DNA of 34,932 bases, taken from sequence record SRR20825019_1299; one strand, written 5' to 3'. Numbering within the stretch: position 1 is the first letter of the stretch; every line of letters starts with the position of its first letter. The translations under genes were made by a program, and so were the position numbers. The notes under the pieces are model-generated. The model searched no databases. It saw only the letters and a program-made list of their open reading frames with translations, and was not told the origin of the DNA. Positions 1 to 34,932 of the stretch are shown one piece after another.

Positions 1-1695
1 ACAGATGCTTTTGGCGGTATTGGCCCAATTTTATTGCCAATGGCAATAGCAGGTGCAGGTATCATTATTTCTATTATTGGTACAATGCTCGTGAAAATAA
101 AAAATAACGATGCAAAAGAGGCTCAGGTTATGGGCGCATTGAATATTGGTAACTGGGTTTCAATAGTTTTAGTAGCTGTTTCATGTTTTGTTCTTGTAAA
201 ATGGATGCTTCCTGAAACAATGAATATGAGTTTCTTCGGTGAAGGCCTTCAAGAAATTTCTTCAATGAGAGTATTCTATGCAACTTTAGTTGGTTTAATA
301 GTAGGTGCCGTAATTTCATCGGTAACGGAATACTATACAGGTTTAGGTAAAAAACCAATTCTTAAAATAGTACAACAATCATCAACAGGTGCTGGAACCA
401 ATATTATTGCAGGTTTAGCAACAGGAATGATTTCTACTTTCCCTTCAGTATTATTATTTGCTGGTGCCATATGGGCATCGTATGCATTTGCTGGTTTTTA
501 CGGTGTTGCGCTTGCGGCTTCTGCAATGATGGCAACTACAGCTATGCAGCTTGCAATTGATGCATTCGGACCAATTAGTGATAACGCTGGGGGTATTGCT
601 GAAATGAGCGAACAAGATCCAATAGTTCGTGAACGTACTGATATATTAGATTCTGTAGGTAATACAACTGCAGCAACTGGTAAAGGTTTTGCTATTGCTT
701 CAGCGGCATTAACGTCTTTAGCACTTTTTGCTGCATACGTAACTTTTACAGGAATTGATGGAATTAACATTTTTAAAGCTCCTGTTTTAGCGATGCTTTT
801 TGTGGGTGGTATGATTCCCGTTGTGTTTTCTGCACTAGCAATGAATGCGGTTGGTAAAGCTGCAATGCAAATGGTACACGAAGTAAGAAGACAATTCCGT
901 GAAATTCCAGGAATTATGGAAGGTACCGGAAAACCTGAATACGATAAATGTGTGGCAATTTCTACAAAAGCATCTTTAAAAGAAATGATGCTTCCAGGTG
1001 TATTAACAATTGGATTTCCATTAGTAATTGCTTTCGTTCCTATGATTTTTGGAATGAACCCTTTGGCTATCGCTGAAATGCTTGGAGGTTATATGGCTGG
1101 AGTTACCGTGAGTGGTGTGCTTTGGGCAATTTTCCAAAACAACGCTGGTGGTGCTTGGGATAATGCTAAAAAATCTTTTGAAGCTGGTGTGTTAATTAAT
1201 GGTGAAATGACTTATAAAGGAAGCGATGCACATAAAGCAGCCGTAACAGGCGATACTGTTGGTGATCCTTTTAAAGATACTTCTGGTCCATCAATGAATA
1301 TTTTGATTAAACTTACATGTTTAATTGGGCTTGTAATTGCTCCAATTTTAGGTGGGCATACTTCTGAAACAACTGATACTGCTAGTACTGAAGTGGTTAA
1401 AAACGAAGTTGTAGCAGCTTCAACCGTTGATATAACTTCAAGTACCTTAAAAGATCAGATGCAATTCGATCAAAAAAATGATACAATTGTAAAAAGAACC
1501 GTTATGGTTGAAGGAGAAGAAGTAAGTAGAGTGATGACAATTAACTTTATTGAAGATTCAGGAAATGGATTGGCTTTGGCAAGAGTTATAACTGAAGACA
1601 CATATAAAGATGGCGAAGTTAAAACTGAAAACAAAACGTACAAAGCTCCATTATCAGTTGTTAAAAAACGATTGAATGAAATAATGAATGACTAA
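1..1695 (+). CDS. hppA: Membrane-integral cation-translocating pyrophosphatase, K+-dependent type; 5' truncated by window edge
   Basis: Frame is open from base 1. Motifs [30 protein letters not shown] (Ala at the K+-dependence position), GGAWDNAKK and [15 protein letters not shown]; many TM helices. Confidence 0.95.
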
Positions 1696-1725
1696 GTTCA
1701 GATTTAATCTTAAATAATTTCAATT

Positions 1726-1760
1726 AAAAAAAGCCCAGATAATTTATCTGGGCTTTTTTT
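1726..1760. terminator. Bidirectional intrinsic terminator
   Basis: Perfect 17-bp inverted repeat AAAAAAAGCCCAGATAA-T-TTATCTGGGCTTTTTTT between convergent hppA and kinase genes. Confidence 0.9.
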
Positions 1761-1840
1761 ATGTGTAAATACTGGTATAAAGTTTTTTTTGAAAAGATAA
1801 CCCTAATTCAGTTTCTTGGGAAATAACTTTTAATTGTACC

Positions 1841-2455
1841 CTAAAACAATCCGTGTAGTTCTGCGTCAATCTTGTTTATTACTTGTCCTAAATGCTCAGG
1901 GTCGTCCACAAAATTAATATTATCTACATCAAAAATTATAAGGTTTCCTTTATCATATCCATGAATCCACGCTTCGTAACGTTCGTTCAACCTACTTAGA
2001 TAATCGATGCTTATGGAGTTTTCATAATCACGCCCACGCTTATGAATTTGATTTACTAAATTTGGAATACTGCTTCGTAAATAAATAAGCAAATCTGGGC
2101 CTTCAGTTACACTTTCCATCAAATCAAACAACGAACGATAGTTTTCAAAATCGCGATTGGTCATTAAACCCATTGCATGTAGGTTTGGTGCAAAAATATA
2201 GGCGTCTTCGTAAATTGTTCTATCTTGAATTACGTTTTTCCCTTTTTCACGAATATCAAGAATTTGACGAAAACGACTGTTCAAAAAGTAAATTTGAAGA
2301 TTGAAAGACCACCGCTCCATTTGGTTGTAAAAATCATCCAAATATGGATTGTCTTCTACATCTTCAAAATGGGGTTGCCATTTGTAATGTTTTGCCAATA
2401 AACGTGTAAGGGTGGTCTTTCCAGAGCCAATGTTTCCTGCAATTGCAACGTGCAT
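1841..2455 (-). CDS. Deoxynucleoside kinase (dAK/dGK/dCK family)
   Basis: P-loop GNIGSGKTT, DRTIYED motif, lid RGRDYE; 204 aa. Confidence 0.9.
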   Translation of the reverse strand: MHVAIAGNIGSGKTTLTRLLAKHYKWQPHFEDVEDNPYLDDFYNQMERWSFNLQIYFLNSRFRQILDIREKGKNVIQDRTIYEDAYIFAPNLHAMGLMTNRDFENYRSLFDLMESVTEGPDLLIYLRSSIPNLVNQIHKRGRDYENSISIDYLSRLNERYEAWIHGYDKGNLIIFDVDNINFVDDPEHLGQVINKIDAELHGLF

Positions 2456-2459
2456 TGTG

Positions 2460-3254
2460 TTATTTATTTGGGGTGGTTAGTTTAAAAGTGTGCAAATTTT
2501 TGCCGTCATAAATATACAGGAAATCATTTGTCAACTGCAAATCCTTTATGGTTATTTCGGGTAATTTCAGTTTCACGGTTTCACTAAGTGTTTCATTGTG
2601 TTTTGCGAAATCTGGAATATAATATAGTGCGTTTTCTTTTAAAGCAACCAAATTTTCATTCTGTTGAACTATTTTTTCGTAGCCATTTGAAAGAGTTTCA
2701 TTTAAAATACTTCCGTAAATATTGAATGCACGTAATTTATTTTCTGTAAGTGTAAAGCAATAATTAAAGTTGCTTGCCTGAGAAATCAATTTCCCAGAAA
2801 ATGGTTGCGAAACCACAGTTTGTAGCTTAGCGCCATAATTGTATAGTTCCAACTGTTGCGTATCCACATTAAATAGCCAAAGACTATTGTTGCCAGCATT
2901 TGTAGCGGTGCTTACATTGAGAAACTGCGCAAGGTTGTTAAAGTTTATGCGTTTTATTTCACTTAATTTATTATCTAATAAAACTACAGTATTGGTGTCT
3001 TGAAAAAAAACTACCACCTTTAACGGGTTTATTATATCTACTGAAGTTATGCGCCCCAGTTGTAAATCATTATAAAGAAAATTACCGTCAGGACCTTGTT
3101 TATTGATTACCCTGTCTTTTATAAAATAGACATTTTTATAACTGTCGAAACCTATAAAAGAATCTGCTGTAAATGGAATTTCAGTTACAGCAGTTAAGGT
3201 TTGACCAAAACTAAATTGAAAGACAAATAGTAAAAAGACAAAAATCGGTTTCAT
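2460..3254 (-). CDS. Exported hypothetical protein, probably beta-propeller-like
   Basis: Signal peptide MKPIFVFLLFVFQFSFG; beta-strand-rich; 4 bp from the kinase gene, so likely co-transcribed. Confidence 0.65.
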   Translation of the reverse strand: MKPIFVFLLFVFQFSFGQTLTAVTEIPFTADSFIGFDSYKNVYFIKDRVINKQGPDGNFLYNDLQLGRITSVDIINPLKVVVFFQDTNTVVLLDNKLSEIKRINFNNLAQFLNVSTATNAGNNSLWLFNVDTQQLELYNYGAKLQTVVSQPFSGKLISQASNFNYCFTLTENKLRAFNIYGSILNETLSNGYEKIVQQNENLVALKENALYYIPDFAKHNETLSETVKLKLPEITIKDLQLTNDFLYIYDGKNLHTFKLTTPNK

Positions 3255-3426
3255 AGAAACTGCAAGTTACAAAAACAGCGTGCTATGTCAACGAAAAAGT
3301 ATGTAACACATTATAAAATACTTCGTCTTATTTATAAACCTATTGTTTTAATACATTTCAATTAAACTTATATTAATCATTTTAGTCAAAGGTCTTTACC
3401 TTTCACTTTCACCATCAAATATTTTT

Positions 3427-4314
3427 ATGAAAAGCTATCTCTTTATATACTCGCTATTATTTTCATTTGCTGTTAATGCACAAAACATCAGCGGTCAAGC
3501 TTATTACCAATCAAAAACCACAGTAGATCTCGATGCCTTTGGCGGTAATCGTGAAATGACTGAGGAAATGAAAAAAATGATTGCCGAAAGAATGAAAGGT
3601 ATGCTTGAAAAAACATTCATTCTAACTTTCAATAAGGATGAATCTATTTATAAAGAAGAAGAGAAATTAGACGCTGCACCAATGAACCCAGGTTTTAGAA
3701 TGATGATGAGTAGCTACACCCCTGGAGCGCAATATAAAAATCTAAAAACAGGACAAGCTGTTGAAGAGAATGAATTCTTTGGCAAACAATTTTTAGTGAT
3801 TGATACCATCCAAAAGCTAGAATGGAAAACTACAAACGAATCCAAACAAATTGGACAATACATTGCTTTTAAAGCTACAGCGATTAAAAAAGTAGATCCG
3901 AATGATTTTAGCATGGCTCGCCCAAGACGTAACCGAAATGGAAGAAATGAAAATGAAAATGCTGAAGCAAAAAAAGACACAACTCAATCTCAAGACCCAA
4001 TGGATTTGATTGAAGTTCCAAAAGAAATTGAAGTTACAGCTTGGTTTACGCCACAGATTCCTGTTAGCAACGGTCCTGGTGAATTTTCTGGGCTTCCAGG
4101 GCTAATTTTAGAGCTTAACGCATACAGAACTACGCTTTTATGTTCTAAAATTGTAATGAATCCAAAAGAATCTGAAAAAATTGAAGCCCCAACAAAAGGA
4201 AAACAGGTTTCTAAAGAAGAATATTCAAAAATTGTAAAAGATAAAACTGACGAACTTCGTGAGAATTTTAGAGGTGGTGGTAATGGCCGTCGTGGAGGTA
4301 GATTTGGTGGGTAA
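3427..4314 (+). CDS. GLPGLI family protein
   Basis: Signal peptide; AWFTPQIPVSNGPGEFSGLPGLILE signature. Confidence 0.92.
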   Translation: MKSYLFIYSLLFSFAVNAQNISGQAYYQSKTTVDLDAFGGNREMTEEMKKMIAERMKGMLEKTFILTFNKDESIYKEEEKLDAAPMNPGFRMMMSSYTPGAQYKNLKTGQAVEENEFFGKQFLVIDTIQKLEWKTTNESKQIGQYIAFKATAIKKVDPNDFSMARPRRNRNGRNENENAEAKKDTTQSQDPMDLIEVPKEIEVTAWFTPQIPVSNGPGEFSGLPGLILELNAYRTTLLCSKIVMNPKESEKIEAPTKGKQVSKEEYSKIVKDKTDELRENFRGGGNGRRGGRFGG

Positions 4315-4407
4315 AAAATAAAATGACCACATAGGCACAGAGAAAAAAATGAGATGATAGAAAACAAAATTTCTTCTAAAATTATTTAATTATCCACTAT
4401 AAATAGT

Positions 4408-7161
4408 ATGAAAAAATTACTCTGGCTTGCCCTATTTTTTTTCAGCTTTACGCTTTCTGCGCAAAGCATTAAAGCGAAAGGAACCATCAAAGATAGTATT
4501 GGCAATCCACTTGAATTTGCCAATGTTATTGCGAGTATAAAAACCACTGGCGCGACAGAATCCTACGGAATTACAAATCACCAAGGGCGCTATCAATTAG
4601 ATCTTCCAAAAGGAAATACTTATGTTTTAAGAGCAAGTTTTTTAGGCTTTGAAACCAAGGAACAAACTGTAACTATTCCCGAAGATGCCGAAAATATTGA
4701 ATTGGATTTCATTCTAAAACCACAGGAAAACCAGTTGGACGATGTGGAAATAGTTTACGAAATGCCAGTTACTATTAAAGGCGATACAATCGTTTACAAT
4801 GCAGATAGTTTTACCAATGGTGATGAAAGGAAATTGGGTGATGTGATGAAAAAGCTCCCAGGTGTTGAGGTAAATGAAGATGGCGAAATACAGGTGGAAG
4901 GTAAAACCGTTACAAAAGTAATGGTAGAAGGCAAAGATTTTTTTGATGGCGATAGTAAACTAGCCACTAAAAACATTCCTGCAGATGCAGTAGATAAAGT
5001 TGAGGTGCTTCGCAATTATAATGAAGTAGACCAAATGCGTGGGCTTGGTAATGATCGTGATAATGTTGCAATAAACATAAAACTAAAAGAAGGAAAAAAG
5101 AATTTTTGGTTTGGGGAAGTTACAGCCGGTGCGGGAATAGCAGACGATTATGGCGCTGAAAGTGGTCGTTATTTAGTGCATCCAAAACTATTTTATTACA
5201 GCCCAAAATATAGCATTAACCTTATTGCCGATTTTAATAATATAGGTGAAGTACCGTTTACGTTTCGCGATTATTTCAATTTTACGGGTGGTTTTAAAAA
5301 TTTTAATAGAGGTGGCGGAACGAGCTTCAATATTAGAAATAGTGACCTTGGTTTTGCCGTTTCACAAAACAATCGCGCAAAAAGTATTGATGCCAAATTT
5401 GTTGCAGGAAATTTCAGTTATGCAGTAAATAATAAATTAGATATTAGTGGCTTCGGAATTTTTAGTGATAACAAAACCAATATTGTAAACAACAGTATTC
5501 GTCAGTATATTTTAACGGGACTCACCGAAAATACAACTACTGAAAACGATCAGCACAACCAATTAGCAATGCTAAAATTAAGTAGCACCTATAAGCCAAA
5601 TACCAGTTTTCAGTTAGATTATGATGCTCTTGCTAAAACTTCCAATCAAAGTGAAGACGACACTACAATTTCAATTGTAGATATCAATCAAAATAATATT
5701 TCAGAAATTAAAGAGAATAAGCCGTTTTCAATAAACCAAACAGTAAATGCATATTATACTTTAAACGACAAGAATATTTTTGCTGCAGAAATACAACATC
5801 TATATCAAGATGAAGACCCATTTTATCAAGCAGTTCAGGATGAAATTCCGTTTCGAGGGGTTTTTACAGTTATAAATGATACTCTAAATAGCAATGCAGA
5901 TACTTTTGATCCTTTGGAACAATCGGATCGTTATAACATTAACCAAGATAAAAGGGTAAAAAGCAATAAACTGGACGCTAAGGTTGATTATTATTATGTG
6001 CTCAATAATTTGAGCAACCTTAATTTTACGGTTGGAACTACCTATAGCAATCAAAAATTTAATTCTGCTATTTTTCAAATTTTAGATAACGGTAGCCAAA
6101 ACACTTTTACTGAAAATGATTTTAATAACGATGTTGCCTATTCGTTTACAGATGCTTTTTTTGGACTTCATTATAAGCTGAAAGCAGGGAAGTTTATTTT
6201 TACACCAGGAGTTACACTTCATAATTACAATTTAAAAAACGAACAACTAGGCACAGCATCAATACAAAACAATTGGCGATTGCTGCCAGATATTAATGTG
6301 GTTTTGGAGTTGAAAAAGAGTGAAAATATTCGTTTTAATTATGCAATTACTTCTGAATATAGTGATGTTAACGATTATGTGGAAGGTTATGTTTTTAATA
6401 ACTACAACCGCCTTTTTAGAGGAAATAGGGAGTTGGAAAACGCCCTTTCACACAGTTATAATTTGACTTATTTCAGTTTCAATCTTTTTAATTACACCAA
6501 TTTAAGCGGAAATTTAGGCTATACAAGAAAGGTTGATGCAATAAAAACTACTACCGAATTAGCTGGAATTAATCAGGTGAGTAGCCCTATTAATTTTGAC
6601 AGTAATTTTCCAGATGAAACATTTTCGGCAGCAGGAAGATTTAGCAAAACGGTGAAAAAAATCCAGTTTAAGCTTGATGCAAGCCTTGTAGTTAGTAAAT
6701 CAAACAATACCGTTAACGAAGAAATCCGCGAGAGCCAAAGTTTTACACAAAACTATAACGCCAGCCTTCAAAGTAACTTTAAAACCTTTCCAAATTTTGA
6801 AGTTGGATATCGATACATAAAAAACGATTATGATAATGGTGGAGCGGAACAGACTTACTTTACAAACCGTCCGTATGCAAACGTAAATCTTCGGTTTTTA
6901 AAAGATTTCAACTTTTTTGCTGAGTGGGATTATTATAACTATACAAATGAAGCCAAAACTGTAGAAAATAACTACTCCTTTTTCAATGCAAATTTATACT
7001 ATCAATACGGTGAAAGCCCTTGGGAATTCTCAGTACAAGCAACTAATATTTTAGATACAGAAGCTATAAATAACGATAGTTTTAGCGATCAATTTAATAC
7101 TACATCCCAATATTTTGTGATGCCACGAATTGTGATGTTTGTTATTAAATATGATTTGTAG
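4408..7161 (+). CDS. Outer-membrane beta-barrel (TonB-dependent-receptor-like) protein with N-terminal carboxypeptidase-regulatory-like domain
   Basis: Signal peptide, N-terminal beta-sandwich, plug-like GDTIVYNADSF..LPGVEV..NIPADAVDKVEV, amphipathic strands ending IKYDL; usual partner of GLPGLI genes. Confidence 0.85.
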   Translation: MKKLLWLALFFFSFTLSAQSIKAKGTIKDSIGNPLEFANVIASIKTTGATESYGITNHQGRYQLDLPKGNTYVLRASFLGFETKEQTVTIPEDAENIELDFILKPQENQLDDVEIVYEMPVTIKGDTIVYNADSFTNGDERKLGDVMKKLPGVEVNEDGEIQVEGKTVTKVMVEGKDFFDGDSKLATKNIPADAVDKVEVLRNYNEVDQMRGLGNDRDNVAINIKLKEGKKNFWFGEVTAGAGIADDYGAESGRYLVHPKLFYYSPKYSINLIADFNNIGEVPFTFRDYFNFTGGFKNFNRGGGTSFNIRNSDLGFAVSQNNRAKSIDAKFVAGNFSYAVNNKLDISGFGIFSDNKTNIVNNSIRQYILTGLTENTTTENDQHNQLAMLKLSSTYKPNTSFQLDYDALAKTSNQSEDDTTISIVDINQNNISEIKENKPFSINQTVNAYYTLNDKNIFAAEIQHLYQDEDPFYQAVQDEIPFRGVFTVINDTLNSNADTFDPLEQSDRYNINQDKRVKSNKLDAKVDYYYVLNNLSNLNFTVGTTYSNQKFNSAIFQILDNGSQNTFTENDFNNDVAYSFTDAFFGLHYKLKAGKFIFTPGVTLHNYNLKNEQLGTASIQNNWRLLPDINVVLELKKSENIRFNYAITSEYSDVNDYVEGYVFNNYNRLFRGNRELENALSHSYNLTYFSFNLFNYTNLSGNLGYTRKVDAIKTTTELAGINQVSSPINFDSNFPDETFSAAGRFSKTVKKIQFKLDASLVVSKSNNTVNEEIRESQSFTQNYNASLQSNFKTFPNFEVGYRYIKNDYDNGGAEQTYFTNRPYANVNLRFLKDFNFFAEWDYYNYTNEAKTVENNYSFFNANLYYQYGESPWEFSVQATNILDTEAINNDSFSDQFNTTSQYFVMPRIVMFVIKYDL

Positions 7162-7242
7162 AAATTAATTTTCAGTTAAACCGAATCTAGCAATTACCAA
7201 CTGCCACGCAAATTTTATATCTTTCCCATAAAATTTTTTATC

Positions 7243-7857
7243 ATGCGAAACATTCTCCTCGGAATAGTAATTGCTTTTGTTATCGTTTTTGGGTTGCGTT
7301 ATTGTGAAAACAAGAAAGAAAATAGAGAGCTTCTTGAAGCCAATACTGCGTTAATTCAAAAGGAATTAAAGAATGTTGGAAAACTAATTGTTACAGAAGG
7401 AAGCTACGCACAGGTTTTTACGTATAATGATAGTAAAGAGTTACTTTATGGTATGTTTGATGCGCGTAAAAAAGCCTTAGTTGTTGTAAACGCCACGGCA
7501 AGCATCGCGTATGATTTAAGTAAGGTGAACACGCAAATAGACGAAGCCACAAAAACGGTTACCATTACAAATATCCCCGAGCCAGAGCTTGCTATAAACC
7601 CAAATATTGAGTATTACGATGTTACCCAAGATTACTTAAACCAGTTTAATGCTACAGATTATAACAAAATAAAACAACGCGTAGAAAAATCACTTCGGGA
7701 AAAAATAGAAGCTTCCGAGTTACGAACAAATGCAGAAAACCGATTGATTTCTGAACTTCAGAAAATTTATATTTTAACCAATTCTATGGGTTGGACTTTG
7801 AAATATAATTCTGAAACTGTAAAAGACGAAAACGATTTGCAGAAACTTAAATTATAG
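7243..7857 (+). CDS. DUF4230 family protein
   Basis: N-terminal anchor; VGKLIVTEG, KKALVVVNA..YDLSK pattern. Stop overlaps the convergent rhodanese stop. Confidence 0.75.
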   Translation: MRNILLGIVIAFVIVFGLRYCENKKENRELLEANTALIQKELKNVGKLIVTEGSYAQVFTYNDSKELLYGMFDARKKALVVVNATASIAYDLSKVNTQIDEATKTVTITNIPEPELAINPNIEYYDVTQDYLNQFNATDYNKIKQRVEKSLREKIEASELRTNAENRLISELQKIYILTNSMGWTLKYNSETVKDENDLQKLKL

Positions 7858-8157
7858 TTTTTTACTTAAACTAAACCAACCACCGCCATTCATTGCTTCC
7901 ACACCATTACTTTTTAAAATTGTAGCGGCACTTGCACTTCGCATACCGCTAGCACAACACGTAATTACAGGTTTATCCCATTTTTTTATTTCACTTATTT
8001 TTGAAGAAACTTGCTGCAACGGAATATGTTTGGAGCCAGGAATTGCGCCACTTTCGTATTCAGATTTACTGCGAACATCCAAAATTACAGCATTCCTGCT
8101 TTTAAAATCCTGAATTTTTTTTGATTTATTTTCGAATAAAAAATTGAAGAGTCCCAT
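7852..8157 (-). CDS. Single-domain rhodanese-like protein
   Basis: ILDVRS..EY..GAIPGS.HIPL, active-site loop CASGMRS, NGGGW. Confidence 0.9.
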   Translation of the reverse strand: MGLFNFLFENKSKKIQDFKSRNAVILDVRSKSEYESGAIPGSKHIPLQQVSSKISEIKKWDKPVITCCASGMRSASAATILKSNGVEAMNGGGWFSLSKKL

Positions 8158-8190
8158 ATATATTTTTCCCTTAATGGAGTTTTTGTTTAG

Positions 8191-9966
8191 TTAATAATTA
8201 GTTTGGTCACTGAGCGAAGTAGTGTTAATTAAGCTTAAACCACCTTCAATTAAATGCGCCACTTTTGGTCTTTGTTGCTTCAAATTTAAAAGATGATTTA
8301 AAACTTCTTCAGAAAATTCTGAAGTTGTATTTGCAACCAGCTCATATATTTCTAATGAAAGTAACCAATCGGTAGCATGGTTTTCTTTTAAATTTTCAAA
8401 GATTTGTTGAAGCTTGGTCGCATCTATTTCATTAGAATTACGAATCTCTCTTACTTTTTTATAAAATGAATTCAGCGCTTTTTCTTTTTCTGAAAGTTGC
8501 ACACGAATTGTTTCACTGCTTGAAACGTGATTTACCAAATTAAACGAATGGTAATCTGCTGCTCCCGCAAAAGCTGAAGCAATTTCTTTACCTACAGCCA
8601 TATCAAAATTGCCCATTTCAGGAGAAAATAACACTTCATTTTTGTAGGTTACCGTACAATCCGTAAACTGAATAAGCATCAATTCGCCACGAAGGTTTCG
8701 TATTCCTGTAACGTTTAGTCCTTCTACTGTTATTCCGCTTTCAAACTCAAATGCAATAGGTTTTCCATCGTAAAAATTATACGCTTGCAAATCCCGTGGC
8801 CCCATATTTTCAATAGCAAGATTAATGCCTTTCAATTTCCCCAAAGGAGAACGAAATCCATTTTTATGACGACTTACGCCATGGCCAATCACTTCTTTTT
8901 CGCGGTATGAAAGTGCCGTTTCCCCTTCCGTTTCAAAGTAAACTACTTCGTTGTCCTCATTTTTTATCATTCGTGAAAAACGACCGCTTATTTGTAGTCC
9001 GGTACTAATTTCAATAGTGCCAAGTTGTTTCGATTTTATAAGTTTTTTTAAGCCACGCCAACCACCTTTTCGCACAGCCATAGTGTTTGCAAATTCTTCT
9101 AAAACTTCTTGTAAGTATGCAAAATCTGGCGTTATATAAAGCTGTGGCTGTGGTTTTGTTATATCAAAATCTTGGTAAGCAGCATCGATGGAATAAGGAA
9201 TTTTTTTCACTTCATCTTTCATACACCAAACACTTTCACCGATGGAAGAAAGTAAGCCTGCGCCATAAATTTTTGGGTTTTCTACCGTGCCAACCATTCC
9301 GTATTCTACAGTCCACCAATGTAAATTTCGAATTAAAGAAATTTCTGAAGGCTTTACTTTTTTGTTTTGAAGCTCTTCAACTCTAGTTTCAGCTGCGTGT
9401 ATTAATTCATCCGAAATACCTTCAGCTTCCTTTAAAATAGAGAGTTCACGAACGGCTTCATACATATCCATATCGTGGGCGCTGGAAATAGCTTTTGCAC
9501 CAACCTCCCCAAAACGACGTAAATATTCTGCGTAATCTGGGCTGGCAATAATAGGAGCATGGCCTGCGCCTTCGTGAATAATATCTGGTGCTGGCGTATA
9601 TTCTATATTTTCAAGTTGACGAATATCGCTAGCAATAACAAGCACTTTATACGCCTGAAATTCCATAAAAGCATTCGGCGGAATGAATCCATCAACCGCA
9701 ACTGCAGCCCAACCAATTTCCTTTAAAATTCGGTTCATGCCATACATTGAAGGAATTTCATCTATTGAAATACCTGTTTTTTTAAGTCCGCCCAAATAAC
9801 TTTCGTGTGCAACTTTACTCAAATAATCCACGTTTTTTCGCATTACATAACGCCAAACAGCCTGATTTATGGGTGTATATTGCTCATAATCCTGTGGTTT
9901 TATGTACTGTTTTAAATGTGGGGGCAAGCGGTCCAACAATTCGTTGGTTTCAATATTCATTTCCAT
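8191..9966 (-). CDS. phhA: Aromatic amino acid (phenylalanine-4-) hydroxylase, long form with C-terminal extension
   Basis: YTPAPDIIHEGAGHAP (two Fe-binding His), WWTVEYG (Fe-binding Glu), YGAGLLSS; 591 aa. Confidence 0.88.
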   Translation of the reverse strand: MEMNIETNELLDRLPPHLKQYIKPQDYEQYTPINQAVWRYVMRKNVDYLSKVAHESYLGGLKKTGISIDEIPSMYGMNRILKEIGWAAVAVDGFIPPNAFMEFQAYKVLVIASDIRQLENIEYTPAPDIIHEGAGHAPIIASPDYAEYLRRFGEVGAKAISSAHDMDMYEAVRELSILKEAEGISDELIHAAETRVEELQNKKVKPSEISLIRNLHWWTVEYGMVGTVENPKIYGAGLLSSIGESVWCMKDEVKKIPYSIDAAYQDFDITKPQPQLYITPDFAYLQEVLEEFANTMAVRKGGWRGLKKLIKSKQLGTIEISTGLQISGRFSRMIKNEDNEVVYFETEGETALSYREKEVIGHGVSRHKNGFRSPLGKLKGINLAIENMGPRDLQAYNFYDGKPIAFEFESGITVEGLNVTGIRNLRGELMLIQFTDCTVTYKNEVLFSPEMGNFDMAVGKEIASAFAGAADYHSFNLVNHVSSSETIRVQLSEKEKALNSFYKKVREIRNSNEIDATKLQQIFENLKENHATDWLLSLEIYELVANTTSEFSEEVLNHLLNLKQQRPKVAHLIEGGLSLINTTSLSDQTNY

Positions 9967-9970
9967 AGTT

Positions 9971-9978
9971 CAAAAGTA
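9971..9978 (-). promoter_or_regulatory. Bacteroidota -7 promoter element for phhA
   Basis: Minus strand reads TACTTTTG (TAnnTTTG), 4 nt before the ATG at 9966; no clear -33 box. Confidence 0.5.
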
Positions 9979-10056
9979 ATGAGTAATTGTTTATTATGTA
10001 TGACAATACTAAAAAAGTGCTAAGAGTTTTTGTAGAATTCCTATCTTGCGTTATCA

Positions 10057-10626
10057 ATGAAAAACAGTACCCGAAAAGAAGAAATAATAACCGTTGCCTC
10101 CCGCCTTTTTAATGAAAAAGGCTTTAAAGCTGTTTCAATGCGAGACATCGCCACGGCAATGAATATAAAGGCCGCCAGTCTTTATAACCACATTAGTGGA
10201 AAGCAACAAATACTTTCTGAAATCATTCTTGAAGTTGCAAAAGCTTTTACTGTTGGAATGGAAAAAGTATGCGTGAAAAATATTTCTGCCATCGAAAAAA
10301 TAGAAATGGTTATTGAAATGCATATTGCAATTACAGTAAATCATTCCGAGGCTCTCGCCGCTTTAAACAACGATTGGATGCATTTAGAAGGCGCAGATTT
10401 AAATGCTGTTGTTAAAATGCGGGAAGATTACGAGGAAAATTTCCGAAATATTATAAAACAAGGCATACATGCTGGAGAAATAAGCCCGAATCATCCTGAA
10501 GTTGTACTTTTTTCAATTCTTTCTACCTTGAGAACACTTTATTTATGGAATCAGAAAAGGGGAAAACTAGACGTGAATATTCTTAAAAAAGATATGGTTT
10601 CTGTGCTTATTAAAGGAATTGTGTAA
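10057..10626 (+). CDS. TetR/AcrR family regulator, probably PaaR-like
   Basis: N-terminal HTH (EKGFKAVSMRDIATAMNIKAASLYNH); directly upstream of paaE. Confidence 0.88.
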   Translation: MKNSTRKEEIITVASRLFNEKGFKAVSMRDIATAMNIKAASLYNHISGKQQILSEIILEVAKAFTVGMEKVCVKNISAIEKIEMVIEMHIAITVNHSEALAALNNDWMHLEGADLNAVVKMREDYEENFRNIIKQGIHAGEISPNHPEVVLFSILSTLRTLYLWNQKRGKLDVNILKKDMVSVLIKGIV

Positions 10627-10653
10627 GAAACCTTCAAAGTGCGACAATAATAA

Positions 10654-10685
10654 TTTGCTATTCTAACTAACAAGCGTTAGTTTTG
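10654..10685 (+). promoter_or_regulatory. paa operon promoter with overlapping palindromic operator
   Basis: TTTG (10654-10657), 20-nt spacer, TAGTTTTG (10678-10685). Perfect inverted repeat AACTAAC-AAGC-GTTAGTT (10665-10682) overlaps the -7 box. Confidence 0.75.
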
Positions 10686-10709
10686 TTAACCTAATTTTAT
10701 AAAATAAAC

Positions 10710-11783
10710 GTGGCGAAGTTTCATAAATTAAAAATAAAGGACGTTTACAAAGAGACGGATGATTGTTCGGTTATCACTTTTGACGTGCCGAAAAATCTGG
10801 CTGAAGAATTTCAATTCCGCCAAGGGCAACATTTAACATTAAAAGCAGATATAGACGGCAATGACACGCGTCGCTCCTATAGTTTGTGTTCCAGCCCAAC
10901 TGATAATGAATGGAAAGTTGCGGTAAAGACAATTCCCGAAGGAAAATTTTCAAATTTTGTAAATTCAGAATTGAAAATTAACGACACTTTGGAAGTGATG
11001 GTGCCTAGCGGAACATTTGGGGTGGATGTAAACCCTACTGCATCAAAAAACTATCTTTTTTTTGCTGCAGGAAGCGGAATTACTCCCGTGCTTTCTATGA
11101 TTAAAACACATTTGGCACTAGAGCCTAATGCAACCTGCAAGTTGTTTTATGTGAATAGAACCGCAAAATCCATTATCTTTAAAGAAGCTTTGGAACAGTT
11201 GCGAAATGAATATTTCGGACGCCTTGAAATTTATTATTTTCTAACGAAGGAACGACGCGATATTGAACTTTTCAACGGTCGTTTTGATGATGAAAAGATG
11301 CAAGTTTTAACGAAGAATTTCATAGATATTCCTGATACCAGCGAAGTGTTTTTATGTGGCCCCGAAGAAATGGTAAATTATGTAAGCAATTACTTAATTG
11401 AAGCTGGACTTCCGAAGAAAATGATTCATTTTGAATTATTTGTAACAGGTTTAACCGAAGAAGATAAACAGCGTGCCGAGCGTTTAGCGAAACAAAATGT
11501 AGCTGGCGTTGAAGTAACAATTGTTGATGCGGGGAAAGAGTTCCAGTTTACAATGACCAAGGATTATGATAATATTCTTGATGCGGCATTGGCTGCGGGT
11601 GCAGATTTGCCTTTCGCATGCAAGGGCGGTGTTTGTAGCACTTGCAAATGTGAAGTTTTAGAAGGCAGCGTAGAGATGAAAATAAATTATGCTTTAGAAG
11701 AAAAAGAAGTGGCGCAAAACTTTGTGTTAAGTTGCCAAGCCGTTCCAACTTCAGAAAAAGTAAAAGTAGATTTTGATGTATAA
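10710..11783 (+). CDS. paaE: Phenylacetyl-CoA epoxidase reductase subunit (FAD/NAD(P)H/2Fe-2S)
   Basis: RRSYSLCS FAD motif, AAGSGITP, LCGP, C-terminal ferredoxin ACKGGVCSTCKC..LSCQ; GTG start. Confidence 0.93.
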   Translation: MAKFHKLKIKDVYKETDDCSVITFDVPKNLAEEFQFRQGQHLTLKADIDGNDTRRSYSLCSSPTDNEWKVAVKTIPEGKFSNFVNSELKINDTLEVMVPSGTFGVDVNPTASKNYLFFAAGSGITPVLSMIKTHLALEPNATCKLFYVNRTAKSIIFKEALEQLRNEYFGRLEIYYFLTKERRDIELFNGRFDDEKMQVLTKNFIDIPDTSEVFLCGPEEMVNYVSNYLIEAGLPKKMIHFELFVTGLTEEDKQRAERLAKQNVAGVEVTIVDAGKEFQFTMTKDYDNILDAALAAGADLPFACKGGVCSTCKCEVLEGSVEMKINYALEEKEVAQNFVLSCQAVPTSEKVKVDFDV

Positions 11784-11784
11784 T

Positions 11785-11819
11785 AGCTTTAAGCTTTAAG
11801 CTTACAGCCTTAAGCTAAT
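11785..11819. repeat. Heptamer tandem array, paaE/paaA junction
   Basis: AGCTTTA AGCTTTA AGCTTAC AGCCTTA AGCTAAT fills almost the whole spacer. Confidence 0.85.
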
Positions 11820-11822
11820 AGT

Positions 11823-12779
11823 ATGAATGAAAAGGAAATAAAGAATTTAGAGGAAATTTTTGAAGCTCGCATAGCGCGTGATGAAAAAATAGAGCCGAAA
11901 GATTGGATGCCAGAAAAATACCGACAAACGCATATTCGGCAAATGAGCCAACACGCACATTCCGAAATTATTGGGATGCTTCCTGAAGGAAACTGGATTA
12001 CTCGAGCGCCTTCTTTACGAAGAAAAGCGGCATTGCTTGCGAAAGTTCAGGATGAAGCTGGCCACGGTCTTTACTTGTATTCAGCTTGTGAAACTTTAGG
12101 GATTTCTAGAGATGAATTGTATGAACAACTACATAGTGGAAAGGCAAAATACTCTTCAATTTTCAATTACCCCACCATCACTTGGGCAGATATGGGCGCG
12201 ATAGGTTGGTTGGTAGATGGTGCAGCAATTATAAATCAGGTACCGCTTTGTAATACTTCATTCGGACCTTATGCACGTGCAATGGTGCGAGTTTGTAAGG
12301 AAGAAAGTTTTCACCAGCGCCAAGGTTTCGAAATTATGCTAACCCTTTGTCGTGGCACTGAAGAGCAAAAAGCAATGGCGCAAGATGCGCTTAATCGTTG
12401 GTGGTGGCCAAGTTTAATGATGTTGGGACCAACTGATGCGGAATCCATTCACACCGAACAATCGATGAAATGGAAGTTGAAACGAAAAAGTAACGACGAA
12501 TTACGTCAGCAATTTATAGATCAAACTGTGCCACAAGCAGATCTTTTAGGGATTACAGTTCCAGATCCAGATTTGAAATGGAATGAAGAAACAGGTCATT
12601 ATGATTTTGGTGCAATAAACTGGGATGAATTTTGGCAAGTGGTAAAAGGCCATGGTCCTTGTAATAAAGAGCGAATGAAAGCGAGAGTTGATGCATGGGA
12701 AAATGGAGAATGGGTTCGCGATGCGGCTATGGCATACGCAGAAAAAAATACAACTAAAAAAGTAGCAAAAGCAAGTTAA
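11823..12779 (+). CDS. paaA: 1,2-phenylacetyl-CoA epoxidase subunit A
   Basis: [18 protein letters not shown], di-iron motifs QDEAGHG and KEESFH. Confidence 0.97.
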
Positions 12780-12780
12780 A

Positions 12781-12844
12781 TAGACGTAAAGCGTGAGATT
12801 TAATACGTGAATAAAGTGTCTAAAATCTAAAATCTAATGTCTGA
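12781..12844. repeat. Empty inverted heptamer array pair, paaA/paaB junction
   Basis: Left TAGACGT AAAGCGT GAGATTT AATACGT; right TGTCTAA AATCTAA AATCTAA TGTCTGA (reverse complement TTAGACA/TTAGATT). paaB ATG lies in the right arm. Confidence 0.7.
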
Positions 12845-13130
12845 TAATAAAAAAAACTGGCCCCTTTGGGAAATATTTGTCCGCAGTAAAAATGGATTAG
12901 AGCATCGTCATTTTGGTAGCCTTCATGCAACCGATGCAGAAATGGCAATGGAAAATGCGCGCGATGTTTACACACGTAGAAACGAAGGTGTGAGTATTTG
13001 GGTGGTGGAAAGTAAAAATATTACCGCTTCAAATCCACAAGATAATGGTGAAATGTTTGAGCCTGCACAAGATAAAGTATACCGTCACCCCACTTTTTAT
13101 GATTTACCAGACGAGGTGAAGCATATGTAA
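12837..13130 (+). CDS. paaB: 1,2-phenylacetyl-CoA epoxidase subunit B
   Basis: WPLWEIFVRS..GSLHA..ARDVYTRRNEGVSIWVV..YRHPTFY. Confidence 0.97.
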   Translation: MSDNKKNWPLWEIFVRSKNGLEHRHFGSLHATDAEMAMENARDVYTRRNEGVSIWVVESKNITASNPQDNGEMFEPAQDKVYRHPTFYDLPDEVKHM

Positions 13131-13142
13131 GTTGAAAGGGGG

Positions 13143-13579
13143 TTAGGAAATAGGTATTTGGAATTTGTGATTATGAATAGTAAATATCATTTTAAGTTTG
13201 AAGATTTAAATGTCTACCAAAAAGCGATAGATTTTGGAGAATTAATTCATGCTCAAGTTTTAAAATTCCCTCAATACGAATTGTATGCGCTAACTTCTCA
13301 ATTTAGAAGAGCAGCAGATTCAATTGCTTTAAATATTTCCGAAGGATATCCTGGAAGCGACCCTCAATTCATTAAACATATTAATTATGCTATATATAGT
13401 TCTAACGAGTGTGTTTCTTGTAGTACAAAAGCAAAAAGAAGAAGTTATATTTCTAATGAAGAAGATGAAGAAAATAGAAAGTGTTTATCAGAACTAACAA
13501 AAATGCTTTCATCTTTAAGAAATAAAATTAAAGAACGAACTAATGCCTAATCCCACAATACCTAATGCCTTATTACAAA
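13143..13579 (+). mobile_element. Putative cassette 1: four-helix-bundle gene between inverted heptamer arrays
   Basis: Left arm TTAGGAA ATAGGTA TTTGGAA TTTGTGA TTATGAA (13143-13177); right arm TGCCTAA TCCCACAA TACCTAA TGCCTTA TTACAAA (13544-13579). Mobility is inferred. Confidence 0.6.
13173..13550 (+). CDS. Four helix bundle protein (23S rRNA intervening-sequence protein / Avd-like family)
   Basis: FEDLNVYQKA..FPQYELYALTSQFRRAADSIALNISEG..F...A..S..E signature. ATG 13173 preferred over TTG 13158, which only translates the repeat arm. Confidence 0.9.
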   Translation: MNSKYHFKFEDLNVYQKAIDFGELIHAQVLKFPQYELYALTSQFRRAADSIALNISEGYPGSDPQFIKHINYAIYSSNECVSCSTKAKRRSYISNEEDEENRKCLSELTKMLSSLRNKIKERTNA

Positions 13580-14334
13580 TGAAAAATCAAAATTTATACA
13601 ATTACATCCTTACAATTGCAGACAATTCTTTGATTCTTGCACAACGATTAGGTGAGCTTTGTGGGCACGGACCTAATTTGGAAACCGATATAGCACTTAC
13701 TAATATTTCGTTAGATTTATTAGGGCAAACAAGAAGCTACTACCAATATGCTGCAAAAATTTCCGAAGAAAATAAAACAGAAGACGATATTGCTTTCCTA
13801 AGAATTGAAAGAGAATATAAAAATTGCCTGCTTGTTGAACAACCAAATACCCATTTTGGATATGTAATTGGAAGACAGTTTTTGTTCGATGTTTATCATT
13901 TGTTGCTAATGGAAAAATTGCAAGATAGTAAAGATGAAATTCTAACTTCAATAGCCAAAAAAGGAATTAAGGAAGTAAGTTATCACAAACGATTTTCTGG
14001 TGATTGGGTGAAGCGTTTAGGAGATGGAACTGAGGAAAGCAACCAAAAAATGCAAGAAGCAATCAATGACCTTTGGCGATTTACGGATGAACTTTTTTAT
14101 ATCACAGAAGCTGAAAAAACAATGATTGAAGAAGGTATTGGTATTGATATTTCAGCCTTTAAAGAAAAATATTACGCCGAAGTTTCTGAGTTGTTAGAAG
14201 AAGCAACACTTACTGTTCCTGAAAATAAATATTTTACAAAAGGCGGGAAAGAAGGAATTCACAGCGAACATATGGGCTATCTACTCGCAGAATTGCAATA
14301 TATGCAACGTACGTACCCGAATATGACTTGGTAG
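13579..14334 (+). CDS. paaC: 1,2-phenylacetyl-CoA epoxidase subunit C
   Basis: ADNSLILAQRL.E.CGHGP.LE.DIA, KEVSYH, G.HSEHMGYLLAELQYMQR.YP..W. Start moved to ATG 13579 because the upstream 12 codons are repeat arm. Confidence 0.95.
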   Translation: MKNQNLYNYILTIADNSLILAQRLGELCGHGPNLETDIALTNISLDLLGQTRSYYQYAAKISEENKTEDDIAFLRIEREYKNCLLVEQPNTHFGYVIGRQFLFDVYHLLLMEKLQDSKDEILTSIAKKGIKEVSYHKRFSGDWVKRLGDGTEESNQKMQEAINDLWRFTDELFYITEAEKTMIEEGIGIDISAFKEKYYAEVSELLEEATLTVPENKYFTKGGKEGIHSEHMGYLLAELQYMQRTYPNMTW

Positions 14335-14787
14335 TCAATTCTCAACTAACAATTTTCAATTCTAAAAAAATAATTATGGAAAGGAATTTTGATTTAGAAG
14401 ATAGACTTATAGATTTTGCAATTATTTGTATAAAGTTATTTGCAAAAGTTGAATACAATTATGCTTTAGACCATTTGTCAAAAACAACTAATAAAGTCTT
14501 CAACTGGAACCGCTTTAAATTATGGAGAAGTACAAGGAGCGGAGTCTGCTAAAGATTTTATTTAAAATGGGCATTGTACTTAAAGAGTTAAAAGAGTCCA
14601 AAGTAAATTTGAAAATTCAAATTGGAACCGAAATATTAAAAGATATAGAGAAGGCTCAATTTGGTTTAAAAGAATGTGAAGAATTAGTGGCGATTTTCGC
14701 TAAAAGTATAAAAACTGCAAAAGCAAAAAAATAATTAAGCATTGAATATTGTTAGTTGAAAATTGAGCCTTGAAAATTGAATATTTA
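14335..14787 (+). mobile_element. Putative cassette 2: four-helix-bundle pseudogene between inverted heptamer arrays
   Basis: Left TCAATTC TCAACTA ACAATTT TCAATTC (14335-14362) matches the reverse complement of GCATTGA ATATTGT TAGTTGA AAATTGA (14739-14766) at 25/28; the right arm continues to about 14787. Mobility is inferred. Confidence 0.65.
14376..14734 (+). pseudogene. Four helix bundle protein gene with two frameshifts
   Basis: Joined translation MERNFDLEDRLIDFA..DHLSK / QLIKSSTGTALNYGEVQGAESAKDFI / KMGIVLKELKESKVNLKI..EELVAIFAKSIKTAK; shifts at the A-run 14480-14484 and at about 14563. Confidence 0.88.
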
Positions 14788-15270
14788 AATATCGAAAGTC
14801 ATTTAATTGAAACATTATCATCCGTTTCTGATCCGGAAATTCCTGTGCTTTCAGTTTTAGATTTGGGTGTTATTCGTGAAGCAGTTGAGGAAAATGGTAT
14901 TGTGAACATAAAGTTGACGCCAACCTATTCTGGCTGCCCAGCAATGGATGTAATTGGAGATGATTTAAGAACGGCTTTTTTAGAAATTGGTAAAGAAGCA
15001 AAGGTTGAGTTAATCCTTTCACCAGCTTGGTCCACAGATTGGATTAGTGAAGAAGGGCTCCTAAAGATGGAGGAATATGGCATTGCCAGACCACTATCAG
15101 AACTTCACGATAAAGATGTTTTGTTAGGAGATAAAAAACACGTAAAATGTCCGCAATGCGGAAGTACAAATACCCATTTAGTTAGTCAATTTGGTTCTAC
15201 TGCATGCAAAGCACTTTTTAAATGTGACGATTGCCTAGAGCCGTTTGATTATTTTAAATGTTTGAAATAA
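14770..15270 (+). CDS. paaD: 1,2-phenylacetyl-CoA epoxidase subunit D
   Basis: V.DPEIPVLSV.DLG, TPTYSGCPA, WSTDWI, CPQCGS..FGSTACKALFKCDDC.EPFDYFK. TTG start lies in the repeat arm and is uncertain. Confidence 0.93.
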   Translation: MKIEYLNIESHLIETLSSVSDPEIPVLSVLDLGVIREAVEENGIVNIKLTPTYSGCPAMDVIGDDLRTAFLEIGKEAKVELILSPAWSTDWISEEGLLKMEEYGIARPLSELHDKDVLLGDKKHVKCPQCGSTNTHLVSQFGSTACKALFKCDDCLEPFDYFKCLK

Positions 15271-15355
15271 AATGAATAATGAATAATGAAAAATGAAAAA
15301 TGAAAAAGCTTATTAAAAAACTTCATCATTTAGTTCTTCAGGTTCAATATTAAAT
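15271..15355. repeat. Empty inverted heptamer array pair, paaD/paaG junction
   Basis: Left AATGAAT x2 then AATGAAA x3 (15271-15305), starting right after the paaD stop; degenerate right arm CTTCATC ATTTAGT TCTTCAG GTTCAAT ATTAAAT (15321-15355). Confidence 0.8.
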
Positions 15356-15361
15356 AATATT

Positions 15362-16144
15362 ATGAGTAAAAGCATAACTACCCTTATAGAAAACAAAGTA
15401 GCAACTTTAACCTTAAACCGGCCAGAGGTTTTTAATAGTTTCAACCGTGAAATGGCGTTGTTACTACAAACCGAATTGGACGCTGCTGAAAAAAATCCAG
15501 ATGTTCGCGCAATTATAATTACAGGAAATGGAAAAGCATTTTGTGCAGGACAGGATTTAAAAGAAGTTACATCGCCTGAATTGAACCCTGGTTTCAAAAA
15601 AATTCTGGAGGAACATTACAATCCAATTATTTCCCGTATTCGAAATATTGAAAAACCGATAATTGGAGCAATTAATGGTGTAGCAGCTGGAGCTGGTGCA
15701 AATATTGCTTTGGCGTGCGATGTAGTTATTGCTTCTGAAAACGCAAGTTTTATTCAAGCTTTTAGTAAAATTGGCTTGGTTCCGGACAGTGCAGGCACAT
15801 TCTTTTTGCCCCGTTTAATTGGTTTTCAAAAAGCATCAGCTTTAATGATGTTGGGCGATAAAGTTTCTGCCGAACAGGCGGAAAAACTTGGGATGGTTTA
15901 TAAAGTAGTTTCTTTAGAAAACTTTATTGAAGAAGTAAACAATATAGCTTTAATAATGGCAAATATGCCTACCAAAGCATTGGGATTAACCAAACGTTTG
16001 CTAAATAATTCAATGCAAAATTCTTTGGAAGAACAACTAAATATGGAGAGCAAACTTCAAATAGAAGCTGCCCAAAGTGAAGATTATGCAGAAGGAGTTG
16101 ATGCATTTGTGAGCAAACGAAAGCCAAATTTTAAAGGAAAATAA
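15362..16144 (+). CDS. paaG: 2-(1,2-epoxy-1,2-dihydrophenyl)acetyl-CoA isomerase (crotonase family)
   Basis: AFCAGQDL, GVAAGAGANIALACD, QAFSKIGLVPDSAG with the PaaG-type catalytic Asp; operon context. Confidence 0.9.
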   Translation: MSKSITTLIENKVATLTLNRPEVFNSFNREMALLLQTELDAAEKNPDVRAIIITGNGKAFCAGQDLKEVTSPELNPGFKKILEEHYNPIISRIRNIEKPIIGAINGVAAGAGANIALACDVVIASENASFIQAFSKIGLVPDSAGTFFLPRLIGFQKASALMMLGDKVSAEQAEKLGMVYKVVSLENFIEEVNNIALIMANMPTKALGLTKRLLNNSMQNSLEEQLNMESKLQIEAAQSEDYAEGVDAFVSKRKPNFKGK

Positions 16145-16232
16145 TTGACACCTTGCTTATAGAAAACAATGAATTATGTTTAATTTTTGTTGCGAGTATT
16201 AAAACTTCAACAAAAAAATAATATTTAATAAT

Positions 16233-17438
16233 TTGGAAAATCAAAAATCAGAAATTGGTAATCAACAATCGTTAATCAAGTTTGTTGGAATTATAGGAAG
16301 CGGAACAATGGGAAGTGGTATTGCGCAAGTAGCCGCCACTGCTGGGTGTTCTGTGAAATTATACGATACAAATGATGAAGCTTTAGAAAAAGCTAAAGCA
16401 GCTTTGGAAAAAATAATGAGTCGTTTGGTGGAGAAGGGAAAAATTGATTCCAAAGAAAAAGAACGAATTCAGGGTAATATTAAATATGTAAACTCTCTTA
16501 AAGATTTAAAAGATTCAGATTTAACAATTGAAGCAATTGTTGAAAATTTAGCTGTTAAAAAGAATGTTTTTTCAACCTTAGAAAAATTTGTTTCCGAGAA
16601 ATGTATCATTGCTTCAAACACATCTTCATTGTCAATCGCATCAATTGCTTCGTCACTTGAAAAACCAGAGCGTTGCGTTGGGATTCACTTTTTTAATCCA
16701 GCGCCTCTAATGAAGTTGGTGGAGGTAATTCCCGCAATACAAACTTCCGAAGAAACACTTCAAAAATCTGTAGAAACTATAAAAAATTGGGAAAAAACGG
16801 TTGCCGTTGCTAAGGACACCCCAGGTTTTATTGTAAATCGGGTAGCGCGTCCATTTTATGGTGAGGCCTTGCGTATTTATGAAGAAGGAATTGCCGATTT
16901 TGCAACTATTGATGATGCAATGAAAGAAATTGGTAATTTTAGAATGGGCCCCTTTGAGTTAATGGATTTTATAGGAAATGATGTTAATTATACCGTGACC
17001 GAAACCGTTTTTGAGGCATTTTATTACGATCCGCGATACAAGCCTTCCTTTACCCAAAAACGTTTTTCCGAAGCGGGTTACTTAGGAAGAAAATCTGGCC
17101 GTGGCTATTATAATTATTCCGAAAATGCAGAAAAAAAGCAAGCTGTTATAAACGATGGATTAAATGTTGAAGTTGAGGTTTTTGATAGAATATTAGTAAT
17201 GCTAATCAATGAGGCTGCTGATGCACTTTTTTGGAATATAGCTTCTGCGGAAGATATTGATAATGCAATGACCAAAGGTGTTAATTACCCAAAAGGTTTG
17301 TTAGCTTGGGCAAATGAAAAAGGTATCGATTGGTGTGTAAATAAAATGGATGAATTATACGCTACTTATCATGAAGATAGATATCGTTGTTCTCCGTTAC
17401 TTCGGAAAATGAACCTTGAAAACAAAACATTCTTTTAA
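16233..17438 (+). CDS. paaH: 3-hydroxyacyl(adipyl)-CoA dehydrogenase
   Basis: GIIGSGTMGSGIA Rossmann motif, SNTSSLSI, GIHFFNP, duplicated C-terminal domain; TTG start uncertain. Confidence 0.9.
   Translation: MENQKSEIGNQQSLIKFVGIIGSGTMGSGIAQVAATAGCSVKLYDTNDEALEKAKAALEKIMSRLVEKGKIDSKEKERIQGNIKYVNSLKDLKDSDLTIEAIVENLAVKKNVFSTLEKFVSEKCIIASNTSSLSIASIASSLEKPERCVGIHFFNPAPLMKLVEVIPAIQTSEETLQKSVETIKNWEKTVAVAKDTPGFIVNRVARPFYGEALRIYEEGIADFATIDDAMKEIGNFRMGPFELMDFIGNDVNYTVTETVFEAFYYDPRYKPSFTQKRFSEAGYLGRKSGRGYYNYSENAEKKQAVINDGLNVEVEVFDRILVMLINEAADALFWNIASAEDIDNAMTKGVNYPKGLLAWANEKGIDWCVNKMDELYATYHEDRYRCSPLLRKMNLENKTFF
16239..16280. repeat. Heptamer array inside the paaH 5' end
   Basis: AATCAAA AATCAGA AATTGGT AATCAAC AATCGTT AATCAAG. 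Confidence 0.8.
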
Positions 17439-17845
17439 TGCTAAATTCTAAAAAAATACCTGTAAAAATGCTAAGTCAAGACGCTTTTAGTTCTTGGCTC
17501 GGGATAGAGATTTTAGAAGTAGAAAAAGGTAGATGTAAAGTTGCAATGACTATACGGAAAGAGATGCTTAACAGTATGAATAAAGCCCACGGCGGCATTA
17601 GTTATAGTTTAGCAGATACCGCTTTCGGTTTTGCTGCAAATACCCACGGAAAATACGCAGTGTCCATAGAAACGTCAATAAATCATATTGAAGCACTTAA
17701 TGAAGGCGATTATCTTACAGCGGAATCGGTTATTGAAAAAGTAAATAATAAACTCGGTTTTAATATTGTTGAAGTAAAACGTGGAACTGAATTAGTTGCA
17801 CTTTTTAAAGGTGTAGTTTATAGAACAAGTAGGGATTGGGAATAA
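17438..17845 (+). CDS. paaI: PaaI family hotdog-fold thioesterase
   Basis: MLN....AHGGISYSLADTAFG motif; coupled to paaH by TAATG overlap. Confidence 0.9.
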   Translation: MLNSKKIPVKMLSQDAFSSWLGIEILEVEKGRCKVAMTIRKEMLNSMNKAHGGISYSLADTAFGFAANTHGKYAVSIETSINHIEALNEGDYLTAESVIEKVNNKLGFNIVEVKRGTELVALFKGVVYRTSRDWE

Positions 17846-17928
17846 TAGAATAGACTATGTTTTTAAAACTAAAAAAATCAAATTTAAAACTTAATTTTAA
17901 TCATCAATAATCTAAAAATATTCAAATT

Positions 17929-18789
17929 ATGAAATGGCAAGGTAGAAGACAAAGTGGTAATGTTGATGATCGACGTGGAATGAGTAAAGGTAAGATGGCT
18001 GCTGGTGGCGGAATAGCAGTAACGTTAATTGTGCTTGCCTTACAGTTTTTTGGAGGTGAAACTGGACAGCAACTAGCTCCAATTGTTGAGCAAATTGGAA
18101 ATAGCCGAACAACACAACAGGTAGAACAAAGAGAACTTACCGCTCAAGAAAAGGAGGTTGGAAACTTTGTAGCTACTGTTTTAGCAGATACAGAAGATGT
18201 TTGGGCGCAAATTTTCAGTCAAAATAATATCGGAACATACCAAGAGCCAACAATGGTTTTATTTACAGATGCTGTAAGTTCAGGCTGTGGAAATGCTAGC
18301 TCAGCTTCTGGACCGTTTTATTGTCCTGCCGATCAGAACCTGTATATGGATCTGACATTTTTTGATGAATTAAAAACTCGTTTCGGCGCTAAAGGTGGAG
18401 ATTTCGCAATTGCTTATGTAACCGCTCATGAAATTGGACATCACGTACAAACACTACTCGGAACATCCAAAAAAGTATCGCAGCTTCAGCGACAAACTAC
18501 TAAAGTAGAAGCTAATAAGCTTTCTGTTGCGTTAGAGTTACAAGCTGATTTTTATGCGGGACTTTGGGCACATTATAACCAAGAATATTTAGAAGAAGGA
18601 GATATTGAAGAAGCGCTGAGTGCAGCAAATGCAGTAGGTGATGACGCAATTCAAAAAAGAATGCAGGGCGATATTGTACCCGATAGTTTTACACATGGAA
18701 GCTCAGAACAGCGTATGAAATGGTTTATGAAAGGCTATAAAACTGGAGATATAAAACAGGGAGATACCTTTTCAGAAATATTAAATTAA
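17929..18789 (+). CDS. Neutral zinc metallopeptidase (YpfJ-like)
   Basis: MKWQGRRQS.NV.DRR, TM helix, GPFYCPAD, AHEIGHH (HExxH), ELQAD, FTHGSS.QR. Confidence 0.9.
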   Translation: MKWQGRRQSGNVDDRRGMSKGKMAAGGGIAVTLIVLALQFFGGETGQQLAPIVEQIGNSRTTQQVEQRELTAQEKEVGNFVATVLADTEDVWAQIFSQNNIGTYQEPTMVLFTDAVSSGCGNASSASGPFYCPADQNLYMDLTFFDELKTRFGAKGGDFAIAYVTAHEIGHHVQTLLGTSKKVSQLQRQTTKVEANKLSVALELQADFYAGLWAHYNQEYLEEGDIEEALSAANAVGDDAIQKRMQGDIVPDSFTHGSSEQRMKWFMKGYKTGDIKQGDTFSEILN

Positions 18790-18794
18790 ATAGG

Positions 18795-18861
18795 AACGAT
18801 TGAAGAATATCCAATTTATAAGTATGAATTTTTAATTTTATTTCAACAATCGTTAATCAAA
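18795..18861. repeat. Degenerate empty inverted heptamer pair upstream of paaJ
   Basis: Left AACGATT GAAGAAT; right TTTCAAC AATCGTT AATCAAA. AACGATTG (18795-18802) is the exact reverse complement of CAATCGTT (18847-18854). Confidence 0.6.
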
Positions 18862-18870
18862 AAAATCTTT

Positions 18871-20073
18871 ATGGAAGCATATATAATTGACGGAATTAGA
18901 ACTCCAATAGGAAGTTATCAAGGCACACTTAGTGCAGTTCGCACGGACGATTTGGCTGCTCTAGTTATTGCCGAAATAGTAAAAAGAAATCCAACAATTC
19001 CAAAAGAAGCTTATGACGATGTGATTTTGGGATGCGCCAATCAAGCGGGTGAAGATAACAGAAATGTTGCTCGAATGGCAGCATTGTTAGCAGGCTTACC
19101 TGTAAATGTTCCTGGTGAAACAGTAAACAGACTTTGCAGCAGCGGACTTTCAGCAATAATCCATGCAAATAGAGCTATAAAAGCGGGTGATGGCGATATT
19201 TTTATTTCTGGCGGTGTTGAAAACATGACACGCGGTCCATACGTAATTGCAAAACCTTCAAAAGCTTTTGGAACAGATTCTAAAATGTATGATTCTAGCT
19301 TTGGGTGGCGATTCATTAATACAAAAATGGCTGAAATGTATGGCACGGATGGCATGGGAAATACCGCTGAAAACCTAGTTGAAAAACACAACATCAATCG
19401 GGAAGACCAAGATGTCTTTGCATATAATAGTCAGCGGAAAGCTGCGGATGCTCAAAAAAGTGGGCGTTTAGCAAAAGAAATCGTTTCCGTTGAAATTCCA
19501 CAGCGCAAAAAAGATTCAATTATTTTTAAGGATGATGAATTTATTCGCCCCGAAACCACCAAAGAAATTTTAGCAAAATTACGTCCAGCTTTTAAAAAAG
19601 ATGGAAGTGTTACCGCCGGAAATTCTTCAGGATTAAACGATGGTGCTGCAGCTACGATTATCGCTTCTGAAGCTGCTGTGAAAAAATATAATTTAAAACC
19701 AATTGCACGAATTGTAAGCTCTGCAGTTGTTGGTGTAGAACCTCGAATTATGGGTATTGGTCCTGTGGAAGCTTCAAATAAAGCACTTAAAAAAGCAGGT
19801 TTAAAAATGGAGGATATGGATATCATTGAGCTTAATGAAGCTTTTGCTTCACAAGCATTGGCGTGTATCCGCGAATGGGGATTGAAAGATGACGACCCAC
19901 GCATAAATCCAAATGGGGGTTCAATCGCTATTGGCCATCCGCTGGGTGTTACGGGAGCACGCATCGCTTATTCCGCAGCATTAGAGCTTCAACTGCAAAA
20001 TAAACGTTACGCATTAATAACCATGTGTATTGGAGTTGGCCAAGGATATGCTGCTATAATTGAACGTGTATAA
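18871..20073 (+). CDS. paaJ: 3-oxoadipyl-CoA / 3-oxo-5,6-dehydrosuberyl-CoA thiolase (PaaJ/PcaF)
   Basis: GCANQAGEDNRNVARM, NRLCSSG, NEAFA, GHPLG, CIGVGQG. Confidence 0.92.
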   Translation: MEAYIIDGIRTPIGSYQGTLSAVRTDDLAALVIAEIVKRNPTIPKEAYDDVILGCANQAGEDNRNVARMAALLAGLPVNVPGETVNRLCSSGLSAIIHANRAIKAGDGDIFISGGVENMTRGPYVIAKPSKAFGTDSKMYDSSFGWRFINTKMAEMYGTDGMGNTAENLVEKHNINREDQDVFAYNSQRKAADAQKSGRLAKEIVSVEIPQRKKDSIIFKDDEFIRPETTKEILAKLRPAFKKDGSVTAGNSSGLNDGAAATIIASEAAVKKYNLKPIARIVSSAVVGVEPRIMGIGPVEASNKALKKAGLKMEDMDIIELNEAFASQALACIREWGLKDDDPRINPNGGSIAIGHPLGVTGARIAYSAALELQLQNKRYALITMCIGVGQGYAAIIERV

Positions 20074-20174
20074 ATTTTTAAACACAATAAGATGAGGTAT
20101 TTAAAATGGGTTATTCGTTAATAGATATTTAATATATGTATTTTTAAATTATATTTACAAAAAATAAATATATA

Positions 20175-20420
20175 ATGGCAACATTCACTTCTTCTTTACC
20201 CGATAAACTATTAAATGATTTAGCAAAAGTAGCTACCGAGCTTCAATTGCCAAAGAATAAAATAATTGAAAAAGCTTTAAAAATATATTTAGAACAATTG
20301 GATCGTGCTGCATATCTTAAATCCTATAAAGAAATGGCTGAAGATGTAGATATGTTAGTTTTGGCTGAAGAAGGAATGGCAGATTATTTCAAAACAATTA
20401 GCGAGGACGAGATGTTATGA
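20175..20420 (+). CDS. Ribbon-helix-helix (CopG-like) antitoxin
   Basis: 81 aa with strand-helix-helix N-terminus and acidic tail LAEEGMADY; ATGA overlap with the toxin. Confidence 0.8.
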   Translation: MATFTSSLPDKLLNDLAKVATELQLPKNKIIEKALKIYLEQLDRAAYLKSYKEMAEDVDMLVLAEEGMADYFKTISEDEML

Positions 20421-20749
20421 AGCAAGGCGAAATTTATGAAGTTTACCTCGACCCTATAAAAGGAAGTGAACAAGGCGGAAGAAGGCCAGCTGTAATCATT
20501 TCTGGGAATTTAGCAAACGAAAACCTTAATACGGTGATTATTTGCCCAATGACATCCAAACTAAAAAATTACCATGGAAATTTAATTGTCCAACCCAATA
20601 ATATAAATGGTCTAAAAAATACTTCTGAAGTAATGACCATACACATTTGTTCCATATCAAAAGAGCGATTACAGTCAAAATGTGGAATGTTAGACAAGAC
20701 GGAATTTAATCTGGTAATTGAAAGCTTACAGAAAATAATTAAATATTAA
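20417..20749 (+). CDS. mazF: PemK/MazF family type II toxin (endoribonuclease)
   Basis: GEIYEVYLDP.KGSEQGGRRPAVIIS..N..VIICPMTS..ISKERL. Confidence 0.9.
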   Translation: MKQGEIYEVYLDPIKGSEQGGRRPAVIISGNLANENLNTVIICPMTSKLKNYHGNLIVQPNNINGLKNTSEVMTIHICSISKERLQSKCGMLDKTEFNLVIESLQKIIKY

Positions 20750-20760
20750 AATAGATTTAC

Positions 20761-23292
20761 GTGCAAAAAACACAACATTATATACTAGGAAACTGGGCAG
20801 AAGGTAAAGGTGAAGGCTCGCCAATACTAGATTCTGTAACTGGTGAACATTTTACAAGTGTAACTACTGAAGGGCTTGATGTTCCTGAAATTTTGCAATA
20901 CGGACGCGACAAAGGAGAAGTGCTTCGGAAAATGACCTTTCAAGAACGTGGTTTGATGCTAAAAAAACTTGCAATGTATCTTACCAAAAAGAAACAGCAA
21001 TTTTACGAAATCAGTTACCGAACTGGTGCCACAAAAATTGACAGTTGGATTGATATTGAAGGCGGATTTGGAAATTTATTTGCCAACGCTTCGCTTCGAA
21101 AATTATTTCCAAACCAATCATTTCATGTGGAAGGTGATCCTATAGACCTTTCTCGTGGCGGACGTTTTATGGCGCACCACATTATGGTTCCGCGCGAAGG
21201 TGTGGCGGTTCATATCAACGCTTTTAACTTTCCAGTTTGGGGAATGTTAGAAAAATGTGCAGTAAACTGGATGGCAGGAATGCCAGCAGTTGTTTTGCCT
21301 GCACCACAAACAGCTTATTTAGCTGAAGCCGTTGTAAAAGAAATTATTGCTTCAGGAATTCTCCCTGAAGGTTCATTACAGCTTATCAGTGGAACAGCAA
21401 AAACTATTTTAGATACCGTAGAATCTCAAGATGTGGTTACCTTTACAGGTTCTGCAAGCACTGGAAGAATTCTAAAAAAACACCCTCAGTTGATTGAAGA
21501 ATCGGTTCCTTTTACAATGGAAGCAGATAGCCTTAACGCATCCATTTTAGGTGAAGATGCCGTTCCAGGAACTCCAGAATTTGATCTTTTTATTAAAGAA
21601 GTTCGAAATGAAATGACCGTGAAATGCGGACAAAAATGTACAGCGATTAGAAGAATCATCGTTCCAGAAAAATTGATAGAAGATGTGCAAATCGCACTTG
21701 GAAAACAATTGGATAGAGTTACAATTGGTGACCCACGCTTAAAAGAGGTTAGAATGGGGGCATTGGTAAACGATGCTCAACGCAATTCCGTAAAAGAACA
21801 GATTTCAAAAATAACGCAAACTGCAGAAATTGTGTACGGCAATTATGAAGACTTTGAAGTAAGTGGAGCCGACTCCAAAAAGGGCGCTTTTATAAAACCA
21901 ATGCTACTTCGCGAAAACAATCCGTTGCAAAATGAAGCTGCACACATAACCGAAGCATTTGGACCTGTAAGCACGTTAATGCCTTATAAAAATTTGGAAG
22001 AAGCAATCAAGCTTTCAAAAATGGGGAAGGGTTCTTTGGTTAGTTCCATTGTTACCAACGATAATAAAATTGCAAAGGAGTATACTATTTCCTCAGCAAC
22101 ACATCATGGGCGTATTTTAGTGCTAAATCGTGAAAGCGCCAAACAAAGTACAGGGCACGGATCGCCATTGCCTAATCTTATTCACGGCGGTCCAGGACGT
22201 GCTGGTGGTGGTGAAGAAATGGGTGGAGTTCGTGGCGTAAAACATTATTTGCAACGTTGCGCTATTCAAGGCTCGCCTTCTACATTAACCGAAATTACAG
22301 GGATTTATCAGCCAAAAGCAGATTATAAAGAATCCGAAAACCACCCATTTGCATATCATTGGGAAGACATTGAGCCGGGAATGTCAATAAAAACACATAA
22401 GCGTACCATTACCGATACAGATATTATCAATTTTGCAAATCTTACTTGGGATCATTTTTATGCGCATACAGATATTACTTCATTAGATGGAAGTATTTTT
22501 GAAAAACGTACCGCACATGGGTATTTTATACTTGCCGCCGCCGCAGGTTTATTTGTGTATCCAAACAAAGGCCCAGTTGCTGCCAATTACGGCCTTGAGG
22601 AATGTAGATTTCTTCGCCCAATTTATCACAATGATACTGTTTATGTGCGTTTAACGTGTAAACAAAAAATTGACCGTGAGCAAAAAGGTACCGAACTACC
22701 TTCAGGAATTGTGAAATGGTATGTGGAAGTTTTTGATGCGAATATTGATGAAAGTTCTTCGGAAGAAGAAAAGCAAGGCGAATTGCTTGCTATTGCTACC
22801 ATTTTAACAATGGTGCAAAAAAAGCAGACTGTTTTTGCTGAAATGACTTCAGAGTCGATTTCGAAATATTTGAACAATCTTTCAGAAAATTCAAAACCAA
22901 AATGGGGAACAATGCAACCGCAGCAAATGCTAGAGCATTTAGAATATACCTACCGAATTGCTTCTGGAGAAATTCAGGATTTCGAGATTGCAACTCCTGA
23001 AAAATATTTGATAGAAACACATTCAACACTTTATAATTATAGAAAAATGCCAAAAGAATACGATTTTCCTTTGGCGGAAGAATCAAAAATAAGGGAAACA
23101 AAACACTCAGATTTGGAAACAGCAAAATTAAAAATGCTGGAAGCACGAGCTGATTATTTAAAATATTTCAAACAAAATCCAGATGCAAAAACCAAAAATG
23201 TAGTGTTTGGTGAATTGAATAAATTTGAATGGTACTTATTGGAACGAAAGCATTTGAATCACCATTTTGAACAATTTAATTTAATAGACTAA
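20761..23292 (+). CDS. paaZ: Bifunctional oxepin-CoA hydrolase / aldehyde dehydrogenase with extra C-terminal DinB-like domain
   Basis: ALDH (HINAFNFPVWG, MEADSLN, GQKCTAIRR, EAFGPV), MaoC hotdog (DHFYAH, AHG, ANYG) and a ~150-aa tail; GTG start. Confidence 0.95.
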   Translation: MQKTQHYILGNWAEGKGEGSPILDSVTGEHFTSVTTEGLDVPEILQYGRDKGEVLRKMTFQERGLMLKKLAMYLTKKKQQFYEISYRTGATKIDSWIDIEGGFGNLFANASLRKLFPNQSFHVEGDPIDLSRGGRFMAHHIMVPREGVAVHINAFNFPVWGMLEKCAVNWMAGMPAVVLPAPQTAYLAEAVVKEIIASGILPEGSLQLISGTAKTILDTVESQDVVTFTGSASTGRILKKHPQLIEESVPFTMEADSLNASILGEDAVPGTPEFDLFIKEVRNEMTVKCGQKCTAIRRIIVPEKLIEDVQIALGKQLDRVTIGDPRLKEVRMGALVNDAQRNSVKEQISKITQTAEIVYGNYEDFEVSGADSKKGAFIKPMLLRENNPLQNEAAHITEAFGPVSTLMPYKNLEEAIKLSKMGKGSLVSSIVTNDNKIAKEYTISSATHHGRILVLNRESAKQSTGHGSPLPNLIHGGPGRAGGGEEMGGVRGVKHYLQRCAIQGSPSTLTEITGIYQPKADYKESENHPFAYHWEDIEPGMSIKTHKRTITDTDIINFANLTWDHFYAHTDITSLDGSIFEKRTAHGYFILAAAAGLFVYPNKGPVAANYGLEECRFLRPIYHNDTVYVRLTCKQKIDREQKGTELPSGIVKWYVEVFDANIDESSSEEEKQGELLAIATILTMVQKKQTVFAEMTSESISKYLNNLSENSKPKWGTMQPQQMLEHLEYTYRIASGEIQDFEIATPEKYLIETHSTLYNYRKMPKEYDFPLAEESKIRETKHSDLETAKLKMLEARADYLKYFKQNPDAKTKNVVFGELNKFEWYLLERKHLNHHFEQFNLID

Positions 23293-23294
23293 TT

Positions 23295-23351
23295 GAGCCA
23301 AGAACCAAAAATAACGACAGAAAAATCGTGATACTTAGTTCTTGATTCTTG
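23295..23351. repeat. Empty inverted heptamer pair downstream of paaZ
   Basis: Left GAGCCAA GAACCAA AAATAAC; right AATCGTG ATACTTA GTTCTTG ATTCTTG (reverse complement CAAGAAT CAAGAAC). Confidence 0.7.
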
Positions 23352-23362
23352 AATCAAAATTT

Positions 23363-24115
23363 ATGAATGAACCATACGTAAAACAAGAAATAAAAAATAA
23401 CATTGCAACCATCGAGTTTTTTCACCCAGCACATAATAGCTTGCCAGGAGATTTGCTGGCGAAACTCGCAAATTCAATTACGGAAGCTGGAAATAATACT
23501 GAAGTAAAAGTGATTATTTTAAAAAGCGGTGGTGATCGTACTTTTTGCGCTGGAGCAAGTTTTACTGAACTGATAAATATTAACGATGCACAAACCGGGA
23601 AAATATTTTTTAGCGGTTTTGCAAATGTTATAAATGCAATGCGCAAATGCCCAAAATTTATTATTGGTAGAATTCAAGGGAAAACCGTTGGTGGTGGCGT
23701 TGGTGTTGCTTCAGCTACAGATTACTGTATGGCAACAAAATTTGCAGCAATAAAACTAAGCGAATTAAATGTAGGAATTGGCCCATTTGTGGTTGGTCCT
23801 GCTGTGGAAAGAAAATTAGGTTTAAGCGCAATGAGTCAAATAGCGATTGATGCCAATACTTTTTATGAAGCTGAATGGGCAAAACAAAAAGGGTTGTACA
23901 ATCAGGTGTATGATTCTGTTGAAGAACTTGATGAAGCCACGCAGAAATTTGCTGAAAATCTTTGCAATTACAATCCCGAAGCAATGAAAGAAATGAAGAA
24001 AGTATTTTGGAGCGGGACGGAAGATTGGGATGAATTGTTGGCTGAACGCGCAGTAATTTCAGGTAGATTAGTGCTTTCAGATTTTACAAAAGAAACGCTT
24101 AAAAGGTTTGAATAA
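23363..24115 (+). CDS. Enoyl-CoA hydratase/isomerase family protein
   Basis: TFCAGAS, VGGGVG, LSELNVGIGP. ATG 23363 preferred over TTG 23342, which lies in the repeat arm. Confidence 0.85.
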   Translation: MNEPYVKQEIKNNIATIEFFHPAHNSLPGDLLAKLANSITEAGNNTEVKVIILKSGGDRTFCAGASFTELININDAQTGKIFFSGFANVINAMRKCPKFIIGRIQGKTVGGGVGVASATDYCMATKFAAIKLSELNVGIGPFVVGPAVERKLGLSAMSQIAIDANTFYEAEWAKQKGLYNQVYDSVEELDEATQKFAENLCNYNPEAMKEMKKVFWSGTEDWDELLAERAVISGRLVLSDFTKETLKRFE

Positions 24116-24117
24116 TA

Positions 24118-24185
24118 AATACCGAATTTAGAATCATGAATGACGAAGTATTTCTGAATTCGATTTTTAAAATTCATCATTCAAT
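24118..24185. repeat. Empty inverted heptamer pair upstream of paaY
   Basis: Left AATACCG AATTTAG AATCATG AATGACG (GAAT every 7 nt); right TTTCTGA ATTCGAT TTTTAAA ATTCATC ATTCAAT (ATTC-type, 7-nt phase). Confidence 0.7.
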
Positions 24186-24194
24186 AATAAATAA

Positions 24195-24803
24195 ATGATT
24201 TACAGTTTTAAAGGCCATATTCCCGTAATTCACGAAAGTAGTTTCGTTCATCCTTTGGCGGCGGTTACAGGCAATGTAATCATTGGAAAGCATTGCTATA
24301 TCGGCCCTGGAGCTGCAATTCGTGGTGATTGGGGTGAAATTATTTTGGAAGACGGCGTAAATGTTCAGGAAAATTGCACCATTCATATGTTTCCTGGCAA
24401 AAGTATTGTTTTAAAAGAAAGCGCGCACGTTGGTCATGGCGCTGTGATTCACGGTGCTAATTTGGGAAAAAATTGTTTAATTGGTATGAACAGCGTTATT
24501 ATGGACGATGCAGAAATTGGCGATGAATGCATTGTTGGCGCTATGAGTTTTGTAAAAGCTAATGAAAAATTTCCGAAGCGAAAATTGATAGTTGGCAATC
24601 CCGCTAAGGTTATTAAAGATATTTCAGATGAAATGATTGACTGGAAAACTGCTGGCACAAAGTTGTACCAGCAATTACCTACAGATTGTCATGAAACATT
24701 AAAAGAAGTAGCACCACTTCGGGAAATTCCGAAGAATAGACCAAAACAAGAAGATTTTTATAAAACCCTTGAAGAATATAAAAGCAAAACGAAAGCTATT
24801 TAA
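24195..24803 (+). CDS. paaY: Hexapeptide-repeat (gamma-carbonic-anhydrase-like) PaaY protein
   Basis: FVHPLA.V.G.VIIG..CYIGPGA.IRGDWG, NVQENC.IH, HVGHGAVIHG; paa context. Confidence 0.85.
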   Translation: MIYSFKGHIPVIHESSFVHPLAAVTGNVIIGKHCYIGPGAAIRGDWGEIILEDGVNVQENCTIHMFPGKSIVLKESAHVGHGAVIHGANLGKNCLIGMNSVIMDDAEIGDECIVGAMSFVKANEKFPKRKLIVGNPAKVIKDISDEMIDWKTAGTKLYQQLPTDCHETLKEVAPLREIPKNRPKQEDFYKTLEEYKSKTKAI

Positions 24804-24850
24804 TTTCTATATGTCACGCTGAATTTGCTAAAGCGTTTGATACCGATAAT

Positions 24851-26137
24851 ATGAATAAAACAGAATTTAAAATGCCCAAAATGGGCGAATCAATTACCGA
24901 AGGAACCATCATCAATTGGCTTGTAAATGAAGGTGATTCTTTTGAGGAAGGCGATATTATTTTGGAAGTTGCCACCGATAAAGTAGATAATGAAGTGCCT
25001 GCGCCAGCTTCTGGAAAAATACTTGAACATAAATATAAAGCCAAAGATGTTGTTCCAGTAGGCGAAGTGATTGCTATTTTAGAACTTTCTGGTGATAAAG
25101 TAATTTCAAAATCTTCAAAAGCAACTTCAGAAAAAAGTGTACTTAAAAGCGATACTTCCGAAAAACATAAAATACAAAAGCAAGCTTCTAAAGCTACTGC
25201 ATTTAAAGTAAATGAAAATGTGTTTATTTCACCTTTGGTGGACAGCATTGCTCGAAAAAATCATATTAGTTATGAAGAATTAGCCCGAATTCCTGGAACT
25301 GGAAAAGATGGGCGTTTGCGCAAAAGTGATGTTTCAGAATACCTTAATAACGGTCGTCCGTTTCAGTTTACACAAGCTGTTTCTGAAACTTCTGGTTTTC
25401 AGGTTCCAGATTTAAAATTTGATAAAGGAAAAGGGAAAATAGTTGAAATGGATCGCATGCGCCAGATGATTGCAGATCATATGGTTTTTAGTGCAAGCAC
25501 CGCACCCCACGTTACAGCGTATGTGGAAGCAGATCTTACTGAAATGGTAAACTGGCGGAATAAAAATAAAGCTGATTTTCAGAAAAAATACAATGAAAAG
25601 CTAACGTTTACGCCATTGTTTATAGAAGCCGTGGCAAAAGCTATTCAAGATTTTCCGATGATAAACTCCACGCTCGATGGTACAAATATCATTGTAAAAG
25701 AAGAAATAAATATTGGCATGGCGACTGCATTACCTTCAGGGAATTTAATAGTTCCTGTGGTGAAAAATGCAGCTAAGAAGAATTTAAAAGAATTGGCAGA
25801 AACCACAAATGAGTTGGTTGGAAAATCCCGTGAAAATAAATTGAAAGGCGACGACACAAAAGGAAGTACCTTTACAATTAGTAATGTGGGAACCTTTGGA
25901 AGCCTAATGGGAACGCCGATTATTAACCAACCTGAAGCTGCAATTTTGGCTACAGGAATCATAAAAAAACGTGCAGAAGTTATGGAGCGCGAAAATGGCG
26001 ATGCTATTGAAATTCGCCACATGATGTATTTGTCTTTATCCTTTGATCATAGAATTGTTGACGGTTATTTAGCGGGCTCTTTCTTAAGAAGAATAGCAGA
26101 TAATATGGAACAGTTTGATGCAAAAAGAAAAATTTAA
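24851..26137 (+). CDS. 2-oxoacid dehydrogenase E2 (dihydrolipoamide acyltransferase)
   Basis: Lipoyl domain EVATDKV, E3-binding GTGKDGRLRKSDV, catalytic DHRIVDG. Confidence 0.92.
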   Translation: MNKTEFKMPKMGESITEGTIINWLVNEGDSFEEGDIILEVATDKVDNEVPAPASGKILEHKYKAKDVVPVGEVIAILELSGDKVISKSSKATSEKSVLKSDTSEKHKIQKQASKATAFKVNENVFISPLVDSIARKNHISYEELARIPGTGKDGRLRKSDVSEYLNNGRPFQFTQAVSETSGFQVPDLKFDKGKGKIVEMDRMRQMIADHMVFSASTAPHVTAYVEADLTEMVNWRNKNKADFQKKYNEKLTFTPLFIEAVAKAIQDFPMINSTLDGTNIIVKEEINIGMATALPSGNLIVPVVKNAAKKNLKELAETTNELVGKSRENKLKGDDTKGSTFTISNVGTFGSLMGTPIINQPEAAILATGIIKKRAEVMERENGDAIEIRHMMYLSLSFDHRIVDGYLAGSFLRRIADNMEQFDAKRKI

Positions 26138-26207
26138 GAATGGCTTTTTAAGCCTTCAGACTTCAGTTAGAATAAACTAAAATTGAAATCTTAATAAATA
26201 TACATAA

Positions 26208-28295
26208 GTGAATATTTCAAAAGATATATTAAAAAAAGCCTTTAAAAATCTAGTTACTGCAAAAGCAATGACGGAGATTTATGAGGAAAATTTTAAAACA
26301 GTTTCAAAATACGTACATGCTACCTCGCGCGGTCACGAAGTGATTCAAACCGCTGTTGGTATGCAACTTTTACCACAAGATTATGCTTTTCCCTACTATA
26401 GGGATGATTCTATTTTGCTTGCAATAGGCATGACACCTTACGAGTTAATGCTTCAGGTTTTGGCAAAAAAAGACGACCCTTTTTCTGGTGGAAGAACCTA
26501 TTATTCTCATCCAAGTTTAAAAGATATTGATAAGCCAAAAATTCCGCATCAAAGTTCAGCTACTGGTATGCAGGCTATTCCTGCTACGGGTGTAGCAATG
26601 GGGTTTTGGTATAAAGAAAGCCTCTCCCAAACCCTCTCTAAAGGAGAGGATTTACCATTTGAAATTTCTCCTTTGGAGGCTAAGGGGATTGTAGTTTGTA
26701 GCTTGGGTGATGCCTCCGTAACCGAAGGAGAAATTGCTGAAGCCTTCCAAATGGCGGCTTTAAAACAATTACCAATACTTTATTTAGTTCAAGATAATGG
26801 CTGGGATATTTCTGCAAATGCAGCAGAAACACGTGCGCAAAATGCTTTTGAATATGCAAAAGGATTTCACGGACTTGAAGCAGTTTCAATTGATGGAACC
26901 GATTTTGAAGAAAGTTATAATACCGTAAAGGATGTAATTTCAAAAATAAGAACAGAACGGCGCCCTTTTTTAATTCATGCAAAAGTTCCCCTATTAAACC
27001 ACCATACTTCTGGCGTTCGTATGGAATTTTATCGTGATGATTTGGATGAAGCAAAAAGCCGAGACCCATATCCAAAGTTGAAAAAATTACTTTTAGAAAA
27101 TGATTTTTCAGAAAAAGACCTTTCGGAAATTGAACAAAATGCCAATAAAGAAGTTAAAAAATCTTTAGAAAATGCCTTGAAGGCGGAAGATCCAAAACCA
27201 GAAGATTTATTTACCCACGATTTTGCTCCTACCGAAATTACTGAAGAAGTTGGAGTTCGTTCTCCAAAAGGCGGTGAAAAAGTTGTTATGGTAGATTGTG
27301 CCTTGTTTGCTATTGAAGAATTGATGGCAAAGCACAAAGAATGTTTGCTTTACGGGCAAGATGTTGGCGGACGTTTAGGCGGTGTTTTTCGCGAAGCAGC
27401 GACTTTGGCTCAGAAATTTGGCGATAATCGTGTATTTAATACACCAATTCAAGAAGCTTTTATTGTTGGAAGTACTGTTGGAATGAGTGCTGTTGGCTTA
27501 AAACCAATTGTTGAGGTTCAATTTGCAGATTATATTTGGCCTGGGCTAAATCAATTATTTACGGAGGTTAGTCGTAGTTGTTATCTTTCCAACGGTAAAT
27601 GGCCGGTTTCTATGATATTGCGTGTTCCTATTGGTGCATACGGCAGTGGTGGTCCATATCATTCTTCGTCAGTAGAAAGTGTAGTAACAAATATTCGAGG
27701 GCTTAAAATTGCGTATCCTAGTAATGGAGCCGATTTAAAAGGACTGCTAAAAGCTGCGTATTACGATCCAAATCCAGTTGTAATTTTTGAACATAAAGGG
27801 TTGTATTGGAGTAAAGTAAAAGGCACAAAAGGAGCGACTTCAGTGATGCCAGATGAAGATTATATGTTGCCTTTTGGGAAAGCTTGGGTTTTACAGGAAA
27901 TCTGGAAGCAAGAAGAAATAGATACACTTTCAATAATTACTTATGGAATGGGGGTGCATTGGGCAATGAATGCTTCAGAAGAACTTGGAATGCAAGATAA
28001 AATTGAAGTGGTAGATTTACGAACGCTTCATCCTTTGGATTATGAAACTGTTTTCAAATCTGTAAAAAAATGTGGAAAATGTCTTGTTGTAACCGAAGAA
28101 CCTTCAGATAATGGTTTTAGCAGGGCCTTGCAAGGAAGAATTCAAGAAGAATGTTTTCAGCAATTGGATGCGCCAGTAATGCTTATTGGTTCAGAGAATA
28201 TGCCTGCAATTCCTTTAAACTCTACTTTGGAAGAAACAATGATTCCTTCTACAGAAAAAGTGAAGAAAAAGATTTTGGACGTTTTGAATTATTAG
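26208..28295 (+). CDS. 2-oxoacid dehydrogenase E1, fused alpha/beta (branched-chain-type)
   Basis: ThDP motif GDASVTEG..QDNGW; beta half GQDVGG.LGGVFR, NTPIQE, EVQFADY, GGPYHS; GTG start. Confidence 0.92.
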   Translation: MNISKDILKKAFKNLVTAKAMTEIYEENFKTVSKYVHATSRGHEVIQTAVGMQLLPQDYAFPYYRDDSILLAIGMTPYELMLQVLAKKDDPFSGGRTYYSHPSLKDIDKPKIPHQSSATGMQAIPATGVAMGFWYKESLSQTLSKGEDLPFEISPLEAKGIVVCSLGDASVTEGEIAEAFQMAALKQLPILYLVQDNGWDISANAAETRAQNAFEYAKGFHGLEAVSIDGTDFEESYNTVKDVISKIRTERRPFLIHAKVPLLNHHTSGVRMEFYRDDLDEAKSRDPYPKLKKLLLENDFSEKDLSEIEQNANKEVKKSLENALKAEDPKPEDLFTHDFAPTEITEEVGVRSPKGGEKVVMVDCALFAIEELMAKHKECLLYGQDVGGRLGGVFREAATLAQKFGDNRVFNTPIQEAFIVGSTVGMSAVGLKPIVEVQFADYIWPGLNQLFTEVSRSCYLSNGKWPVSMILRVPIGAYGSGGPYHSSSVESVVTNIRGLKIAYPSNGADLKGLLKAAYYDPNPVVIFEHKGLYWSKVKGTKGATSVMPDEDYMLPFGKAWVLQEIWKQEEIDTLSIITYGMGVHWAMNASEELGMQDKIEVVDLRTLHPLDYETVFKSVKKCGKCLVVTEEPSDNGFSRALQGRIQEECFQQLDAPVMLIGSENMPAIPLNSTLEETMIPSTEKVKKKILDVLNY
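26620..26687. repeat. REP-like double-hairpin palindrome inside the E1 coding sequence
   Basis: GCCTCTCCCAAACCCTCTCTAAAGGAGAGG..TCTCCTTTGGAGGCTAAGGGG; 26636-26647 and 26667-26678 are inverted repeats at 11/12. Confidence 0.7.
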
Positions 28296-28315
28296 TTTTG
28301 CGTATCTTCGAACTG

Positions 28316-29935
28316 ATGAGAATGAATAAAACATTTATATTATTTTTATTATTAGCGGTACCGTATACTTCGTTTTCGCAGGTGGAAGTTTCTGTGCTTA
28401 TAGATAGTTTAGCCAAGGTTTCTGGGCCTTCAGAGAAAACCATGTTAAGCTTAAAAGTTGCTTCAGCTTTAGCAGATGAAGATTGGGAACGCACCAGATA
28501 TTATATAGATATCGCTAAGGAAAATGCACTTAAAGCAAATTCTGAAAAGGTTTTAGCAGATTTTCATAAAAAACTTGGTGAGATTTATTCTGATAAGGAT
28601 GCTTTAGATATTTCACTTGAAAATTATATAAAAGCCTATGAGTTTTATGAATCTCGGGAAGCATCAGAACGGTTTAAATTAGAAAATAATATGGCGATTG
28701 TTTACGCCAGAACCGCTAACCCAAAGAGCGCACTTCGGTTTTTTCAGAAAGTTTATGATTATCAGCAAACTCGAAATGATAGCCTTAACCTAGCATCTAT
28801 TTTAAACAATATGGGGCGAATTTGGCTTGAAAAAGATTCAGATTCTGCTTTATTTTATTTTAAAAAGTCCCTACGCCTTGCTGAAAATATTCAAAACCCT
28901 AACCTAAAAGTTTATCTCTACACCAATTTGGGAAAAAGCTATATGCTTAAAGAAGACTATGTTAATGCTAAAAAGTATTATAATAGTGCTATTTCTGAGA
29001 TATCACCAAAGATAGACCCACAAAATATAGCTTGGTTGTACAATGAGTTTTCAGAATATTATAGAAACCTATCTGAGCTAGATTCAGCAATAATCTTTTC
29101 AGAAAAAGCTGTAAAAACAATGGATAGTGTGGCTCCTTATAGTTTTCAACAGCAACGCGCGGTGAAATTTCTTTATAAATCGTATTTAGCAAAAGAGGAG
29201 TTTGAAAAGGCTTCAAATTATTTTGAAAAATACACTACAATTTCTGATACCATAAATTTAGAAGATAAACGTGTAAATGTTGAAAAGCTTCTAATTGCTG
29301 AAGAATATCGCAATAAGGAGAAAATAAGGGAACTTGAAGAAAGTAAAAGGCAATCACGTAATTATATAATTCTGTTGGCATTACTTGCTGCATTATTAAT
29401 TTTGGGAATGTTGCTTTATCGTTTCCGAAATAAATTAAAACGCTCCGAACTTGAAAAACAACTAGCAACCGCAAAACAAAAGGAGCTTAATGTAGATTTA
29501 GAGTTAAAAAATAAAGAATTGATAGGCAAAGCAATGATAGAGATGCACCGCACCGAAATTATTGAAGATATATTAGGAGATTTAAAAGAAATAAAGCTTA
29601 AAGCTGCGAAGAAAGAAACTCAAAATGCTATTGATTATATCGCCAAGCGATTAAAGCGTGATACTTCTACTAATATTTGGGAGGAATTTGAACTTAGATT
29701 TGAACAAGTTCACGAATCTTTCTATAAAAATTTATTACAAAAACACCCAGATTTAACACCTAGAGATAAAAGGCTATGTGCTTTATTAAAATTAAACCTT
29801 ACTTCAAAAGAGGTGGCGCAGATTACTGGACAATCTTCAAAATCTGTTGAAAATGCCCGCACTCGACTCCGCAAAAAGCTAAATATTACAAATTCTCATA
29901 CAGATTTGTCTGCTTATTTGTCCAATTTCGGATAA
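28316..29935 (+). CDS. Membrane-spanning TPR sensor with C-terminal LuxR-type HTH
   Basis: Signal peptide from ATG 28316 or 28322, TPR repeats (LASILNNMGRIW, YTNLGKSY), TM helix, coiled coil, PDLTPRDKRLCALLKLNLTSKEVA..SVENARTRLRKKL. Confidence 0.85.
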   Translation: MRMNKTFILFLLLAVPYTSFSQVEVSVLIDSLAKVSGPSEKTMLSLKVASALADEDWERTRYYIDIAKENALKANSEKVLADFHKKLGEIYSDKDALDISLENYIKAYEFYESREASERFKLENNMAIVYARTANPKSALRFFQKVYDYQQTRNDSLNLASILNNMGRIWLEKDSDSALFYFKKSLRLAENIQNPNLKVYLYTNLGKSYMLKEDYVNAKKYYNSAISEISPKIDPQNIAWLYNEFSEYYRNLSELDSAIIFSEKAVKTMDSVAPYSFQQQRAVKFLYKSYLAKEEFEKASNYFEKYTTISDTINLEDKRVNVEKLLIAEEYRNKEKIRELEESKRQSRNYIILLALLAALLILGMLLYRFRNKLKRSELEKQLATAKQKELNVDLELKNKELIGKAMIEMHRTEIIEDILGDLKEIKLKAAKKETQNAIDYIAKRLKRDTSTNIWEEFELRFEQVHESFYKNLLQKHPDLTPRDKRLCALLKLNLTSKEVAQITGQSSKSVENARTRLRKKLNITNSHTDLSAYLSNFG

Positions 29936-29961
29936 TTAAATAAATTATTTAATATACTGAC

Positions 29962-29988
29962 ACTCAATTTTTTATAAAAAATTGAGTG
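29962..29988. promoter_or_regulatory. Perfect 12-bp inverted repeat; weak terminator or protein-binding site
   Basis: CACTCAATTTTT-ATA-AAAAATTGAGTG, 26 nt after the regulator stop; no U-tract. Confidence 0.45.
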
Positions 29989-30063
29989 GTGATGCTATAT
30001 ATTATTTTTAAAAGTGAGTGTTTTTGAAAGGGCTGGAAATTATTTTCTTTTTATTTCGTCGGC

Positions 30064-30071
30064 TACATTTG
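30064..30071 (+). promoter_or_regulatory. Bacteroidota -7 promoter element
   Basis: TACATTTG upstream of the small ORF and T9SS cargo gene. Confidence 0.5.
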
Positions 30072-30099
30072 AGGAAGTTTTGAACCCCAAATTATTTCA

Positions 30100-30231
30100 A
30101 TGAAAAATAAACCGAAAGAAGATAACGAATTAAACGAGTTGCTTGAAAACAACAGGGATAAAAAGAATGCATTAAAAAAAATTATTGAAGAATTGGATAA
30201 GAAAGATAAAACAACAAAGAAGTCAAACTAA
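30100..30231 (+). CDS. Small charged hypothetical protein (43 aa)
   Basis: MKNKPKEDNELNELLENNRDKKNALKKIIEELDKKDKTTKKSN; ends 11 nt before the next ATG; below the ORF-track cutoff. Confidence 0.45.
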   Translation: MKNKPKEDNELNELLENNRDKKNALKKIIEELDKKDKTTKKSN

Positions 30232-30242
30232 AAATTAATATT

Positions 30243-31847
30243 ATGAAAAAACTATTTACAATTACTTTATTATTAAGTGTGTTCATAGCTTCGGCACAAT
30301 GGACAACTGATACAGATGCAAACACATTAGTGGCCGAATCTGTGGTAGATGATATGAAAGCCAGAGGTACTTCTGATGGACTAACATATGTTGCTTTTTG
30401 GAAGCCTGTTTCTACAGCAAATAATTATGAATTACGCCTACAAGTATTGGATGCTGATGGTAATCAAACTTTAGGAAGTGATGGTGTATTGGTAAGTGAC
30501 CAAATACCTATGGGAACGTTCGTAGTTACTTGGGTTATGGAAGTAGACGCCGATAACAATCTTTATTTAGGTGTTACGGGCACAGGAAGTGGTAATCCAG
30601 CTTTTGTTTTTAAAATGGATACAGACGGAACACAGCTATGGGGTGCTAATGGTTTAAGTATTGGTAGTGGTTTTTCTGTTCGTGTAATGCCTCTTTCAGC
30701 TGGTGGAGCAATTGTTAGCTGGCTTGCAGGTAGTGGAACAGTAATGCAGAAATACGATAGTACTGGTACTGCGGTTTGGCCTGCTGTTCAGCCTATTGTA
30801 TTGGCTGGAAGTAATACAGCTCCAGGTAGCTTTTTTGAAATTTCTGGAGGTGATTATATTGCAGTTTTCCATGAAAGATTTACAGGAGTAGCTTCTAGAC
30901 TATACGCACAACGTTACGATACTGATGGTAATTCTGTATGGGCAAACCCAACACAACTTTCAGATAGAGGTACTTCATGGAACAGAGATTATTACGGTGT
31001 TGTAGACGGTGATGTTGTATATATGGGGTATTATTCTACAGTAGGTGTACGTTTTGATTCATACCTTCAACGAATCAATCCAGATGGTACTCTTCCTTGG
31101 GGAATTAATGGATCTGATTTTGATATAAATACAGCTGATTATGAAGTTGATACAGCTATTGCTTTTGAACCAGGTTCGCAACATATTTGGGAGTTAAGTA
31201 CTTATAGTAACCAAGGTTTAACAGGTACATTTGTTCAAAAATTTGATAAAGATAGTGGTGCACGTTTATTTACAGATAACGCTAAAGAAGTTTTTGCTGT
31301 AGGTACTGATAAAGTTCAAATGGCTAGTCTACGTTTACAAAATGGAACCCCTCTTTTTGTTATGAAAGAAGGATTTGATAACGGTGCTAGTCCAACTTCA
31401 CTTCATGTAGTTCATTTAGATGAAAACGGTGATTTTGCATGGCAAGAAGAATCTCGTCCACTTGCTACTTTTATGGAAAATAAAGGAAGAATCCAATTCA
31501 CACAAATCGCAAATATGCAAAATGTAGTAGTATTTGTTGAAGATAAAGGTGCTGGTCTTAAAATTTATGCTCAGAATGTTGAAGACGATACTGCGGGTGT
31601 AGAAACATTTTCAACCCAAGATGTATTTATTGCAAACCCAGTAAAAAATGAAATGGTTGTAAATAGCAATTCATCTATTGAAGCAATTTCCATATTTAAT
31701 GTATTAGGTCAGCAAGTTTTAAGTGCTAAATATAGCGGTGAAAACACTATAACTATCAATACTCAAAATTGGAATTCAGGGATGTACTTTGTAAAAATTT
31801 CTGATGAAAATAATAAAGTAAAAAGCATTAAGGTTATTAAAGAATAA
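30243..31847 (+). CDS. T9SS type A sorting-domain protein, probable beta-propeller
   Basis: Signal peptide; about 7 recurring DxxGxxxW(GxNG) motifs; CTD NPVKN..IFNVLGQQV..SGMYFVKI..KVIKE. Confidence 0.85.
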   Translation: MKKLFTITLLLSVFIASAQWTTDTDANTLVAESVVDDMKARGTSDGLTYVAFWKPVSTANNYELRLQVLDADGNQTLGSDGVLVSDQIPMGTFVVTWVMEVDADNNLYLGVTGTGSGNPAFVFKMDTDGTQLWGANGLSIGSGFSVRVMPLSAGGAIVSWLAGSGTVMQKYDSTGTAVWPAVQPIVLAGSNTAPGSFFEISGGDYIAVFHERFTGVASRLYAQRYDTDGNSVWANPTQLSDRGTSWNRDYYGVVDGDVVYMGYYSTVGVRFDSYLQRINPDGTLPWGINGSDFDINTADYEVDTAIAFEPGSQHIWELSTYSNQGLTGTFVQKFDKDSGARLFTDNAKEVFAVGTDKVQMASLRLQNGTPLFVMKEGFDNGASPTSLHVVHLDENGDFAWQEESRPLATFMENKGRIQFTQIANMQNVVVFVEDKGAGLKIYAQNVEDDTAGVETFSTQDVFIANPVKNEMVVNSNSSIEAISIFNVLGQQVLSAKYSGENTITINTQNWNSGMYFVKISDENNKVKSIKVIKE

Positions 31848-31881
31848 TGCATTTTATTTTTTAGAAATTTTAATTTCATAA

Positions 31882-31916
31882 AAAAGCGGTCATCTAAATT
31901 TTAGATGACCGCTTTT
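31882..31916. terminator. Bidirectional intrinsic terminator
   Basis: Perfect 17-bp inverted repeat AAAAGCGGTCATCTAAA-T-TTTAGATGACCGCTTTT between convergent genes. Confidence 0.9.
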
Positions 31917-31932
31917 ACTTTTATAAAGATTT

Positions 31933-32466
31933 TTATTTAGCTATACTAGGAGGGTATTTCGCTAAAATTTCAGAAACTATTTCTCGAATTCGTTCTTCTT
32001 TTTTCTCCATAGAACTCAGTACCAAATCTGCACTACCCATTCCTTGCCAGACTAATTTATTTGTTTTGGCATCAATTAAATCTATATATAGTGTGCCTTC
32101 GGTTGATTTAGAAACCATACTGCCGCTATAGCCTCCGTAATACCATGGGTTCCATCCCCAGCCATACCCAAAACGATTGTTGTAAACATCTACACGCTCA
32201 CGTTCTTTGGTGAAAATGCTAACAAGTAGGTTGGGAGTCTCAGATTTAGTCATGCCTTTAATAGTTAGATTTTCTTCAATAGCGCGAAGAATTCTCTTTT
32301 TGTCTAGGTCGCTAATTTCAGCTTTATCTATTCCTGGTCTAAAAAAGGCGAAGGAATTATACTGATTAAAATCTACTTCTTTATCATAATCTGTTGCTAC
32401 GCGAACCGTAGCACATGAAGTGAAAACAAAAAGAAACAACAACGGTAAAAATTTAAATGCTTTCAT
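31933..32466 (-). CDS. DUF4136 family lipoprotein
   Basis: Lipobox FTSC; DYD...DF..Y.SF, EGTLYIDLIDA....LVWQG, terminal YPP. Confidence 0.85.
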   Translation of the reverse strand: MKAFKFLPLLFLFVFTSCATVRVATDYDKEVDFNQYNSFAFFRPGIDKAEISDLDKKRILRAIEENLTIKGMTKSETPNLLVSIFTKERERVDVYNNRFGYGWGWNPWYYGGYSGSMVSKSTEGTLYIDLIDAKTNKLVWQGMGSADLVLSSMEKKEERIREIVSEILAKYPPSIAK

Positions 32467-32477
32467 AGTAATTTTTT

Positions 32478-34460
32478 TTAGGTGAATAAACTATCATCAA
32501 CAAAATTAGGAAGCGTAACTTTTAAGTTTGGATTGCTATCCATCGCTCTTTTTATAGCAAAAACAGCTTCGTCATTTCGCGCCCAGCTACGTCTTGCAAT
32601 TCCATTATTAACATCCCAGAAAAGCATGTTTTCTAAACGTCGTTGTGCGTCTGTACTTCCATCAAGAACCATACCGAAGCCTCCGTTTATAACTTCGCCC
32701 CAACCAACGCCACCACCGTTGTGAATGCTTACCCAAGTAGCGCCGCGAAAGCTATCGCCTATCACATTCTGTATAGCCATATCGGCTGTAAATCTACTTC
32801 CATCATAAATATTTGAAGTTTCACGATACGGGGAATCCGTGCCTGAAACATCATGATGATCACGCCCTAAAATAACTGGCCCAATTTTTCCTTCTGAAAT
32901 AGCCTTATTGAAAGCAGATGCTATTTGTACGCGTCCATCAGAATCTGCATAAAGGATACGCGCCTGCGAACCAACCACAAGTTTGTTTTCCTGTGCACCT
33001 TTTATCCACGTTATATTATCCTGCATTTGTTGCTGAATCTCATCAGGAGAATTTTTCATTAAATCTTCTAAGACTTCACAAGCAATTTCATCCGTTTTTT
33101 GTAAATCTTCTGGTTTTCCTGAAGCACAAACCCATCGGAAGGGTCCGAAGCCATAATCAAAACACATGGGCCCCATGATATCTTGAACATAGGAAGGGTA
33201 TTTAAACTCCTTATTTTTTTCATCTGAAAGCACATCGGCACCTGCACGAGATGCTTCCAAAAGAAACGCATTTCCATAATCAAAAAAGTAAGTGCCAGCC
33301 GCAGTATGTTTATTGATAGCTTCTACTTGGCGTTGCAAACTTTTTTGGATTTCTTTTTTGAATTGTTCCGGCTTGTTAGCCATCATTTCGTTGGCTTCTT
33401 CATAAGTTAAACCAGCTGGATAATATCCACCAGCCCAAGGATTGTGAAGCGAAGTTTGGTCGCTTCCTAAGTCAATTTTTAGTGCATCTTCAGCAAATTT
33501 TTCCCAAACTTCAACCACATTCCCATCATAGGCAATTGAAACAGTTTCTTTATTGTTAGTAGCTTCTTTTACTCTTTTTGAAAGTTGATCTAAATCTGAA
33601 ATTACTTCATCTACCCAACCTTGGCTATGTCTGGTTTTTGTAGCTTTTTTGTTTACTTCGGCGCAAACCGTTACACAACCCGCAATGTTTCCGGCTTTTG
33701 GTTGTGCGCCACTCATTCCACCAAGGCCAGAGGTTACAAAAAGACCACCTTTAGGATCTTTTTTAATTTTTCTAAAACCATTTAAAACCGTAATTGTAGT
33801 TCCATGAACAATTCCTTGTGGGCCAATATACATATAGCTGCCCGCCGTCATTTGCCCGTATTGGGTTACACCAAGTGCATTAAATTTTTCCCAATCGTCC
33901 GGTTTTGAGTAATTAGGTATCATCATTCCATTGGTTACAACCACTCGCGGAGCATCCTTATGCGATGGAAATAAACCAAGTGGATGCCCAGAATAAACGG
34001 CCATAGTTTGCTCATCGGTCATTTCTGAAAGATATTTCATCACCAAAAGATACTGTGCCCAGTTTTGAAACACAGCACCATTTCCGCCGTAAGTAATAAG
34101 CTCATGCGGATGTTGTGCTACGGCATAGTCTAAATTATTATGAATCATCAACATTATGGCTTTTGCTTGAGTTGATTTGCCAGGATATTCTGCTATTGGA
34201 CGGGCATATATTTTATAATCTGGACGGAAACGATACATATAGATACGACCATATTTTTCAAGTTCATCACGAAATTCAGGTAATAACGTGCTATGATGTT
34301 CTGGTTCAAAATAGCGGAGTGCATTCCGTAACGCCAGTTCTTTTTCTTCTTTTGTAAGAATATCTTTTCGTTTTGGCGCGTGATTAATAGAAGGATCGTA
34401 AGGTTTTTTTTCTGGAAGAACGGAAGGAATCCCTTGCTTGATTTGGTCTTTAAAATTCAT
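32478..34460 (-). CDS. hutU: Urocanate hydratase, long Bacteroidota form
   Basis: YGQMTAGSYMYIGPQGIVHGT, GLGGMSGAQ, SDQTSLHN, GRDHHD, HNGGGVGWG. Confidence 0.96.
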   Translation of the reverse strand: MNFKDQIKQGIPSVLPEKKPYDPSINHAPKRKDILTKEEKELALRNALRYFEPEHHSTLLPEFRDELEKYGRIYMYRFRPDYKIYARPIAEYPGKSTQAKAIMLMIHNNLDYAVAQHPHELITYGGNGAVFQNWAQYLLVMKYLSEMTDEQTMAVYSGHPLGLFPSHKDAPRVVVTNGMMIPNYSKPDDWEKFNALGVTQYGQMTAGSYMYIGPQGIVHGTTITVLNGFRKIKKDPKGGLFVTSGLGGMSGAQPKAGNIAGCVTVCAEVNKKATKTRHSQGWVDEVISDLDQLSKRVKEATNNKETVSIAYDGNVVEVWEKFAEDALKIDLGSDQTSLHNPWAGGYYPAGLTYEEANEMMANKPEQFKKEIQKSLQRQVEAINKHTAAGTYFFDYGNAFLLEASRAGADVLSDEKNKEFKYPSYVQDIMGPMCFDYGFGPFRWVCASGKPEDLQKTDEIACEVLEDLMKNSPDEIQQQMQDNITWIKGAQENKLVVGSQARILYADSDGRVQIASAFNKAISEGKIGPVILGRDHHDVSGTDSPYRETSNIYDGSRFTADMAIQNVIGDSFRGATWVSIHNGGGVGWGEVINGGFGMVLDGSTDAQRRLENMLFWDVNNGIARRSWARNDEAVFAIKRAMDSNPNLKVTLPNFVDDSLFT

Positions 34461-34529
34461 TTTGTATTTTTTTCTAACAAACTATATAACTAATTAATAC
34501 GTGCTTTTTTAAAACTCACATCCACAATA

Positions 34530-34703
34530 TTATTTTTCAACCCTGCCTCGGTTTTTATTAAAACCATATGGGCAATGACGACATCCGCTTTGGCAGCAAT
34601 AGCCACGCTTTAGATGATATTGCTCCGTAAAACATTTGTACCCTTCCGGAGTTAGGTAGTAATCGCCTTCTTCGAGTTCTATTTTTTTCTTTGGAAAAAG
34701 CAT
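34530..34703 (-). CDS. Small Cys-rich protein, DUF5522-like (57 aa)
   Basis: Manual translation MLFPKKKIELEEGDYYLTPEGYKCFTEQYHLKRGYCCQSGCRHCPYGFNKNRGRVEK; not in the ORF track. Confidence 0.85.
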   Translation of the reverse strand: MLFPKKKIELEEGDYYLTPEGYKCFTEQYHLKRGYCCQSGCRHCPYGFNKNRGRVEK

Positions 34704-34776
34704 ATTACAAAAGTAAGGATTTCAATATTGAAAGCTTTATAATCAATGCAAATCCGTTGATTTAGTATTTAAGCTT

Positions 34777-34784
34777 TAAATTTG
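34777..34784 (+). promoter_or_regulatory. Bacteroidota -7 promoter element for era
   Basis: TAAATTTG 19 nt upstream of ATG 34804. Confidence 0.55.
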
Positions 34785-34803
34785 CAAAACCAATTCTAAA
34801 GAA

Positions 34804-34932
34804 ATGACAAAACATAAAGCTGGCTTCGTAAACATTATAGGAAACCCAAACGTAGGTAAAAGCACCCTTATGAATGCGTTTGTGGGCGAGCGACTCTCTA
34901 TAATTACTTCAAAAGCGCAAACCACGCGCCAC
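34804..34932 (+). CDS. era: GTPase Era, 3' truncated by window edge
   Basis: [43 protein letters not shown] (G1 and G2 motifs). Confidence 0.95.

What the first reader, a model, noticed from the sequence alone, without database searches (positions are those of the whole stretch)
11785..24185. Candidate system: inverted heptamer arrays, filled or empty, at most paa operon junctions
Seen: 7-bp-period degenerate arrays at nine junctions: E/A (AGCTTTA), A/B (TTAGAYN), B/C (TTAGGNA), C/D (NAATTGA), D/G (AATGAAW), G/H and pre-J (AATCNNN), Z/crotonase (CAAGAAY) and pre-Y (GAAT/ATTC). Seven are inverted pairs: two enclose a four-helix-bundle gene and five enclose only about 5-35 nt. Two are lone arms. 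The period is conserved while the unit sequence mostly differs, and I saw no such arrays in 1-10 kb or 28-35 kb. Established: this protein family includes ORFs inside 23S rRNA intervening sequences, which sit in RNase III-cleaved stems, and DGR Avd, an RNA-binding pentamer. Inference: a transposase-less cassette that lands between a stop codon and the next start, with full, decaying and empty states side by side. The arms could fold into an mRNA stem that loops out the passenger gene or sets processing sites. I cannot establish novelty without a literature search.
Basis: partly seen in the sequence, partly recalled or inferred. Interest (0 to 1): 0.88.

Follow-up and report, generated by a model that had tools for sequence, protein, structure and literature searches.

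The report
Heptamer-armed gene cassettes in paa operon
Runs of a 7-base repeat sit between most genes of a flavobacterial phenylacetate-degradation operon; two pairs enclose small four-helix-bundle genes, others are leftovers or gene-less copies, and in relatives such repeats are found almost only in genomes that carry this gene family.

Summary
Period-7 arrays are concentrated at the junctions of a Flavobacteriaceae paa operon: 7 of the 9 named junctions beat dinucleotide shuffles.

- **Intact cassette:** one inverted pair encloses an intact PF05635 four-helix-bundle gene, HB1.
- **Decaying cassette:** another pair encloses a copy with two frameshifts, HB2.
- **Truncated cassette:** the G/H "lone arm" still carries the last ~23 codons of a lost HB gene.

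In 80 related paa loci, HB genes sit at seven different junctions. They are always co-oriented with the operon and always between inverted 6-8-nt arrays. Related HB genes with the same arm unit occur at different junctions.

All 10 HB genes of Aequorivita antarctica are packaged this way. Three HB-bearing genomes have 32-62 heptamer arrays per 400 kb, and three HB-free genomes have 0-4.

Best reading: these are cassettes like the gene-bearing intervening sequences (IVS) of 23S rRNA, together with their gene-less derivatives. How they move is unknown.

Limits on that reading:
- Most arrays in a relative are single and carry no HB remnant.
- The gene-less stems here are weak.
- Arm mismatches show no RNA-wobble bias.

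This scan has noted the HB-plus-heptamer cassette many times on other DNA. Six literature searches found no paper that describes it.

The parts
11785..11816 (+). E/A junction array, AGCTTTA x4.6. The unit is self-complementary and no gene is enclosed.
   Evidence: TRF period 7. Lag-7 16 of 21, shuffle p 0.000. The fold is no better than shuffles, z +0.12.
12780..12837 (+). A/B gene-less hairpin. The left arm is degenerate (GTGAGAT-type). The right arm is TCTAAAA x2.7 (12819-12837) and runs into the PaaB ATG.
   Evidence: TRF. Shuffle p 0.006. The same junction holds a longer TGAGAYN hairpin in L008 and a filled TGAGNNN cassette in L002.
13139..13172 (+). Left arm of the HB1 cassette (TTAGGNA-type, G-rich).
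   Evidence: Lag-7 segment 13144-13172. Shuffle p 0.000. Pairs with the right arm in the minimum-energy fold.
13173..13550 (+). HB1, an intact four-helix-bundle gene (125 aa from ATG 13173).
   Evidence: PF05635 1.5e-25. TIGR02436 1e-25. PDB 2gsc 7.9e-10. dN/dS 0.069 against the A. antarctica ortholog.
13541..13575 (+). Right arm of the HB1 cassette (CCTAATN, C-rich). It overlaps the HB1 stop and ends just before the likely PaaC start at ATG 13579.
   Evidence: Lag-7 segments 13539-13599. Shuffle p 0.012. Sequence read.
14335..14366 (+). Left arm of the HB2 cassette (TCAATTN). It starts right after the PaaC stop.
   Evidence: TRF period 21 at 14335-14375. Shuffle p 0.02. Closing stem.
14376..14734 (+). 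HB2, a four-helix-bundle pseudogene. The profile match is split over three reading frames, which means two frameshifts.
   Evidence: Local HB profile: positions 1-36 in frame 0, 37-63 in frame 1 and 50-118 in frame 2. The second half matches TIGR02436 at 2.2e-4, below the cut-off.
14741..14789 (+). Right arm of the HB2 cassette (ATTGAAA x7).
   Evidence: TRF. Shuffle p 0.022. Arm alignment score 48. Stem of about 26 bp, z -2.42.
15269..15307 (+). D/G gene-less hairpin, left array (AAAATGA x5.6). It starts at the PaaD stop.
   Evidence: TRF score 64. Lag-7 20 of 21, shuffle p 0.000.
15322..15348 (+). D/G gene-less hairpin, right arm (TTCATCA ... TTCAAT).
   Evidence: Pairs with the left array in the minimum-energy fold, z -1.62, 11 of 200 shuffles as good. 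This arm family surrounds HB genes in L014, L057 and L033.
16147..16221 (+). G/H junction: remnant of the last ~23 codons of an HB gene (…LLIENNELCLIFVASIKTSTKK, then stop).
   Evidence: Local HB profile positions 96-118, E 0.0012 here and 6.8e-6 at the same junction in L002. Found again. Intact HB genes sit at this junction in L006, L048, L067 and L080.
16234..16277 (+). G/H right arm only (AATCNNN). It lies inside the mechanically called PaaH ORF, so the true PaaH start is probably downstream.
   Evidence: TRF 16237-16255. Lag-7 16234-16264. Shuffle p 0.024.
18795..18867 (+). ZnP/J (pre-J) gene-less hairpin of the GATTNNN/AATCNNN family: AACGATTGAAGAAT ... TTTCAACAATCGTTAATCAAAAAAATC.
   Evidence: Stem of 8+3 bp. 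Periodicity is not significant alone, p 0.116. L002 has a longer hairpin of the same family at this junction.
23298..23355 (+). Z/ECH hairpin: CCAAGAACC ... AGTTCTTGATTCTTGAATC, with two units on the right side.
   Evidence: 7-bp stem, z -3.58, 1 of 200 shuffles as good. Periodicity p 0.124.
24122..24185 (+). ECH/PaaY gene-less hairpin of the GAATNNN/NNNATTC family.
   Evidence: Shuffle p 0.022. 11-bp stem, z -1.02.

Best explanation
The arrays are the arms of small cassettes built like the gene-bearing intervening sequences of 23S rRNA. Each cassette is a PF05635 four-helix-bundle (HB) gene held between inverted arrays of a short tandem unit. The unit is usually 7 nt and sometimes 6 or 8.

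These cassettes settle exactly between the stop codon of one cistron and the start of the next, in the direction of the operon. This paa operon shows the whole series:
- an intact, conserved cassette (HB1, B/C);
- a frameshifted one (HB2, C/D);
- a 5'-truncated one (G/H);
- gene-less array hairpins or arrays (E/A, A/B, D/G, ECH/Y, and more weakly pre-J and Z/ECH).

Shown:
- the arrays are non-random;
- the genes belong to PF05635;
- cassettes with their arms are present or absent at orthologous junctions;
- related HB genes with the same arm unit occur at different junctions;
- gene decay and truncation occur;
- heptamer arrays as a class co-occur with HB genes at genome level.

Inferred:
- the two arms pair (in the transcript or in single-stranded DNA) and loop out the gene, as in rRNA intervening sequences, where RNase III cuts the stem;
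- arrays grow and shrink by slippage;
- new junctions are colonised either by recombination between arrays of one family or by an unknown HB-dependent step;
- gene-less arrays are derivatives, or non-autonomous copies, of the cassettes.
For: **Arrays are beyond chance.** In 80 related loci there are 156 lag-7 segments against 6-52 at other lags, with 95 at lag 14.

**HB genes.**
- 30 HB ORFs lie in 22 of the 80 loci.
- All 30 are on the operon strand and all are inside the paa block. None is in the flanks.

**Arms.**
- All 10 PF05635 genes of A. antarctica lie between inverted arrays, and 2 of the 10 are in the paa operon.
- Arm complementarity beats 95% of shuffles in 28 of 40 cassettes, and beats non-cognate arm pairs in 24 of 40.
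- The HB tree tracks arm unit and period. The TTAGG clade sits at B/C, H/I and ZnP/J. The GAAT/ATTC clade sits at C/D, G/H and I/J.
- The left arm has G > C in 25 of 29 cassettes.

**Decay.** HB2 has two frameshifts. HB remnants lie at G/H in the window, L002 and L043, and at I/J in L010.

**States of one junction.** A/B is tight (0-13 nt) in L004, L006 and L010. It is a gene-less TGAGNNN hairpin in the window and L008. It is filled in L002.

**HB1 is under purifying selection.** dN/dS is 0.069.

**Genome-level link.**
- Lag-7 arrays per ~400 kb are 44, 32 and 62 in three HB-bearing genomes, against 0, 4 and 2 in three HB-free genomes.
- Over 76 genomes, the genome's HB count against gene-less arrays in its paa locus gives Spearman 0.45, p 3.7e-5.

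**Precedent.** A true 23S IVS has heptamer direct repeats in its RNase III-cut stem (PMC4990558, passages read).
Against: - **Most arrays in a relative are single.** 47 of the 62 arrays sampled in A. antarctica have no inverted partner within 600 nt.
- **Few remnants.** Only 3 places beyond intact genes show an HB remnant among 245 arrays, so descent from cassettes is unproven for most.
- **No cognate match.** Gene-less arrays do not match the arms of the HB genes of their own genome or locus better than foreign ones: 0.109 against 0.092, and Wilcoxon p 0.15.
- **Orphan families.** Some array families in A. antarctica (ACTGAAC, CTTACAG x16) have no HB partner.
- **No RNA signature.** Arm mismatches are 30 G.U-type against 30 A.C-type, with 127 transversions.
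- **Weak pairing here.** The HB1 arms pair weakly and most gene-less stems do not beat shuffles.
- **Exception to co-occurrence.** L040 has 3 arrays per 20 kb, yet no HB gene was found in its genome.
- **Relatedness is uncontrolled.** The genome comparison does not correct for relatedness, and many genomes are incomplete MAGs.
- **No mobility enzyme or mechanism** is identified.
Confidence: 0.55

Rival explanations
1. The arrays are ordinary slippage-made simple repeats or leader elements of intercistronic spacers. This is the known class of bacterial heptanucleotide repeats. HB genes merely tend to land or survive inside them, so the arrays are neither part of nor derived from a cassette.
For: - Heptanucleotide repeats are reported as the most abundant long simple repeats in most prokaryote genomes, with polymerase slippage proposed as the cause. 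This is Mrazek 2007 as summarised in PMC4679880, section 3.
- TAACTGA arrays lie just upstream of start codons, including in Aequorivita sublithincola (PMC4679880, section 12).
- In A. antarctica, 47 of 62 arrays are single and 43 of 62 lie between co-directional genes.
- Few arrays have HB remnants.
- Array units are not cognate to resident HB arms.
Against: - Three HB-free Flavobacteriaceae genomes have no lag-7 excess (0, 4 and 2 per 400 kb). Their counts at lags 5, 8, 10 and 11 are at or below those of the HB-bearing genomes, so they show no repeat excess at any period.
- The correlation over 76 genomes also argues against independence.
- Slippage alone does not explain why all 40 HB genes examined (10 of 10 in one genome) lie between inverted arrays.
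- It also does not explain why arm unit and period follow the HB clade across different junctions.
Confidence: 0.2
2. The HB proteins are trans-acting binders of the arrays, on RNA or single-stranded DNA. The arrays would be operon punctuation marks that the pentameric rings read to tune processing, stability or translational coupling between cistrons. The gene's own arms would be an autoregulatory site.
For: - Solved relatives have five identical chains in the entry (2gsc and 2rld), and the 2gsc protein is described as a homopentamer (PMC4990558).
- Arrays and HB genes co-occur at genome level.
- The arms have a strand polarity: G > C in the left arm in 25 of 29 cassettes.
- Arrays start at stop codons and end at start codons.
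- HB1 is under purifying selection.
Against: - No binding data exist.
- Gene-less arrays are not cognate to the HB arms of their own genome or locus.
Confidence: 0.15
3. Chance periodicity in AT-rich spacers, with no biological unit.
For: - The pre-J and Z/ECH arrays do not beat shuffles on periodicity.
- Several folds are no better than shuffles.
Against: - 9 of 14 paa spacers have p <= 0.024, against 2 of 12 other spacers below 0.05.
- The excess is specific to lag 7 in the window and in relatives.
Confidence: 0.02

Closest known systems
ORF-bearing intervening sequences (IVS) of 23S rRNA (Coxiella burnetii IVS with S23p; Leptospira, Brucella, Xanthomonas)
   Same: - A roughly 400-470-nt insert carries one PF05635/S23p four-helix-bundle ORF between terminal inverted repeats.
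- In Coxiella the 5' stem region holds 2-3 tandem GACAGAT heptamers, variable between strains. The RNase III cut lies at the first repeat (PMC4990558, passages read).
   Different: - The host site here is an mRNA intercistronic spacer, not helix 25 or 45 of 23S rRNA.
- No rRNA was found in the window (Rfam).
- Processing by RNase III is untested here.
- The arms are longer arrays, and gene-less copies exist.
Bacterial heptanucleotide tandem repeats: TAACTGA repeats (MacGregor 2015, PMC4679880), long simple sequence repeats (Mrazek 2007, as cited there), cyanobacterial STRR (Mazel 1990, recalled, not read)
   Same: - Tandem 7-nt units in intergenic regions, often ending a few nt before a start codon.
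- Units are family- and lineage-specific.
- Noted in Aequorivita and Gramella.
   Different: - Those papers describe direct repeats (one inverted pair in 170 sets) and propose translational regulators or slippage.
- The TAACTGA paper never mentions 23S (0 occurrences in the text search), and nothing I read in it links the repeats to PF05635 genes.
- Here all 40 HB genes lie between inverted arrays, and array abundance follows HB presence.
REP sequences with RAYT transposases, and MITEs
   Same: - Many gene-less hairpin repeats in spacers, plus a few gene-bearing copies flanked by the repeat in inverted orientation.
- Repeat and gene co-occur at genome level.
   Different: - The enclosed gene is a four-helix bundle with no known nuclease or transposase fold.
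- Y1 transposase genes (PF01797) do not track the arrays: present in 2 of 3 HB-bearing and 1 of 3 HB-free genomes.
- The arms are tandem arrays of varying unit, not one conserved palindrome.
Avd, the accessory protein of diversity-generating retroelements
   Same: It belongs to the same protein superfamily, a pentameric four-helix bundle that binds a reverse transcriptase and RNA. This is established knowledge and was not tested here.
   Different: - No reverse transcriptase is among the ORFs scanned in the window.
- PF00078 is present in only 1 of 3 HB-bearing genomes.
- The repeat scans showed no long template/variable-type repeat; I made no dedicated search for one.

Membership tests
PF05635 / TIGR02436 four-helix-bundle protein (23S rRNA IVS protein, S23p) | Sequence match above the curated cut-offs. 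| tested here: met
   HB1: Pfam 89.9 bits against a cut-off of 33.8, and TIGR02436 90.1 bits against 24. The HB2 halves match only a local profile (9e-12 and 6e-16) and TIGR02436 at 21.4 bits, below the cut-off.
PF05635 / TIGR02436 four-helix-bundle protein (23S rRNA IVS protein, S23p) | Relative with a solved pentameric four-helix-bundle structure. | tested here: met
   PDB 2gsc (XCC0516) at 7.9e-10 and 2rld at 6.4e-4, each with 5 chains. The oligomeric state of HB1 itself was not tested.
ORF-bearing 23S rRNA intervening sequence | Inserted in a 23S rRNA gene (helix 25 or 45). | tested here: not met
   The cassettes lie between the paaB/paaC and paaC/paaD coding genes. There is no rRNA match in the window.
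ORF-bearing 23S rRNA intervening sequence | Terminal inverted repeats that close a stem around the ORF. | tested here: met
   HB2: a stem of about 26 bp in the minimum-energy fold, z -2.42. HB1: only about 9-12 bp. 28 of 40 cassettes beat 95% of shuffles.
ORF-bearing 23S rRNA intervening sequence | Excision from the precursor RNA by RNase III. | not testable with these tools
   No RNA run holds the stretch. Needs RNA end-mapping.
Heptanucleotide tandem repeats (LSSR / STRR / TAACTGA type) | Tandem 7-nt units, intergenic, in excess over other periods. | tested here: met
REP/RAYT or MITE-type elements | A transposase (a Y1 tyrosine transposase for RAYT) that mobilises the repeats. | tested here: not met
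   None among the window ORFs scanned. PF01797 is absent from A. antarctica, which has 62 arrays per 393 kb.
Diversity-generating retroelement (Avd context) | An adjacent reverse transcriptase and a template/variable repeat pair. | tested here: not met
   No RVT domain in the window ORFs scanned. PF00078 is found in 1 of the 6 genomes tested.

The most novel reading that the evidence does not exclude
The long-unexplained heptanucleotide tandem arrays of bacterial genomes (STRR / long simple repeats / TAACTGA type) are made, spread or maintained by PF05635 four-helix-bundle cassettes. This would be a transposase-less mobile element whose only gene is a ring-forming nucleic-acid binder. It inserts hairpin-forming arrays precisely between cistrons and leaves gene-less arrays behind as operon punctuation.
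Probability: 0.2. Interest if true: 0.9.

Novelty: new variant of a known kind. Interest (0 to 1): 0.7.

Why it matters
PF05635/TIGR02436 is a very large family with no assigned function outside diversity-generating retroelements. Bacterial heptanucleotide repeats have likewise lacked an explanation since their description.

This one operon shows intact, frameshifted, truncated and gene-less states side by side. Relatives show the same junctions empty, hairpin-only or filled. At genome level the repeats are all but absent where the gene family is absent.

That ties the two puzzles together and makes them testable in a culturable flavobacterium, with:
- RNA end-mapping;
- an RNase III mutant;
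- binding assays of HB1 with its own arms;
- cassette-mobilisation assays.

It also matters for annotation. The arrays are swallowed by mechanical ORF calls here, for example the PaaH and PaaC starts. They also probably break assemblies.

Tried and rejected
- **Whole genome of the window:** not held. The closest relative, A. antarctica, was used instead.
- **RNA evidence:** no RNA holder is listed for the stretch.
- **Contigs of four DNA runs:** laying them showed no contig that joins across a cassette. Other contigs hit only the AATGAAW array itself.
- **Wobble test for an RNA stem:** 30 G.U-type against 30 A.C-type mismatches, so no signal.
- **Cognate test, own genome:** do a genome's gene-less arrays share words with its own HB arms more than with foreign arms? 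0.109 against 0.092 per HB gene, no difference.
- **Cognate test, within locus:** 0.097 against 0.056, Wilcoxon p 0.15, not significant.
- **HB remnants beside arrays:** 32 of 245 flank windows hit the HB profile. Nearly all are intact genes; only the window G/H, L002 G/H and L043 G/H are remnants.
- **Conserved inner-boundary motifs:** two candidates occur in only 2 and 8 of the 110 loci, so they are not a general signature.
- **Rfam at gathering threshold:** nothing in the window. A relative's non-coding stretch enclosed by arrays also gave nothing.
- **Y1 transposase and reverse transcriptase as hidden mobility genes:** neither tracks the arrays.
- **Target-site duplications:** I looked by eye. 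The AT-rich ends (for example TAATAG at both ends of the E/A array) do not allow a claim.
- **Literature:** six searches found no paper linking heptamer arrays to PF05635 genes. Supplementary tables of PMC4679880 could not be seen and may list more Aequorivita arrays.
Full report
**What is there.** The window carries a Flavobacteriaceae phenylacetate (paa) operon. Its PaaB is 98% identical to that of Aequorivita antarctica. The gene order is TetR, PaaE, A, B, HB1, C, HB2, D, G, H, I, a Zn-peptidase, J, an antitoxin plus MazF, Z, an enoyl-CoA hydratase and PaaY.
- HB1 (13173-13550) is a PF05635 / TIGR02436 four-helix-bundle protein. Its nearest solved relative is XCC0516, PDB 2gsc.
- HB2 (14376-14734) is the same kind of gene broken by two frameshifts. 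The profile match runs through three reading frames.

**Checking the observation.**
- Tandem Repeats Finder reports period-7 arrays only inside 11785-16255.
- A self-match scan gives 9 lag-7 segments against 0-4 at lags 4-12. Eight of them lie at paa junctions.
- Against 500 dinucleotide-preserving shuffles of each spacer, 9 of 14 paa spacers reach p <= 0.024. These are E/A, A/B, both flanks of HB1, both flanks of HB2, D/G, G/H and ECH/Y.
- pre-J (p 0.116) and Z/ECH (p 0.124) do not pass. Outside the operon, 2 of 12 spacers reach p < 0.05.
- The HB2 arms close a stem of about 26 bp in the minimum-energy fold (z -2.42). The HB1 arms pair over only about 9-12 bp.
- The gene-less pairs fold weakly. 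Only Z/ECH (z -3.6), and marginally D/G (z -1.6), stand out from shuffles.

**Relatives.** A PaaB search fetched 80 paa loci from 80 genomes.
- Lag-7 segments number 156 in these loci, against 6-52 at other lags and 95 at lag 14. They sit almost entirely at paa junctions, often as inverted pairs, with units that differ by junction and genus.
- A profile built from HB1 finds 30 HB ORFs in 22 loci. All are on the operon strand and inside the paa block. They lie at A/B, B/C, G/H, H/I, I/J, ZnP/J and ECH/Y.
- Every one has short tandem units on both sides in inverted orientation.
- Of 322 gene-less junctions of 35-250 nt, 57 have a lag-7 array, against 1-14 at other lags.
- The A/B junction shows three states. 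It is tight (0-13 nt) in L004, L006 and L010. It is a gene-less TGAGNNN hairpin in the window and L008. It is a filled cassette with TGAGNNN arms in L002.

**Decay.** The window's G/H spacer translates into the last ~23 residues of an HB protein, followed by the right arm only. The profile E-value is 0.0012 here and 6.8e-6 at the same junction in A. antarctica. Four relatives have an intact HB gene with GATTNNN/AATCNNN arms at this junction.

**Cassette as a unit.**
- Arm complementarity beats 95% of shuffles in 28 of 40 cassettes, and beats non-cognate arm pairs in 24 of 40.
- On the HB tree, clades share arm unit and period.
  - A TTAGG/CCTAA clade, which includes HB1, lies at B/C, H/I and ZnP/J.
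  - A hexamer clade lies at B/C.
  - A GATT/AATC clade lies at G/H.
  - A GAAT/ATTC clade, which includes HB2, lies at C/D, G/H and I/J.
  - Two cassettes have octamer arms.
- HB1 shares 74-79% identity with the copies at other junctions.
- The same junction (B/C) holds two unrelated clades in different genomes, which implies repeated colonisation.
- The left arm is G-rich (G > C) in 25 of 29 cassettes, so the arms have a polarity relative to the gene.
- HB1 is under purifying selection, with dN/dS 0.069 against the A. antarctica ortholog. That is similar to PaaD and PaaG.

**Genome scale.**
- A. antarctica has 10 PF05635 genes. All lie between inverted arrays, and 2 of them are in the paa operon.
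- In 393 kb of that genome there are 62 lag-7 arrays, 7 of them in the 11-kb paa operon. Only 15 have an inverted partner, and 43 lie between co-directional genes. Arrays therefore far outnumber HB genes.
- Three HB-free Flavobacteriaceae genomes have no lag-7 excess: 0, 4 and 2 arrays per 400 kb. Three HB-bearing genomes have 44, 32 and 62.
- Over 76 genomes, the genome's HB count correlates with the number of gene-less arrays in its paa locus: Spearman 0.45, p 3.7e-5. HB-free genomes (n 15) average 0.65 arrays per 20 kb, against 2.68 for HB-bearing genomes (n 61).
- Caveats: relatedness is not controlled, many genomes are MAGs, and L040 is an exception with 3 arrays and no HB found.
- Y1 transposases and reverse transcriptases do not track the arrays.

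**What did not fit.**
- Gene-less arrays are not closer to the HB arms of their own genome or locus than to foreign arms.
- Only 3 places among 245 arrays show remnants beyond intact genes.
- Arm mismatches show no excess of G.U over A.C (30 against 30).
- No RNA data exist for this organism, and contigs of four DNA runs show no cassette-less allele.

**Interpretation.** The best-supported reading is a family of IVS-like cassettes and their gene-less derivatives. Each cassette is an HB gene plus inverted arrays of a 6-8-nt unit. They colonise stop-to-start spacers of operons, and the paa operon is a hot spot. Pairing of the arms, RNase III processing, slippage and the mode of spread are inferences. 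The main rival is that the arrays are independent slippage repeats. That rival is weakened by the HB-free genomes but not excluded.

**Known and new.**
- Papers read describe S23p-bearing IVS in 23S rRNA, with heptamer repeats in the Coxiella stem (PMC4990558, passages).
- They also describe direct heptanucleotide repeats, including in Aequorivita (PMC4679880, abstract, sections 3 and 12, and passages).
- Six searches found no paper that links the repeats to PF05635 or describes such cassettes in operons.
- Earlier notes of this scan report the cassette on much other DNA, and the gene-array co-occurrence in Prevotella. I reproduced both independently here. Those notes are leads, not evidence.

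Noticed in passing
window 17929-18789 and 20175-20749: Two other small inserts interrupt the paa operon: a Zn-metallopeptidase (PF04228) between PaaI and PaaJ, and an antitoxin plus MazF pair between PaaJ and PaaZ. Both are present in some of the 80 related loci and absent in others (ZnP in L002, L003, L008, L013 and others; MazEF in L015, L043, L048). The operon therefore tolerates several kinds of insert.
   Followed up: partly
L002, L005, L006, L011, L020-L025, L034 and others, paa junctions: A second, GC-richer class of short palindromic elements occupies many junctions in relatives, of the type TGTCAYYCTGAGCG...GTCGAAGGG, or TTGTCCCCTTGAGGGGAC. They look REP-like and are distinct from the heptamer arrays.
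   Followed up: no
G001 contig C32, 21612-21977 (inside L104): Inverted CAAATYC/GRATTTG arrays enclose about 290 nt of non-coding sequence with GC-rich hairpins. It has no HB profile match and no Rfam match. This may be a cassette with non-protein cargo or a heavily decayed one.
   Followed up: partly
L080 about 12700-12730 (left arm of the G/H cassette): A GC-rich stretch of about 30 nt sits inside an otherwise regular GATTNNN array. The orthologous arm in L067 lacks it. This looks like a very small insertion into a heptamer array.
   Followed up: no
window 13543-13578 and 16233-16277: Mechanical ORF calls for PaaC and PaaH run upstream through cassette arms. The likely true starts are ATG 13579 for PaaC and a codon downstream of 16277 for PaaH. 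Arrays can inflate N-termini in annotation.
   Followed up: partly
L083 and L085 (A. antarctica HB loci): Some cassettes have a compound layout: left arm, short loop, right arm, HB gene, then a second right arm. This suggests a gene placed beside an existing hairpin, or duplication of an arm.
   Followed up: no
window 25404-25442: The one strong lag-7 segment outside the junctions lies inside the E2 acyltransferase gene (24851-26137). I did not look at what it encodes there.
   Followed up: no
L008 16221-16363; L076 13792-13937; G001 C63 53780-53907: Single arrays can reach about 20 units (130-146 nt), and the two arms of one cassette can differ four-fold in copy number. This points to fast expansion and contraction.
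   Followed up: no

Follow-up and report, generated by a model that had tools for sequence, protein, structure and literature searches.

The closest described counterparts of the segment analyzed here are the IVSs of rRNA genes, among them one from Leptospira that was reportedly described by Ralph and McClelland in 1993. To our knowledge, no role has been known since 1993 for the S23p/four-helix-bundle (4HB) family to which IVS ORFs belong, Avd excepted. STRRs, the intergenic tandem heptamer repeats of cyanobacteria, form a second point of reference. The IVS of Coxiella burnetii is 428 nt long, has a 28-bp terminal stem and carries tandem GACAGAT heptamers ahead of the ATG of its S23p ORF; in the available part of that report RNase III cleaves the stem in vitro at the first repeat, as placed by mapping of the ends, and the authors argue that their own IVS ORF is decaying (PMC4990558). 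23S_rRNA_IVP genes also occur inside cas operons, where they have been read as having a possible cas-associated function (PMC3936711, available text), and intergenic arrays of at least two TAACTGA heptamers are described from Beggiatoaceae, Cyanobacteria and Bacteroidetes, including an Aequorivita genome (PMC4679880, available text). In the open full-text literature that we searched, we found no report that connects paired inverted tandem arrays with 4HB genes and none that describes 4HB genes as operon-junction cassettes.

We analyzed one junction of the phenylacetate (paa) operon in sequence record SRR20825019_1299 (the window, the whole stretch of 34,932 nt). A first-pass annotation had read a promoterless passenger, expressed from the host transcript and not a pathway gene, inserted between paaB and paaC; the architecture shared with the classical 23S rRNA IVSs was overlooked in it. 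Our best explanation, to which we assign a probability of about 0.75, is that positions 13131–13578 are an inserted IVS-type cassette with a promoterless 4HB gene that has no part in phenylacetate catabolism. The core of the earlier reading is retained: the junction is not fixed, all 74 of the 4HB ORFs collected below lie in the sense orientation, and the cassettes have spread horizontally.

The paaB-paaC junction of the window and its gene

The features of the window to which we refer are the following.
11785–11816, + strand: tandem array of heptamers without a gene, AGCTTTA x4.6, in the paaE-paaA spacer (TRF)
12837–13130, + strand: paaB, the upstream host gene (PF06243 PaaB, E = 4.8e-44)
13131–13172, + strand: left spacer and arm of the cassette, arm core 13143–13172 (degenerate nAWTWGG/TTAGG-type heptamer units)
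13173–13550, + strand: intact 4HB gene of the 23S_rRNA_IVP/S23p family, 125 aa (Pfam and NCBIfam matches, AF2 model)
13541–13578, + strand: right arm, with CTAATSC-type units at about 13541–13571 and a 7-nt tail (alignment with relatives)
13579–14334, + strand: paaC, the downstream host gene (PF05138, E = 9e-92; start fixed by homologues)
14335–14769, + strand: second cassette, between paaC and paaD, with a 4HB pseudogene (alignment with intact orthologues; HMM match to the 3′ half)
15269–15361, + strand: hairpin without a gene, built of heptamer arrays (AAAATGA x5.6 and a partial complement), in the paaD-ECH spacer (TRF)

The paaB stop codon (TAA, 13128–13130) directly adjoins the cassette, and the 3′ end of paaB, ...CATATGTAA, is kept in all of the loci compared. 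PaaC of the relatives begins MKNQNLYN, which places the paaC start at ATG 13579; the in-frame ATG upstream of it, at 13543, falls within the 3′ end of the 4HB gene. The distance from the paaB stop to the paaC start is 448 nt (13131–13578). That paaB and paaC are normally adjacent, as the first-pass annotation held, agrees with 10 of the 67 rows of relatives, in which the junction is empty (L030, L031, L033, L034, L041, L045, L050, L055, L061 and L064): the spacer there is at most 6 nt (listed as 0–4 nt) and the sequence is typically TAAATG, the ancestral junction. When the window cassette is compared with these empty junctions no target-site duplication is visible, again in line with the earlier description. 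Its statement that neither promoter nor terminator is apparent also holds over 11800–15400, where we found no terminator-like sites on the + strand and 14 promoter-like sites vs 12.3 ± 2.8 in shuffles, Bacteroidetes-type promoters lying outside the models of the scan. Rfam returned no family for 10000–25000 at E ≤ 1, and neither the cassette nor the ORFs of the window include a mobility enzyme (transposase or integrase).

The ORF itself (ATG 13173, TAA 13548–13550, 125 aa encoded) is real, and the four-helix-bundle identity given to it is confirmed. The HMM search that had been proposed as a check matches PF05635 (23S_rRNA_IVP; E = 1.3e-25, 90.1 bits), well over the Pfam cut-off of 33.8, and TIGR02436 ("four helix bundle protein"; E = 1e-25, 90.1 bits vs the NCBIfam cut-off of 24). 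The AF2 model (pLDDT 95.6) has four long helices and superimposes on PDB 2GSC with TM-scores of 0.88/0.93 and on 2RLD with 0.75/0.83; 2GSC is also matched by sequence search (E = 7.9e-10), and both entries contain five chains. Residues Q43, R46, N54 and E57 are invariant across 48 4HB sequences and present in the window protein, as are the further invariant residues L40 and E79; thus, the protein conforms to the conserved family motif Q/G-x-x-R...S...N-x-x-E quoted in the available text of PMC3936711. Relative to its orthologues it shows dN/dS values of 0.05–0.07. The family is very large: clustered at 50%, it has 42,682 representatives (E ≤ 1e-3). PADLOC gave no match for two 4HB types and a MazEF-like pair.

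Arms of the cassettes and how they might act

Our comparison set comprises 67 related paa loci and the window, that is, 68 loci. In these we found 74 4HB ORFs at no fewer than nine operon junctions, every one on the operon strand and every one downstream of paaA (74 in 789 kb, vs 0 in 523 kb upstream); 14 of the 74 matches are truncated or frameshifted. The locus counts are not independent; grouped by junction and arm type, the ORFs represent approximately 16–18 separate insertion lineages, a number that is our judgement and uncomputed. The layout consists of a left tandem array of 6–9-nt units and a reverse-complement array on the right. In 41 of 48 full-length cassettes, the best 20-nt inverted match lies above the 95th percentile obtained from 375 control gene flanks (median 17 vs 12), and the median arm duplex energy is −28.7 kcal/mol vs −13.9 kcal/mol in control gene flanks. 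Arrays with periods of 5–10 nt were detected in 76 of 98 arms (median 4.6 copies), with 48 of period 7, 20 of period 6, seven of period 8 and one of period 10. Long paaB-paaC spacers (n = 25, 419–596 nt) hold a 4HB ORF in 21 cases; in the 17 with good arms, the median distance is 5 nt between stop codon and stem and 6 nt between stem and start codon, and the median arm length is 28 nt.

The arms of the window cassette are weak when taken by themselves. By local alignment, 23 of 29 aligned positions are Watson-Crick pairs (score 28), close to the 21 of 28 counted by hand in the first-pass annotation; however, this pairing, taken alone, is not above chance. The duplex energy of −18.9 kcal/mol is reached in 347 of 1000 shuffles and, across the window, for 254 of 3447 pairs of positions with the same spacing, and the best 20-nt inverted match (14) is the same as the 95th percentile of the 375 control gene flanks. 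Folding the whole cassette, the second check that had been suggested, does not help (z = −0.71; 22 of 100 shuffles fold as well), and neither arm contains a tandem array by TRF. Credibility comes to the window arms solely from their alignment with the strongly pairing arms of four orthologous cassettes: the left arm can be aligned to its counterparts in L001, L015, L010 and L067, the arms of L010 and L067 pair at −37.5 and −41.3 kcal/mol, and L067 folds with z = −2.68 (0 of 100 shuffles as good). The orthologous cassettes carry CATTAGG/CTAATCC units, with 2–5 CTAATCC units in the right arm of the relatives.

The same alignments divide an earlier claim, that the arms supply both the start and the stop codon of the gene. 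The stop codon does lie within the right-arm units: the right arm covers the TAA and the three sense codons that precede it and ends at the paaC ATG, and in 5/5 orthologues the CTAATSC units start within the final codons of the gene. The ATG had been placed in the last left unit; the relatives do not support this, as their left array stops before the start codon. The window copy is an old resident with an intact ORF and partly decayed arms; given this decay, a strong effect of the stem on paaC in the window genome is doubtful, as is a stable arm stem there.

In the second cassette of the window, which is of the same kind, the 4HB gene is disrupted by frameshifts (+1 in the A-run at 14480–14484 and −2 between 14572 and 14573), and the arms (14335–14363 and approximately 14738–14767, with CAATTTT/AAAATTG units) are intact: the arm duplex energy of −28.3 kcal/mol is reached by 0 of 1000 shuffles, the fold has z = −2.30, and TRF reports a period-7 array at 14741–14789. 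Single unpaired arrays occur at 11785–11816 and 12819–12837; the former belongs to the same repeat phenomenon as the cassette arms. All 5/5 of the period-7 arrays in the window are within the paa operon.

Outside paa operons, we inspected 13 of 26 plasmid records with a 4HB gene and one rRNA-borne locus. In the latter (L073, an rRNA copy on an Azospirillum lipoferum plasmid) a PF05635 ORF lies inside the LSU rRNA (Rfam, 2529 bits), flanked by GACAGAG/GACGGAG heptamers and their complement. The plasmid genes include some in cas, par and conjugation operons, with repeat arms in the cas6-cas4 and cmr2-cmr3 examples; 12 of the 13 loci are co-oriented with their annotated neighbours and nine of the 13 have clear inverted tandem arrays. 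Exceptions are L078, in which the same heptamer is present on both sides in direct orientation, L077, which is antisense to its neighbours with an array on one side only, and L081, in which no flanking arrays were seen.

In the mechanism that we propose, the cassette has filled the ancestral TAAATG stop-start junction between paaB and paaC, and its 4HB gene would owe its transcription to read-through from the paa operon. Within that RNA the arms would pair to form a stem of approximately 28 bp, the base of which would come to within a few nucleotides of the paaB stop codon and of the paaC start codon. By analogy with the Coxiella rRNA IVS, this stem may be a substrate of RNase III, which would sever the polycistronic RNA at the cassette and thereby free the 4HB message or make it accessible. 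More speculatively, a 4HB oligomer may recognize the repeat units.

It is possible, although we would not favor it, that the arms act instead as DNA, either as arrays of binding sites or as a hairpin or cruciform in single-stranded DNA, RNA pairing being incidental; the acting partner would be a recombinase or transposase supplied in trans or the 4HB protein itself, akin to the terminal inverted repeats of transposons. The detailed pattern of complementarity is compatible with this proposal, because it resides mostly in the cores of the units and variable unit positions are often unmirrored. Among the arm mismatches of 41 cassettes, A.C (59) outnumber G.U (27), with 171 transversions, much of this arising from variable positions inside the repeat units; with that confounding, the mismatches show no sign of wobble tolerance in a sense RNA and do not support selection for an RNA stem. 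Arrays that are direct (L078), one-sided (L077) or alone (11785–11816), unequal copy numbers in the two arms of one cassette (4.7 vs 10.5 in L018) and the movement of cassettes between junctions and species also point toward DNA. However, a pure DNA transposon alone would not yield 74/74 sense insertions unless antisense copies are purged, neither a target-site duplication nor a transposase in the cassette or window accompanies the arms, and RNase III cleaves the equivalent Coxiella stem in vitro, at ends that have been mapped (PMC4990558, available text). Action as DNA and the IVS-type cassette that we favor are not exclusive.

Turnover, horizontal spread and selection

Fixation of the gene between paaB and paaC in distant paa operons, which the first-pass annotation would have taken to imply a true pathway component, is not what the relatives show. 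Over the 67 rows the junction is empty in 10 and holds a 4HB gene in 21, with at least four arm types; apart from a GIY-YIG gene (one verified locus, L008, with a similar ORF in L013), the rest hold short hairpins. The state of the junction changes at least 27 times on the 67-row PaaABCD tree, and three near-identical loci (L023, L025 and L026) have three different states. Two deeply divergent 4HB superclades share this one junction; conversely, the clade to which the window gene belongs (eight rows, SH-aLRT 99) occupies the paaB-paaC, paaD-ECH1 and HCDH-paaI junctions with related arms. Across junctions, the 6-mer similarity of the arms correlates with protein identity (Spearman 0.24; 0 of 1000 permutations gave as high a value); the gene and its arms move together as a unit.

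For two cassette pairs, the dS of the 4HB gene is 0.16 (L001-L015) and 0.21 (L010-L067), vs 0.87–1.9 for the flanking paaA-D. That these pairs are approximately 96% identical despite host genes that are saturated at synonymous sites indicates horizontal spread. Nucleotide identity is mostly 94–98% inside the cassette vs 70–90% in the flanks, with the change close to the arms. Most pairs within the two 4HB clades have dN/dS of 0.03–0.15 (one pair, 0.21); the protein is under strong purifying selection. Judged from these comparisons, cassettes are gained, lost and replaced quickly and have spread between species.

These results bear on a proposal that we consider unlikely: that cassettes and gene-less hairpins are domesticated punctuation of the operon, retained for the benefit of the host, in which RNase III or stability sites set the ratios of PaaA/B, PaaC and PaaD and the 4HB protein modulates processing. 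Sites for RNase III between the genes of T7 early transcripts are a precedent. The confinement of the period-7 arrays of the window to its paa operon (5/5), the retention of gene-less hairpins of like build at paaB-paaC in L002, L019, L020, L053 and L057, the stem base that adjoins the stop and start codons and the strong purifying selection on the protein are consistent with punctuation, but the junction is empty in many paa operons, turnover is rapid, and one junction hosts different cassette types or a GIY-YIG gene. Further, 14 of the 74 ORF matches are truncated or frameshifted, the cassettes spread horizontally, and the same elements also reside in rRNA and in operons of other kinds (cas, par and conjugation). 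A genuine accessory role of the 4HB protein in the PaaABC(D)E oxygenase, with a position that reflects function, is suggested by how often the gene recurs in paa operons of one family (74 ORFs, 68 loci) but is close to refuted, since the gene is missing from paaB-paaC in most loci, that junction houses two deeply divergent superclades and at least four arm types, the cassettes occur at nine or more different junctions, and the family is found in unrelated operons and rRNA (42,682 representatives).

Comparison with known systems

Among 4HB proteins, the one with a described role is Avd (PDB 4DWL), the accessory protein of DGRs, which has the same fold as the window protein (TM-scores of 0.78/0.90) with 7% sequence identity; the DGR ribonucleoprotein entries 8UBE and 8UB7 are among the matches listed by the fold search, and some relatives have weak, sub-threshold matches to Pfam bAvd and NCBIfam DivGenRetAVD. 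We rejected identification of the window protein as a DGR Avd: it has no DivGenRetAVD match, there is no RT domain among the 36 ORFs scanned, and no template/variable repeat pair occurs in the window.

Like MITEs and ISs, REP-BIMEs and integron cassettes, the 4HB cassettes are small, repeat-bounded and intergenic, are gained or lost among close relatives and have gene-less, arm-only derivatives; unlike these, they lie strictly in the sense of transcription. An integron gene cassette was rejected as an identification, because the repeats occur on both sides of the ORF rather than as a single 3′ attC and the window has no integrase, and so was an IS or MITE, given no transposase in the window and no target-site duplication relative to empty junctions.

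The arrays resemble the TAACTGA arrays as heptamers in spacers, oriented with a start codon and ending just 5′ of it, and occur in the same phyla; they differ from them as reverse-complement pairs around a gene, the available part of PMC4679880 linking its arrays neither to 4HB genes nor to inverted partners. The genes resemble those in cas operons (PMC3936711, available text) in being wedged between co-directional operon genes; our examples suggest that 4HB genes are generic passengers of operon junctions, rather than genes with a cas-associated function. As a warning for annotation, a 4HB gene that turns up in a catabolic operon, or in one for cas, par or conjugation functions, is probably a passenger and not a member of the pathway.

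One shared architecture ties together ORF-bearing rRNA IVSs, 4HB genes scattered among operons and tandem heptamer arrays, and the paa loci provide direct comparative evidence for the mobility of 4HB cassettes and for selection on their protein. The role of the IVS ORF and the movement of IVSs become experimentally addressable in marine flavobacteria that are culturable and harmless. A wider reading, which we regard as improbable, is that 4HB genes and inverted arrays constitute one very large unrecognized class of mobile element that homes into transcribed stop-start junctions and the tips of rRNA hairpins, with a pentameric ring reading the tandem units and a host enzyme being recruited; rRNA IVSs, cas-operon 4HB genes and many heptamer arrays would then be its faces or footprints, STRR and TAACTGA arrays included. 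If so, each ring subunit would read one unit (median of approximately 4.6 units per arm) in the RNA or single-stranded DNA of the element itself, and the host enzyme would be recruited for copying or insertion in the way that Avd recruits the DGR reverse transcriptase.

The closest likeness is to the rRNA IVSs. The same layout on cyanobacterial plasmids and in the Azospirillum 23S rRNA gene suggests that the window segment is an IVS-type element in an mRNA spacer. The two agree in size (a 448-nt spacer here vs 428–444 nt for IVSs), in an S23p/PF05635 ORF that reads in the same direction as the host transcript, in terminal inverted repeats of approximately 28 nt (the median arm of the relatives; the window arms are not above chance), in variable-copy tandem heptamers just 5′ of the ORF (in the orthologues; TRF finds none in the window arms), and in a sporadic distribution, suggestive of horizontal transfer, without a mobility gene. 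They differ in the host site, which is here the stop-start junction of a protein-coding operon rather than the hairpin tip of helix 9, 25 or 45 of 23S rRNA, and in the decayed arms of the window cassette. Finally, unlike the Coxiella IVS ORF, which is argued to be decaying (PMC4990558, available text), the ORF of the paa cassettes is clearly under purifying selection.

A four-helix-bundle cassette in the paa operon

The window (35.5% G+C) is a Flavobacteriaceae segment whose PaaC has its top match, at 89%, among Aequorivita and Flavobacteriales records. It contains a plus-strand phenylacetate (paa) operon; this begins with a TetR gene at 10057 and runs to about 24803:

10710-11783, plus strand: paaE-like reductase
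11823-12779, plus strand: paaA
12837-13130, plus strand: paaB
13173-13550, plus strand: four-helix-bundle (4HB) ORF of cassette 1 (13131-13578)
13579-14334, plus strand: paaC
435-nt gap from paaC to paaD, plus strand: second cassette (14335-14769)
14770-15270, plus strand: paaD
3' of paaD, plus strand: beta-oxidation-like genes
11785-11816, 12819-12837, 15269-15361, 18790-18870 and 24116-24194, operon spacers: gene-less heptamer arrays or array hairpins

The ORF in cassette 1 is as the first-pass annotation described it, matching PF05635 (23S_rRNA_IVP; E 1.3e-25); it also matches TIGR02436 ('four helix bundle protein') and, by sequence, two proteins of solved structure, 2GSC (E 7.9e-10) and 2RLD. 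An AlphaFold2 model from an alignment of 48 relatives has four long helices (pLDDT 95.6) and superimposes on 2GSC with a TM of 0.88/0.93; for Avd (4DWL), a DGR protein, the TM is 0.78/0.90. The 4HB family is very large, with 42,682 representatives when the cut-off is E <= 1e-3 and 16,363 when it is E <= 1e-10. In two 4HB clades, dN/dS is 0.03-0.15 in most pairs, so the protein is kept by selection; a single pair reaches 0.21.

The arms of cassette 1 are complementary at 23 of 29 aligned positions; the inverted pairing that had been noted is present, but it does not exceed the controls. The duplex energy (-18.9 kcal/mol) is equalled by 347 of 1000 shuffles and by 254 of 3447 position pairs of the window with the same spacing, the best 20-nt inverted match (14) is level with, and not above, the 95th percentile among 375 control gene flanks, the cassette fold has a z of -0.71, and TRF detects no tandem array in either arm. 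As proposed, the 4HB stop codon lies within right-arm repeat units, and paaC starts at 13579, a start shared by relatives. The 4HB start codon had been placed in a left-arm unit; from the flanks of relatives and the alignment of ATG 13173 with the orthologues' ATG, it lies outside the left array. The arms of cassette 1 are degenerate, and no arm supplies the start codon. A sequence scan of the cassette found no terminator of its own and no excess of sigma-70-like promoters.

Two frameshifts break the gene of the second cassette relative to intact orthologues: +1 in the A-run 14480-14484, and -2 at 14572/14573. The arms of this cassette are strongly complementary (-28.3 kcal/mol; 0 of 1000 shuffles as low). 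Gene-less forms, either hairpins made of arms alone (about 96 nt) or solitary arrays, occupy the paaB-paaC junction in other species and several other spacers of the window operon; all five period-7 TRF arrays in the window are inside this operon.

Three further features of the window are recorded here, using L numbers for related paa loci. The operon includes a Zn_peptidase (PF04228) gene (17929-18789), with paaI on one side and the thiolase gene on the other; the Aequorivita rows (the window, L004 and L011) have it, and L029, L054 and L039 lack it. A MazE-like (weak RHH_3) and MazF/PemK pair (20175-20749) separates the thiolase gene from paaZ; because these directly adjoin in the five relatives compared (L004, L011, L029, L054 and L039), the pair is a further operon insertion. 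The long plus-strand ORFs for an E1 dehydrogenase (26208-28295) and a TPR protein (28151-29935) are listed with an overlap of 145 nt; the true start of the latter is probably further downstream.

Cassettes at operon junctions in related loci

One PaaC scan of genome contigs yielded 67 loci, in which the length of the paaB-paaC spacer is bimodal: 0-4 nt, typically TAAATG, in 10 loci (outgroup rows included), 25-206 nt with short hairpins in about 32, and 419-596 nt in 25. When all six-frame ORFs of these loci and the window were searched with an iterated profile, 74 4HB ORFs emerged; 14 are partial or frameshifted, the gene of the window's second cassette among them. All 74 are on the operon strand; none occurs in 523 kb upstream of paaA, and 74 occur in 789 kb downstream.

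Junctions of the 4HB ORFs and the repeat units found there
paaA-paaB: 7 ORFs; GTATTGA
paaB-paaC: 21 ORFs; TTAGG-like, GAAATC, GAAGTT or TTGAAC
paaC-paaD: 9 ORFs; CAATTTT
paaD-ECH1: 1 ORF
ECH1-HCDH: 10 ORFs, plus 1 with an unassigned upstream gene; GATTGCT
HCDH-paaI: 12 ORFs; TGAGGTN, GAGCTNT or GTAGG
paaI-thiolase: 1 ORF
Zn-peptidase-thiolase: 4 ORFs
Downstream of ECH2 (paaY, where the locus reaches it): 8 ORFs; near paaY, 8-9-mers, e.g., GGACGAAAA

In the printed flanks one plan recurs: the ORF is preceded by a tandem array of 6-9-nt units, from which a short linker, often rich in A, separates it, and it is followed by the array's reverse complement. Units vary with cassette type. Inverted matching exceeds the control 95th percentile in 41 of 48 full-length cassettes, with a median arm duplex energy of -28.7 kcal/mol versus -13.9 kcal/mol for controls. 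TRF detects arrays of period 5-10 in 76 of 98 arms (period 7 in 48, 6 in 20, 8 in 7 and 10 in 1; median copy number 4.6); arrays are detected on both sides of 29 of 49 cassettes, with equal periods in 26 of the 29. In whole-cassette RNA folds of two relatives the arms are paired in both the MFE and centroid structures (z -2.68 and -4.51; 0 of 100 shuffles each). Good arms (median 28 nt) are found in 17 of the 25 long paaB-paaC spacers, where the median distance of the stem base is 5 nt from the paaB stop on one side and 6 nt from the inferred start of paaC on the other.

Individual arms also vary. In L052 (9555-10000) the left arm is GAAATC-type and the right arm AACTTC-type (the complement of GAAGTT units), which suggests recombination between cassette types. 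The right arms of L018 (about 9916-9990) and L028 (about 3251-3300) have grown to about 10 units and their left arms still have about 5 to 7; judged by these arrays, the copy number of a cassette's two arrays changes independently.

Other small elements occupy the paaB-paaC junction. In L008 (9619-9954) the place of the 4HB gene is taken by a small gene for a GIY-YIG nuclease (PF01541, E 7.6e-16) that has ATTCCCGCGAAGGCGGGAAT-type hairpins at its flanks; L013 (9572-9847) has a similar ORF, and the spacer ends of L008 recur in L012 and L024. A REP-like hairpin (GTCACCTTGAGCGCAGTCGAAAGG...), a third kind of small element, occupies the junction in several species (L003, L005, L022, L049, L051 and L066).

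Turnover and mobility

The 4HB protein tree has two deep superclades of 30 rows each, with inner clades that track arm type and junction. The window clade (8 rows, SH-aLRT 99) includes paaB-paaC copies (the window, L001, L015, L010 and L067) and copies at HCDH-paaI (L039, L054) and paaD-ECH1 (L024) with related nAWTWGG arms. Across 845 cassette pairs from different junctions, arm 6-mer similarity goes up as the proteins become more alike (Spearman 0.24, a value that none of 1000 permutations reaches), mainly above 70% identity.

The state of the paaB-paaC junction changes at least 27 times on the PaaABCD tree of 67 rows. In the near-identical genomes L023, L025 and L026 (branches <= 0.012) the junction differs each time: one carries a GAAATC-like cassette, one a GAAGTT cassette, and one a left-arm remnant of 25 nt with an 8-nt direct repeat (AATTGAAA) at its borders. 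The strongest evidence for mobility is provided by substitution rates: the dS of the 4HB gene is 0.16 (L001-L015) and 0.21 (L010-L067) versus 0.87-1.9 for the flanking paaA-D genes of the same pairs, so these cassettes arrived at the same junction in different species long after the species diverged. In both pairs nucleotide identity is mostly 94-98% inside the cassette and 70-90% outside, switching near the arms. These comparisons demonstrate that cassettes spread horizontally. The window copy has a dS of 1.4-1.9 to its relatives, similar to its flanks; by this measure it is an old resident.

The cassette is an inserted, mobile unit that is always in sense and encodes a protein under selection. 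The first-pass annotation, mostly right in its observations except for arm strength and the arm-derived start codon, had interpreted it as a passenger; that interpretation is essentially right, since the unit is inserted, sense-only and mobile and shows neither a terminator of its own nor an excess of sigma-70-like promoters.

Plasmid copies, a proposed mechanism and rRNA intervening sequences

A plasmid tblastn search returned 26 records with a 4HB match, mostly cyanobacterial; we examined the contexts in 13 of these, plus one further record with the match in an rRNA gene. Twelve of the 13 genes are co-oriented with adjacent annotated genes, at sites such as cas6/cas4, cmr2/cmr3, ParA-like/ParB gene and conjugation clusters. 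Nine of the 13 loci have clear inverted tandem arrays (GTCAGGA, GGGAACA, AAGGGAA, GGAGATA and others) and one a long imperfect inverted repeat; no flanking repeats were seen at the plasmid locus L081. Two are exceptions to the cassette rule: in a Pseudanabaena plasmid (L078, cas6-cas4) the AAAAGCT/AAAAGCC heptamer arrays on either side of the 4HB gene are direct rather than inverted, and in a Calothrix plasmid (L077) the gene runs antisense to its two neighbours and just one side has an array.

In the mechanism that we propose, the cassette gene would be transcribed by read-through of the operon, the arms would pair into a stem with its base right beside the stop and start codons of the adjoining genes, and the stem may, by analogy with the intervening sequences (IVSs) of rRNA genes, be cut by RNase III. 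A purely RNA-level reading calls for caution because arm mismatches are more often A.C (59) than G.U (27) and because some arrays are direct or unpaired; the repeat units may have a role at the DNA level or in protein binding. We speculate that the 4HB protein binds the repeat units, because 2GSC and 2RLD have five chains each, structure entry titles place Avd together with the reverse transcriptase of DGRs in an RNA-protein complex, and an arm has about 4.6 units.

Genes for 23S_rRNA_IVP proteins within cas operons have been noted (PMC3936711), as have intergenic heptamer arrays in Beggiatoaceae, Cyanobacteria and Bacteroidetes, including an Aequorivita (PMC4679880); the accessible text of these two papers does not link 4HB genes to the arrays. 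In the full-text literature, with most subscription journals outside the scope, we found no description of a paired-array cassette and no account of IVS-type cassettes with paired tandem-repeat arms at operon junctions. The wider result is that such cassettes populate operon junctions, with paired tandem-repeat arms across three phyla.

The rRNA-borne copy, in an Azospirillum lipoferum plasmid record, is an ORF for a PF05635 protein (E 3.9e-33); the gene around it is that of 23S rRNA (Rfam LSU_rRNA_bacteria, 2529 bits), and GACAGAG/GACGGAG heptamers and their complement bracket the ORF. The Coxiella IVS is described as 428 nt long; RNase III cuts its terminal stem of 28 bp, and three tandem GACAGAT heptamers, strain-variable in number, stand directly 5' of the S23p ATG (PMC4990558). 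By this comparison the window cassette has the build of a classical ORF-bearing IVS; its host, however, is an mRNA spacer.
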